Origin: Squalus acanthias
Taxonomy: Eukaryota
Assembly: GCA_030390025.1 (NCBI GenBank)
Contig: CM059431.1
Span: 142,230,001 to 142,294,000 of the forward strand
DNA: 64,000 nucleotides
Reading direction: 5' to 3'
The position numbers and the translations under genes were made by a program. The number at the start of each line of letters is the position of its first letter. Positions within the stretch are counted from its first letter, which is position 1. Positions 1 to 64,000 of the stretch are shown in pieces. A model generated the notes under the pieces. The model was given only the letters and a program-made list of their open reading frames with translations. It was not told where the DNA came from and made no database searches.

Positions 1-2389
1 CTATCGCCCGAGGTGAATTTCTCCTCCAATCTGTTGCACAGTCTGACGATCTAATGCTGTTAATTCATCAGATCCCCAAATAGTCAATCCTAAATTAATC
101 TACCCAGTCTGCAGTCATCTCACACACTGATCTCAACTAGAATGTGATAATCAGCGATCCAGCTAATGCTGAATTATGGTGATACACTGAGCTGTTTATA
201 AAACCTTTCTTATTCATGGTGTTAATTGTCTGCCTATTAATTGGGTGTTATTACAATTGCTCGGCGAACCTGTCTACATCTGTTTCTACTTAAGAATTAT
301 TATTATACCCAATGTTTATATAATGATAATTATGATTTGGGAGTCAGTAAACAGTTGTGATTGGATGATTTGCTGTCTGACTTCTTTGAAGATTTGGCAA
401 GAAAGCTTTAATTCATTCACTCAATAGCTTGTGGGGATCCTAATTGAGAGTTGGTGAGGTGAACTCATACTCAGTCGGAACTGGGAGATATAAGACAGTT
501 CAGCGAGCAATATTAGGCATCATTCACTTCTAGACATAGGCTGGGAGGTAAAACCCAGACGGCCCCTCACTGAGGAGGTAAGGTTAAAGGTTAATCTGCT
601 CCCTTGACATGTATTTTTTGGGACAATGAATACCAACGTCTAACAGGGGCTTATAACACACAGTCTCTGGTTTAGAAGCGACTATGCTATCACTGATCCA
701 CAGCTAACGGGATTAAATCTAAATCCATCTGTATGAATGAGACATGCAGCAGATGTCAAGCTATGAATAGGATTGTAGGTACAATGTACATAAAGATCTC
801 AGAGAAACAGCATGTGGTCTAGGTGAATACCCCAGGTTCAGTACTGAGTATTGAACCAGTGCCTGGCGGCTGACAGGATGGGAAAAGCCGAACCTCAGGT
901 GTACAGGTACAAACCCAGGGGTCAGTCCGCCCAGTGAGGAGAAGAGGACACAGCTGCTCATCTCCTCAAGTTATCCAATCCTCTATTGGCATCAACAACC
1001 CAACCTCAATATTTCCGGATCAAATGAGAAAAATCTTTCCTTGTTGGTTATCTGCTAAACCAGAGACCAAATGCCAAACCTGCTCTGACTCTCTGGTAAC
1101 ATGCAGCTGAACCCCCCGCCCCTTCCCCTCACCCCCACCGAACTCCACTATCGAATGAAAGCCTCTGCCTGATCTAACCAAGCACTCTCAGCCGCAGTTA
1201 TGCCACAATAGAAACAGTCCACCCTTTCTGGAGAACCACACGGAGGGAGAGCGGGAAGAGCTCTCTCTTTCTCTTTCTCCATCTCTATTGGTTTACCTCT
1301 CCCCTATTCCTATCTTCTCTCTCCCTCTCTGTTTTTCCTTAAATATCTTTTTCTTTCTTTGCTTTTGTTTCCTCTAATCTTCCAGCTCTCTCTTTGACAG
1401 TCACTCATTTTCTTTCTCTGTCCCGCTCTATCTTTCCGCCACTCTCTATCAATTGTCTCTCTATCTCCCTCTATAGGTAAGAACTGGGCAATTCAGCCCA
1501 TTGAGCCTGTTCTGACATTCAATTAGATCATGGTTGATCGCTATCCTTATTCCATCTACCACCTTGTTTCCTTAACCCAACAAGAATCGATCTATCTCAA
1601 TTTTGAACATTTCGACTGAACCCCAGCCTCAACAGCTTTTTGGGGAGAGAGTTCTAGATCTCCACTGTCCTCTGTGTGAAGAAGTGTTTTCTGGCATCAC
1701 TCCTGAATTTTCCTAGCTCTAATTGTTCTGGTCTCTCCCACCAGAGGAAATGTCAAACATTGCCTGAACAAAGCCACAGCTCCTCCAAAAGGCAAGGTTG
1801 TGACGGTGAGGGAATGTTCATCAATAGACCAAAAACAAACCATCTCTCCATGTCTGGCCCTCACTGTTCATCTGACGGTCAGTCACCCCCTGGGGCTAAG
1901 GGAAATAAATCTTTCTGCTTCCCTTTACAACACGGATATACCTGATCTCATCGTAACCTGTGTATCTCAATTTGAGGACTTTCTGCAAAGCTCTAATGTG
2001 CAGAATATATTTCAGTCTCTACACGTTGGGATCTGTTTGGAGCGGGGCATTAACCCTTCACCATCTGACTCAGAGATGGAATTACTATCTCTAAAACAAA
2101 AACTCGCTCCTGCACTCAGTATTTGGCCATTTAACTCATTGCTTGTGGGACCTTTTCTTTACAAATTGGCTGCCGCGTTTCAACAGTGAATACACTTAAA
2201 AATATTTCATTGTCCTCTAAACACTTTGCGACGCCCTGCAAGGTGCCATTTAACTGCAAGATTTTATCTTCTGTCTTTCCCGGTATCAAGATGTTACAGG
2301 TTCTTCTTCCACCCATGTTATCCTTCAAGTATTCCTTACAACATTATGTACAAAAATAATCCTGAACATTTTCTTGCCATCTTTTGCTG

Positions 2390-4785
2390 ATGATGGTAGC
2401 CTTGAGGAGGAGTTCATAGAGTGTATCCGGGATGATTTCCTAGAACATTATATAATGAAACCAACCAGGGAGCAGGCTATCTTGGATCTGGTACTGTGCA
2501 ATGAGACATAATGAATAAATTATCTCATAGTAAAGGATCCTCTAGGAAAGAGTGATCATAGCATGGTTGAATTTCAAAGTCAGTTGGAGGGTGAGAAAGT
2601 TGTATCTCAAACCAGTGTCCTGATCTTAAACAAAGATGGCATGAGGGCAGAACTGGCTAAAGTGGACTGGAAAAATAAGTTAAAGGTAAGACAGTTGAAA
2701 TGCAGTGGTGGACATTTAAGGAGATATTTCATAACTCTCATCAAAAATATATTCCAGTGAGAAAGAAAGATTTTAAGAGAAGGGAGCACCATTCTTGGCG
2801 AACTAAGGAAGTAAAGGGTGGTATCAAATTGAAAACGAAGACATACAATGTTGCCAAGTTTGGTGGGAGGCCAGAGGATTGGGAATTTTTTAAAAACCAG
2901 CAAAGGATGACTAACAAATTAACAGAGAGAAGATGAATTATGAGAGTAAACTGGAAAGGAATATTAAAACAGATAGCAAGAGCTTCTACAGGTATATAAA
3001 AAGGAAGAGAGCAGCTAAAGTAAACGTTGGTCCCTTAGAGGATGAGACTGGGGAATTAATATAGAGGAACGGGGAAATGGCAGAGACTCTGAACAAATAT
3101 TTTGTATCTGTCTTCATGGTAGAAGACACTAACAACATCCCAATAATGGATAATCAAGGGGCCACAGGGAGGGGGAACTAAAGACAATCACTACCACTAA
3201 GGAAAAAGTAATTGCTGAAATAATGAGACTAAAAGACGACAAGTCCCCTGGACCAGATGGCCTGCATCCCAGGGTCTTAAAATAAGTGGCTGCAGAGATA
3301 GTGGTTGCAATATACCAAAATTCCCTGGTCTCTGGAGAGGGCCCAGCGGATTGGAAAACCGCAAATGTAACACCCCTATTTAAGAAAGGAAGGAGACAGA
3401 AAGCAGGAAACTATAGACCAGTTAGCCTAACATCTGTCATTGGGAAAACGCTGGAGTCCTTCATTAAGGAAGTAGTAGCAGGGCATTTAGAAAAACATAC
3501 TGCAGTCAAGCAGAGTCAGCATGGTTTTAGGAAAGGGAAATCATGTTTAACACATTTGCTGGAGTTCTTTGAGGATGTCACGTGCAGGGTGGACAAAGGT
3601 GAGCCAGTGGATGTGGTGCATTTGGATTTCCAGAAGGCATTCGACAAGGTGCCACATAAAAGGTTACTGCATAAGATAAGAGCTCACGGAATTGGGGGTA
3701 ATATATTAGCATGGATAGAGAATTGGCTAACTAAAATAAAGCAGAGAATCGGGATAAATGGTCCATTTTCCGGTTGGCAAACGGTAACTAGTGGGGTGCC
3801 ACAGGGATCGTTGCTGGGGCCCCAACTATTTACAATCTACATTAATGACTAGGATGAAGGGTCCAAGTGTAATGTAGCCAAGTTTGTGTATGATACAAAG
3901 ATGGGTGGGAAAGCAAGTTGTGCAGAGGACTCAAATAATCTGCAAAGGGATTATAGATAGGCTAAGTGAGTGGGCAAACATTTGGCAGATGGAGTATAAT
4001 GTGGGAAAGTGCAAGGTTATCCACTTTGGCAGGAAAAATAAAAAAGCAAATTATTATTTAAATGGAGAGAGATTGCAAAATGCTACAGTTCAGAGGGACC
4101 TGGGGGTCCTTGTGCATGAAACACAAAGTTAGCATGCAGGTACAGCAATTAATCAAAAAGGCAAATGGAATGTTGGGCTTTATTGCAAGGGGGTTGGAGT
4201 TAAAAAGCAGGGAAGTCCTGCTACAACTGTACAGTGTATTGGTGAGAGCACACCTTGAGTACTGCGTACAGTTTTGGTCTCCTTATTTAAGGAAGGATAT
4301 ACTTGCATTGGAGGCAGTTCAGAGACAATTCACTAGGTTAATTTCAGAGATGAGGGGGTTGACTTATGAAGAAAGGTTGAGCAGGTTGGGCCTTTACTCA
4401 TTGGAATTTAGAAGAATGAGAGGTGATCATAATGAAACATATAAGATACTAAGCGGACTCGACAAGGTAGATGCAGAGAGGATGTTTCCCCTCGTGGGAG
4501 TTTCAGAATAAAGGTCGCCCTTTTAGATCTAAGATGAGGAGGAATTTCTTCTCTCAGAGGGTTGTAAATCTGTGGAATTCTCTGCCCCAGAGAGCCGTGG
4601 AGGCTGGGTCATTAAATACATTTAAGGCGGAGATAGACAGATTTTTGCAAGATAAGGGAGTGAAGGGTTATGGGGAGCGGACTGGGAAGTGACTTTGAGC
4701 CCAAGATCAGCCATGATCTTATTGAATGGCGGAGCAGGCTCAAGGGCTCAAGTGGCCTATTCCTGCTCCTATTTCTTATGTTTTT
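2390..4785 (+). mobile_element. CR1-type LINE, 5'-truncated, decayed ORF2 (endonuclease end, RT, 3' UTR)
   Basis: NVTPLFKKG, NYRPVSLTS, QHGF, LDFQKAFDKVPH, GVPQGS, LEYCVQFWSP; many stops and frameshifts; tail ...cctgctcctatttcttatg. Confidence 0.95.
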
Positions 4786-4985
4786 ATACCGACTTGGACA
4801 TACATCACCGTATCTTCATCGTCGCTGTGTCAAAATCCTATAACATCCTAACTAACAGGACAGTGGGAGTACCTTTGCCACATGGACTGCAGCGGTTGAA
4901 GAAGATGGCGGCCCACCACCACGTTCTCAAGGGGCAATTTGGGATGGACAATAAACTTGGCCTTGCTAGCGATGCCCATGAGACT
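4786..4985 (+). mobile_element. 3' end of a second non-LTR element family
   Basis: cacatggactgcagcggttgaagaag...caccaccac motif recurs at ~50660-50760 (+), ~51000-51100 (-) and ~56310-56400. Confidence 0.6.
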
Positions 4986-5229
4986 GACATTAAAACAGTA
5001 CAACTCATAAATGTACTTTTGAACACATTTCCCGGTTAGTAATGCTAGCGTAATCATACGTGTGATCTTCCTGCAGGTGTTAACAATTTTTCTCGGAATA
5101 GTGACAGGAACTAATCTTCATCTTCGAGAAAAAGGATAATGCTTGAAACCTAGTTTTGAAAAAAAAATTCCTCCAACTAATTATTGGGAAGAATGAAACC
5201 AATGTCTTTGGTCCCTGCCACAAACTCCG

Positions 5230-5750
5230 TTCCCTCGCCACTGACTCCATCCCTCTCCCTGACAACTCTCTGTGGCTGACCTAAACCGTTCGCAACATTG
5301 GGTTCGTATTTGACACTGAGATGAGCTTCTGACTCGCAGACCAACATTGACGCCGTCTGGCAATGCCTCAATTTTAAAATGTTCATCCTCGGGCTCAAAT
5401 CCCCCATGGCCTCGCCCCCTCTCTATCTCTGTAACGTCCTCCAGCACTACAACCCTCCGAGATCTCTGCGCTCCTCCAATTAAGGCCGATTGTTCATCTC
5501 CGATTCTAATTGCTCCACCATTGGTGGCCGTGCTTTCAGCTGTCTGAGCCCTAAGCTGTGGAATTCCCTCCCTGAACCTCTCCACCTCTCACTCTTCTCC
5601 TTTCAGATGCTCCTAAAAACCTACCTTTCTCAACAAGCGTTTGATCACCTGTCCTAATATCTCCTTCTGTGGCTCGGTGTCACAGTTAGTTTGATAACGC
5701 CCCTGGGAACCACCTTGTGACGTTTCACTACGTTAAAAGCACTATGTCAT
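5230..5750 (+). mobile_element. L2-type LINE 3' fragment
   Basis: Shares ctccaccattggtggccgtgc-ttcagctgtct...ggaattccctccc with the copies at 28230-28790, 45020-45650, 48310-48590 and 57215-57660. Confidence 0.75.
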
Positions 5751-5754
5751 TCTA

Positions 5755-5771
5755 TCGCCCTCTGCTGGTGA
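5755..5771 (-). promoter_or_regulatory. Candidate CTCF site (CACCAGCAGAGGGCGA)
   Basis: Matches the CTCF core consensus CCASYAGRKGGCR; sequence match only. Confidence 0.5.
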
Positions 5772-6059
5772 CTCTCTGTATCATTCACTGTACTCAGTCA
5801 CACCTTTATCTATATCCCTCTGTTTGGATCTTTCTGTTTCACTCACTGAACTCAGTTATACCTTAATCATAGAATCAGAGAACGGTACAGCACAGAAAGA
5901 TGCCATACGGCCCATCGTGTCTTTGTCCATTCAGCTGCCCTTTGGCACTGCAAGTTTTTCCACTTTACGTATATATCCAATTCCATTTTAAATGTTACTA
6001 TTGAATTTGCTTCCAAACAGTGAAAAGATTCACCTAATAAGTTAGCTCATTAAGCGTGT

Positions 6060-6480
6060 TAGTTGTGCCTCAGTTGGTAGCAATCTTGATTCAGAACCTT
6101 GCGTTAAAGTTCTGCTCCAGAAACTTGAGCACATAATTCTAGGCTGACACTTCAGTGCAGTGCTAAGGCAGCGGCGCACTGTCTTTTGGAGAGAACTTAG
6201 AATGAATGTGCTAAAGCGAGGCCCCGTCTGCTCTCTCGGGTGGAAATAAACAATGCCACTATTTCAAAGAAAATTAGGGGAGTTCTCCCCAGTGACCTGG
6301 CCAATATTTCCCCCCTGACATCCTAAAAACGGATGATCTGGTTATTCATCTCATTGCTGTTTGTTGGACCTTGCTGTGCACAAAGTGGCTGTAACGTTTC
6401 CTACATTGTAGCATTGAACACACTTCAAAAAGTACTTAATTGGCTGTAAATCGCTGAGGTGGTGAAATGCGCTGTATGTC
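6060..6480 (+). mobile_element. tRNA-headed Deu-domain SINE (SacSINE1/AmnSINE-like)
   Basis: A-box-like ctcagttggtagc, then ctaggctgacacttcagtgcagtgct and cgaggccccgtctgc...ggagttctccc..gtgacctggccaatattt. Confidence 0.75.
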
Positions 6481-7129
6481 GGAAATATCTCTGTCTGTCT
6501 GATTTTCATTCATTCTTCTTTCTTCTTTCATCAGTGCCGTTGCTGAGTGGGGCGCTCGCTGCTTCCATTGTTGGTTATTTATAAATTAGATTCTGTTGAC
6601 AGGTTCCTATGAATTGCTGGAGGGGGATCGGCTCCACTTGACGGGAAGTTCTCAGCCGTGGATTAATTTTTACTGGAGATTGACGCCGAGCCATTGTTAA
6701 GGCGCCTCTCCCCTGCATTGGGTAAGTAGGTTGCCGTGTCCCATTGGGCACCTGTCAGGCAAGATCCGTGTCTGGTTACTTCAGAAGGAAGTGGCCGAGA
6801 TAAGGCTGCCAATTATAGGGCATCTGCTGCGAAGGGGAATCCATGGCTAACGTTTAACATCTCATTATTCCACCAATATCACTGAACACTGAGAACTTCT
6901 ATTGAAGCCAGAGTTTAGGAAAAAGACCAGGAGTATGTCTCTTTACACAGAGGTGAGATTGACAGCTTGACAATACCTTACCAAAGTCAAACTGGCTGAG
7001 AGGTAAAATATGATTTAACCGTTGCACCTGTGAGGTACAGGTCGAGAGTGAAACTGTACCGTGCGCTGTTCATCCCACACCCTGAGGCTAAGATTATCCT
7101 TCGACAGCAGTGCAAAAAGGGTGGAATCG

Positions 7130-8032
7130 CATCGGCCGCCCCTACACTCCCCGCCTGATATTCAGTCACATTATCGGCCCCTACATTCCCCGCCTGATGT
7201 TTAGTCCCATTATCGGCCGCCCTACACTCACCGCCTGATATTCAGTCCCGTTATCGGTCGCTCTACACTCACCGCCTGATATTCAGTCCCATTATCGGCC
7301 CCTACATTCCCCGCCTGATATTCAGTCCCATTATCGGCCCCTACAGTCCCCGCCTGATATTCAGTCCCATTATCGGCCCCTACACTCCCCGCCTGATATT
7401 CAGTCCCATTATCGGCCCCTACACTCCCCGCCTGATATTCAGTCCCATTATCGGCCCCTACACTCCCCGCCTGATATTCAGTCCCATTATCGGCCCCTAT
7501 ACTCCCCGCCTGATATACAGTCCCATTATCGGCCCCTACACTCCACGTCTGATATTCAGTCCCATTATCATCCCTACACTCCCCGCCTGATATTCAGTCC
7601 CATTATCGGCCCCTACATTCCCCGCCTGATGTTTAGTCCCATTATCGGCCGCCCTACACTCCCTGCCTGATATTCAGTCCCATTATCGGCCGCCCTACGC
7701 TCCCTGCCTGATATTCAGTCCCATTATCGGCCGCCCTACACTCACCGCCTGATATTCAGTCCCGTTATCGGTCGCCCTACACTCACCGCCTGATATTCAG
7801 TCCCATTATCGGCCCCTACATTCCCCGCCTGATATTCAGTCCCATTATCGGCCCCTACACTCCCCGCCTGATATTCAGTCCCATTATCGGCCCCTACACT
7901 CCCCGCCTAATATTCAGTCCCATTATCGGCCCCTACACTCCCCGCCTGATATTCAGTCCCATTATCGGCCGCCCGACGCTCCCCGCCTGATATTCAGTCC
8001 CATTATCGGCCCGACGCTCCCCGCCTGATATT
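7130..8032 (+). repeat. Minisatellite, 39-bp unit (42-bp variants) CTACACTCCCCGCCTGATATTCAGTCCCATTATCGGCCC, about 22 copies
   Basis: Directly visible; head-to-tail units with no unique spacers. Confidence 0.95.
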
Positions 8033-8344
8033 GAGCTCCATTGGCTTCACTAGAATTGAATATGAAGCGGCGGGTACAACAGGCAGCCGATGCGATAGTG
8101 CCCCTGTAGAGCTGACCTCCAAGAGGAATTTGTACACATGAATTTGAATTTCGGTAGATGTTCTAAACGACCGATATGGAATTAGCTGCCTGATTTTCCT
8201 TAAAATTGAATGGAAAGGGATGGAAAATCGGATGCAGACTTTAACAGGCGGCTGTTTCGATTGAGCCTCTGATCCTCTTCCAATATTGCGGTGGGATATT
8301 TAGTGTCCACCGGGGAGGGCAGACGAGGCAACGATTTAACATCT

Positions 8345-8392
8345 CATCAGACTTTTAATCTGAGTGTCAGGGTTCAAGTCCCTGTTCGGGCG
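8345..8392 (+). tRNA. 5'-truncated tRNA-Lys(UUU) pseudogene (anticodon arm, T arm, 3' acceptor strand)
   Basis: CATCAGACTTTTAATCTGAGTGTC-AGGGTTCAAGTCCCTGTTCGGGCG matches the 3' two-thirds of vertebrate tRNA-Lys(UUU) with one substitution and one deletion; followed by ctgcTTTT. Confidence 0.88.
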
Positions 8393-8544
8393 CTGCTTTT
8401 AAATCCAGATTCTCAATCCCCACTTTCTTGCAGCCCCATGAAACAGAGCAATTCACCCTGATATTTGCTGCAGTTTTGTTTTAACTCAGAACCACAATGG
8501 GTTAAATTCATTGGATAGGCCGCATAAACTAGCCTTGAATTCCC

Positions 8545-8940
8545 TTGTATTTAGAAGATTGAGGGTGATCTCATCGAGATGTTTGAAATTATAAAATGTT
8601 CCGATGGGGCAGATAGGGAGAAACAAGTTCTTTGGTGGGGGAATCTAGAACAAGGGAACACAAACTTAAAACTGGAGCCAGGCTGTTGAGGAGTGAAATC
8701 AGGAAGTGTTTTTTCACAGACTGGGTAGTGGAAAAATGCAACTCGCTCCCCCAAAAGGCTGTGGATGCTGGGGGTCAATTGTAGATTTCAGGACTGAGAC
8801 CAACATGTTTCTCTAGGTCGGGGCACCGCCGGATATGGAGCAAAGGCGGGTGAATGGAGCTGAGGTGCAGATCAGCCATGATCTGACTGAAGAGCCGATT
8901 AGGTTCAAGGGGCTGAATAACCTGCTCCTGTTTTTAATGT
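8545..8940 (+). mobile_element. CR1 3' fragment
   Basis: agaagattgagggtgatctcatcgag (RRLRGDLIE) and a CR1 3' UTR. Confidence 0.8.
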
Positions 8941-9345
8941 TCCGAAACACATTTCCTACACCGCTGTTCCTGAAAGACTGCGCAAAACAAAGCAAGTTAA
9001 ACACTCGGTGGCATTGAGTGAGAAACCGTGAGGCTGCCTCAGTTTACAGGGATTGTTTCTGGTGCCTGGCAGTGAGCGCGGAGTGGGTGCAACCTGCTGT
9101 TTAGATGAAATTAATTGAATTCCAGTGGCGGAGCACTCCCGAAATGACCCGATTTCTGGTATCACCACAGCCTGCTTCACTCCATCACACTTAAAGCCCG
9201 CCTCCGACCGTCGCGTTAAAAGGTGAACCAGCCCACTGACCCAAACCGTCCAGTTTCCCGGTTACAGTCCGAGTCACGCTGCCCAGTCTACCTCCCTACT
9301 GCACTCAGGAGGGTCTAACACAGGGCCCGCGGCTCGCGGTCAACA

Positions 9346-9415
9346 ATGCCCCCGGTGATGACCCTCACACTCCTGCTCTTCAGTGCCTCGTACCCGGCAA
9401 CATCCCAGCAATGCA
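9346..9415 (+). CDS. IF/TC-like exon 1: signal peptide MPPVMTLTLLLFSASYPATSQQC
   Basis: ATG with A at -3, hydrophobic stretch, first family Cys, donor A|gtaagt in phase 1 that fits exon 2. Confidence 0.75.
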
Positions 9416-11603
9416 GTAAGTGCGATTTGTTGTTTAGTGCCCAATGTTTAATCTAAACCTGATCTTTATCGTTTAGCTGAGTTTTTATCGTAATTTAGAA
9501 TCATAGAATTATAGAAACTTAGAATCTTATAGTACAGAAGGAGCCCATTCGGCCCATCGTACCTGCTCTTTGAAAGTGTAATTAGTCCCAGTCACCCTGC
9601 TCTTTCCCCAAAGCCCTGCATTTTTCTCCCCTCAAGAACACATCCAAACCCCTTTTGACAGTTACTATAGAAGATGCTTCCAGCACCGTTTCAGGGACTG
9701 CATTCCAGACAGCAACAACATCGCTGCATTCAAAAAATCTCCTCATTTACCCTCTGGTTCTTTTGCCAATTACCTTAAATCTGTGTGATCGCCAAGCTCC
9801 TGCCAGTGGAAGAAGTTTCTCCTTATTTACTCTATCAAACACCTCCATAATATTGATCACCTCTATTAAATCTCCCTTTAATACTCTCTGCTCTAAGGAG
9901 AACAACCCCAGCTTGTCTAGTCTCTCCACATAACTGAAATCTCTCATCCCTGCCAGCATTCTGGTAAATATCCTCTGCACCCTCTCCAAGGCCTTGACTA
10001 AAGTTTGTTGCCCAGAATTGGACACAATGCACTAACTGAGGCATAACTAATGATTTATAAATGTTTGCCACAAATTCTTTGCTTTTCTACTCTGTGCCTC
10101 TATTTGGAAAGCCAAGGATCCCGTCATTTTTTTTTTTAAGATTTGTCAATAAGTCCTTCCACCTTCAAAGATTTGTGAACGTGAACCCGAGGTCTCTCTC
10201 TTCCTGCGCCCCGAATACACTTGTACTATTTGGTTTCTATTACCTCTCCTCATTCTTCTTTCAAATTGCACCATTTCAGATTTTTCTGCATTGAATGTCA
10301 TCTACAATGTGACTGCCCATTGCACCAGTCTGTCTGTGTCCTCCTGAAGTCTGCTACTATCCTCCTCACTGTTTACTACAATACATGTTCTTACTGTATG
10401 TTCATATGTTATGTTCACCGGCCACATGCGCCTTCTGATTATCCTCAAGCTCTTTAAGTGTTACTGCTATCTTAATGTTCATTACTCGCGAGTGGATTAA
10501 TAATTGGGTTGTGGATTCCAGCGGCTCCAGATAATCAGCAGAAATCACTTCTCCGGAGTATAGAGAGGAAACTGAGTGATCTGTCCGTGGAGCCAGACCC
10601 CGGGGCTTTCATTGCCCTGCGCCTGGGGAGTGAGCATGATCTGCAGAGTGAACAAGACATTCTCCGAAGGCTGAGTGAGGCGGCTGTTAGAAAGGTTGGA
10701 TCAGGTAAGGAGTCATCTATTAGGTAATGTGGATGTATCTGGATTAAATCTTTATTACTGTTGACAGGATGAGTGGCTGGCAAACTATTGTTCATGAAGG
10801 AAATTTGAATCTAGGAATGGCCCCATGATAATAGTGACCCAACTTCTAGCCCTTTCATGTCGTATTTCTATGTTTGACATCAAAACGTAACATTTGAGAT
10901 AGAGTTTAAGTGTAATTTGAGACTTTACACATGGTCAGTGTAGCGTGCTTGGGAGGAACAGGTGATTTTGGACCTATGGTTCACAAAGCTCTCCAGCACC
11001 GGATATTCCTCGCCTCGTGTCTGTGTCTGTTGTAAACTAATTTATAGAGACTGATTACTATGATTATACAACAACCCCATTGTCATGCGACTACAAGGAT
11101 AGTAGAAGCAGAATTAGATGCACCTTGGTCTTTAGTCTCCCCAGAAATTCCAATGTTCCGAATAGAGGATTTCGTCCATTTAAAATAAACAGGGTCATTT
11201 AAAAATAACAACTAATATGACTGTCGATGGCGCCTATTTTGTGAGAGCCAATGTTGAAAGTTGACACACCTCATGCAATTCTACATCTTTTCCCCAGTGC
11301 AGTTCACTTTATTACAGTCTACAATTTCACAACCATTTGAATCAGGATCCCAGGGATTAACTTGCTGCAATGTGCCATTGAATTTTCTGTATATGTTTGC
11401 GTGTGTTTGTGTGTATATGTTTATGTGTGTGTGTGTTTCCATGTTTCTTTGTGTATATCTTTCTGTGGGTTTCTTTGCGATTGTGTGTGTGTATGTCTAT
11501 GCGTTTCTTTGTGTCTCTGCTTCTGTATGCATATGTGTTTCTGTGTGTGTATACGTGTCTGTTTGTGTTTATATGTGTATGTGTGTGCATATATATCCGA
11601 GTC

Positions 11604-11636
<33 letters not shown>

Positions 11637-14600
11637 TTGAGAAAGAGAAAGAGTGAGATGGAGAAAGAGGGAAACAGACACATACAGAGGAAGATGAAGA
11701 GAGGGAGGGAGGGAGACTTCTCGCTGGAATTCTGCCCTCAGGTGAATGGGCCGAGCTGACATTTCTTGCACCACCTTTGTTCCTGATACTATGATGGGAA
11801 TTTTAGCAGCTCTAAACATTCCCTTGTTCTTCCACCTGAACCCTATATCCCCCATCCTGCACGGTGGTTCTGCTTCTTGCTCTCTCGTTGTTTTGAAAAC
11901 AGAAATCGTTACACTGTCCCCTGCTCGAAATTGCATTAGCTGCCCTTTACACCATGCTTGATTTTTCTTTCCAATGCAGGTGAAAATCGGGCGGGATCTT
12001 TAATCGGCGGCCTAATCGGAGTCGCCTATTTTACAACATCGTTTAAATCTAAAATTATCCCCAGAATCTTTTCTTGTGGAATTTGAAGATGACACCGCTT
12101 TATTGGAACAAGAAGGGAGAGTGCTGCCAGGGTCTTGGCCAACATTTATTCCCCAGCTAACACCTAAAGTAGTTTAAAGAGAGAGGAGAGTGAAGGGGAA
12201 GAAACTTACATTTCTCTTGTGCAGTTGTTTCACAGCCAATGAAATGCAGCCACTCTTCTTTCATAGACAACCTCGACAACCAATTGGACACAAGATGTCA
12301 CAAGTACCAATGAGATACATAACCAGTTAATCCATGTACCGTGTCGCTGGTTAAGAATTTAGAACTGGTTACCTGGCTATTCACTTCTTTGCTGTTTGTG
12401 GGATATTGCTGTCCACAAAATGGCTCCAGAATTGGTCGATATAACAAGGGTGTCTGCACTTCAAATAATGTATTACACGTGAAGCACTTTGAGTCGTTTT
12501 TGAGAGTTAAAATGAGGTGGAATATTAATACAAGTCTTCAGAGTGCAGAGGAGGGATTTATAATCACAAACCAGTTAGGTATTGATGTACCCAGTCAGAA
12601 CAAACTGAATCTCGTTTGTTCCTCTGCCGCCAGGTGAACACTTCCCCATAGACCAGTTGGTTTTATTCATCTTAGCCTTCAGATCCTCTTGTCGGAACTC
12701 AGCCAAGATATCAGCAGAGAACAAGGAGGTGAATTTGGTGGAGGTGCTACGTGAGAGGCTCTACAGTGAACTGCATCAAATACCTAGGATAACAACTTCT
12801 AAAGGTAAGTTTCGACTCATGCTTTAGGCATGTTATTTGCACAGAGATTGAGATGCATCTTTCAGCAAACACAAGCTGAAAACCACCAATCACACTCACA
12901 TCTCAGTCTGTACCTCTCTCCATAACCAGGAATTACACTCCCATCTCAGTCTGTATCTCTCTTCATAACCAGGAATCACACTCACATCTCAGTCTGTACC
13001 TCTCTCCATAACCAGGAATCACACTCACATCTCAGTCTGTACCTCTCTCCATAACCAGGAATCACACTCACATCTCAGTCTGTACCTCTCCACATAACCT
13101 CCAATCACACTCACATCTCAGTCTGTACCTGTCTCAATAACCAGGAATCACACTCACAGCTCAGTCTGTACCTCACCCCATAACCTCCAATCACACTCAC
13201 ATCTCAATCTGTACCTCTCCCCATAACCTGGAATCACACTCACATCTGAGTCTGTACCTCTCCCCATAACCAGGAATCACACTCACATCTCAGTCTGTAC
13301 CTCTCTCCATAACCTACAATCACAGTCACATCTCAGTCTGTACCTCTCTCCATAAACTTCAATCAAACTCACATCTCAGTCTCTACCTGTCCCCATAACC
13401 AGGAATCACACTCACATCTCAGTCTGTACCTCTCTCCATAACCTCCAATCACACTCACATCTCAGTCTGTACCTCTCTCCATAACCAGGAATCACACTCA
13501 CATCTCAGTCTGTACCTCTCTCCATAACCTACAATCACAGTCACATCTCAGTCTGTACCTCTCTTCATAAACAGGAATCACACTCCCATCTCAGTCTGTA
13601 CCTCTCTCCATAACCTCCAATCACACTCACATCTCAGTCTGTACCTCTCTCCATAAACAGGAATCACACTCCCATCTCAGTCTGTACCTGTCCACATAAC
13701 CTCCAATCACACTCCCATCTCAGTCTGTACCTGTCCCTATAACCTCCAATCACACTCACATCTCAGTCTGTACCTGTCCCCATAAACTCCAATCACACTC
13801 ACATCTCAGTCTGTACCTGTCCCCATAACCTCCAATCACACTCACATCTCAGTCTGTACCTGTCCCATAACCTCCAATCACACTCACATCTCAGTCTGTA
13901 CCTGTCCCCATAAACTCCAATCACACTCACATCTCATTCTGTACCTGTCCCCAAAACCTCCAATCACACTCACATCTCAGACTGTACCTCTCTCCATAAA
14001 CTCCAATCACACTCACATCTCAGTCTGTACCTGTCCCCATAATCTCCAATCACACTCACATCTCAGTCTGTACCTCTCTCCATAAACTCCAAACACACTC
14101 ACATCTCAGTCTGTACCTCTCTCCATAACCAGGAATCACAATCACATCTCAGTCTGTACCTCTCTCCATAACCTCCAATAACACTCACATCTCAGTCTGT
14201 ACCTCTCTCCATAACCTCCAATCACACTCACATCTCAGTCTGTACCTCTCTCCATAACCTCCAATCACACTCCCATCTCAGACTGTACCTCTCTCCATAA
14301 CCTCCAATCACACTCCCATCTCAGTCTGTACCTCTCTCCATAACCTCCAATCACACTCCCATCTCAGTCTGTACCTGTCCCCATAACCTCCAATCACACT
14401 CCCATCTCAGTCTGTACCTGTCCCTATAACCTCCAATCACACTCACATCTCAGTCTGTACCTGTCCCCATAAACTCCAATCACACTCACATCTCAGTCTG
14501 TACCTGTCCCCATAACCTCCAATCACACTCACATCTCAGTCTGTACCTGTCCCCATAAACTCCAATCACACTCACATCTCATTCTGTACCTGTCCCCAAA

Positions 14601-17600
14601 ACCTCCAATCACACTCACATCTCAGACTGTACCTCTCTCCATAAACTCCAATCACACTCACATCTCAGTCTGTACCTGTCCCCATAATCTCCAATCACAC
14701 TCACATCTCAGTCTGTACCTCTCTCCATAAACTCCAAACACACTCACATCTCAGTCTGTACCTCTCTCCATAACCAGGAATCACAATCACATCTCAGTCT
14801 GTACCTCTCTCCATAACCTCCAATCACACTCACATCTCAGTCTGTACCTCTCTCCATAACCTCCAATCACACTCACATCTCAGTCTGTACCTCTCTCCAT
14901 AACCTCCAATCACACTCCCATCTCAGACTGTACCTCTCTCCATAACCTCCAATCACACTCCCATCTCAGTCTGTACCTCTCTCCATAACCTCCAATCACA
15001 CTCCCATCTCAGTCTGTACCTGTCCCCATAACCTCCAATCACACTCACATCTCAGTCCATACCTCTCTACATAACCTCCAATTACACTCACATCTCAGTC
15101 TGTACCTCTCTCCATAACCAGGAATCACACTCCCATCTCAGTCTGTACCTGTCCCTATAACCTCCAATCACACTCACATCTCAGACTGTACCAGTCCCTA
15201 TAAACTGCAATCACACTCACATCTCAGTCTATAACTGTCGCTATAACATCCAATCACACTCACATCTCAGTCTATAACTGTCGCTATAACATCCAATCAT
15301 ACTCACATCTCAGTCTGTAACTTTCGCTATAACATCCAATCACACTCACATCTCAGTCTGTAACTGTCCCTATAACCTCCAATCACACTCACATCTCATT
15401 CTGTACCTGTCCCTATAACCTCCAATCACACTCCCATCTCAGTCTGTACCTGTCCCTCTAACCTCCAATCACACTCACATCTCAGTCTGTACCTGTCCCT
15501 ATAACCTCCAATCACACCCAATCTGTATTTCCCGCCATAACCTCCAGCCTCATTCTCACCTCATTCTGCTTTAATCGCAACAATTTCCGGGTCTATTCCC
15601 ATAACAGTCGGCGGCTCCCCATAACCTCCAATCCCACTGCCTTCTCAGTTCATAACTGTCCCTGTAAACACCAATAGAATTACTTTCACAGTTTGTATCT
15701 CTCACCATAACCTCCAATCCCACTGCCTTCTCAGTTCATACATGTCCCTGTAAACACCAATAGAATTACTCTCACAGTTTGTATCTCTCCCCATAACCTC
15801 CAAACACATTAAAGTGCAAATATTTATCCAGCACTTTTTAAAAGAACCAATTGACTCCAGGCCTAAAGGGAAATGGAATGCTGACTCCTGGTTTATAAAG
15901 GCAATGATTTATGATTATATCAGTGAAATAAAACCCTTGTAGCATGTATTTATTCATCTATTATTATCTATGTTATTTATCAAGAAAGGCTGGAGTCGCT
16001 GGGGCTCTTTCATCTGGAAAAGAGATGATTGAGAAGTGAGCTAACAGAGCTCTTTAAAATGATGACGTGTTTCTACAGGGTAGAAGTAGAGTAGATGTTT
16101 CCACTTGTAGAGGAGATTATAATTAGGGACCATAAATATAAGGTAGTCGATACTTCTTCTTTCGTATGGTAGTAGCAAAGCAAATCCAATGTCAATATCT
16201 AAATCAGATATCAATGCCAAAAATTCCAGTATAACAGCGTGGATTTCTTACAACGAAGGTTCACCAGACTGGTTCCTGGGATGGGGGGATTGTCCTATGA
16301 CGTCTGATTGACTAGACTAGGACAATATTCTCTAGAGTTTAGAAGAATGAGAGATGATCTAATTGAAACATGCACAATTCTTACAGGGCTTGACTGGGTA
16401 GATGTAGGGAGGATGTTTCCCCTTGCTGGGGAGTCCAGAACCAGGGGTCACAGTCTCAAAATAAGGGGTCTGCCATTTCGGACTGAAATGTGAAGAAATG
16501 TCTTCACTCAGAGGGTGGCGAATCTTTGGAATTGGCTGAGTCGTTGAGTACATTCAAGACAGAGATCGATAGATTTTTGAATATTAAGGGAATCAAGAGA
16601 TATGGGGATAATGCAGGAAAGTTGAGATGAGGTAGATGTACAGCAAAAATCTTATTGAATTGTGGAGCAGGCTCGAAGAACCAAATGGCCTAATCCTGCT
16701 CCTATTTCTTATGTTCTTATTTATGCTGCCTACGAATTTCCTCTGAGGGCAGTGCTCAATGCTGTTCTCCAGGGTCTGATTAGGAGCTTCACAGTCTGTC
16801 TCATGATGGGGATGTTTTAATCTTCCATCTAATTAGAAGGTGGCGACCGGTTCTGAGGCGGTTGATGGTTGTCCACTGTTTGCGAGGAAGGTTTGATCCT
16901 TCAGGTTGTACTCTGGGATCCTCTATAAGCAATCCATTCCGTACGTCACAACGTTTCCAAGCATTTCGCCATCAGTCATCAAGGCTGAGGGGAGATCGCT
17001 GAAGGGCTTTGGCGACGGTCCAATATAGCCTTCTAGATTAGAGACGGTTTGGTGCTAGATTGTTCAAGTCGGCCTGGATTGGCATGTCTTTGCTTGTGTA
17101 GCGGTTGTATTCTATGGACACTGCATATTCGCGGCTTAGGTGTGGTGGTGTGATGTTTGCAAGCACGGGCAGCCAAGGTGTTGGTGTCGATAAAAGTGTA
17201 CTGGTGATAATTCTCATAGTAGAATTCAGCTGGACATCATCGGATTTGTCATGTGTACATGATAGCCATGCCGGAGAGCATTAGTCCGCTGCAGAGTCAC
17301 TACTAAAAAACAATGGGGGATTCAGGAGAAACTTATTTTCCCGAAGAGTGGCGAGAATGTGGAAATTGCTAACACATGAGAAGTTGAGGCGAATTGTATA
17401 GATGTATTTAAGGCGAAGTTAGACAAGTTCATGAGGGAGAAAGGAATAAGCTCCCTCGGGTAAGCTGCTCGACTGAGATGAAGTAAGGTAGGAGGAGGCT
17501 CATGTGGAGCATAATTAGACCTGTTGGGCCGAATAGCCTCCTTCTGTGCTGTAAATTCTACACCAATTCTATTTATTCATTTAAATCCTTGGCCTGATTT

Positions 17601-20600
17601 CTGGCACACAGAGAGGATCGGGGACGAACTAGTGAGGAATTCTCATATCTGTAGCTCCCGTTTGTCAGATGTGGAGCATATCACTAAGATTGGAGACTGT
17701 CACTGTATTTACAGAAAACGCTGGATATTCTCTAAAGGCCTTTACTGAAGCCAGCCTGGCGATCCTGGCGCTGTGTCAGGAGGAGGAACCTGTCCCGGGC
17801 TTTCTCATTCATAATTTCATCCGGGCTCATCTCAGGAAGATCGCTCATCACGGGAAAGAATTAACAGTAGGTATGTCTGAGCAGACAAGATGTTTCATTT
17901 TATAGTTTCAAAAATATCCATTTGATGGAGTTTTTAAAGAGGTTACCTGGGTTCACAGGTTACGGTCGGTGAAGATATCTATTTGATGGAGTTTTGAAAG
18001 CGTTTACCCGGGGGGTTCAGAGGTTACGGTTAGTGAAGATATCCATTTGATGTAGTTTTGAAAGAGGTTACCTGAGTTCACAGGTTACGGTCGGTGAAGA
18101 CATCCATTTGATGGAGTTTTAGAAAGAGGTTACCGGGGTTCACAGGTTATGGTCGGTTAAGATATATATTTGATGGAGTTATAGAAAGAGGTTATCTGGG
18201 TTCACAGGTAACGGTCAGTGAAGATATCCATTTGATGGAGTTTGGAAAGAGGTTAGCTGGGTTCACAGGTAACGGTCAGTGAAGATATCCATTTGATGTA
18301 GTTTTGAAAGAGGTTACCTGAGTTCACAGGTTACGGTCGGTGAAGACATCCATTTGATGGAGTTTTAGAAAGAGGTTACCTGGGTTAACAGGTTACGGTC
18401 GGTGAAGATATCCATTTGGTGGAGTTTTGAATGAGGTTACCTGGGTTCACGGGTTACGATTGGTGAAGATATCCATTTGGTGGAGTTTTGAATGAGGTTA
18501 CCTGCGTTCACCGGTTACGATTGGTGAAGATATCCATTTGATGGAGTTCTGAAAGAGGTTACCGGGGTTCACAGGTTACGGTCGGTGAAGATATCCATTT
18601 GATGCAGTTTTGAAAGAGGTTACCTGTGTTCACAGGTTACAGTCAGTGAAGATATCAATTTGATGGAGTTTTGAATGAGGTTAGCTGGGTTCACGGGTTA
18701 CGGTCGGTGAAGATATCCATTTGATGCAGTTTTGAAAGAGGTTACTGGGTTCACCGGTTACGATTGGTGAAGATATCCATTTGATGGAGTTCGGAAAGAG
18801 GTTACTTGCGTTCACCGGTTACGATTGATGAAGAGTGCTGGGAGGGAGTCCATTGGACACAGGTTGTGAGGAAAATGATGGGAAATTTGGGAAGCGTCTC
18901 TTCATCCATGGGTGATCGAATCGCTTGTGCATGGGAGGCTTCGGATATCATAGAATCATCTAAACTTATAGAAGGAGGCCTGTTGGCCCATCGTACCTGT
19001 GGTGGCTCTTTGAAATAGCTCCCCAATTAATCCACTCTCCCTTCTCTTTCCCCATAGGCCATAACCCTGTATTTGTATCCTTATCAAGTATATATCAAAT
19101 TTCCTTTTCAAAGTCACCATTGAATCTGCTTCCATCACCCGTTCAGGCAGTGCATTCCAGATTATAACAACTCGCTGTGTAAAAAAGCAAAAATGACTCC
19201 CCATCTCCCCTCAGATTCTTTTGCCAATATCGTACATCTGTGTCCTCTCGTTACCGACCCTCCTGTCAAATTTACTCCATGAACCGATGGTAATTGTTTC
19301 CTGTGTTGTAGATACAATGGCCACCGCGGCACTTAGTCTGAGGTGTTTGATACACTCGCAACAACCAAGAGGCAGATCTCGGCTTGACATCGCAAAGGCT
19401 TTAATGTGGATAATGAGGCGGATTCTAAGTGAAGTGAGAGAGGACGGGACCATTGGGAGCTTGAGCAGTACAGGGCTGGCCATGCAGGTATTGTGATGTG
19501 AAATTAGAAAATAGGATTCTGATTTAATTAGAGCTAAGGGCAGTTAGTAATTAACAGCTTCTTCACAACATATTAAGCGATAGACCTTAAACAATTAGAG
19601 CATAGAAACGATTTTGCAGTATTGGTGTATCGGTGTTTAATGTGTTCAGATGACGTTCAGTGTGAAGTATTGCAAAATACATCCTAGGGGAAGATTCTGA
19701 GACACCTCGATATCTTTCATGGGATAGAACTCGCCAGGAGCGGAGGGCATTGGTTGAAATAGATTTAAGGGGTGATTTTAACGTTTGGTGAAGGTGTAAA
19801 ATGGGTAATATCCAATTGCTCTTCAATTTACAGGCGCCAGATTTTACCTTCCATGGATTCAATGCAAAGGAAAATCGGGCATGCTATACAATGGCCGGTT
19901 AATTCAAAATTGGCCATTGTACATCATCGCTCACAGTTAAAGTAATCACAACAGAATGCGAATGATTCAATGTTCATCAAATCAATACACTGAAGTGGCG
20001 ATAAACAATGTAAACTGGATGTTGAGTTATATTGAGAAACTGGTTGACTTCAAATTCCAAGAGGACAATCTTAAATGGAATGTTCAGTACAGAAACAGGT
20101 CATTCGTGTGTTTGTGGGCCACACGAGGCTCCTCCCGCCCTACTAACCCTATCACCATATCCTTCTATTCCTTTCTCCTTCATATATATTTCCCTTAAAT
20201 CAATCTTTGTTATTCGCTTCCTATGCTACTCCTTGTGATAGCGAGTTACAACTTCTATCCACTCTCTAGTTAAGAAGTTTCTCCTAAATTCCTTGTTGGG
20301 TTTATGAGTGGCTATCTTATATGTATGGACCCTAGTTTTGGACTCACCCTGCAAGTGGAGACATCTTCTCTACGTTTACCTTATGAAATCCATTCATAAT
20401 TTTGAAGAGCTCTTTTAGTTCACCTTTCAGTAATAGAATCATAGAGTAATAGATTCATAACGGCACAGAACGAGGCCATTCGGCCCATCGAGTCCATGTC
20501 GGCTCTCTGTAGAACATCCAGTCAGTCCCATTCCCCCGCTCCATCCCCGTAGCCCTGCAAGTTTATTCCATCAAGTGCCTACCCAGTCTCCCCGTGAAAG

Positions 20601-23600
20601 CATTGAGTGTCTCCGCTTCCACAACTTTCGTCGGCAGCGAATTCCAGGTCTTCGCCACTCGCCGCATAAAAAATGTTTTTCCTCACATCCCCCATTGTAC
20701 CTCTTGCACAAAACCTTAAATCTTTGTCCCCTAGTCCTTGTACCATCAACTAGTGGGATAAGCCCTTCCCCGTCTAGCCTATCCAAACCCGTCATAATCT
20801 TGTAAATCTCCATCAAATCATCCCTCAACCTCCTTTGCTCTAATGAAAACAAATCCAACTTCTCCAAACTGTCCTTGTAGCTAAGATACCCCATCCCCGG
20901 AACCATTATGGTAAATCTCCTCTGCATTCTCTCAAGGTCCTTCATATCCTTCCTAAACTGTGGTGACCACAACTGGATGCAACACGCAAGTTGTGCTCTA
21001 ACCAGCGCTTCAAAGAGGCTGAGCATAACTTTTCTACTTTTGTACTCAATACCTTTATTTATGACATTGGCATTGCTAACCACTCTCTCAATATGTCCTG
21101 CCACCTTCAGGGAACTATGACATTAACTCCCACGTCCCTGGGTCACTGCACACTCTTTAAGGTGTAAAACGGGTGATGGCGAATCTGCAGCCCGATCTCT
21201 CCCGATTTTTATTTCCATTCACTCCCACTTTATATTACAGTGCTTTAAAACAGAGTTCATATGTGCTCAGACTAAATGATCTCCGGATCACTAAAATTAA
21301 ATATTAAAATTAGTGTTACCTTCTTTACACTCCAGGCCCTGGACGAAAACATAAACGTGTTCACCTCACGTGTCTATAATTGCACCAAATCTGTGCAGAA
21401 AATGGTGCATGAAATTTCTCGGGGAAACTGGGAAAACCTTACAACAATGTCACAGGTGGCGATAGCCCTGGGAGGAAAGAGTTACCTGGACGTGAACAAG
21501 ATAACCTGTCCTGTATATAAAGGTAAGGGTACAGCAACAGACCGGACTAAGTATGAGGGACGGTGAAATTCGACATTGGCGAGTTCGCAAAACGTACGGT
21601 GTTGCATCAGGCGTCCGATATCCGCTCCGCCCCATATTCGGTCCCATTGACTTCAAAAGAACTGGATATCGGGCGTGTCCATAATGGTTGGTGAGAGCGA
21701 TTCCTCCTGTCTCGCGTCCCCATCCTTATCGAATTTCACCACGCCTCTCAGCTTTAAGAACTCCCTAGGCGGGGTTAATAAGGGAGAATGTGGCGGGAAG
21801 GTTACACGGCCCGAACAAAAACTGCAACGAAAATAACGGAAGGAAAATCGGGCAGGTTTCGTTCCCAGAATGCAAAGCTCAGCTCCAGAATTTCCTGGAT
21901 GCGCTGCTCCCAGGCTGTACAGATGGGAAGCTACTCACATTGGGTTAGGAATCAAAATGAAGAAGAAATAGCAAATGGAAATGAATCCTGGAAGGATAGA
22001 GTGTAGAATGAGGCCATTCGACCCATAGTGCCTGTGTCGGCGCTTCGAAAGAGCAATCCAATTAGTTCCAGTGCCCTGCCCTCTCCCCATAGCCCTGCAG
22101 TTTTCCTCTAGAAATATTTATCCGAATCCCCTTTGAAAGTTACTATTGAATCTGCTTCCACCCCACTTTCAGTCAGTGCATTCCAGATCTTAACAATTCA
22201 TCGTTGTTAGTTTTAAATCACTGTCCAGTTTCATTATATTTTCTCCAGGGTATTTGCTAGGAGCACTGAAGCGGGGATTTTACCCATTCAACCCTTGACC
22301 TTCCTGAATCCTTTATGTTTGCTCAGTTTTCTAAGCGAAATAATTGGAAGCCCTGAGCCATCTGCTTGGCCTCACTCCCAGCGGGAGGTTCACCAATGTA
22401 GATATCCTCAGGGATCCTCACATATGACAATGGTCACATTAACTGGAATGCAGAGCTGGTTTGTGCCTGAGCTCCACTTTTCACAGGCGCTGATTTTGAG
22501 CGTGTCTCTAGAAGTTGTGGGTGAAATTGGACAAGTGCAAAGGCGCAAAACAGGCGTTATGTCATCGGTCTCCCGTTTCTTTCTTTATAAACCCCGATAT
22601 TCATTCCACTATTTCCAACAGAACCGGATATCAGGCGTGTTGCAAAACGGCTGGCAAATGCGATTCTCCCTGTTTTCCATCTTTGCCCAAGTCCAACTTT
22701 ACTGCCCGTTGCCTCCCATGATCTTTTGACATTGTTTCTCCTACTTCGCACAGTGACAACTATGACCAGAGCGCATTCCCCGACCAATGGGCTGCCGACG
22801 CTCACCGAATCCCAGAATCCACTTTCTCTCAACTCCAGGATTGTGAACCACCGCATCAAAAGTACAACCACGTCCATGAGAAGTTCAACTGCGCCTCGAT
22901 CGCACATTCACCCTGCATCAATGGAAACCTCCTCTTCACTTGGTAGAGCAGGTCCACACCCCAGTTCAACAGCACAGCCTCCAACTTCTACATCATCCTT
23001 AGGGGCTTTCAGTTTATCCACAATTATGGATTCTTGGATCAGTGTGATTGCGCCCTTCATGACCAGTGTGACCATGTCCATCGTGACCAGTACGATGGCA
23101 CCCGTCATGAACAGTGCGACTCTGCCTATCATGACCAGTCAGATTTTGCCCATCGTGAGCAGTGAGACTGTGCCCATCGTGACCAGTGAGACTCTGCCCA
23201 CCGTGAGCAGTGAGACTGTGCACAACGTGATCACTGAGACTGTCCCCATCGTGACCAATGAGACTCTGCCCATCGTGACCAGTGCGAGTGTGCCCATCGT
23301 AACCAGTGAGACTGTGCCCATCGTGATCAGTGAGACTGTGCCCATAGTGACCAGTGAGACTTTGCCCATCGTGACTAGTGAGACTGTGCTCATCGTGACC
23401 AGTGAGCCTGTGCCCATAGTGACCACTCAGACTGTGCCCATCGTAACCAGTGAGACTGTGCCCATCGTGATCAGTGAGACTGTGCCCATCGTGACCAGTG
23501 AGACTGTGCCCATCGTGACCACTGAGACTGTGCCCATCGTGACTAGTGAGACCGTGCCCATCGTGACCAGTGAGACTGTGCCCATCGTGACCACTGAGAC

Positions 23601-26600
23601 TGTGCCCAGCGTGACTAGTGAGACCGTGCCCATCGTGACCAGTGAGACTGTGCTCATCTTGACCACTGAGACTGTGCCCATCGTAACCAGTGAGACTGTG
23701 CCCATCGTGACCAGTGAGACTGTGCCCATCGTGACCACTGAGACTGTGCCCATCGTGACTAGTGAGACCGTGCCCATCGTGACCAGTGAGACTGTGCTCA
23801 TCTTGACCACTGAGACGGTGCCCATCGTAACCAGTGAGACTGTGCCCATCGTGACCAGTGAGACTGTGCCCATCGTAACCAGTGAGACTGTGCCCATCGT
23901 GACCAGTAAAACTGTGCCCCTCGTGACCAGTGAGACTGTGCCCATCGTGACCAGTAAAACTGTACCCCTCGTGACCTATTGACACTGTCCCCATCGTGAC
24001 CAGTGAGACTTTGCCCATCGTGACAACTGAGAATGTGCCCATCGTGACCACTGAGACTGTGGCCATCGTGACCAGTGAGAATGTGCCCATCGTGACAAGT
24101 GAGACTTTGCCATCGTGACCACTGAGAATGTGCCCATCGTGACCACTGAGACTGTGGCCATCGTGACCAGTGAGTCTGTACCCATCGTGGCCAGTGAGAC
24201 TGTGCCCGTCGTGACCACTGAGACTGTGCCCATCGTGACCAGTGGGACTCTGCCCATCGTGAACAGTGAGACTCTGCCCATCGTGACCACTGAGACTGTG
24301 CCCATCGTGACCAGTGAGACTGTGCCCATCGTGAACAGTGAGACTGTGCCCATCGTGACCACTGAGACTGTACCCCTCGTGACCAGTGAGACTGTGCCCA
24401 TCGTGAGCAGTGCGAGTGTGCCCATCGTGACCAGTGAGACTGTGCCCATCGTGAACAGTGAGACTGTGCCCATCGTGAACAGTGAGACGGTGCCCATCGT
24501 GACCAGTGAGAATGTGACCATCGTGACCAGTGAGACTCTGCCCATCGTGACCAATGAGACGGTGCCTATCGTGACCAGTGAGAATGTGCCCATCGTGACC
24601 AATGAGACGGTGCCCATCGTGACCGGTGAGAATGTGCCCATCGTGACCAGTGAGACTGTGCCCATCGTGACCAGTGAGACTGTGCCCATCGCGACAAGTG
24701 AGACCGTGCCCATCGTGACCAGTGAGACTGTGCCCATCCTGACCAGTGAGACTCTGCCCATCGTGACCAGTGAGACTGCGCCCATCGTCATCAATGAGAT
24801 TGTGCCCATCGTGACCAGTAAAACTGTGCCCCTCGTGACCAGTGAGACTGTGCCCATCGTGACCAGTAAAACTGTGCCCCTCGTGACCAGTGAGACTGTC
24901 CCCATCGTGACCAGTGAGACTGTGCCCATCGTGACCAGTGAGACTGTGCCCATCGTGACCAGTAAAACTGTGCCCCTCGTGACCAGTGAGACTGTGCCCA
25001 TCGTGACTAGTAAAACTGTACCCCTCGTGACCATTGACACTGTCCCCATCGTGACCAGTGAGACTTTGCCCATCGTGACAACTGAGAATGTGCCCATCGT
25101 GACCACTGAGACTGTGGCCATCGTGACCAGTGAGAATGTGCCCATCGTGACAAGTGAGTATTTGCCCATCGTGACCACTGAGAATGTGCCCATCGTGACC
25201 ACTGAGACTGTGGCCATCGTGACCAGTGAGTCTGTACCCATCGTGGCCAGTGAGACTGTGCCCATCGTGACCAGTGGGATTCTGCCCATCGTGACCAGTG
25301 GGAATTTGCCCATCGTGAACAGTGACACTCTGCCCATCGTGACCAGTGAGACTGTGCCCATCGTGACCACTGAGACTGTGCCCATCGTGACCAGTGGGAC
25401 TCTGCCCATCGTGAACAGTGAGACTCTGCCATCGTGACCACTGAGACTGTGCCCATCGTGACCAGTGAGACTGTGCCCATCGTGAACAGTGAGACTGTGC
25501 CCATCGTGACCACTGAGACTGTACCCCTCGTGACCAGTGAGACTGTGCCCATCGTGAGCAGTGCGAGTGTGCCCATCGTGACCAGTGAGACTGTGCCCAT
25601 CGTGAACAGTGAGACTGTGCCGATCGTGAACAGTGAGACTGTGCCCATCGTGACCAGTGAGAACGTGACCATCGTGACCAGTGAGACTCTGCCCATCGTG
25701 ACCAATGAGACGGTGCCCATCGTGACCAGTGAGAATGTACCCATCGTGACCAATGAGACGGTGCCCATCGTGACCGGTGAGAATGTGCCCATCGTGACCG
25801 GTGAGACTGTGCCCATCGTGAGCAGTGCGAGTGTGCCCAGACTGACCAGTGAGACTGTACCTATCATGAGCAGTGCGAGTGTGCCCAGCTTGTCCAGTGC
25901 GAATGTGCCTCCGTCTTCTAACAAGGTAAAGGCCCCATCATCGACCGAAAACAACAATGTGTTTCCACCCTCCCTGACAGGTAGAACCATGCAACAGTCA
26001 TCAGCTGTCACTATGAGACCAATGCTGCTTCCGGCTTTACATTCAGCATTGACATTAACTTTTGCAGTGTCTAAAAAATCCCAGGTCAGTGCTAGAGTCC
26101 GTTCATCATCTATAAAGCAGACTACTCCATCCCAGGTGAATACAGCACCATCGACCTCTATAAATCAGACTACACCATCCCAGGTCAATACATCACCATC
26201 ATCGTCTATAAAACAGACTACACCATCCCAGGTCAATACAGCGCCATCATCATCTATAAATCAGACTCCACCATCCCAGGTCAATACAACACCATCATCA
26301 TCTATAAATGAGACTCCACCATCCCAGGTCAATACAGCACTATCATCATCTATAAAGCAGACTACTCCATCCCAGGTGAATACAGCACCATCGACCTCTA
26401 TAAATCAGACTACACCATCCCAGGTCAATACATCACCATCATCGTCTATAAAGCAGACTACACCATCCCAGGTCAATACAGCACCATCATCATCTATAAA
26501 TCAGACTACACCATCCCAGGTCAATACAGCACCACCATCATCATCTATAAATCAGACTACAATATCCGAGGTCAATACAGCACCATCATCATCTATTAAT

Positions 26601-26753
26601 CAGACTACACCATCCCAGGTCAATACAGCATCATCATCATCATCATCTATAAATCAGACTACAACATCCGAGGTCAATACAGCACCATCATCATCTATTA
26701 ATCAGACTACACCATCCCAGGCCAGTACAGCACCATCATCATCTATTAATTAG
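9346..26753 (+). CDS. 7-exon gene: intrinsic factor/transcobalamin-family alpha domain fused to a long mucin-like PTS region (~314 aa + ~1330 aa if three 1-nt indels in the repeat exon are corrected)
   Basis: Exons 9346-9415, 10522-10704, 12634-12804, 17715-17870, 19312-19487, 21336-21522, 22754-26753. All introns are GT-AG, with phases 1,1,1,1,0,1 matching on both sides. Motifs SSC, SLAILALCQ, DTMATAALSLRC, GTIGSLSSTGLAMQAL and MSQVAIALGGKSYLDV..ITC parallel human intrinsic factor (SLAILALCQ, DTGAMATLALTC, GIIGDIYSTGLAMQAL, SIAQILPSLKGKTYLDV..VTC). Orthology among CBLIF, TCN1 and TCN2 is unresolved. Confidence 0.85.
9497..10380 (-). mobile_element. CR1 3' fragment in intron 1
   Basis: LERVQRIFTRM, LGLFSLEQR, CVQFW on the minus strand; (atagaatc)n tail. 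Confidence 0.88.
10522..10704 (+). CDS. IF/TC-like exon 2 (APDNQQKSLL...PDPGAFIALRLGSEHDLQSEQ...)
   Basis: ttccag acceptor and G|gtaagg donor; PDPGAFIALRL resembles the family NPS.LIA(M/L).L motif. Confidence 0.88.
11385..11710. repeat. Degenerate (TG)n followed by GA-rich simple repeat
   Basis: Directly visible. Confidence 0.9.
12634..12804 (+). CDS. IF/TC-like exon 3 (EHFPIDQLVLFILAFRSSCRNS...)
   Basis: ccgccag acceptor, open frame, G|gtaagt donor; matches family GQL.L.I.AL.SSC.DP; not in the ORF track. Confidence 0.88.
12885..15540 (+). repeat. Minisatellite, 43-bp unit CACACTCACATCTCAGTCTGTACCTCTCTCCATAACCTCCAAT, about 60 copies, in intron 3
   Basis: Directly visible; accagg and acctcc variants. 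Confidence 0.95.
16149..17296 (-). mobile_element. Vingi/Ingi-like LINE 3' fragment, itself interrupted by a CR1
   Basis: Minus-strand peptide SAAD*CSPAW...DVQLNSTMRIITSTLLSTPTPWLPVLANITPPHL; tail ccatacgaaagaagaag. Confidence 0.7.
16250..16722 (+). mobile_element. CR1 3' fragment nested in the Vingi-like element
   Basis: YSLEFRRMRDDLIET, ESRTRGHSLKIRG; tail cctatttcttatgttcttat. Confidence 0.9.
17715..17870 (+). CDS. IF/TC-like exon 4 (AFTEASLAILALCQEE...)
   Basis: tttacag acceptor and G|gtatgt donor; SLAILALCQ identical to intrinsic factor. Confidence 0.9.
17915..18832 (+). repeat. Minisatellite, ~61-bp unit ATCCATTTGATGGAGTTTTGAAAGAGGTTACCTGGGTTCACAGGTTACGGTCGGTGAAGAT, about 15 copies, in intron 4
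   Basis: Directly visible. Confidence 0.95.
18945..19270 (-). mobile_element. CR1 3' end
   Basis: FFTQRVVIIWNALPE on the minus strand; catagaatcat tail. Confidence 0.8.
19312..19487 (+). CDS. IF/TC-like exon 5 (DTMATAALSLRCL...DGTIGSLSSTGLAMQ)
   Basis: ttgtag acceptor and CAG|gtattg donor; contains the DT..A.L.L.C and STGLAMQ family signatures. Confidence 0.92.
20060..21160 (-). mobile_element. Two adjacent CR1 3' fragments
   Basis: LERMQRRFT, LDLFSLEQRRLRDDL; second tail at ~20432. Confidence 0.82.
21336..21522 (+). CDS. IF/TC-like exon 6 (ALDEN...YNC...MSQVAIALGGKSYLDVNKITC)
   Basis: ctccag acceptor in phase 0 and G|gtaagg donor; end of the alpha domain. Confidence 0.92.
21562..21740. 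mobile_element. Palindromic MITE-like element
   Basis: Perfect 12-bp terminal inverted repeat GGTGAAATTCGA...TCGAATTTCACC; central ccattgacttcaa. Confidence 0.7.
22754..26753 (+). CDS. Exon 7: giant mucin-like Ser/Thr/Pro exon with (VTSETVPI)n and (SSSINQTTPSQVNTAP)n; contains three 1-nt indels
   Basis: Polypyrimidine tract plus cacag acceptor ending at 22753, in phase 1 with exon 6. ORFs 22726-23982, 24115-25437 and 25434-26753 join after correcting +1 at 23977, -1 near 24110 and -1 near 25430. Stop TAG at 26751-26753. Confidence 0.75.
23140..25860 (+). repeat. Coding tandem repeat, 24-bp unit GTGACCAGTGAGACTGTGCCCATC (VTSETVPI), roughly 110 copies
   Basis: Directly visible in the sequence and in the ORF translations. 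Confidence 0.95.
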
Positions 26754-26760
26754 GCTACAC
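26100..26760 (+). repeat. Coding tandem repeat, ~48-bp unit (SSSINQTTPSQVNTAP), about 13 copies
   Basis: Visible in ORF 25434-26753. Confidence 0.9.
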
Positions 26761-26979
26761 TATCCCAGTTCAGAATAGTACCACTCTCATCCACTAATCA
26801 GTCTACAGCACTCCAGATCAGTATTACAGCACGTTCATCATCTCTAAGTCAGGCTACATCATTCACAGGCCAGTAGAGAAGCAGCTTCATCATCTATTGA
26901 TTCGGATACATCTTCTCTCAATTTCAATAGCACCTCACTATATTTCAGCATAGATTCTTCTTCCCTGATGAGAAGAATA

Positions 26980-27735
26980 GCACCTTCACCATCTTCTAAA
27001 TCAGATACATCTTCTCTGGTCAGTTCAATAACACCTTTACCATCTACTAAATAAGATACACCTTCTCTGGTCAGTACAATAACACCTTCACTATCTACTA
27101 AATTAGATACATCTTCTCTGGTCAGTACAATACCACCCTCACCATCTACTAAATCAGAAACATCTTCTCTGGTCAGTACAATAACACCTTTACCTCTACT
27201 AAATCAGATACATCTTCTCTGGTCCGTACAGTAGCACCTTCACCATCTACTACATGAGATACATCTTCTCTGGTCAGTACAATAACACCCTCACCATCTA
27301 CTAAATCAGATACATCTACTCTGGTCAGTACAATAGCACCTTCACCATCTACTAAATCAGATACATCTTCACTGGTCAGTATAATAACACCCTCACCATC
27401 TACTAAATCAGATACATCTTCTCTGGTCAGTACAATAACACCCTCACCATCTACTAAATCAGATACATCTTCTCTGGTCAGTACAATAGCACCTTCACCA
27501 TCTACTAAATCAGATACATCTTCTCTGGTCAGTACAATAACAGCCACAATATCTACTAAATCAGATACATCTTCTCTGGTCGGTACAAAAGCAGTTTCAC
27601 CATCTACTAAATTAGATACATCTTCTGTGGTCAGTACAATAACAATCTCACCTTCTACTAAATTAGATACATCTTCTCTGGTCAGTACAATAACAATCTC
27701 ACCATCTACTAAATCAGATACATCATCTCTGGTCA
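26980..27735 (+). repeat. 51-bp tandem repeat (PSPSTKSDTSSLVSTIT-like), about 14-15 copies, degenerate, downstream of the stop
   Basis: Unit length is a multiple of 3; Ser/Thr-rich frame broken by TAA (~27052), TGA (~27255) and a frameshift. Confidence 0.85.
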
Positions 27736-27933
27736 TATCAACCTGCGTAGCGTCATTAGTGATACCAATAACTGTTACAGAAGAATCAATTCCCCAAGTA
27801 TTTAGGTTTAATATGCCATTACCTTTTACACATTTTACAAGTGCATCATTGCTACCAAATTGACACAATACCCTGAATGGATTGGGCGTTTTCGGATTTT
27901 CAGAGTCTGATTTATACGTCGATAGGTATTTGA

Positions 27934-28010
27934 AATAAACTATTAGTTTCTCCTTATATAACCAAAGTTTCAGTTTTGAAATACAACATGATAAACTATA
28001 TTAAAATAAA
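27934..28010 (+). promoter_or_regulatory. Candidate polyadenylation signals (AATAAA at 27934 and 28005) for the IF/TC-mucin gene
   Basis: Hexamers just 3' of the last repeat block, but in AT-rich DNA where chance matches are common. Confidence 0.35.
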
Positions 28011-28229
28011 ATATCACCGTTTAACGATGGCGTGCATTGTCTTCTTGGCAGTAAAAGAAATGTAATTCAGTAGATTATTTGCCATTTTTTTAGAATGGGT
28101 TTCTAAATAATTAATGTTGCAATAGGAAGACAAAAAAGAAAAAAAAATCTATTGCTATAATTGTGAAGTTAAACCAGAATTGCTACAAACATTCAGCATC
28201 TGTGGATACACAGACACAACAACAATAAC

Positions 28230-28790
28230 AAATAGGAATGTAAGCAGCGACTTTAATGTAATGAAACGTCCAAGGAATCCACAGGATCGTCATCAGACCA
28301 GAATTTAACACCAAGACACATAATGAGATAATAGGACAGATGATCAAAAGCTTGGTCAAATAGGTAGGTTTTAAGGAGTGTTTTAAAGACGGAAACAGAG
28401 AATTAGAGAGGGGAGAGGTTTAGGGAGGGAATTCCAGATCTTAGAACCGCGGCAGCTGAAGGCACGAATGCCAATGGTGGAGCGACTGGAATCAGGGATG
28501 CATAAGAGGCCAGAATTGGTCGAGTGCAGAGGTCTCGGAGAGTTGTAGGACTAGAGGAGGTAACTGAGATAGGGAAGGGCGAGGCCATGGAGGCATTTGA
28601 AAAAAATTGTTGAGAATTTTAAAATCGATGTGTTGCCTGACCGGGAGCCAATATAGGTGAGCGAGCACAGGGGTGATGAGCGAACGGGACTTGGCGCGAG
28701 TTAGGTTACGGATAACAGAGTTTTGGATGAACTCAAGTTCACGGAGATTGCAAGATGGGATGTTGGCCAGGAGAGCATTGAAAAGGCACG
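28230..28790 (-). mobile_element. L2-type LINE 3' fragment
   Basis: LEFIQNS...ITPVLAHLYWLPVRQHIDFKIL on the minus strand. Confidence 0.85.
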
Positions 28791-28932
28791 TTAATACTTC
28801 AATGCTGAGCCTCAGACAACATTTCAATTTGCTTCCAGGGAGAATTTGAAGCTGAGCAACACATGGGAGTCCGAGAGACTGAGCAGTGGACTGTGTTCAT
28901 TGATCAGTTCGCTGTTCATCTGGTTTAGTGAC

Positions 28933-29345
28933 ATAGAGTTATATAGAGCTTATAGCACAAAAAGAACCCACTCGGCCTAACTGGCCGGTGTCGGTATTTA
29001 TGCTCCAGACGAGCCTCTTCCAACCCCTCTTCATTTAATACTACCAGCATATCCTTTTATTCTTTCTGTCTCTTGTGCTTATACAGCTTCCCCTAAAATG
29101 CAAGCATACTAATTGCCTCAAATACTCAATATTATAGCAAGTTCCACATTCTAACCAAACTCTGGGTACATAAATTGCTCCTGAATTCCCTATTGGATTT
29201 ATTTGTGACTATCTTATTTTGATGGCTCCTGGTTATGGACTATCCGATAAGTGAAAACATTTTCTCTCCATCTACTCTATCGAACCTTTCACAATCTTAA
29301 AGACTCTTATCAGGTCACCCCTCGGCCTTCTCTATTCTGGAGAAA
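28933..29345 (-). mobile_element. CR1 3' fragment
   Basis: catagagttatatag tail; aggtcacccct (reverse of RGDL). Confidence 0.7.
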
Positions 29346-31217
29346 GCCTTGGGCAGTACAGACATCAAACTCTGTGAAGATCCGGAAAGTAGTTGGACTG
29401 TCCTCTCCTGATGGTGCTGCGCTCCACACTGCTATAACTTGCCATGCTAGTTGAATGCGATTCTGTAATTGTAGTAACGTTGCATCAAGAGCAATTTCAA
29501 AATTGTTAGATATACATTACAACTATTCTCAAGTCACATTAATGCTTTAGAATATAATGCAGTATATGGATTTCTGCTGGTCGTTACTGACATTATAAAC
29601 ACGGAGGGAGGAATTTCTAAATTCCCTGATTCAAGCAATACGAATAAAAACGTTTTGAAAGCAGGCTTTCATGATTTTATTAGTAATAGCAATCAGAGGA
29701 AACTATCCTACCACGTGCACGATGATGCTAACATGTAAGATAAAGGAAATATAATTTCATACATTTTTATCTCAGTTATTTATTCTGTCCACATGCTTTA
29801 AAAAAGTAATGCGGAAAAATAAAGCCCATTTCTGTCGATTGATGGATTGTTTCCATTGAGTAATTATTCTCCAATTGTTCTTAACATGACAGTTTGGACT
29901 TGTTAGCAAGGTCAAGTTAGCTGGCGAGGGTGTTGATTCATTAATATTTCACTGCTGAATGGGACAAGGCTGAGGGATGTTCCCACCCACCATTATTCAA
30001 ACGCATAAGGGTGTGAATCTAATCAAGGCCGCTTACACTTTTCTGATAATAATTATATATCGATGTCAAGGAAGTACTCGGGAGGTTAGCGTTGAATAGG
30101 ATCCCTAAATTTTTTAAAAGTCGACTTAAAAGTGAAAAATATGAAGCATTTGAATTGTGAGCTCATGAATTTGATTCTTTCTGAGTCATCGCCAGTAATC
30201 ATGGATGACTAGTCAAGGAGCACATGCATCAGAGAGAAGGTAAAAATGTCCCTACTCTGCCTGAACTTTACATACAATACCTCAACATCATGTTAGTATC
30301 CCGGTTGCAGTGAAGGTGATCAAGGTGGTTACTTTACGAAGGAATTATTAGCCGAGTAAATATTTAGGGCCATCTAGTTCGCCTTCTACCATCCTGGGAT
30401 TCACACGATACCGCGATAATGGAGTTGTTGACTGGTAATTGCAATCGATCTTTATTAATTAGTCTACAACAGACCCAGACATGAGGTGAGGAAAACGCTC
30501 AGTGGTAGAGAGCTTTGGGTATCATAGGTTCAAAATTTTACCTGTTTCTCCCAAGCATGCTGCACCTACCACATATCATGTCTAAAATTACCCATATACT
30601 CTATCCCAAAGTTTGATATTAAGAAAGAAATCTATCTAATTTTATGCAATATATCAATACTAATTACTCCCTCCATCTCCCTCGGGAGCCTGTTGAATAG
30701 ATTAACCACTCGCTCACTGAAATGTTGATTAGGTAGATTAGTTTTGAATTTAACCCCTTCAAGTGCAGGTGATATCCTCTAGCTCTACTGCCTTGCACAA
30801 GGTGAACTGGTTTGTCATGGTCAACTTTATCTAGTCCCATTAGGACCCTAAAAGTGTAGGCTTCGCAAAATCCCCCAGAAACTCGAACAGAGCCCTAAAG
30901 GGAGTGATTTTTGGACTTTTCATACAAACTTGGGATGATGGGGCCTAAGTGAAGTGATTTGATGTAAAAACCTAAAGATCAGGGAAGAAGAACCTGAGGA
31001 AACCCATTATTTCTTCCTTTTTGCTCCATCCTACCATCTGGTTACTGTTAGGGGGCTTGTACATCACTCCCACAAGTGACTTCTTACCTTCATTATTTCT
31101 CATCTCTACCCAATCCGCTTCTACATCCTGGTTTCCTGAACTTAGGTTATCCCTCTCTGTTGTGCTAAATAATTAACAGAGCCACCCCTCCAACTTTTCC
31201 CAACTTCCTGTCCTTCC

Positions 31218-32190
31218 TAATGTTAGAGTTGATCCACTGGCAGTAATGTTGGAGTTGAGTCACTAGCAGTAATGTTAGAGTAGAGTCATTAGCTGTAATG
31301 TTATATTTGGTACACCACGAATAATGTTAGAGTGGGGTCATCCCCAGTAATGTCCGAGTAGGATACACGATCAGTGATGAAAGAATAGGGTCACCTCCAG
31401 CAATTTTAGAGCAGGCTCATCAACAGTAATGTTAGTGTATAGTCGCCACCATAAAGATTAGCATAGTGTCTACACCAGTAATGTTAGATTAGGATCACCA
31501 CCAGTAATGTTAAAATAGGGTTACCACCAGTAATGTTAGAGTACAGTCACCACCAGTTATGTTAGAGAAGGGTCACCACCAATAATGCTGGACTAGGGTC
31601 ACAATCAGTAAGGTTAGATTAAGTTTGCCTCCAGTAATGTTAGAGTAGGGTCACCAACCAGTAATGTTGGAGTAGAATAGCACCGGTAATGTTAGAATAG
31701 GGTCACAATGAGTAATGTTAGATCATGTTCACAACCAGTAACGTTACAGTAGATTCTTCAGCAATATTGTTAGATTAGCGTCCCCAGCAGTAACGGTAGA
31801 GTAGGATCCCCAGCAGTAATGTTAGAGTAGAGTCACCAGCAGTAATGTCAGAGCAGGAACACCACCAGTAATTTTAGACACCACCAGTAATGTTAGATTC
31901 GGTATCCACCACTAATGTGTGAATATATTCAAAACCATTGATGTTAGTGTACAGTCACCACTTTCTTAATGTTAGGTTAGAGTAGTTTCACTACCAATAA
32001 TGTTAGAGTAGAGTCACCACCTTTAATGTTAGAGTAGGTTCACCACCAGTAATGTTAAATTAGGTTCACCAGCAGTAATGTTAGAGTGAGTCACCACCTG
32101 TAACGTTAGATTTGATTCACCACCATGCATGTTAGAATATGTTCATTAGTCTTAATGTTAGTGTAGGATCTTCGCCGGTAACGTTAGAAC
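31218..32190 (+). repeat. Degenerate minisatellite, ~26-bp unit AGTAATGTTAGAGTAGGGTCACCACC, over 30 copies
   Basis: Directly visible; ends ~430 bp upstream of the GPCR ATG. Confidence 0.9.
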
Positions 32191-32615
32191 CGAGTCCTTA
32201 GTGGTTATCATTTCAATACATAACAAATTTAAATTATGCAATGTATGAGTGCAGGTTTCATCGAATTAATATGAGGCTCCAAGATCCTAACGCAGTGTCC
32301 GGGAGGGCTGTTCCCTTGAGCGTTTACGGGACATGCGCAGCGCACATTCCCTCTGGGATTATTTTCCGTTCATTGATTTTAATGGACGGAATTTCATGGA
32401 CTGAGCTGTTCAATTTCCCCAGTGGCGGCCCGGGCGCCCCGAAGGGGAAAATCGCCTGTTGTTTGTTAAGTGACTGTAACTAACGCCAATTATAGGGTAA
32501 CCTGATTTTTTCTCCGGGGCAGCGATTGTTCTATAAAGATGGGTGAATTTCCGGATCTCCGTTAAACTCCCGTCGGTGCCGTAAAGCTGCACAGAATTCG
32601 CAGATTCTTCCGAAA

Positions 32616-34418
32616 ATGGAACTGCCAACAATGGTACAGATAAAGAACATTTACTATCCTATTCTCGCAGCCTTTGGGGCTCCCGGTAAGTCAATGCATC
32701 CTGTTGCCTAATAGCTGTTGACTATCTCAGTGTTAATGTAACAAATTCCGAGAATGTCCTCATTGCAGAGTCATTTATTCACCGGGATCAGTTGCTGAAT
32801 ATCAGCGGGAATCGTATCTGTCCGCGCGGCCACTGAGGCGCTGTTCTGGTCGGTAGACCAGAGCTCAATCTTCCTCCCTATACTGAGGGAGGGCGAGGCT
32901 GATTCCCCGGCCCCTCCAACAGTACATCGATCATTAAAGAATGTGTTGCTCAGTGTCCATGGTAATCCTTTCATCTGTACCGTTGTTCCCTGTCTAGATT
33001 AATTTGATATTTCCTTGTACTGCAGCCACCTCCACCCATCAGAGGACTGTGAAAGATATTTGGAGCAATAATTGTCGCTCAGGGAGCTGCTCACCTCCCC
33101 TCGGCTGCAAAGAACCTTCGCGGCTCCACCACCTCCCGCTCTGTTACCGAGCAGCTCCCTCGGGGCCATTAGAAATAGAAAAAGCGCAGAGTTTCGACCT
33201 ACATCGAATGTTTGTGTCTCAGCTGAATGTATTATTTGAATTCATATCTTTCCAGTCATTGTTTGTAAATTATATTTAATACGTGACGATGTCTGACTGT
33301 AGGATGCTGGAAACAGCAGACATTCAGTCCCTCTATCGCCAGTGTTCAATGTTTTATCTCTTTTAAACAAATTGTCAAACGATCCGCTATTTTATAAAGA
33401 AATAATCAGTTTCTATGAAATTATGTCGGGACACTTCAGAACATTTCCCCACAATATGCTGTTAGATTTATCCGAGTGTCCCCGTTACTGACCTCTTGTC
33501 CCTCTTTCTCACAGCGAACCTACTGACAATCGTGATTCTCTCCAGAGGAAATTGCGGACTTTCCAATTGTATTTCTGTCTACATGGTGGCCATGGCAACA
33601 GCAGATCTACTGGTCATTGTCTTACATGTAATAGCGTATCAAACTTTCAGTTATCACTTTCCATATTCATTCCTGAACTACACTGCCGTTTGTAAGTTAA
33701 TTCTGTGTATGAATCCTGCTACCCTGGATATGTCGGTGTGGTTTACCGTCTCCTTCACATTTGATCGATTTGTAGCTATATGTTGTCAGAACTTTAAAAC
33801 AATGTATTGCACTGTGAGAGCTGCGGGCGCGTTTATAACAACGGTCTCTGTCCTGATCTGTTTAGAGAACATCCCCTTTTGGTTTGCATATGAAACTGAG
33901 CGAATAATTCACAACGTTCCCTGGGGTTGCCGCTACAGTGTGACCTTTTTTATTTCGCTTGCAGGTGTAGCATACTACTGGATAAAAAGTATTTTAGTTG
34001 CATGGCTTCCTTTTGCTTTGATATTACTGTTTAATTGTTTGACAGTCCGGCGCATTTTGGTGGCCAGTAGAGCCCGCAGGGCACTCCTGGGTCACAGCAG
34101 TGAGAATCAGAGCGATCTCGAGATGGAGAAACGAAGGAAATCCATCATTTTACTGTTCAGTGTATCGGCCAGTCTTATTGTGTTGTGGCTGACAGCTGTC
34201 GTTAGTTTTTAACTGCCAAACTGACAAACACGGCGCAGTATCGAGGCGATTATATATCCCCTGCATACATTGCCACAGAAACCGGATATATGCTCATGTA
34301 TTTGAGTTCCTGTACAAACACATGTATTTATACAGCTACACAAACTAAATTCAGGGAAGAGCTAAAGAACGTGGTGAAATCTCCTTGGACATTCATTCGT
34401 AATTTAGTTAAAAAATGA
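32616..34418 (+). CDS. Two-exon class A GPCR, GPR139/GPR142-like; frameshifted near 34210 (pseudogene or assembly error)
   Basis: Exon 1 32616-32685 (MELPTMVQIKNIYYPILAAFGAP, G|gtaagt). Exon 2 starts at 33515 (ANLLTIVILSRGNCGLS, MATADLL, FTFDRFVAICC, ENIPF, RRKSIILLF). Adding one T at 34206-34210 gives TM7 LSSCTNTCIY and helix 8 KFREEL, with stop TGA at 34416-34418. AATAAA at 34491. Confidence 0.88.
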
Positions 34419-37400
34419 AAAATTAAAGCAAACCTTCCTCACCGAACTGGAGCTCAATTCTACTACGATGAAAATGGATTGTTCTGTTTAAATAAATGTA
34501 AAAATAAACCAGCATTCCTGTTCAAACTAGAGTTTAATTACAGCCCGTGTCCCATTTTAAAACGGCCGTCTTTCTGTTACGACGGAAATGGATTGTTGTG
34601 AGAATGAACAGGTATCAGAAAATATTTCCTCCACTTTGTGCCGTGTGTTTGATGTCTGCTGCTTTCCCCGGGTGAACATAATCGATTCCCGTAAAACAGC
34701 GCCCTTCCCGCTCAAGCTTCAAAGAGAACAGTCAAGACTGAGCTTCAGCAGTGGAGTAGAACATGTGGGCGTCAGCGTTAACTGCCTCACAGCGCAGGTA
34801 CTGGAATGAAACGCTCAGTTTTATTAATAGCTAAAGTTTTCTTTAGTGTAGAAACAATGTGTTATAATGGAAGCTATCTGTAATTCTGTAATCTCGGTGT
34901 GAATGTTGCAGGCGCTGGCCTCCCCATCAGACTCCGCCCCCCATTGTCTCCTGGACCAATAGAACGGGGCCCTGTCTCCTGGCCAGTGTCTGATGATGGA
35001 GACAGTAGGAACTTGACTCGTCAATGTGACATTAGACATCTTTGTTCACAGATATTTACTTAAAATCTCAACTGGTCATCACAATGTTGGAACCAACCAG
35101 TCCTTGTCGGCGTTTACACTCCACCCGAGCAAATAGTTCCAATCCCATTACCCGCCCGACTCAACATCCCTTCTACCACTTTTTGTTCATTCATCTATCC
35201 AATTTGATATTGAATATTGACATAATTCCTGCCTCCGTGAAATCCACAGTCTCAGAACTCTCTGTGTAACGAGTTTTATCCAACACTCACTTAAATATCT
35301 CTGACATTTCTTTTATCTATGGTCGTTAGTTTTTAATCTCTCAGCTAATGGATCCGATTGCTTCTATCTTTTTAACTTAAATCCCCTGGGCACCATTCGC
35401 TAAAATATACTAGTCTGCTGTCAATGCACAATCTAGTGAAATTCAGGAAAATTTAGTTAAGATAGTTAATTGATAACTTTCGCTAACAGCTTGTTGTGAC
35501 CTTGCTTGTACTGAACAATGAGAAGAATGTATTTGATAGCTTGGTCACTCACTACCCGAAAAATTGTGACCATTCAGGGGGAGATTCTAAAGAAGCAACT
35601 CCAGATCGCCGATCGTTTGATGGATCTTGTACTGGATGATGTGTGTGGAGAAGTGACGTATTGTAGGTGAAGCAACCAGCATGTGATATGTATGATGAAA
35701 TGCCCCGGAGCACGGGTCCATGACATGGTCAGTTACGCTGACATCACCACTACATTAAATGGTTAATGTGGCTCCAGAGAGTGCGAACATGTGTAAAAAT
35801 AATAGGTAAAGATCTGCGCCATAGAATAGTTCGAGATAGAAATATGATGCTGTTAGGATGTTATTTTGTGATGGCCTTAAATACTCTAACGCCAAGAGAG
35901 GGGGTTCTATGAAGTAAGGGTCAGTCAGACTGTCCTGAATCTGCTAACGTTACACTGTATTGGTTCAAAATGTCAAACCCCACGTGGTTTCATTTCCCGT
36001 GGAGCCCGCGCTCTGCCAATCCGGTTGGCATCCAGCTTCAGAATGAAGTGGTGTTGAATTGCGGGCTGTTCTGTGTAATAGGCACATTCTCATTTAACTG
36101 GATTCAGACGGCCAACAGTATTTAAGTCACGAGTCAGGCAGCAGGCTGGGGTTTTAATACTATCAGTCAGCGATGCATCTGCACCCAGTTACAATCGTGA
36201 GAAGGCGATGTGTAATCAAACTCATCATCTAATATCAACATGTAAATTAGAGAGCAAAGGCATGAACAGGTTAAACATTACATTACCGTGTCAAATTCAG
36301 TCCCATGTGGTTGGGATTCTCCTGCCCCCTGTTCCTAATTCAACAGTGTCCGTGTTCCCTTAAATTCTCTATTACTCAGTACAGTCGCTGTGTTTTCCGG
36401 ATATTCCCGTGACGTAATTTTGTTATTAAACAGTTGCTGTCTTCCCTGTCACCTACTTGGACATACATTGCTGGTACGTTCCACGGGCCCCAGTTTCTAA
36501 TTACACAGTTACTGTGTTCCCCTAAATTCCCATCTTCTCTATTTCTAATTTAATAGTTACTGTGTTCCTGTAAACTCCCCTTTACTTTATTCTAATTAAA
36601 TTATTGCTGCATTCCTCAAAATGACCTTGTTCTCTATTTTTAATTAAACATTTACTGTGCTTCCTATAGTCCCCGTTATTCTACTAATAAGTAAGCAATT
36701 GTTGTATTCCCCTTAAGTCTCCTTTCTTCTATTTTAATTAAAGAGTTGTTGCATTCCCCTAATTTTACCTGTCCTGTAATTAAATTAAACACTTACTGTA
36801 TTGCCGTTAATTCCACTATTACCCATCGTGTAAGCTCATGTTGTCCACGAACACCACCTCCTGCTGCTTGAACCCCATTCCCACTAAACTGCTGACCATC
36901 CAGTTTCTCTTCCTCGCCCCAGGTTATCTGATATTGTGAACGGTTCCCTCTGCTCTAGTACTGTCCCCTCGCTTTCACATCTGCCGCCATCAGTCACTCC
37001 TGACAAATCCACCCTTGACTCCTCTGACTTTTGCAAGCTACCGCCCCATTCCATCATCATATTCCTTTCTAAATACTTGAAATTATTGTCGTCTCCTAAA
37101 TTTGTGTCCATCTATCCCGCAAGTCCCCTGCTTCAATCTATCCAATCAAGTTTCTTCCTTTGCACAGCACATGAAACGGCCCTTTACGAAGTCACAAATT
37201 ATATCCTCAGTGTCTGTGACCATGTTGCATTATTCATCTTCATTCTTCCCGTCTTTGACTCGGTTGACCACACTATACTTCTCCACGCCTCTCCTCCATT
37301 TTCCAGCTGTGTGGAACAGCCCACGCCTGGTTCGACTCTTACCTATGCAGTCTGAGCCAGAGAATAGCCTGCAATGGCTTATCCTCGCGCTCTCGCACCG

Positions 37401-37500
37401 TTACCTCTAACCCCAAAGGCTATACTCATTGATCCTTCTATTTCGCATATACATGCTGCTCCTTGGCGACATCAGCCGGAAACACAACATCAGATTCCAC

Positions 37501-38151
37501 CGCTTTGCGGAACACCTCCGTTCAGTCCGTAAGGGTGACCCCGAGCTTCCGGTCGCCTGTCATTTTAATTCACCGCTCCACTTCCACTCAGACCTCACCG
37601 TCCTCGGCCTCTTGCATTGTTCCATGGAAGCTCAGCGTAAGCTCGAGGAACAGCACCTCATCTTCCGATTAAGCACTTTACAACCTTCCGGACTCAATAT
37701 CGAGTTCAACAATTCCATATCATAACCTCTGCCCCGACCATATTTATATATTTTTTATCCACACTTTTGGTTTGTGCCTTTTCCTTTTTTTTTCCATCTC
37801 CCACATTGCAGCTGTCTTTCATTCTGCCAGCGCATTTCACACTTCATCTTGAGCCATCTATTGTTTCTTACCCTGTCCTATTACCATCTAGTCTCGCCTC
37901 GAATATCTCTTAATGTCTCTTTACTTCTCACTTACCTTCCCTTTTGTTCTTTTATTCCCTCCCCCAGCCTCCAATCTTGCTTTTTCATCTGTTTCATTTC
38001 TTGCTTATTTCTCAGTTCTGACGAAGGGTCTTCGACCTGAAATGTTAACTCTGTTTCTCTCTCCACGGATGTTGCCTGGCCTGCTGAGTATTTCCAGCGC
38101 TTTCTGTTGTCATTTCAGTTTTCCAGCAGCCGCAGTATTTTGCTATTGTTC
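37501..38151 (+). mobile_element. Penelope-like element 3' fragment (C-terminus of GIY-YIG endonuclease plus terminal repeat region)
   Basis: RFAEHLRSV...PVACHFNS...RKLEEQHLIFRLSTLQPSGLNIEF; flanked by direct repeat CAGATTCCAC at 37491-37500 and 38152-38161. Confidence 0.85.
38014..38050 (+). ncRNA. Minimal type I hammerhead ribozyme (Penelope-associated), possibly decayed
   Basis: AGUU-CUGACGA-A-GGGUC(UUC)GACCU-GAAA-UG-UU-AACU: core boxes, stem II hairpin and stem I AGUU/AACU. Confidence 0.65.
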
Positions 38152-38649
38152 CAGATTCCACGTGTATGCTAAAGACACACAACTCTACCTCACCACCAAC
38201 TCTCTTAACTCCTCCACTGTCTCTGTGTTGTCAAATAGCTTGTCTGCACTACATTCAAGGATGAGCAAAAATTTCCTCCTGTGTATCCTCCACATTCTTC
38301 GCCCCAACATTGGCAGCCGTGCCTTTAGTTGTATACGTTCTAAAAACCGAATTTGCCTCCCTGAAACTCTGCAATTCTCCTCTCCTTTAAGACTCTCCTT
38401 AAAACCTACCTCTGATCACGCTTTTGGTCACCTGCCCACCTGTCTCCTTCTTTGGGTCCTTAGCCCTTTTGTGTCTGATTACGCTCATTGGAAGCGCCTT
38501 GGGGCGTTTTATTAATTTAAATGCGGTATATAAATGAACGTTGCTGTAATAAGCAGGCCATGCTCCCCTGTCCCCTCAAACAGATGCATCTAGGTAGTTT
38601 GGTCCATTTATAATGAAGAGGTTGATGGGAGGAGGGACGTTGGGCTGCA

Positions 38650-40760
38650 GAGATCAATCTATCATAATGAGCAGAGCATCATAGTTAAGTTTCTGGTCAA
38701 TGGAGAACCCAAGGATATTGATGCTGGGGTATTCAGTGATGATAAAGTCGTTGAATGTCAAGGGGCGGTGATTAAAATCTCTCTTGTTGGAGATAGTGAT
38801 TGCCTGGCACTTGTGTGGCGCGAAAGTTACTTGCCGCTTATCAGCACAAGTCTTCAACGTTGTCCTGGGGCTGCGATGATTCATCTCCAACCCCCACAAC
38901 CATCTTCCTTTGTGGTAGGTATGATTCCAGCCAGTTGAGATTTTTCCCCTGATTGCCATTGGCTTCAGTTTTACTAGGGCTGCTTGAAGCCAAACCGGTC
39001 AAATGCTGTCTTGATGTCAAGGGCAGTCACTCTCACCTCTCCTCTGATTTTAGCTGTTTTGTCCATGTTTGGACCAAGGCTGTAATGAGGTCTGGAGCCC
39101 AGTGGACATGGCGGAACACAAACTGAGCATCGGTGAGCAGGTTATTGGTGAGTAAGTGCCACTTGACGACTTGACACCTTCCATCACTTTGCTGATGATT
39201 GCGCGTAGACTGATGGGGCGGTAATTGGCCAGGTTGGATTTGTACTGCTTTTTGTGGACAGGACATACCTGGGCAGTTTTTCACATTGTCGGATAGATAC
39301 CAGTGTTGAAGCTGTACCGGAACAGCTTGGCTAGAGGCGCGGCTAGTTCTGGAGCACAAGTCTTCAGCACGATAGCCGGAATTTTGTCGGGGACCATAGC
39401 TTTTGTTGTATCCAGAGCGCTCAGCCGTTTCTTGGTATCAAGTGATGGAATCGAATTGGCAGAAGACTAGCTTCTCTGATGGTGGCGACCTCAGGAGGAC
39501 GCCAAAATGGAACATCTACTCGGCACTTCTGGCTGATGATTTGTGCAAGCCTTGTCTTTTAGCCTCACGTTCTGGGCTCCGCCATCATTGAATATGAGGA
39601 TATTCATGGAACCTCCTCCTCCCGTTAGTTGTTTATTTTTACACCACCATTCACGACTAGATGTGGCAGGACTGAAGAGTTTTGATCTGATCCGTTGATT
39701 TTGGGATCGCTTAGCTCTGTCGAAAGCAGGCTGCTTCCAGTGTTTAGCATGCATGTAGTCCTGTGTTGAATCTTCCCAAGTTTGACAACTGATTTTTAGG
39801 TACACATGGTGGTTCTCCAGCAGGCTCTTTTGCACAACTTATTGAACGAGGGTTGGTCCCCTGGCTTGATGATAATGGTAGAATGAGGGAAATGCTGGGC
39901 ATGAGGTTACAGATTGTGATGGAATACAATTCTGCTGCAGCTAATTTCCCACAGCGCCTCATGGATGCCCAGTTTAGAGTTGCTAGATCTATTCCGGATT
40001 TCCCATTTAGCACGATGGTAGTGCCACACATTACGATGGAGGGTGTCCTCAGTGTGAAAACGGGACTTCGTCTCCATAATGACTGTGCGGTGGTCACTGC
40101 TACCACGGACAAATGCATCTGCGACTGGTAGATTGGTCAGGACGAGGTCATGTAGGGTTTTCCATGCTTCTCTCGCTATCTGCCGCAGGCCCAGTCTGGA
40201 AGCTATATCCTTCAGGACTCGGCCAGCTCGGTCAGTAGTGGTGCTACCGAGCCACTCTTGATGATGGACATTGAATACCGCCACCTAGTGTACATTCTGT
40301 GCCTTTGCTACTCTCAGTGCTTCTGCCAAGTGGTGTTCAACATGGAGGAGTACTGATTGATCAGCTGAGTGAGGGCGGTAGATTTTAATCAGCAGGCTGT
40401 TTAGCTTGCCCATGAGACTTCATGGGGTCCGGAGTCAATGTTGAGGACACCCAGGGCCACTCCTTCCCGATTGTATAGCCACCTCTGTTGGGTCTGTCCT
40501 GCCGGTGGAACAGGACATACCCAGGGATGGTGATGGAGGAGTCTGGGACATTGGGTGAAAGTTAAGATTCTGTGAGTATGACTTTGTCAGGCTGTTGCCT
40601 GACTAGTCTTTGAAACAGCTTCTCCCAATGTTGGCACAAATCCCCAGATGTTCCTGAGGAGGACTTTGCAGGGTCGACTGGGCTGTTGTTGTGTCCGTAG
40701 ACGGTGCGAAGCCGAGTGGCCCGTCCGGATTCATTCTTATTCATAGCGGTTTGTTGCAAC
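38650..40760 (-). mobile_element. Decayed non-LTR retrotransposon with APE endonuclease and RT (CR1/L2 group, distinct from the CR1 copies)
   Basis: FNVHHQEWLGSTTTDRAG, DLVLTNL, SDH, SSREWW, LLTDAQF..., WQVTFAPHKCQ-like peptides on the minus strand. Confidence 0.88.
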
Positions 40761-41156
40761 TGAGTGACTTGCTAGTCCATTTCAGAGGGCACTTAAAAGT
40801 CAAGCACGTTGCTGTGGGTCTGGAGTCATATATAGGCGAAACCAGGTAAGGACGGCAGATTTCATTCCCTCAAGGATATTATTGAATCAGATTTTTTTTA
40901 CGACAATCCGATAGTTTCACGGTCACCATTAATGTTACTAGCTTTTTATTTCAGACTTTTAGTTAATGAACTGATTTTAAATTCCTCAGCTACCGATCGT
41001 GGGATTTGAACTCTCGTCTCCAGATCATTATCACAGGCCTCTGGATTGCTAGCCCAATAACATAAACACTATACCAGCTTGCGCTCATGGCAGCCCCGAG
41101 TTAGAAATCGTATCATGTTAATGTCTCACTTTCCAAAGTCCTACTGCTGGTCAGTT

Positions 41157-41213
41157 TTAGCTCAGTTCCTGTTCAGAGACACATTGATAGAGGTACATCT
41201 CATAGAGCTGTGC
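41157..41213 (-). CDS. GTPase terminal exon (AQLYEMYLYQCVSEQELS*)
   Basis: gtttcag acceptor in phase 0; TAA stop at 41157-41159. Confidence 0.7.
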   Translation of the reverse strand, partial: AQLYEMYLYQCVSEQELS

Positions 41214-41440
41214 CTGAAACAAAGAAAGGAGTGTTCGCGTGTTAATAAAGGAAATTCAAGAATGAATTGCATCAAAAACTGGAATGTCTGGTGAAAGTAA
41301 TTGTCGAGAAACAGATATGCAAATACAGAAGGTAAATAGGGGGCCTCTAAAAGGCAAATGTAATGCAAATGTAGATTCAGAGAAGAAAATAGGTAGAGTT
41401 TTAGAATTAGAGAGAGGACAGGAAGACATGGAAAATTCAC

Positions 41441-41525
41441 CTTTTTCTCAACCACAACACATTGCACATAGTCACGGTTTGCTTCTAGTTTCTTTTTCTC
41501 CTTCCTCGATAGGGTAGTTTTGGTG
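41441..41525 (-). CDS. GTPase penultimate exon (TKTTLSRKEKKKLEANRDYVQCVVVEKK)
   Basis: tttttcag acceptor, AAG|gtgaat donor, basic stretch after the hydrophobic segment. Confidence 0.75.
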
Positions 41526-42080
41526 CTGAAAAATGGAGGAAGAAATTCAGCACAGCCCATGTGTGGATGAGCAGTTTCCTCGTCTCCTCAGTCACAATCT
41601 AGCGTTATTTTACATCTGGCAAACTGCACCTGCAGAAATCTTCCTCCATGGTTAAATACCTACCCCTCCACTGATAATAGTCTCCTTCAAACTCTCTCTC
41701 TCTCTCTCGCTGTATCTCTCTCTCTCTCTTTCTGCCTTTTTTTTTCCTGCCGCTCTCTTGGACTCCTCGCTCTCTTTTTCTGTCCCTGCCTTTCTTCTCT
41801 CTCTCTGCTTCTTTATATGTCTGTCCCATTGCTTCGCCTGTATTTCGCTTTAAGCCCCCTCTCTCTGTTTCTGTCTCTCCTTGTCTCTGTTTTTTTCTCT
41901 TAGGACTCGCTGTCTATTTGAGGATGTCTGTCTCTCTTTCTGACACTATCTAGCTTCCTTCATCTATTACTGCTTCTGTCCCTATATCTGACTCTTTCAG
42001 TCGTCCTAGTATTATCCCTTTACGTCACTTTCCCTTTGTTTTTGTTCCACTGCATCTTCCGCTGTCAGAGTAACATTTAC

Positions 42081-42193
42081 CTGGAGTAGCATTTTGAAAG
42101 GAACATCGAAACGAACATGAATCCGATCAGCTTAATCAGCGCCAGAACGTAACTGTCTCCGGTTAACCAGTTCCAGGTTGTAGATACACACCA
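42081..42193 (-). CDS. GTPase exon with second hydrophobic segment (YVLALIKLIGFMFVSMFL)
   Basis: Strong polypyrimidine tract plus ctag acceptor; AG|gtaaat donor. Confidence 0.72.
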
Positions 42194-42654
42194 CTAGCCA
42201 GAAGAGAAGAGGAGCAAAGTGTCACATTGAGCAGGTCTGTAATAAAGGGGGAGTAAAACTCTCCCATTGCAATCTTTGTAAATCACGTTTACGGTAACGT
42301 GTTACCACGGTCCATTGCAGGTCAGATTGAGCTTCTCTTGATAAAATAAAGCGCTGGACCCTATTACATGACAAGCACTTTCAGTTCTTGAGAAATCTAG
42401 AAGTAAGTCAAAGGCCGAACATCTGAGCTCAACATAGCTAAAAATGAGCATGTGAAGTGGACATTAAAGCAAATTTGAGTTCCAAGCTTAATTTGCAAGA
42501 TTGAAAATGACCGGAGAAGTGAAACAACCTCATTACTTCTATGAAATATATTAAATTCTTCTCGACCAACACCTCATTCTATGCCCAGAGAAAATGCTAG
42601 AATCTTATGTGCCAAAGCAAGACTAAGATCAGCTACACCTACCATCAATTACCA

Positions 42655-43400
42655 TCAGGTTAGGTACAGTAGGAGTTTGACACACAGTAAACCTCCCTCT
42701 ACACTGTCCCATTCAACACAGGGCAGGTACAGCATGGGTTAGATACAAACGAAAGCTCCCTCTACAATGTCCCATTTAATATTTCCAGGGCAGGCACGGC
42801 ACTGGTCAGATACAGAGCAGAACTCCCTCTACAATATCCCATCAAACGCACACATCAACTGCCGTCAGGATATAAACAGTAAGGGTTAGATAAAGCATGC
42901 GTCAGATACAGAGTAAAGCACCATCTATACTGTCCCATAAAACACGCCCAGGGTAGGTACAGCATAGGTTATATACGGAGTAAAGCTCTCCCTACACTGT
43001 TCCCATCAAACACTCCCAGGGAAGATGCAGCATGCGGCAGATACAGAATAAAACGCTCTGTACAATGCCCAATCAAATACTCACATCAACTAACATGAGG
43101 TAAAGTACAGTATGGGTTAGATAAAACATGCGTCAGATACAGAGTAAAGCTCCATCTTTACTGTTCCATTAAACACTCCCTGGGTAGGTACAGCACAGGT
43201 TAGATACAGTTTGAAGCTTTCGATACAATGTCCCATCAAAACCTCCCTGGGAAGGTATAGCACGGGTTAGATACAGAGTAAAGCTCTTTATTCACTCTTC
43301 CATAAAACACACCTAGGTTTGGGAGAATACGGGTTTGATACACAGTAAAGGTCCCTCTGTATTTTCTCCTCAAAGACTCACGGGGCAGGAACAGATCGGG
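42655..43400 (+). repeat. Degenerate satellite, ~67-bp unit GGGCAGGTACAGCACGGGTTAGATACAGAGTAAAGCTCCCTCTACACTGTCCCATCAAACACTCCCA, about 10 copies
   Basis: Directly visible. Confidence 0.88.
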
Positions 43401-43503
43401 ATATGGAATAGTGATGCATCTATGGAGTCCAATCAAACAAATAGACGCCTAACGCTGGCAGATATTCATTGGTGAGACTCAGGATATTAAAAGAGAGTCA
43501 TAC

Positions 43504-43675
43504 CGCCCAGATCAGCGAAATGTGGGACGAGTCCTCTCCCATTATATCGGCGAGGCTTTCTCTTGATGTGTTGGAAATGATGAAACTTGTCAGCAGTGAG
43601 AGTGGTGCCAGGGATGTCAAGGAGCTGAAGAACATCCGCTCGATCCAGGCTTTCCTGTTCTGAGATGCCTGTTCA
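43504..43675 (-). CDS. GTPase exon with first hydrophobic segment (MFFSSLTSLAPLSLLTSFII)
   Basis: tttcag acceptor, GCG|gtatga donor, open frame, phases fit. Confidence 0.72.
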
Positions 43676-43869
43676 CTGAAATGGAATCAGAATCATTGTC
43701 TTAAGTAACTGGTGGAAAACAGCTTCCACAAGTCCACCAAATCAGTGTAATAATGGAAACTCAGCACCGCAGGACACCAGGAATCAACAACAGTGATCCG
43801 AAGCTAGAGCATTTCTTAATATATGAGATCAGCTATCATTACCATACATTCATCTCAATTAGACTCCAT

Positions 43870-44035
43870 GGGGGTAATTTTAACTTTGCGCTCAGGTGCA
43901 AAATGGACGTTATTGAATTGGGCGCCATTTTATGCCACGTCCAAATTTTGCCTTTGATTGACTTCATGGAGTATATTGGGCGGATAATTCTATATCGTCC
44001 ATTTTACACCATCACACAATGTTATAATTACCCAC
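43870..44035. mobile_element. Palindromic MITE-like element
   Basis: GGGTAATTTTAAC...GTTATAATTACCC termini and internal inverted arms. Confidence 0.7.
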
Positions 44036-45019
44036 CACCGCATACTTTATTCCTGATCGGTCCTACCCTGTCTAACTAATTGTTTAATTTGGTATATGTA
44101 TAAAAGCCCTTACTATTTGTTGTTATGCAACCTGTTGTCAGCTTAATACCCCATTTTTTAACCTTCCACTCTCCCATTTGAAAACGCCATTAAACCTTTT
44201 ACATTCCACGTGATTATATTTATCATTATTAGCCCCAAACTTAATCAGACACCTTCATTTGGAGTTTCACATTGTGGTTAATTTTAACTCTGTGCGATAG
44301 TGTTAAATGGGTGATGTCCATTTAGCCGCCCGTTCGAATTTCCTTGCACTGGGAGTAATTCTGGTTGTGTGCCATGGTGTAAAACAGGTGATATTGAATC
44401 GGCAGCCGGTTTTACATCTCTCCCGAATAACTTTCATTGAAAGGAAAATTTCGTGAGGTTTATCACGAGCGGTCCAATCGATATCATCCGTTTTACATTA
44501 TTACCCAAAGTTAAAATGGCCAACATTCTGATGCGCCCCTTTCTCCAACATGTGGTGGTCACTATTTCCAATTTGCTCTCCTGCTCTCAATGCAGTTATT
44601 TACCCAACTCAAATGTTCAGAGCTCAAGCAAGCGATGTTTCTTTTCTTGTTGAATTGAAACATGCTGATCTGACAAGCAGTCCCGGATCCATTCAAAAAT
44701 GTTTTCTCCACTTTGACCACGCATATTCAGTTTATTCCTGTTTACCTTGGGATAGATAAAATCTCCCAATATGATTAAGCTTCTGTTCTTACATTATCCT
44801 TTGAATTGGCTGCAATTCTCCCCTTCTATCACATACGCTTAACGTTCTGTTATGTAGATCCAGAATTATACTTTGGCCCTTCCTAATCCTTAACCCTGTC
44901 CAAGTGAATCCTGTCTCATTGCAACGTCTGTGATGCCATTGTTTCCTAGCGCTATAATAGAATCATTCACTAACACTGCCACTCCAGAACCTTTTCCTGC
45001 TCCTTTCTCTCATGAAAGC

Positions 45020-45650
45020 AGCAGCAACTTGCCTTTATATAGCGCCTTTAACGTAGACAACGTCCCGAGGCGCTTTACAGGAGCGGAATCAGATAGAATT
45101 GACACGGAGCCGAAGAAGGATACATTAGGATACGTGATCAAAAGCTGAATGAAAGAGGTAGGTTTTAAGGATTGTATTATAGGAAGAGAGATTCGGAGAA
45201 GTAGAGAGGTTTTGGGAAGTATTTCCAGAGCTTAGGGCCTAGGCAGCTGAAGGCACCGCTACCAATGGTTGGGCGACGGAAGTGGAGGATGCACAAGAGG
45301 GCAGAGTTGGAGGAACGCAGAATCCTCAGACGGCTGTAGGGCTTTAGAAAGTTACAGAATATGGATTAGGGATGCCATGGAGAGATTTCAACAGGAGGAT
45401 GATAAATTTAAAATCGAAGTGTTGCTGAACAAGGGGGCAATATAGGTCAGCGCTCACAGGGGAGATGGGCGCACGGGACTTGGTGCAAGTTAAGATCGGG
45501 GCCGCAGAGTTTACTATGAGCTCAAGATTATGGATGGTGAAAGAAGGGAGAGCGGCCAGGAGAGCACTGGAATAGTCGAGTCCACTCTGGAGGTAACAAT
45601 AGCTGAATGAGGGTTTCAGCAGCAGATGGGCAGAGGCAAGGACGAAACCT
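45020..45650 (-). mobile_element. L2-type LINE 3' fragment
   Basis: LDYSSALLAALP...LELIVNSAAPILT...FDFK on the minus strand. Confidence 0.82.
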
Positions 45651-45931
45651 CGGATATTAAGTTCCAAGGCCGGTCCAAATCTAAGATATGTTCCCACTAC
45701 AGCAACATTCTATTCTCCATGATTATTATAGCTTCCAACTTCAACTCTGTTTAGAACTCTTTGTGCATCTACACACATAGCCTTCAATCCTGACTCAATG
45801 TTCCCTGTGCTGCTCGCTTCAATTCTCTTCCATGGAATATTATTCCAGGATCTCAGTTCACTTCGTATAAAACGGGTCATTCGATTTGTGTTCTTGCTCC
45901 TAACTCCCCGATTCTACCTTTCCTGCTTGGT

Positions 45932-48180
45932 ATAGAAACATAGACACATACAAGATAGGAGCAGGTGTAGACCATTTGGCCCCTCGAGCCTGCTCCACCA
46001 TTTAATGAGATCATGGCAGTTCATCCAAATTAATTACCCAGTCCCTGATTTCTCCACATATTCCTTGATCCCTTTAGCCTAAAGAAATGTATCTAACTCC
46101 ATCTTGAATATATTTAATGAATTGGCCTCAACTGCCTTCTGTGGTAGCGAATTCCACAGGTTCACCACTCCCTGGGTGAAGAAATTCCTCCTCATCTCAG
46201 TCCTAAATGGCTTACCCCTTATCCTTAGACTGTGACCCCTGTTTCTGGACTCCCCCGCCATCGGGAACATCCTTCCTGCATCTAGTCTGTCTAGTCCTGT
46301 TAGAATTTTATAAGTTTCAATGAGATCCCCTCTCATTCTTCTAAACTCTAGCGAATACAAGCCCCATCGTCCCAATCTCTCTTCATAAGTCATTCCTGCC
46401 ATCCCAGGTATCAGTCTGGTAAATCTTCGCTGCACTCCCTCCCTGGCAAGAGCATCCTTCCTCAGATAAGCCGACCAAAACTGCACACAATACTCAAGGT
46501 GTGGTCTCACCAAGACCCTGTACAACTGCAGCAAGACATCCTTGCTCCTGTACTCGAATCCTCTCGCTATGAAGGCCAACATACCATTCGCCTTCTTAAC
46601 CGCCTGCTGCACCTGCATGCTTACCTTCAACGACTGGTGCACAAGGACTCCCAGTTCTCCTTGCACTTCCCCTTTTCCCAATCTATTGCCGTTCAGATAA
46701 TAATCTGCCTTCCTGTTTTTGCCTTCAAAGTGGATAACTCGCATTTATCCGCATTATACTGCATCTGCCATGCATCTGCCCAATCACCCAACTTGTCCAA
46801 ATCAAACAGGAGTTTCTCTGCATCCTCCTCACAACACACACGCCCACCCAGCATTGTGTCGTCTGCAAACTTGGAGATATTACATCAAGTTCCCTCGTCT
46901 AGATCATTAATATATATTGTGAATAACTGTGGTCCAAGCACCAATCCCTGCGGTACCCCACTAGTCACTGCCTACCACACGGAAAATACCCGTTTATTCC
47001 AACTCTTTGCTTCCTGTCTGCCAACCAGTTCTCTATCCAAGTCAGTACCTTTGCCCCCAATCCCATGTGCTTTAACTTTGCACGCAAATCTCTTATGCAG
47101 GACCTTATCGAAAGCCTTCTGAAAGTCCAAATACACCACATCCACTCGTTTTCCCTTATCTAGTCCACCAGTTACATCCTCAAAAAATTCCAGTAGATTA
47201 GTCAAGCCTGATTTACGTTTTGTAAATCCATGTTGACTTTGTCCGATCTTGTCACTGTTTTCCAAGTGCTCTGCTATTACATTTTTTATAATGGACTCTA
47301 GCATTTTACCCACTACCGATGTCAGGCTTACCGGTCTATAATTTCCCGTTTTTTCTCTCCCACCTTTTTTAAACAGTGGTGTTACATTAGCTAATCTCCA
47401 ATCCTTTGGAACTTTTCCAGAGATTATAGAATTTTGGAAGATGACCAGCAATGCATCAAGTATTTCTAGGGCCACTTCCTTAAGTACCCTCGGATGTAGA
47501 TTATCAGGCCCTGGTGATTTATCGGCCTTCAATCCCATCAATTTCCCTAACACCATTTCACTACAAATACTGATTTAATTCAGTTCTTCCCTCTCATGAG
47601 ACCCTATGTTCCCCGACATCTCTGGGAGGTTATTTGTGTCCTCCTTTGTGAAGACAGAACCAAAGTATGTATTTAATTGGTCTGCCATTTCTTTGTACCC
47701 CATTATAAATTCCCCTGATACTGACTGCAAGGGACCTACGCTTGACTTCACCAATCTTTTTCTTTTCACATATCTATTGAAGCTTTTACAGTCAGTTTTT
47801 ATTTTCCCAGCAAGCTTACTCTCAGACACTATTTTCCCCCTCTTAATTAATCCCTTTGGCATCCTTTGCTGAATTCTAAACTGCTCCCAATCCTCAGGTT
47901 TGCTGCATTTTCTGGCCAATTTATATGTCCTCTCCTTGGATCTTATGCTATCCCTAATTTCCCTTGTTTGCCACGGTTGAGTCACCGTTTTTGTTTTATT
48001 CTTATGCCAAACAGGGATGAACAAATTCTGTAGTTCATCCATGCGATCATTAAATGTTTGCCATTGCCTATCCACCGTCAACCCTTTAAGTAACGCTCCC
48101 CAATCCATCCTAGCAAAGCCGCGCCTCATACCATCATAGTTTCCTTTATTTAAATTCAGGACCCTAGTCTCTGAGCCAAC
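45932..48180 (-). mobile_element. CR1 LINE, 5'-truncated, relatively well-preserved ORF2
   Basis: KSPGPD.LHPRVLKE, NYRPVSLTS, LDFQKAFDKV, LVRPHLEYCVQFW, YSLEFRRMRGDLIE; long ORF pieces; lies in a GTPase intron. Confidence 0.96.
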
Positions 48181-48743
48181 TACTAAGAACAGTTCACAAT
48201 AATCTTTGTCAACTACCCCATTAACTTGAAATCTTGGATAAGATCATCTTGAAGTATAGTAGCTGCTGAAGAAAATAAGTCCAATTTTCCTATCTATATT
48301 TTCATGATATAATAACAACAGCTTATATTTATATTGTGCTTATAATGTAGTAAAACGTCCCAAGGCGCATCAAACATAATTTGACACCGAGCCACATAAG
48401 TAGATAATAGGGCCGATGAAAAGAGGTAGTTTTTAACGAGCATCTTGAAGGAGGAAAGAGCAGTAAAGAGGTGGCGAGGCTTAGAGAGGGAATTCCAAAC
48501 CTCAGAGCCTCGACAGTTGAAGGCAGGGCCGCCAATCGTGGAACGATTAAAATTGGAGATGTGCAAGAAGCCAGAATTAGAGGAGCGCAGAAAGGAATAT
48601 CGAGCCCAGTCTCCTTGTCCCGATGCCCTCTTCAGTTATAATACTTTTTTCTGTTACCATTTCTGTCAATGTTGTTAATTCCCAGCCTTGTTTGCCCAGT
48701 CTTACTGCACCTGTCCTGAACACAACTCACACTAAAGCCTCAC

Positions 48744-48889
48744 CTGCTCTCCTCGAGCTGGCACCTGGTGATGCGGATGATCAGCTCGCAGTCCTTCTCC
48801 AGTTGGTTCAGCGTCTTCTGAACTCTCCGGCTTACCGTCTTTTCTATTGTCGTTCACACCTCTTGGATCTGATTGACGCAACGTGTTGG
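48744..48889 (-). CDS. GTPase exon (PTRCVNQIQEV*TTIEKTVSRRVQKTLNQLEKDC...), with an in-frame TGA
   Basis: ggcag acceptor and AG|gtgagg donor; helical, coiled-coil-like sequence. Confidence 0.8.
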
Positions 48890-51535
48890 CTGCCAGTCCA
48901 AAAGACACAAACAGACATAGGAACTACCAACTGATAAATTAGAGGCATCTCATTCCGAAGGACACATTGTGCATTCTCTTATCCACATCGATGAATAACT
49001 GATCATTCTGCGACCTCTCTACCTCCAGGCTGTATTTAACTGAGAATTCGGGGCGCTGTTTCCGACACTAACACAATGGGGTTCATTGTAACTGTGTCCA
49101 ATAGTGGGAAACTGGCGATATGGATCGATATCGGTTAACTGCAACGGGAAAGTAAATCGGGCGATTTTTATAGGAAGGTCGATCCGCTACCGTCCGTTTA
49201 ACTCTATCACTAACAGATAAAATTACCCTTAAGGACCCCAGAATCCAGAAGTTCCTTGCCCACATGATTAATCGTTTCGTGATAGAAAACACAGGCTTTT
49301 GAAACCCAAACCTGACGATGATTGACGATTATAATTCTGCTCTACTGCTCTTTTCAACATTCATCTGCTCCTTGTGCCTTTTACCAGGATTGTCAATAAA
49401 GGGAGTGATGTTAGGTATTAGAATACACAAACGAGCACAGGACAAAGTCTGATAATTGTCCTCTGATCCCTATACTCATCCCAAGCAGTCACGTTGTAGC
49501 CCATTAAGAATATCAACCTCCCACCAGCCGCCCCAAACCCCACCATCCGCCTTCCAGTCATACGGTCTTTTGCGAGAGGTAAACACAGAGAAAAGAACAG
49601 TTGTAAATTGAGGAAAAACTCGGGGCTATTGTTTTCGACCCTCTAAGGTAATCGAGCAAAGCTACAGGAGAGTACAAGAAACATGAGTCCTCCAGCTAGC
49701 CCGTGACTTACCAATAACAGAGCTGTACCGCTAATTCGGTAACTCATGTTGCTCCGATTGGACTGTGATGAATTTACATTCACTGAGTCAATAATCAGCT
49801 CCAGAGTTTGAGGACTCTGGGCCCGAATGTCTAACCTAACACTTTGTCGCCGTGGTTTATATTCACTGTCCGTAGTTCTCCCAGGGATCGAGTAACTCAT
49901 ACAACTGAGCAGAATTTAATCTCCTCAACGATTTACAGCACTCAATGATATCTTCACCGATCGAACATTTCTCTTCTGAAAATCAGCTCAATTTATGAAG
50001 CCTATCTCAATAATAAAGTGCCCTTAGAATGGGTATCGCTTTGATCGCTCTCCTCCTGCACCCTCATTATCTATGCCTACCAAAATGATCTGCAATATCC
50101 CAAGCAGAACCATGCCAAAGCCTCATTAGAGTGTTTTTAGTTTATATTGAACTATTGCAGCAATACAACCTAAATCAATATTTACCTCCCCAATGTCCTT
50201 GTAACACTGCTTGTGGATCGTCAGTGATTTATTGGTTATGACACCACGTTTCCTCCCTGCCTGTCAGCCATTAACCGGTCCCGCTACATTGTCTACACAT
50301 TCCTGGAGTTTTTCATGTAAAAATGCTCCAGCCTACACTGATACACATTGAAGGATATCTGCGGCACTGGGACCATTCCCTAAATCGGCCTTTCTTCGAC
50401 CCACTACTAACAGCTGCACTCCCGACAAAATGCAGCTGCTGTGTGTACGGTCCACAGGATGTACTGCAGCAACTCTCCGAGGTTTCATCGACAACACTTT
50501 CCGCCTCTGCGAACTCGCCCGCAAATTAAAACAAGAGCAGCAGAGTAATGGGAACACCAAAATCCCCAATTTACCCTCCAAGCTACACTTCACCCTCACA
50601 GGGACATATACCGCCATTTATTCACCGGATTGGGTCAATATCGAGAATATCCTCTCCTGACGCCACCCTGGGAGCACCAGCATCAAAAGGCCTTCAGTGA
50701 TTCAAAGAGAATGCCCGACATCGCCTCAAGGCATCTTGGGGGAGCGGGGGCAATAAAAGCTATTTATCCAGAACCACCCGTATGTTGAGAACAACTAAAG
50801 GGAAACTTATTCCAATTGATAGCTCCAACGCACAATTATTTTGATAGGGAGGCTTGTTAACATTGCATCATCTCATTCAAATCACTTATGAAGTTGGTTA
50901 ACAGCAGTCAGCCAACACGGAGCACCGCATGACTGAAATTGTTATCTAGCTTCAGGTGGATTTACCCCATTGATGAAGGCCGTCTGTCTGCCTTTTTCTT
51001 ATTCGTTCCTGGGATGTGGGCGTTGCTGGCAAGGCCGGCACTTATTGCCCAACCCTAATTGCCCTTGAGAAGGTGGTGGTGAGCCGCCTTCTTGAACCGC
51101 TACAGTATTATTGTTTCTCGTTGCGATTTGCTAAGGCAGTTAAGAGTCAACCACATTGCTGTGGGTCTGGAGTCACATTTTGGCCAGACCAGGTAAGGGT
51201 GGCACTTTTCCTTCCCTAAAGGACATTAGTGAACCAGATGGGTTTTTACGACAATCCGATAGTTTCAGTGGTTACCATTACTGCTACTAGATTTTTATTC
51301 CAGATTTATTTAATTAGCTGAATTTAAATTCCCCAGCTGCTGTGGTGGGATTCTGAACTGGCGTCTCTGGATCATTAGTCCAGGCCTCTTGGAATTCTAG
51401 TCCAGTAACATAACAACTATGCTACCTGTTCCTCATCCAACATGCACATTGGAAGCCGCGCGTGCAGCGTCTACAGAGCGTTGTTTCAGTGAGGTCTGTA
51501 CATTCCTGATTAACTTTGAGGAAACACGGCCCTAC

Positions 51536-51634
51536 CTTGTTGGGATCTGGGATGTAGATGGTCGGCATATCAAAGCCACATTTGCTCAGCCCGGGTCTCT
51601 TGCACAGCTCTTGCACTATCTGCATCATCACTCT
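51536..51634 (-). CDS. GTPase exon (RVMMQIVQELCKRPGLSKCGFDMPTIYIPDPNK)
   Basis: tctcag acceptor, AAG|gtagg donor, 99 nt in phase 0-0. Confidence 0.85.
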
Positions 51635-51734
51635 CTGAGAAATGACACAAATATATGCCACTGTAAATCTCAGTTATGTCCGGACTTCAGCAAACAACAT
51701 CCCATCAGAAATAAATCAATCCTTCTGTTATAGA

Positions 51735-52115
51735 GCTTTTCAAATCCTCAGAATGTCCCGAAGCATTTCACAATTAATCAACTGCAGAATACAGTCACTG
51801 TTATTGTCAGGGAAACGCAGCAGCAAAGCAATATCCTGCAAATGGTATTGAGATAATTGATCGGTTAAGTTATTTTAGTGGCGTTGATTAAGGAATGAAT
51901 ATTCACCAATATTACTACCTTCTTCAAATAGTGCCAGAGTATTTTTGACGTTCACCTGAACAGGCAGACGAGGCTTCAGTTTAACTTCTGGTCCAAAAGA
52001 TGATCCCTCCCACATGGCCGTACTGGCCCAGCATTGCACTGGGCGTCAGCCTACATTATGGACATAACTTCCAGAATGAGCATGAAACGGTGATCTTCTG
52101 ATTCCGAGGCGAGTG
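51735..52115 (-). mobile_element. Deu-domain SINE, antisense copy
   Basis: gttcacctgaacaggcagacgaggcttcagtttaac...gcattgcactgggcgtcagccta is the reverse complement of the 6060-6480 core. Confidence 0.65.
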
Positions 52116-54137
52116 TTTAGGAATAAATGAGAGCCGCCTGTGCAATATGTGAGATATTGGTCAAAGCCAATCAGTGCCCTGCCCCGCTATCGACCTCAAA
52201 ATGCTACTACAGATCAGTAAAATTGGTATTTTATGTAAAGTCAATGATTACAAAGACTATACTTAAACCGTGAAACAAAGCAGGCAATTCTGGAGACGGA
52301 AAGCAGCTACAAAAATACATGAATTAGGAAACACAGTTTGCTGATTCAGATCCATTATTTCCATAGAGGCATTGAACCCAAAATAATCTTTTTGTTTCCT
52401 ATTTCACTCCCTCTTCGGAATCATTACTTAAGCTGCTATATTTTGCTGAGAATGGGGGGGATTATTGGACGATATAACCGCTGATAAAGGAGTAGAAGAA
52501 GCAAAATCTGAGTTAAAAGCTTTCATGCATTACATTCTGCCCCCAGGTTTCATATCTCTGAGTGTCTTTACGGGATCACTTTGTAAGTTTGCTCTCGCAG
52601 TGTAGCTGCATTTGTTGCTCCTCCTTGGTTGCGATGGGGGCATTAAGATTTAGCACGTCGGAGTATATTTTGAATGTGTGTGATAGCGTAAAACGGATGA
52701 TTTTTCACTTCCATTGATTTCAATGAAACTAAAAATCGGGGGAGATCGACAACATTCGGACGACGCAATATTACACATGTTACTGTATCGTACAAAGTCG
52801 AAATCTACCCGGAACTGGAGTTTTGTGTAATCCAAACCAGGTAGATGTGGGAGGCTTCTTTCCCTGAAGGACATTATGGCACCAGTAGAGTTTACAGAAC
52901 AATCTTGAGTTTGAGATAAATGACCAGTTAATCTGTCCTTTGGTGTCTTTAGTTAAAGTTTGAAGGTTAGCCGAAACTACAAGATTAATCAAATCCTGAG
53001 AGGGGATCCATTACCTCCTGCTGAACTTCAGTAGCATTCACCATAATTTATTTTGGTCCCAGTCCAGAAATTTTATATTTTATTGAATTCAATGGCACAT
53101 CTTGCTGTGGTTGGTGTTTAAATCCCGACACTTGGATTGCTAGTCCTAGACTACCAGACCCCCAATCTGTCTCATAGAGTCCAGCCTGGTATCTGTTTTG
53201 TGCGACCTCCATTGCGCTCCAACCATTCATTTTAATGCGTTGCTAATCTGATCCCAGAGCTCTGCTACTATACTTTGTGTTCATAGCACTCCGCAAATGC
53301 TGCCCGTGCCGTCAATTTTGTCCCAGCGCACAGTGAGGATGGTGTACAGTTAGCGATATGGGATGAAAAGTATCTCAAAACCTTATACCTTGAATATTAG
53401 GAACTGGAAACTTGCTCTGTTATGATGCAAACCATTCCAACGCTGGTTTCCAATCACGTTGTCAGATATTGCTGCAGACAGCTATTGGCAAATGTTAATC
53501 GTTTTATTATCTACGACCTATTCAAAACCATTTGCCTGCGTGTACTTCCTGTCTACAAAACCTAACTTCCTGTTATCACATTTCCTAATCAATCTTTCTC
53601 CTTTTATAAATTCCTTTGTTCAAGTTAATACTGGAAACTCCATAGCCACCTGTAACCCTGCTCCGCCAGTGGTGGCGCTGTAGCGTCTCAGGTTTACGTC
53701 TCCCGCTCCTGAGCATCTCCGGCAGAAAAAAGTGCAAGAAGCGTCAACAAAATCAACTTCCCAAATTGCAGTAAGATTTTCTAATTAATTATAAGTAACA
53801 ATATCAAATCAAGGATTTATATCAAAATATGAACAATATATATGACTTTAAAATGGGGAACCAATCGGCTCTACGCACCCTTATGCAATGAATGAGTTGG
53901 GTGGGACATTTTTACAGTACAATTCACTCATTCAAAAGGAACACCTTAGTTTATGTGTGGGAGGACAGATTCGGGGTGATGTTTATACAGTCTCGTTGTA
54001 TGCATCGATTCCACATCGCATCTGCCTTTTATTGATTGGTGGAAAATTTTCACTGGGCACCGTGATCAAATCACGGAATTCTGAAATCCATCCACTAAGG
54101 GGACTCTCAGTTGCAATAAAGTGAACTCTCTCTGTAC

Positions 54138-54298
54138 CTGTCTGTAACTCTCAAGACCAGCTTCATCGGCTTTGCTCAGGTAGAACTTCAGTTTATCGCC
54201 TTGTTTTTCGTTCAACTTGTCCACCACGTTCAGTGTCCGTTTACACAGGGCCTAGCCCATCGGGTCAAAGAAGACAAAGATCAGATCGGCCTGTTCAC
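54138..54298 (-). CDS. GTPase exon (ADLIFVFFDPMG*ALCKRTL...YLSKADEAG), with an in-frame TAG
   Basis: ctgcag acceptor and CAG|gtacag donor; DLI..FFD and KAD motifs as in EHD-like G domains. Confidence 0.85.
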
Positions 54299-55092
54299 CT
54301 GCAGGCAGAAAACGAGTGATCAATTCGGTAACTTACACGGTGTTAGGAGTGTCTCAATAATGCCCAATAAATGACCACAATGGATGGGTGAGTGCTCTGA
54401 AAGGGGTGGGGCTGAAGCCTATGACGGTACAAACTTGTTCATAAGCTCTGCTGCTTCAACTACTCTCAGCCGGGGTGCACTGGACGCTGCAACTTTACTG
54501 AGTGGGCCCTGGGTCAGGGAGGGGCCAATCAGCGACTGACTCCCATAGTTCATCCCTGGCTATTGACACCTTGCGCGTGCGGGTAAGGTGAGGGGATCGA
54601 ATGGGCTCCATTGTATCAGACTGCAGCAAAGAAACGCCAGCCCACGCAACAGTGTCTTGGCTCAAATATGGAGAGTCTCTAATCACACCAGGTACCAGAT
54701 AGCGCTCGTTTTTCGCCACCGCCCGAGCCGAATTTCTAGGCCTAATTTAAAATCCTTCATCCTCGCCTACAGTTTGCTCTGCAGCGTTTACCTCACACCT
54801 GTTAACAAATTCCTTATCACTCACTCAAACTCTCTCATTAAACTTCTCACTTGGAGATCCACCTTTAAACAGCTTATTTCATCTAATATTTAAATAAATA
54901 TCTTTATTCGGTTTCTGAACACTATAACTGTTATGCATTGTCTTTTCCTTTATCACTTGATTTATTTTTCTCTAACCTCGACGAAGCACAATTCGACATT
55001 TTCTGTCTAAAGCCGCTGTACAAATGGAACCTTCTGTCATTCTGGTGAATACTGTTTCTGAACAAAGTTCTACCTGTTTCCCATTAAATATT

Positions 55093-55827
55093 GGCCCGTA
55101 TTTTCCGATCGCAGGCCTCCCGCGGGCGGCGGCCTGTGATCTGAAACAAATCTACGTCCTTACCTGAGGGCTCCCGGGACGCACACGCTTCCGCTCCTGA
55201 GCCTCTCCAAACTCCAAGTGCGCAGGGTCCAGCTATCCCAGAGGGGTATGCAGTTCGCTGCGTCCCTGGGATCAGGTGGGCCGTGGGGAGCCAATCACAG
55301 AAGGGAATCTCCCTTCATACACTTGACAGGAAGACCTGTCAAATATATGAATGGAGATCACCCCAAAAACATAGTAAAACTTTAAATAATTTAAATTCAC
55401 ATTTTAAAAATGACTTGAAATTACAAATTTAAAAAAAAATACTTTTTTTTGAAAAAAGTAATTATATTTTTTTTACGGGGCTAAACATAAACTTACCTTT
55501 TTAAGTGTTTTTAATGATAACTCAGTGAAAAAAATGTTTTAAACATTGTTCAACTCTTATCCTGGTAAAATCAAGCCTTACGCCTTCTTTTACCAGGGTA
55601 AGAATTGTAAGGGTTTTCTGCGGGCAGAGGGTCTCCAAAAAGAGGAACTATCCGCCGCAGTGTCCCTTCTCCAGGGCAGCCGGAAGATCTGTCAAGACCA
55701 TTCTTGACAGCTCGGAAATGCCGGTTTTCAGCGCATGCGCTGTGCATGCCTGAAACCGGCATTTCCAATGTCCCTACGGGTGGGTACACAGCGCGTACAC
55801 ACTCGTAGGGATCGGAATATCTGTGCC
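55093..55827. mobile_element. Non-autonomous DNA transposon with imperfect terminal inverted repeats and a 3-bp direct repeat (ATT); PIF/Harbinger-like
   Basis: Left GGCCCGTATTTTCCGATC, right GATCGGAATATCTGTGCC; ATT at 55090-55092 and 55828-55830. Confidence 0.6.
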
Positions 55828-56514
55828 ATTAGCTCTTTACGGAAAAAGCTGGGCGTTGGTTCATTTGTGAACGCAGATACAACGAAATAACTTAGAACAT
55901 CCCTTCTTCATTGGTGCCCAGGCTCCCAGGTATCATTCGGGGCTCTCCATGTTTCCTTTCTCACCCGATTTATCGCATACATGAAGTAAGTTACGGCAGT
56001 GTAGTGGTTAAGTTAATGGAATAGAAATCGAGCAAAAACGTGCATTCAAATCCTACCACAGAAAGAATTTGATTCCTTTTTTTAAACAATCTGGAAAGAA
56101 AAATGTGGTATTCGTAAACGTGAGTATAAGGCTGGCGGATTGTCATAACCAACTAACTGGTTTATTAAAGTCGTTTAGGGAAGTCAAACTGTCATCCTTA
56201 CCCGGTCTGGCATATACGTGACTTCAGTCCCTCAGCAGTATGTTTGACAACTTGCCTCTGAACTAAACTAGGGGCGGCTTAGTTATATCACAGAAAATAT
56301 ACCACCAATTCAAGAAGAAATTCCCCCACCACATTTTCAGGACAGCTAAGGATGGGCGATAAATGCCAAGGTTGCCAGTAACGCTGACATCCCGAGAATG
56401 AATATAAAACCATATTATAGAAATCTGTCAGATTTTAATATTGATGTGTGTTGACAGCAATTTCCAAATGAACGAGCGCTGGTGTGAATCTCACGGTGCG
56501 GGTTGATCTCTTAC

Positions 56515-56655
56515 CCAGCCAGATAAGCGCTTTGTCAACATCAAACTCATAGGTCATGACTCCATCCACAAGCCCTGGGGTATCGATAAATGTCATCAGG
56601 TTAAACTTCTTCTGCTTGGAGGTGCTGATCTCGGTGGCCAGGTAGTCTGGCACTC
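56515..56655 (-). CDS. GTPase exon with G3 (TFIDTPGLVDG)
   Basis: cccacag acceptor and G|gtaag donor. Confidence 0.9.
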
Positions 56656-57214
56656 CTGTGGGAGCACAGAACGAGCAGTGAGCAGGATCAGAAGTTATTC
56701 CAGAATTCCAGGTTCAGCAGCAGGATAGGACTTTCCATTTCAAGGCTGTGTCTTTGTAATTCGCGAAAGGCTTTCTTTATTCAGCAACCTCCCTTGATAG
56801 TAAATTAATTTAAATTCCAAAATAGATTTAATGATAATATCCCGCAATGGAATTTATGAGACAGCTATATCATAAATATATTTTTTTAAAGTCTTATGTC
56901 TGTGTACAATTCCTGTCTGCAACTTTTTCCCAAAGTCATATTTATGTCACACATTTCCATCAACATTTTCCACGTTATAAATTCTTGTATCCATTTTATA
57001 ATAGAAACTGAATGGAAACATTATGCTGTAATTCCACCCTCCTGTCAGTGGCAGAGCTGTGGTACCTCAGTTTTGTATCTTTCAGCTAATCAACCTTTAT
57101 GCACAAAGAACGTATACTTCCCCGACCTCTACTTCTCTGCTTCGCAACTTGTTCTATGTTTGATTCTATGCGTTAGTATTCCACTTGTTTATTCCCCATT
57201 TATTTCATATCCCC

Positions 57215-57660
57215 CTCATCTAAAACTCTGCTCCTCGTATCTTAACTCGCACCAAGTCCCGTTCACCCATCAACCCTGTTCTTTCTGACCGACTTTGCCA
57301 CCCTGTCTGCAAATGCCTCGATTTTAAAATTAACATCCATGTGTTCAATAAATCCTCATGGTCTCTTCCCTCATTATCTCTGTAACCTACTCCAGCCGTA
57401 CAATCCTCCCAAGATCTCTGAGCTCCATCAATTCTGGCCGCTTTCGCATCTCCGCTTTTCAATGCTCCACTATTGGCGGCCGTGCTTCAGCTGCCTGGGC
57501 CCGAAGCTCTGCAATTCCCTCTGTAAACATCTCCGCCTCTCTACCTCTATCTCCTCCTTTAATCGCTCCTTAAAACCTATCGCTTTGATAAAGCTTTTGG
57601 TCATCTGTCCGAATATCCTAAATGTTGTCTCGATATCAAATTGTGCCTGAACACGCTCCT
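57215..57660 (+). mobile_element. L2-type LINE 3' fragment
   Basis: Same 3' region as the 5230-5750 and 28230-28790 copies. Confidence 0.78.
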
Positions 57661-57699
57661 GTTTAGTCCCCGATGCTCCTCTATATTGCCCATTTAGAT

Positions 57700-58035
57700 T
57701 CTATTACACCTGTTATTTCCCAGTTAATCTCCATTCCGCCGTTTATGACACATTTTATTTCTATCCCGCTGTATATGCCCCACTGAGTTTACATTCTCCG
57801 TGAGTATTCCCCGTGCATTTTTCAATTTAGTGTCTATTCTCTTGTTTATTTCAATTTAGTTTCTATTCCCTTGTTATTTCCCATTTAGTTTCTATTACCC
57901 TGATTATTCTCCATGTAGTTCCTATTCTACAGTTTATTTCCCATTTAGTTTATATCCCCTTGTTCATTCACCACTTAGTTTCTAATACTCAGTTTGTTCC
58001 CCATTTATTGTCTATACCGTCTGTTCATCTCCCAT
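57700..58035 (+). repeat. Degenerate ~30-bp tandem repeat (TTCCCATTTAGTTTCTATTCCCTTGTTTAT-like)
   Basis: Directly visible. Confidence 0.7.
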
Positions 58036-59145
58036 TCAGCACTCCCTCATTACTGCACTGAAATATTAGGCAACCTATGTGCTCGAGAGCTGGAGTCCTT
58101 TAACCCACTGTCTTCTGACTCAGAGGTGATGATGCTGCCACGGAGCTTCGGCTGACACGATACACACTTTCAATCAAACCCAGCTCTTTGATGCGTGCTC
58201 CCAGCATTTTCTGCCATTTTATTACTTCCCACATAAAACGTACTGTAATAAAGTGTAAATCATTTCATATACATTGGAAATAGATGCATCAAGACAATAA
58301 GCACACCGCATCACGGAATTTTACAGTGCAGCAGGAGGCCATTCGGCTCATTGTGGCTGCGCTTGCTCTCTGCAAGAGCAAACCCCTTAGTTCCATTTCC
58401 CCACCCTTTCCATATTCCCATGTTTTTCTTTGCGAAATATTTATTCCCTTCCCTTTTAAAAACTATGCTGAATCTGTATACCCAACTATTTCTGATAGAT
58501 CACTCCATATCCGGACAACCACCTGCTTAAAACATCACCTAACCTCTCCCCTCTTTTGGTTATAACCGAAAGTTTATAAGTTATGGATTGACACAACAGT
58601 GGGAATAGTGCTTCTCCAATCTCCTTGTAACAATCCCTCAGAATTCTCAACCGCTCTTTATTCTAATGGAGAAAAAGTTCTATCAATCCATCCATATCTC
58701 TCTATCTATCTCCGTCATTCTCTTTCTCTCTTCTCTTTGTCTCTCTCTCTCATCCTCTCACTGTCGCTCAATCTCTGATGCTTCCTCTCTTGTCTAGTTC
58801 TCGCTTGCAAAAGACCAACCATAAAACTTTCTCCGGTAAGCACAGTTCACGTGTCCATCAACCTACAACTTCAAGCACGTGTCACTCACACAAAATGTCT
58901 ATCATCTTCCTAGCTTGCATTCGATACTTCACCTCCAATAGAGCACGTGCTCACTGTCCAAGGCTACATTGCTTAAACCTGCGAGTCCTAATTTCAATAT
59001 TTAGGAACCGTCGATTAATCTGTCGGAAATCCTGCCTGTGAAGGGCTCACAGTTCAATAGTGGAAATTTTACTGGATTGAGGGGAGAGAGAAAGTGAGCG
59101 TTCCCCCTTTGTTTACTGTAATACTGACAGTCGCTGTGAATTTAC

Positions 59146-59200
59146 CTTCGATCTGTTCCAGAGCTTGGAATTGCGGGTATAGATGGAGTGTAGCCTTGCC
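59146..59200 (-). CDS. GTPase exon (GKATLHLYPQFQALEQIE)
   Basis: ttcatag acceptor, G|gtaaat donor, phases fit both neighbours. Confidence 0.82.
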
Positions 59201-59688
59201 CTATGAAAATAAAAACAAACATTCGAGGAAATAAATGCTCAGTCCTCGTAACTTGTTTAAAATGTTCTTTTTGGAGCAGCTTTTAGTTCAATATTTCCCT
59301 GTGTAGTTCCAGGACATACAAGTAACTCCCCCATCTCTCTCACTGGTCCGTGCTGCGTTTCCTCATCTCAACCGGTGATCACAGTACAATAACCACAACC
59401 CTTTGGGCTAGAAAGGTAGAAGCTGCCCATGGTTCCTATCCATGCAGCTAAGCTGTCAAATCCATGCGTGGACGGAGGATGGGGGACAATAACCGTGTTT
59501 ACACACCCTATTAATGGGATTTCCAGGGCTTCGGGTCGGGTAGGAGGGAGATCAGATCCCTCACACTTAGGCTCAGAAGACGATATCGTCTAATTTAGTG
59601 TTTCGTGTTTATTGAAGTTCCTTCGCAGACAGTCAATCAGAGACACCGAATGAGCCAGGGCTCGGTGATGATTCATGAGATTACTCAC

Positions 59689-59782
59689 TGAGAGTGATTC
59701 CCTTTTCTTGCCACTGGTGACGAAGTTAAATCCTTGTGTTTCTGTTGCAACTCCCGTTTTCTGAATATGTGCTTCAACATAC
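59689..59782 (-). CDS. GTPase exon (YVEAHIQKTGVATETQGFNFVTSGKKRESLS)
   Basis: ttgtag acceptor completes the Trp codon; gtgagt donor. Confidence 0.88.
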
Positions 59783-60829
59783 CTACAAGAGACAATGATT
59801 AGAGCTACGAATATTGAGGTTTTGTCTAACTCGGTTCTCTCAGAATCTTTCAGCCGAAAGACGGCGAACAACCAGACATCTGAGCAGATGTTTCAAGAGA
59901 ACGACAGCAATCTAAAGACGGAGAAAGGGGTAGCAAAACCTCCAGCTAAAATAGTAAGGAGGTGAAATACAGAGGAAGGCTGAAGGAATTTGTACCTATA
60001 ATCCCACAACACAGTTTTAAGCCCCCATTATCTTTCTTTAGCTCTATCTGTAATATATGGAATTTCTGTCATCTTGTCTGGAAAAACGTAATTCCTGTTG
60101 TCGAGTTTAGTCATAATTTCAAATCAAATTTTCCTGCTACAATGTAACAGTAGTCGCGCTTTCCTAGATGATCTGCCTGTACTCTAGAGGAACCCGATAT
60201 GTTCCACCAAACTCTACTTCCCAAATTACCGTTGGGTTTGCAGTTTAACTCTAAATAATTACAATCAAATTAAAATATAAAAATGAGGAGAGAATTGTAA
60301 AATGAGAAGTGAAGTACATGTGTGCGCCCTGCTCCAATTCTTCCCCCGGCCTCTAAAGACGCTTCACCTGAAGACCAAACTTGACCTCGACAATCCCTGT
60401 GCCAATAATATCCGAAAATTATTTCAAACATTTCTCTTCAGGAAGACTTGAATAACGAGTTCAGTCGTTCTGCCAGAACGTTGTAAATTTACAGGTCAGG
60501 TGAACTCAGTTCATCCTCCAATGTTTTCTTACAGTGACGGTGCATACACGGCACTTTACCTTTACAGTGAAGGGAACAGACAACAGTATTCCTCTCAGAT
60601 GTATCACATAAACTATGACACAGGCGGAACAGTGTGTGATAACAATAAATGCATGATTTAGTTTTTAACATTGATCACCGCTTTTGTCACCTCCAGACTC
60701 ACCGGGGTGAAATTGGTCTCAGCCAGTTTCATGAAGCAGGGTTACAGCGCACCGGAGACACTTTTACACCTCAATCGGTGTCCTTCTCCATTAACGTCAA
60801 TGGACATATATTAACTTCATGGAATATAT

Positions 60830-62310
60830 ACTATTAATAGGTACGGCTAGCGAGCAGGAAAATGGAATTAGTCTGTATGGAATATTATAATCCATGGAAG
60901 CAAGAGTAAACTAGTTGCTTTTTTTCAGGAGGTCACGAACATGCTAGAGAAAGGAGCGCCTATGGATGTTCTCTGCATGGACTTCCAGAAGGTAGTTGAT
61001 CCAGTTTTGAACAAGAGATATTAGCAAAAATGAAAGCGTGTGGCATTGGCAGCAACCTTGTGAAATGGGTTGTAATTTGGTTGGGAGGTATGAGACAGAG
61101 AGTTTGGATAAATTGCAAATAGTCTGATTGTCTTGAAGTGAATCTATTCTGTGTCCGCATCTTTTCACCATATTTGTCAATGGTTTGGATGAAAGTTTAG
61201 ATAGTTGTATATTACAAGTCTGAACTTATTTCGCAGACACTTTAGTTAGTGTAGATGGGAGCAGGAATTCACAAAACGAGATTAAATATTTTAAGTGAAT
61301 AGGAGAAACTGTGGCAAAATGATCTCAATACGGGAAAATGTGAGGTCATCACTCCAGATCGAGAAAACAAATTTGGAGGATGCTCTGTACCATGAGAAAC
61401 TACGAACAATGGAGAATCAAAGTTATATTCGCTATCCGTGCAAACAAATCATTGAAAGCTAATAGACAGATACCAAACGTAATCAAATGTTTGATGGAGT
61501 GTTGGCCCTTATGTCAAGGGGGCTGGAAGTCAAAGCGGAGAAAGTTATCCTCCAGTTGTGAAGAGCCTTGCTGAGGCCCCCATCTAGAGTATCGGTTCAG
61601 TTCTGGACATTGCACCTCAGCAAGCATTTGCTGGCCTTGGAGGGGTACAGAACATATTCACCAGCATAAATGTGTGTTCCCTTGAGTATAGAATATTGAA
61701 GGAGATCAGATAGAAGCGTTAAAAATGATAACATGTTTCGGTAGGATGGATACTAAGAAATGATGTCCTTCAAAAGAGGGGAGCATTATTTTAAAAATAA
61801 AGCTTGGTCATTCAGGAGCAAAATCGCGAGCACTTTTTTCCCACAACGAATAATGGGAATCTGGAAGTCCCGCCCTCCCCCCAACAAATTTCAACATCAC
61901 TGAAGTTTTAATTAATGAGAACAGGCGAGTTTGCAATTATAATGAGTGATTTAATCGAGTTTTTTTAAATGCTTAAGACATTCGATTGTGTAGGTGCGGA
62001 TTGGACAGGGTAGATACAGAAAATATGTGTGCTGTTGTATAGAAATCCAGAGCAAGGGGGCAGAATCCAGAATTTAGAGCCAGGCCGTTTAATAGTAAAA
62101 TCATGAAGAACCTTTTCACCCACAGGGTGGTGGAAATCTAGATATCTGTCTCTCAAAAATTGCAAATGTTGAGACAAGTGAAATTTTCAATATTGAGATT
62201 GTTTGTTTTTGGTAAATGTGTCAAGGGAATTAAGGTACAGATCAGCCATCATATAATTGAATGACAGAACAGGTTAGAGGGGCTGCTTTACCTACTCCTG
62301 TATTTAATCC
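60830..62310 (+). mobile_element. Old, heavily decayed CR1 fragments
   Basis: atggacttccagaagg (MDFQK), aatgtgaggtcatc, gaggccccatctagagta (RPHLEY) and a 3' UTR remnant. Confidence 0.7.
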
Positions 62311-63584
62311 TATATTACTTTTAGTCACTTATTCTATGATTGCACTGTTCCACAGCTGTATAATTCTATGAATCGTTGGTGCTGCAGCTGGATAGTGCAC
62401 TGATTCTACCGTACTACAGTTCTCTGATTGTATGGAGTAGATTTTCAGCGTGCTGCCTGGACATCAAACTAGCATTGCAGATTGCCCGCCAATTATGCAA
62501 ACGACCTTCTTTTCATTCAGGTTGATTTCTGCTTCTCTGAACTGTGTGCCTCTGATTTTCTATTTCTCTGGTTACATTATTCTCTGATTTAGAGGTTCCA
62601 AGATCCTAAGATTCTATGATTCTCTGTTTCTATGATTATCTGTTTATTTGACTCTCTGGTTCTGTAACTCCACCATTCTACAGTCCCGTCATTTTATATT
62701 TCTCCGGTGCTATCTTTCTATGATACTATGATTAGTTGTAACGTAAGTACTTCGCCATGAAGGCATCATCCTGCTGAATCTATGCTGCATGCTGTCTGCG
62801 GCTGAATGACGTTCTACATTGGGGTGCCCAAAACAGCACACATTTTATGTCTGAACCATATACAAATTTACTTTCTAATTCCTGTACTCTATGCCCTCTT
62901 GTTTTTTTAATCCGCTGCTATTGGCCTCATGCGCACATTTTGAGATTAAGCTCCCTATGCTCAATTCCAAATCTTTGATATACACCAAGAACTAAAATGG
63001 ACGCTGTACTGACCCCGGACTATACCACTTCCATACGGTCAGCAATACAAGCATCCCCATTAGGCCCCGATTTTAAAAGGGCAGCCACGAATGGTGCGTG
63101 CCAGATCCAAGGCAATTGGCACGCCTGATGAGGTTATTGGGGCACAACTATTGAATGTTAAGTAGGCCCCGCCTGCCTTTAGCGAGAATCCCGTCGATGC
63201 GTGATTCACCTTCATGACAATGAAGGCAGCCGGGACGCATTGGGCTGGAGCTTGGAGCTAAATTGTAAAATTAAAACCTTTCCCCTGCACTATTTTCGCT
63301 GGTTACAGTCCCTGCTCTTTTTCTCTCTGTCAACAGATTTACAGCTATCCTGCTGTAGTTTCTCATAGCATTTTCCTAAGTTTTGTAACAAGCTTCCTTT
63401 GAGTCGTTTTATCAAATGCCTTGGGGAAATTCATTCAGATGAATTCGCAGCATTAACAAGTAACTCCAATCCCACACCAATTCGTTGGCTCTTAATGCCT
63501 TTAAGACAACTAGAGTGGGGAATCAATGCGTCCTTGCCAGCGTCACCAATGTCGCGAGAGTGAACAAACAAATGACGTACTCAC

Positions 63585-63696
63585 CAGTTGATGAACGAGC
63601 TCTTGCCGGCCGAATGGTTCCCCATCAACATCACCGTGATCTTCTTCCTTGGAGCTAAGAGCCCGAGTTCCAGCCGTCTGGCAATGCCCTCCAGGG
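63585..63696 (-). CDS. GTPase exon with P-loop (KKITVMLMGNHSAGKSSFINW)
   Basis: ttgacag acceptor, TG|gtgagt donor, Walker A motif. Confidence 0.9.
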
Positions 63697-63776
63697 CTGT
63701 CAATAGCAGAGGGTCACTCAGTATCTCAGTCCAAAAAGCAAAGTTGTGGGTTGTTAGCGCGTTAAAGTGACACAGA

Positions 63777-63932
63777 GGGGGGATATTAACTTTGGGCGAT
63801 GATGTAAAGTGGGACATATCGAATGGGTCGCCCATTTTATACCACGCCCGATTTTCCTTTCCATTGAATACAATGGAAGGCCAATTCGATATTGCCCATT
63901 TCATATTATCGGCAGAAACTAAAGTGCCACCA
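63777..63932. mobile_element. Palindromic MITE-like element
   Basis: Central ttccattgaatacaatggaa palindrome; arms shared with the other copies. Confidence 0.65.
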
Positions 63933-64000
63933 GAAAATGATACTGGGATGGGGAATGTAGCTAAATTAAAGAGAGAAAGTGAATGCCTTTTTAATATACA

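Follow-up and report, generated by a model that had tools for sequence, protein, structure and literature searches.

The DNA analysed here, referred to as the window, is a 64,000-nucleotide stretch of the Squalus acanthias genome. It probably holds one copy of a multi-copy gene family that would be specific to elasmobranchs. Six head exons, a repeat-bearing terminal exon and associated features were located as follows.

9346-9415, plus strand: exon 1, with ATG, hydrophobic leader MPPVMTLTLLLFSASYPATSQQC and donor GTAAGT in phase 1; 95-100% identity in 9 paralogues
10522-10704, plus strand: exon 2, alpha domain, PF01122 profile positions 21-80
12634-12804, plus strand: exon 3, alpha domain, PF01122 profile positions 90-128
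12881-15524, no strand assigned: satellite within intron 3 with 43-nt units (x61.5), a period that is no multiple of 3
17715-17870, plus strand: exon 4, alpha domain, PF01122 profile positions 125-181, with KAFTE at the TNYYQ site of the family
19312-19487, plus strand: exon 5, alpha domain, PF01122 profile positions 178-242, ending in phase 0
21336-21522, plus strand: exon 6, alpha domain, PF01122 profile positions 239-301, ending with a conserved Cys, 4 codons and 1 nt; donor GTAAGG in phase 1
21523-22753, plus strand: intron 6, 3' end TTGTTTCTCCTACTTCGCACAG, AG retained in 15 of 17 copies
22754-23982, plus strand: part of exon 7 open in the phase of exon 6 (junction codon, 408 codons and stop); assembled protein 723 aa
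23064-25915, plus strand: 24-nt array, 119 units, SETVPIVT frame (as a tandem array, 23040-25909, x119.6)
23976-24119, plus strand: six stops in a stretch read out of frame, bounded by a +1 unit at 23976 and a -1 unit at 24097
25416-25438, plus strand: 23-nt unit with a CCC to CC frameshift, which parts ORF 24103-25437 from ORF 25422-26753
25910-26102, plus strand: spacer without repeats that separates two arrays and is open in the reading frame of each
26103-26862, plus strand: 48-nt array (x15.6), SSSINQTTPSQVNTAP; its stop at 26751-26753 is common to the intact copy c05
26976-27735, plus strand: 51-nt array (x14.9), SDTSSLVSTITPSPSTK, beyond the stop, with 2 in-frame stops and frame changes
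27934-28005, plus strand: AATAAA (27934) and ATTAAA (28000), the first such signals past the exon 7 acceptor

Exons 1 to 6 add up to 943 nt (314 codons plus 1 nt) with zero stops, and their phases agree. All five acceptors carry AG and all six donors carry GT. When the 131 plus-strand open reading frames (ORFs) between 9 and 28 kb were scanned with the Pfam profile PF01122, the five ORFs that contain exons 2 to 6 were the sole matches. They are collinear with profile positions 21-301 of 317 and gave E-values, in exon order, of 4.5e-4, 2.8e-4, 1.2e-3, 1.5e-12 and 9e-11. On visual inspection the leader of exon 1 is hydrophobic, and it can be aligned with those of other family members; we regard it as a putative signal peptide, as the initial annotation did. 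These data bear out that annotation in its six phase-consistent exons and in its alpha domain of the intrinsic factor (IF)/transcobalamin (TC) family, for which it had named the Pfam cobalamin-binder profile as a check. The splice proposed there is compatible as well: the donor at 21522 is in phase 1, and the acceptor TTCGCACAG followed by TG (22753/22754) extends the exon 6 frame. The intron satellites have periods of 43 and 61 nt, neither of which is a multiple of 3.

Repeat arrays of the terminal exon

In the window copy, the frame from 22754 meets stops at 23980, 24004, 24028, 24052, 24076 and 24100, and more from 25435 onward. Three plus-strand ORFs cover the tail, namely 22591-23982, 24103-25437 in the same frame, and 25422-26753 in a different frame. 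The frame is broken because of three 1-nt indels among the 119 units of the 24-nt array, +1 at unit 23976 and -1 (CCC to CC) at units 24097 and 25416. The "~4 kb repeat frame" that had been described behind 22754 is thus interrupted between 23980 and 24100 and again from 25435. If spliced as proposed, the window copy encodes 723 aa at most, as compared with about 1,650 aa. The 24-nt array also contains a recent internal duplication (23880-24688 versus 24936-25839). AATAAA is absent from 22754-27933, in keeping with a coding tail, and the 51-nt array is likely a 3' untranslated part.

The gene is not a singleton: the 3.7-Gb genome contains at least 17 copies, 92-100% identical. Four of the 17 appear whole, and the other 13 carry damage in the head, at splice sites or in the tail. 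The copies are embedded in a huge GPCR cluster. Copy c05 (G000:C7:140619152-140638308, minus strand) lies 1.6 million bases from the window copy, and its exons are 98-100% identical. Its six alpha exons are undamaged and its splice sites canonical, and exon 7 remains open for 1,882 codons across both arrays (24 and 48 nt) and the spacer between them, up to the shared ...SSSIN stop; the predicted product has 2,197 aa. An uninterrupted frame across the repeats is found in c05 and is lacking in the window copy. Exon 7 is also open past the spacer in copies c07 (1,384 codons), c03 (1,025 codons) and c01 (783 codons). Either the window copy is a young, decaying copy, or its indels are assembly errors.

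The residues S, T and P account for 0.47-0.49 of the window tail ORFs and 0.42 of the c05 tail. The tail consists of long S/T/P-rich tandem repeats with units of 24 and 48 nt in a single large exon, as is typical of PTS domains. It shares with the secreted PTS mucins the one large repeat exon, an S+T+P content of 42-49% and a strongly variable repeat number; the putative signal peptide would be a further likeness. In contrast to these mucins, the shark family lacks VWD, CK, SEA and transmembrane domains and carries the head of a vitamin carrier. Pfam scanning for these four domains between 9 and 42.7 kb found none, and c05 contains no 20-residue window with 16 or more hydrophobic residues that could serve as a membrane anchor. 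With 31-36% S+T and 27-30% V+I, the tail is less mucin-like than classical PTS domains.

Relatives in other elasmobranchs and coding evidence for the tail

Apart from those with the c05 tail, word-index protein searches returned a single protein, a CBLIF-like protein of Mustelus asterias (P0001); the single exons are 58-81% identical to it, and the identity over 287 columns is 72%. In Narcine bancroftii, the 993-aa model XP_069792302.1 ("mucin-2-like") shares the alpha domain and continues with about 630 aa rich in S, T, P and V. The phylogeny that had been suggested as a check groups the window gene with the Mustelus and Narcine proteins (SH-aLRT 100, stem 0.9). The Narcine tail starts at the same junction and contains LPVVTE-type motifs, and the protein has no DUF4430. 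The tail is shorter, however, and has diverged repeats instead of a young 24-nt array. At the junction, the window copy and Mustelus have V and Narcine has M, in line with a codon of the form x-TG. The Narcine protein, like the Chiloscyllium protein considered below, is a computer model.

In IF, haptocorrin and transcobalamin II, exon 7 consists of a short linker followed by the beta domain that caps cobalamin. The exon 6 donor of the window gene is at the same site and in the same phase as that of a canonical S. acanthias gene (locus C1824), whose exon 7 encodes linker and beta domain. The tail therefore occupies the place of the linker exon. The CBLIF-like protein of Heterodontus francisci (XP_067874885.1, 450 aa) carries a P/T/S/L-rich repeat of the TLPSPNL type, about 70 aa long, in its alpha-beta linker, and linker expansion is thus possible in sharks. 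However, this protein keeps a beta-like C-terminal part and belongs to another clade, and its linker does not resemble the tail of the window gene (z -0.8 to 0.3).

We favour, with a probability of roughly 60%, a head-plus-tail architecture that is supported at the level of the family and broken in the tail of the window copy. Of the initial proposal, in which the linker had grown into a mucin stalk, the head-plus-tail build is supported for the family by c05, the Narcine model and the linker-exon position, but not for the interrupted frame in the window. The predicted product would comprise a signal peptide, an alpha domain of the IF/transcobalamin/haptocorrin type and a giant terminal repeat exon rich in S, T, P, V and I. 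This exon would stand in for the linker-plus-beta exons, without a membrane anchor or any other known domain. The protein would be secreted and mucin-like, probably O-glycosylated, with a head derived from a B12 binder. The exons, their splice phases, the frame breaks, the paralogue census, the clade, the motif loss and the selection on the head are direct results of the analysis; that the gene is transcribed, that its product is secreted and glycosylated and that B12 is no longer bound, we infer.

An unlikely alternative is that the gene encodes the alpha domain only. The arrays would then be non-coding minisatellites in 3' untranslated or intergenic DNA that are open by chance, and the fused models would be gene-finder artefacts. 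One of three plus frames of the 24-nt unit and all three of its minus frames are open, and it is the minus strand that carries the region's longest ORF (948 aa, 23014-25860); an open frame by itself is therefore weak evidence for coding. Moreover, a young array with one open frame maintains its own openness, and long ORFs thus carry little weight. Between copies of the same genome, the tail shows no constraint on the protein and is evolving near neutrality: dN/dS was 1.01 over the 102 unique exon 7 codons and 0.74 over the spacer. An excess of third-position changes was absent from the 24-nt array (deviations of 55, 62 and 95 at codon positions 3, 1 and 2). Synonymous codon deviations amounted to 43 of 200, against 26% expected. 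At the sole position where a single change gives a stop, the number of stop-making G to T changes (6), set against that of G to C changes (12), showed no depletion. In favour of a coding tail, 6 of 12 substitutions between the internal duplicates were synonymous third-position changes, where again 26% was expected. Taken together, the selection tests on the tail (codon position, dN/dS, stop-making changes) gave a clear signal in neither direction. Many elasmobranch models also lack a tail (Mustelus, 330 aa; Hypanus, 320; Cetorhinus, 301; Heptranchias, 329), and the fused Chiloscyllium model is flawed, as its exon 5 is read out of frame.

Several observations argue against an alpha-only gene. 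A terminal exon is still required: the canonical phase-1 donor of exon 6 is intact in 9 of the 12 copies examined (c02 has GG, c09 and c11 have TT). The Mustelus model ends in KVQ*, two codons past the splice, which indicates an onward splice with the same junction residue V. The many alpha-only "CBLIF-like" and "transcobalamin-like" models annotated in sharks and rays may stop short at a repeat exon that had been masked. The unique 102 codons of exon 7 are open in 11 of 12 copies and the spacer in 8 of 11. The periods of all three arrays (24, 48 and 51 nt) are multiples of 3, in contrast to those of the intron satellites. Finally, the Narcine tail is free of stops over about 630 codons of diverged, non-identical repeats, which is not expected of a neutral stretch.

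Also in support of a coding tail, the SETVPIVT frame scored z 9.2-10.3 against the Narcine tail and z 6.6-7.5 against the tail of the Chiloscyllium model, where 0 of 100 shuffles reached the score; the remaining five frames stayed at z 4.7 or below. The unique start of exon 7 had no similarity to the Narcine tail (z 0.24). A word-index search with the c05 tail returned only three unrelated low-complexity proteins. Repeats of the APIVTSEE type occur in unrelated proteins (bacterial lipoprotein-like and others), and the motif can therefore arise independently. A minus-strand gene across the arrays was also considered and rejected. Its frames are open, but they have neither a Pfam match nor an exon context, and their z against the orthologous tails does not exceed 4.7. 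Reads of four runs over 19200-23060, none of which is recorded as RNA, covered transposon parts only (20.1-21.1 and 22.0-22.3 kb), apart from one contig; this 153-nt contig, from run X1 (run kind guessed), crosses 22615-22767 unspliced.

An alpha domain without a beta domain

The three mammalian B12 carriers are two-domain clamps. The shark family resembles IF, TCN1 and TCN2 in its alpha6/alpha6 head with six conserved cysteines, the PF01122 match, and the boundary and phase of exon 6; the putative signal peptide would be shared as well. It differs from them in that the beta domain is lacking, 0.8-1.9 thousand repeat codons take the place of the linker exon, the corrin-contact motif TNYYQ is replaced, and the gene is multi-copy. 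All six head cysteines fall into the cysteine columns of the family alignment, and the three disulfides are preserved. The Mustelus protein P0001 matched PF01122 with an E-value of 1.3e-49. Its AlphaFold model (pLDDT 85.4) has IF, haptocorrin and TC chains as its top 15 PDB matches (E 4e-11 to 2.5e-8). Judged by this 72% identical homologue, the head of the window gene is predicted to keep the alpha6/alpha6 barrel fold.

No match to the beta domain (DUF4430, PF14478) was found in 271 plus-strand ORFs between 9 and 42.7 kb, nor with 94 family proteins across the whole 64-kb window. A normal beta-domain exon, to which transcripts would have to splice from exon 6 in order to contradict the initial annotation, was thus sought in the window and not found. 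A beta exon downstream of the arrays was considered and rejected, as none was found and a same-strand GPCR ORF begins at 33466. The beta domain is likewise absent from all 17 paralogue loci, whereas the positive control, the canonical C1824 locus, gave an E-value of 1.7e-26. A PF14478 scan of the whole genome, which is weak for a small intron-split domain, gave nothing at E <= 0.01; the canonical beta exons of this genome were detected only with a protein query.

The motif TNYYQ, or (T/S)NYYQ, is the corrin-contact motif of the alpha domain (PMC4350170). At this site, which a 7-residue insert precedes, the window gene has KAFTE, Mustelus KTFNE and Narcine KVLTE; most of the other 22 aligned proteins have a TNYYQ-like motif. 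Because no beta exon is present in the window and TNYYQ is replaced, a classical B12 carrier is unlikely. The B12-carrier reading in the initial annotation is weakened further by the 17 paralogue loci, none of which yielded a beta exon. Judged from the sequence, the head has most likely lost the classical cobalamin clamp, since both the beta domain and the corrin-contact motif are gone, and would now serve another binding or structural role.

We consider it improbable that the gene is nevertheless a true corrinoid handler, a role that the initial annotation had put forward. In that case a mucin-tethered alpha domain and a separately encoded beta domain would close in trans around cobalamin, either to take it up or to keep B12 from microbes. 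In PMC5599065, separate TC-alpha and TC-beta, and also IF fragments, are described to assemble only upon addition of cobalamin, and beta-only (DUF4430) Tcn-like genes exist in teleosts (PMC4350170). The preserved head fold and disulfides, together with purifying selection, would also fit. Against this stand the replaced TNYYQ in all three members of the clade, the long stem of the clade and the lack of a beta exon in or near any of the 17 copies, as well as the genome scan, weak as it is. Moreover, the canonical alpha+beta genes present elsewhere in the genome (C1824) are able to do the carrier job.

In the literature searched, an alpha domain with a repeat tail is undescribed. The claim of a novel architecture therefore stands for the literature searched but not for the databases, where such proteins already exist as unnamed models. 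The cartilaginous-fish members described are only Tcn1/Gif, Tcn2 and Tcn3 (PMC4350170). Tcn3 of the little skate is a highly divergent, elasmobranch-only member with alpha and beta domains (Lopes-Marques et al. 2014; PMC4350170); it resembles the window family in its elasmobranch-only divergence and, going by its description, is set apart by the presence of the beta domain. The short teleost Tcn-like proteins (DUF4430 only, tcnba type; PMC4350170) are likewise a two-domain binder split to a single domain, but it is the other half, beta, that they retain; they lack a repeat tail and belong to another lineage. If the head-plus-tail reading is correct, a nutrient carrier has been re-used as the head of a mucin-like protein, keeping the alpha barrel alone, losing the motif, exchanging linker and beta for a giant repeat exon and reaching at least 17 copies. 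The binder family would then have a new branch in cartilaginous fishes, and mucin biology would gain a new head domain.

Duplication and constraint among the copies

The family appears to have been amplified and eroded via segmental duplication within the very large GPCR cluster. There is a small chance that this duplication has left nothing but dead by-products in this genome, with c05 among them, and that function was confined to an ancestral gene or to that of other species. Besides the damage in 13 of 17 copies, the youngest copies are conserved alike in exons and introns (98-100%), and the youngest head pairs have a dN/dS near 1, albeit with few changes. In contrast, the head dN/dS between the two sub-families was 0.18-0.34 (15 pairs with dS >= 0.084), and constraint thus acted after the sub-family split. 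The alpha exons are under purifying selection, with dN/dS of about 0.2-0.3. Eight copies, the window copy among them, retain a stop-free 943-nt head, and the four apparently whole copies also argue against general decay.

Least probable, and hardly more than a conjecture, are mucus-anchored small-ligand binders co-amplified with the surrounding giant family of orphan class-A GPCRs, as a shark counterpart of odorant- or pheromone-binding proteins derived from the barrel of a vitamin carrier, or heads that dock a free beta domain only together with a corrinoid and so keep B12 or its analogues bound in the mucus, as a form of nutritional immunity.

The extent of the repeats differs strongly among the copies, from 0.9 to over 6.4 kb.

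Exons of the head and the exon 6/7 junction

The initial annotation had described six phase-consistent exons with an intrinsic factor/transcobalamin alpha domain. This head was borne out by splice sites, phases, profile matches, cysteines and the closest known protein. Its exons are as follows.

9346–9415, plus strand: exon 1, canonical splice site, consistent phase
10522–10704, plus strand: exon 2, canonical AG/GT, PF01122 match
12634–12804, plus strand: exon 3, canonical AG/GT, PF01122 match
17715–17870, plus strand: exon 4, canonical AG/GT, PF01122 match
19312–19487, plus strand: exon 5, canonical AG/GT, PF01122 match
21336–21522, plus strand: exon 6, donor GTAAGG in phase 1, PF01122 match

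Together they sum to 943 nt and encode 314 aa without a stop, with a hydrophobic leader at the N-terminus. Among 131 plus-strand ORFs of the 9–28 kb region, five matched PF01122 (eukaryotic cobalamin-binding protein), and these are exactly the ORFs with exons 2–6 (E-values 4.5e-4, 2.8e-4, 1.2e-3, 1.5e-12 and 9e-11). The matches are ordered along the profile (positions 21–301 of 317), so that the anticipated Pfam assignment held. A PDB search with exon 5 alone returned intrinsic factor, transcobalamin and haptocorrin chains, and all six cysteines of the head fall in family cysteine columns. The closest protein is P0001, a Mustelus asterias model named "cobalamin binding intrinsic factor-like" (58–81% identity per exon, 72% over 287 columns). 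The best 15 PDB matches of its AlphaFold model (pLDDT 85.4) were all intrinsic factor, haptocorrin and transcobalamin. P0001 ends in …CPTYKVQ*, two codons beyond the exon 6 boundary, and shares the junction residue V with the window gene; the model seems to represent a copy whose exon 7 stops immediately, like that of locus L030 of the dogfish genome (TTMT*).

The exon 6 donor (21522) fits the acceptor TTGTTTCTCCTACTTCGCACAG|TG at 22753/22754, which carries on the phase-1 frame as had been proposed. The open frame of about 4 kb expected behind it was not found in the window. Here, the junction codon and 408 codons are followed by six stops between 23980 and 24100; a second open stretch starts at 24103, and from 25435 the frame is lost once more. 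When cut up, the 24-nt array gave 119 units, 115 of them 24 nt long. Off-length units lie at 23976 (25 nt) and at 24097 and 25416 (23 nt, both CCC to CC). Each of the three indels falls within a recent internal duplication (23880–24688 versus 24936–25839), in one of its two copies; apart from these indels, 12 substitutions and a single 96-nt block distinguish the two. The head of the window copy is whole; its tail is truncated, and the spliced product as assembled would have 723 aa, unless these indels are assembly errors. In that case the frame would continue to the stop at 26751–26753, for a product of about 1,650 aa. A 51-nt array beyond this stop is probably untranslated, because it would need two more frame changes, holds two in-frame stops, and the first AATAAA after the exon 7 acceptor comes only at 27934. 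An open frame per se is little proof here, since one plus frame (SETVPIVT) and all three minus frames of the 24-nt unit are open, and no ORF of the region is longer than one of 948 aa on the minus strand.

Copies of the gene and selection on head and tail

The 3.71 Gb genome was searched for further loci. Many copies of window exon 6 were detected at 137.8–143.7 Mb of C7, the contig on which the window occupies 142230001–142294000, and on small contigs. A 464-nt probe over the exon 7 acceptor found 17 places at 92–100% identity (16 full length, one partial), and exons and introns of the copies are 93–100% identical to the window. Between the acceptor and the spacer, the non-repeat stretch separating the 24-nt and 48-nt arrays (25910–26102 in the window), lie 0.9 to 4.9 kb that consist mostly of the 24-nt array; the array of c06 exceeds 6.4 kb and reaches the end of the stretch examined.

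Open codons of exon 7 in the window and at other loci of the gene (c, L), translated in the exon 6 phase
c05: 1,882, ending at the …SSSIN stop equal to window 26753
c07: 1,384
c06: 1,365, frameshift after
c10: 1,072, nonsense
L034: 1,035, without exon 6 upstream
c03: 1,025
c01: 783
c11: 581, acceptor TG
window: 408
c04: 312
c08: 309
c02: 280
L031–L033: 128, without exon 6 upstream
c09: 60, acceptor TG
L030: 4

The 943-nt head is stop-free in the window copy and in c01, c02, c03, c04, c05, c06 and c07. The exon 6 donor of c02 is GG and those of c09 and c11 are TT; in c03 and c04 the first conserved Cys is replaced by Tyr (C23Y). Damaged heads are found in c08, with a frameshift in exon 3, and in c10, affected in exon 2. 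Whole on all points tested were c05, c07 and c01, plus c03 save for C23Y (4 of 17). The head of c05, a whole sister copy at C7:140.62 Mb (G000:C7:140619152-140638308), differs from the window head by two residues, and its predicted product of 2,197 aa has no hydrophobic anchor. At residues 95–96 (exon 3) the window copy has L95 F96; of nine further copies compared, F95 Y96 stands in eight and Y95 H96 in c07. Tyr at the second of these positions is kept by most of the wider family (consensus ALYxLAL).

Between the two sub-families of copies, the head shows dS of about 0.084–0.105, dN of about 0.017–0.035 and dN/dS of 0.18–0.34; the mean dN/dS over 21 pairs with dS >0.02 is 0.36. For the tail, no constraint of this kind was seen: dN/dS was 1.01 over the 102 unique exon 7 codons and 0.74 for the spacer. 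Within the 24-nt array there was neither a third-position excess nor a depletion of stop-making changes (6 G to T versus 12 G to C). Between the internal duplicates, 6 of 12 substitutions are synonymous versus 26% expected; the numbers are small, and this hint is the sole sign of constraint on the tail. Repeat domains selected for composition only usually change near-neutrally, and non-coding DNA would equally do so.

Relatives, the beta domain and the corrin-contact motif

A full HMMER search with P0001 returned 86 proteins. Second best was XP_069792302.1 of the ray Narcine bancroftii ("mucin-2-like", 993 aa), in which an alpha domain (80–365) precedes a tail of some 630 aa, made up of diverged S/T/P/V-rich repeats and bearing motifs of the LPVVTE/LSVVSE type; a scan of this protein for DUF4430 found none. 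GCC19399.1, a hypothetical protein of Chiloscyllium punctatum, shows a comparable tail behind alpha fragments and is a poor model, since exon 5 is read out of frame. Both fused proteins are computer models. Against the SETVPIVT frame, the Narcine tail gave z = 9.2–10.3 and the Chiloscyllium tail z = 6.6–7.5 over shuffles of each tail (score reached by 0 of 100 in each case), and the remaining five frames of the array gave z ≤ 4.7, matches to be read with caution as APIVTSEE-type repeats occur in unrelated proteins as well. The unique start of exon 7 resembles the Chiloscyllium tail (z 4.2) and showed no likeness to that of Narcine (z 0.24). A phylogeny, which the initial annotation had suggested, was built from 42 alpha domains; in it the window head forms a clade with the Mustelus and Narcine models (SH-aLRT 100, stem 0.9 changes per column). 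Its sister group (SH-aLRT 92) is formed by a Pristiophorus and a Hypanus model, both lacking beta.

A canonical gene was found in the same genome.

G000:C1824:75891-111673, plus strand: canonical alpha+beta cobalamin-binder gene, 52–67% identity per exon to a Heptranchias full-length protein

Its exon 6 ends with the conserved Cys, four codons and one nucleotide in phase 1, the identical place as in the window gene; the linker (…PPVTQAVPI…) and the beginning of beta both lie in its exon 7. Because exon 6 boundary and phase are equal in both genes, the repeat exon occupies the place of the linker exon. More fragments of the cobalamin-binder family lie on C1824 (147–201 kb), C474 and C12. The full two-domain member XP_067874885.1 of Heterodontus francisci has an alpha–beta linker expanded by a repeat of the TLPSPNL type, about 70 aa long (residues ~270–340), a case independent of the window-type tail.

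DUF4430 was detected in none of 271 plus-strand ORFs between 9 and 42.7 kb of the window, and tblastn of 94 family proteins against the whole window matched only exons 2–6, apart from matches to repeats. A scan of 44 family proteins found DUF4430 in 24 and none in the other 20; alpha-only models include several from sharks and rays. According to PMC4350170, TNYYQ of the alpha domain makes hydrogen bonds to the corrin ring. Its place is taken by KAFTE in the window gene, by KTFNE in the Mustelus model and by KVLTE in the Narcine model, and a 7-residue insert ahead of it is exclusive to these three. A less likely reading is that the head closes around cobalamin together with a separate beta domain, as separated transcobalamin and intrinsic factor halves assemble around cobalamin (PMC5599065); the loss of TNYYQ in the head argues against it.

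The best-supported account of the family is an old paralogue with a repeat exon, motif loss, amplification and decay. The elasmobranch paralogue would have arisen before the shark–ray split. In it, the repeat exon would have taken over the linker/beta part and the corrin-contact motif would have been lost from the head. On this account, the dogfish genome has gained many copies of the gene within a very large GPCR cluster, and they are decaying one by one. We infer that the gene is transcribed and that its product is secreted and glycosylated and has lost B12 binding. Of the proposed B12 carrier with a mucin tail, the architecture of head and repeat tail stands for the family (c05, the Narcine model) and is not intact in the window copy, whose frame is broken as assembled; a carrier function is doubtful. 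PMC4350170 describes Tcn1/Gif and Tcn2, and in skate a Tcn3 that is divergent and has two domains. No description of an alpha-plus-repeat protein was found in the full-text literature searched, including that text; such proteins are already in databases, solely as unnamed models (XP_069792302.1).

The GPCR cluster and other features of the window

Downstream of the gene lies a receptor frame.

33466–34209, plus strand: intronless class-A GPCR ORF, truncated at 248 aa (7tm_1, E 3e-14)

Its nearest solved chain is GPR139, weakly (E 5e-7). A search of the dogfish genome gave 4,527 first-look candidates on C7 (137–154 Mb) and many small contigs. The 150 scored all had E <1e-103 and 68–100% identity, with mostly open frames of 310–370 aa. 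The set is a very large lineage-specific receptor expansion with the alpha-PTS copies inside it. The other 108 window ORFs of at least 75 aa gave two RVT_1 fragments as their only Pfam matches. These and three satellites are listed below.

3286–3849, plus strand: RVT_1 fragment (Pfam), LINE-like element
46975–47574, minus strand: RVT_1 fragment (Pfam), LINE-like element
7138–8032: satellite, 39 nt x 22.6, upstream of the gene
12881–15524: satellite, 43 nt x 61.5, intron 3
17914–18834: satellite, 61 nt x 15, intron 4
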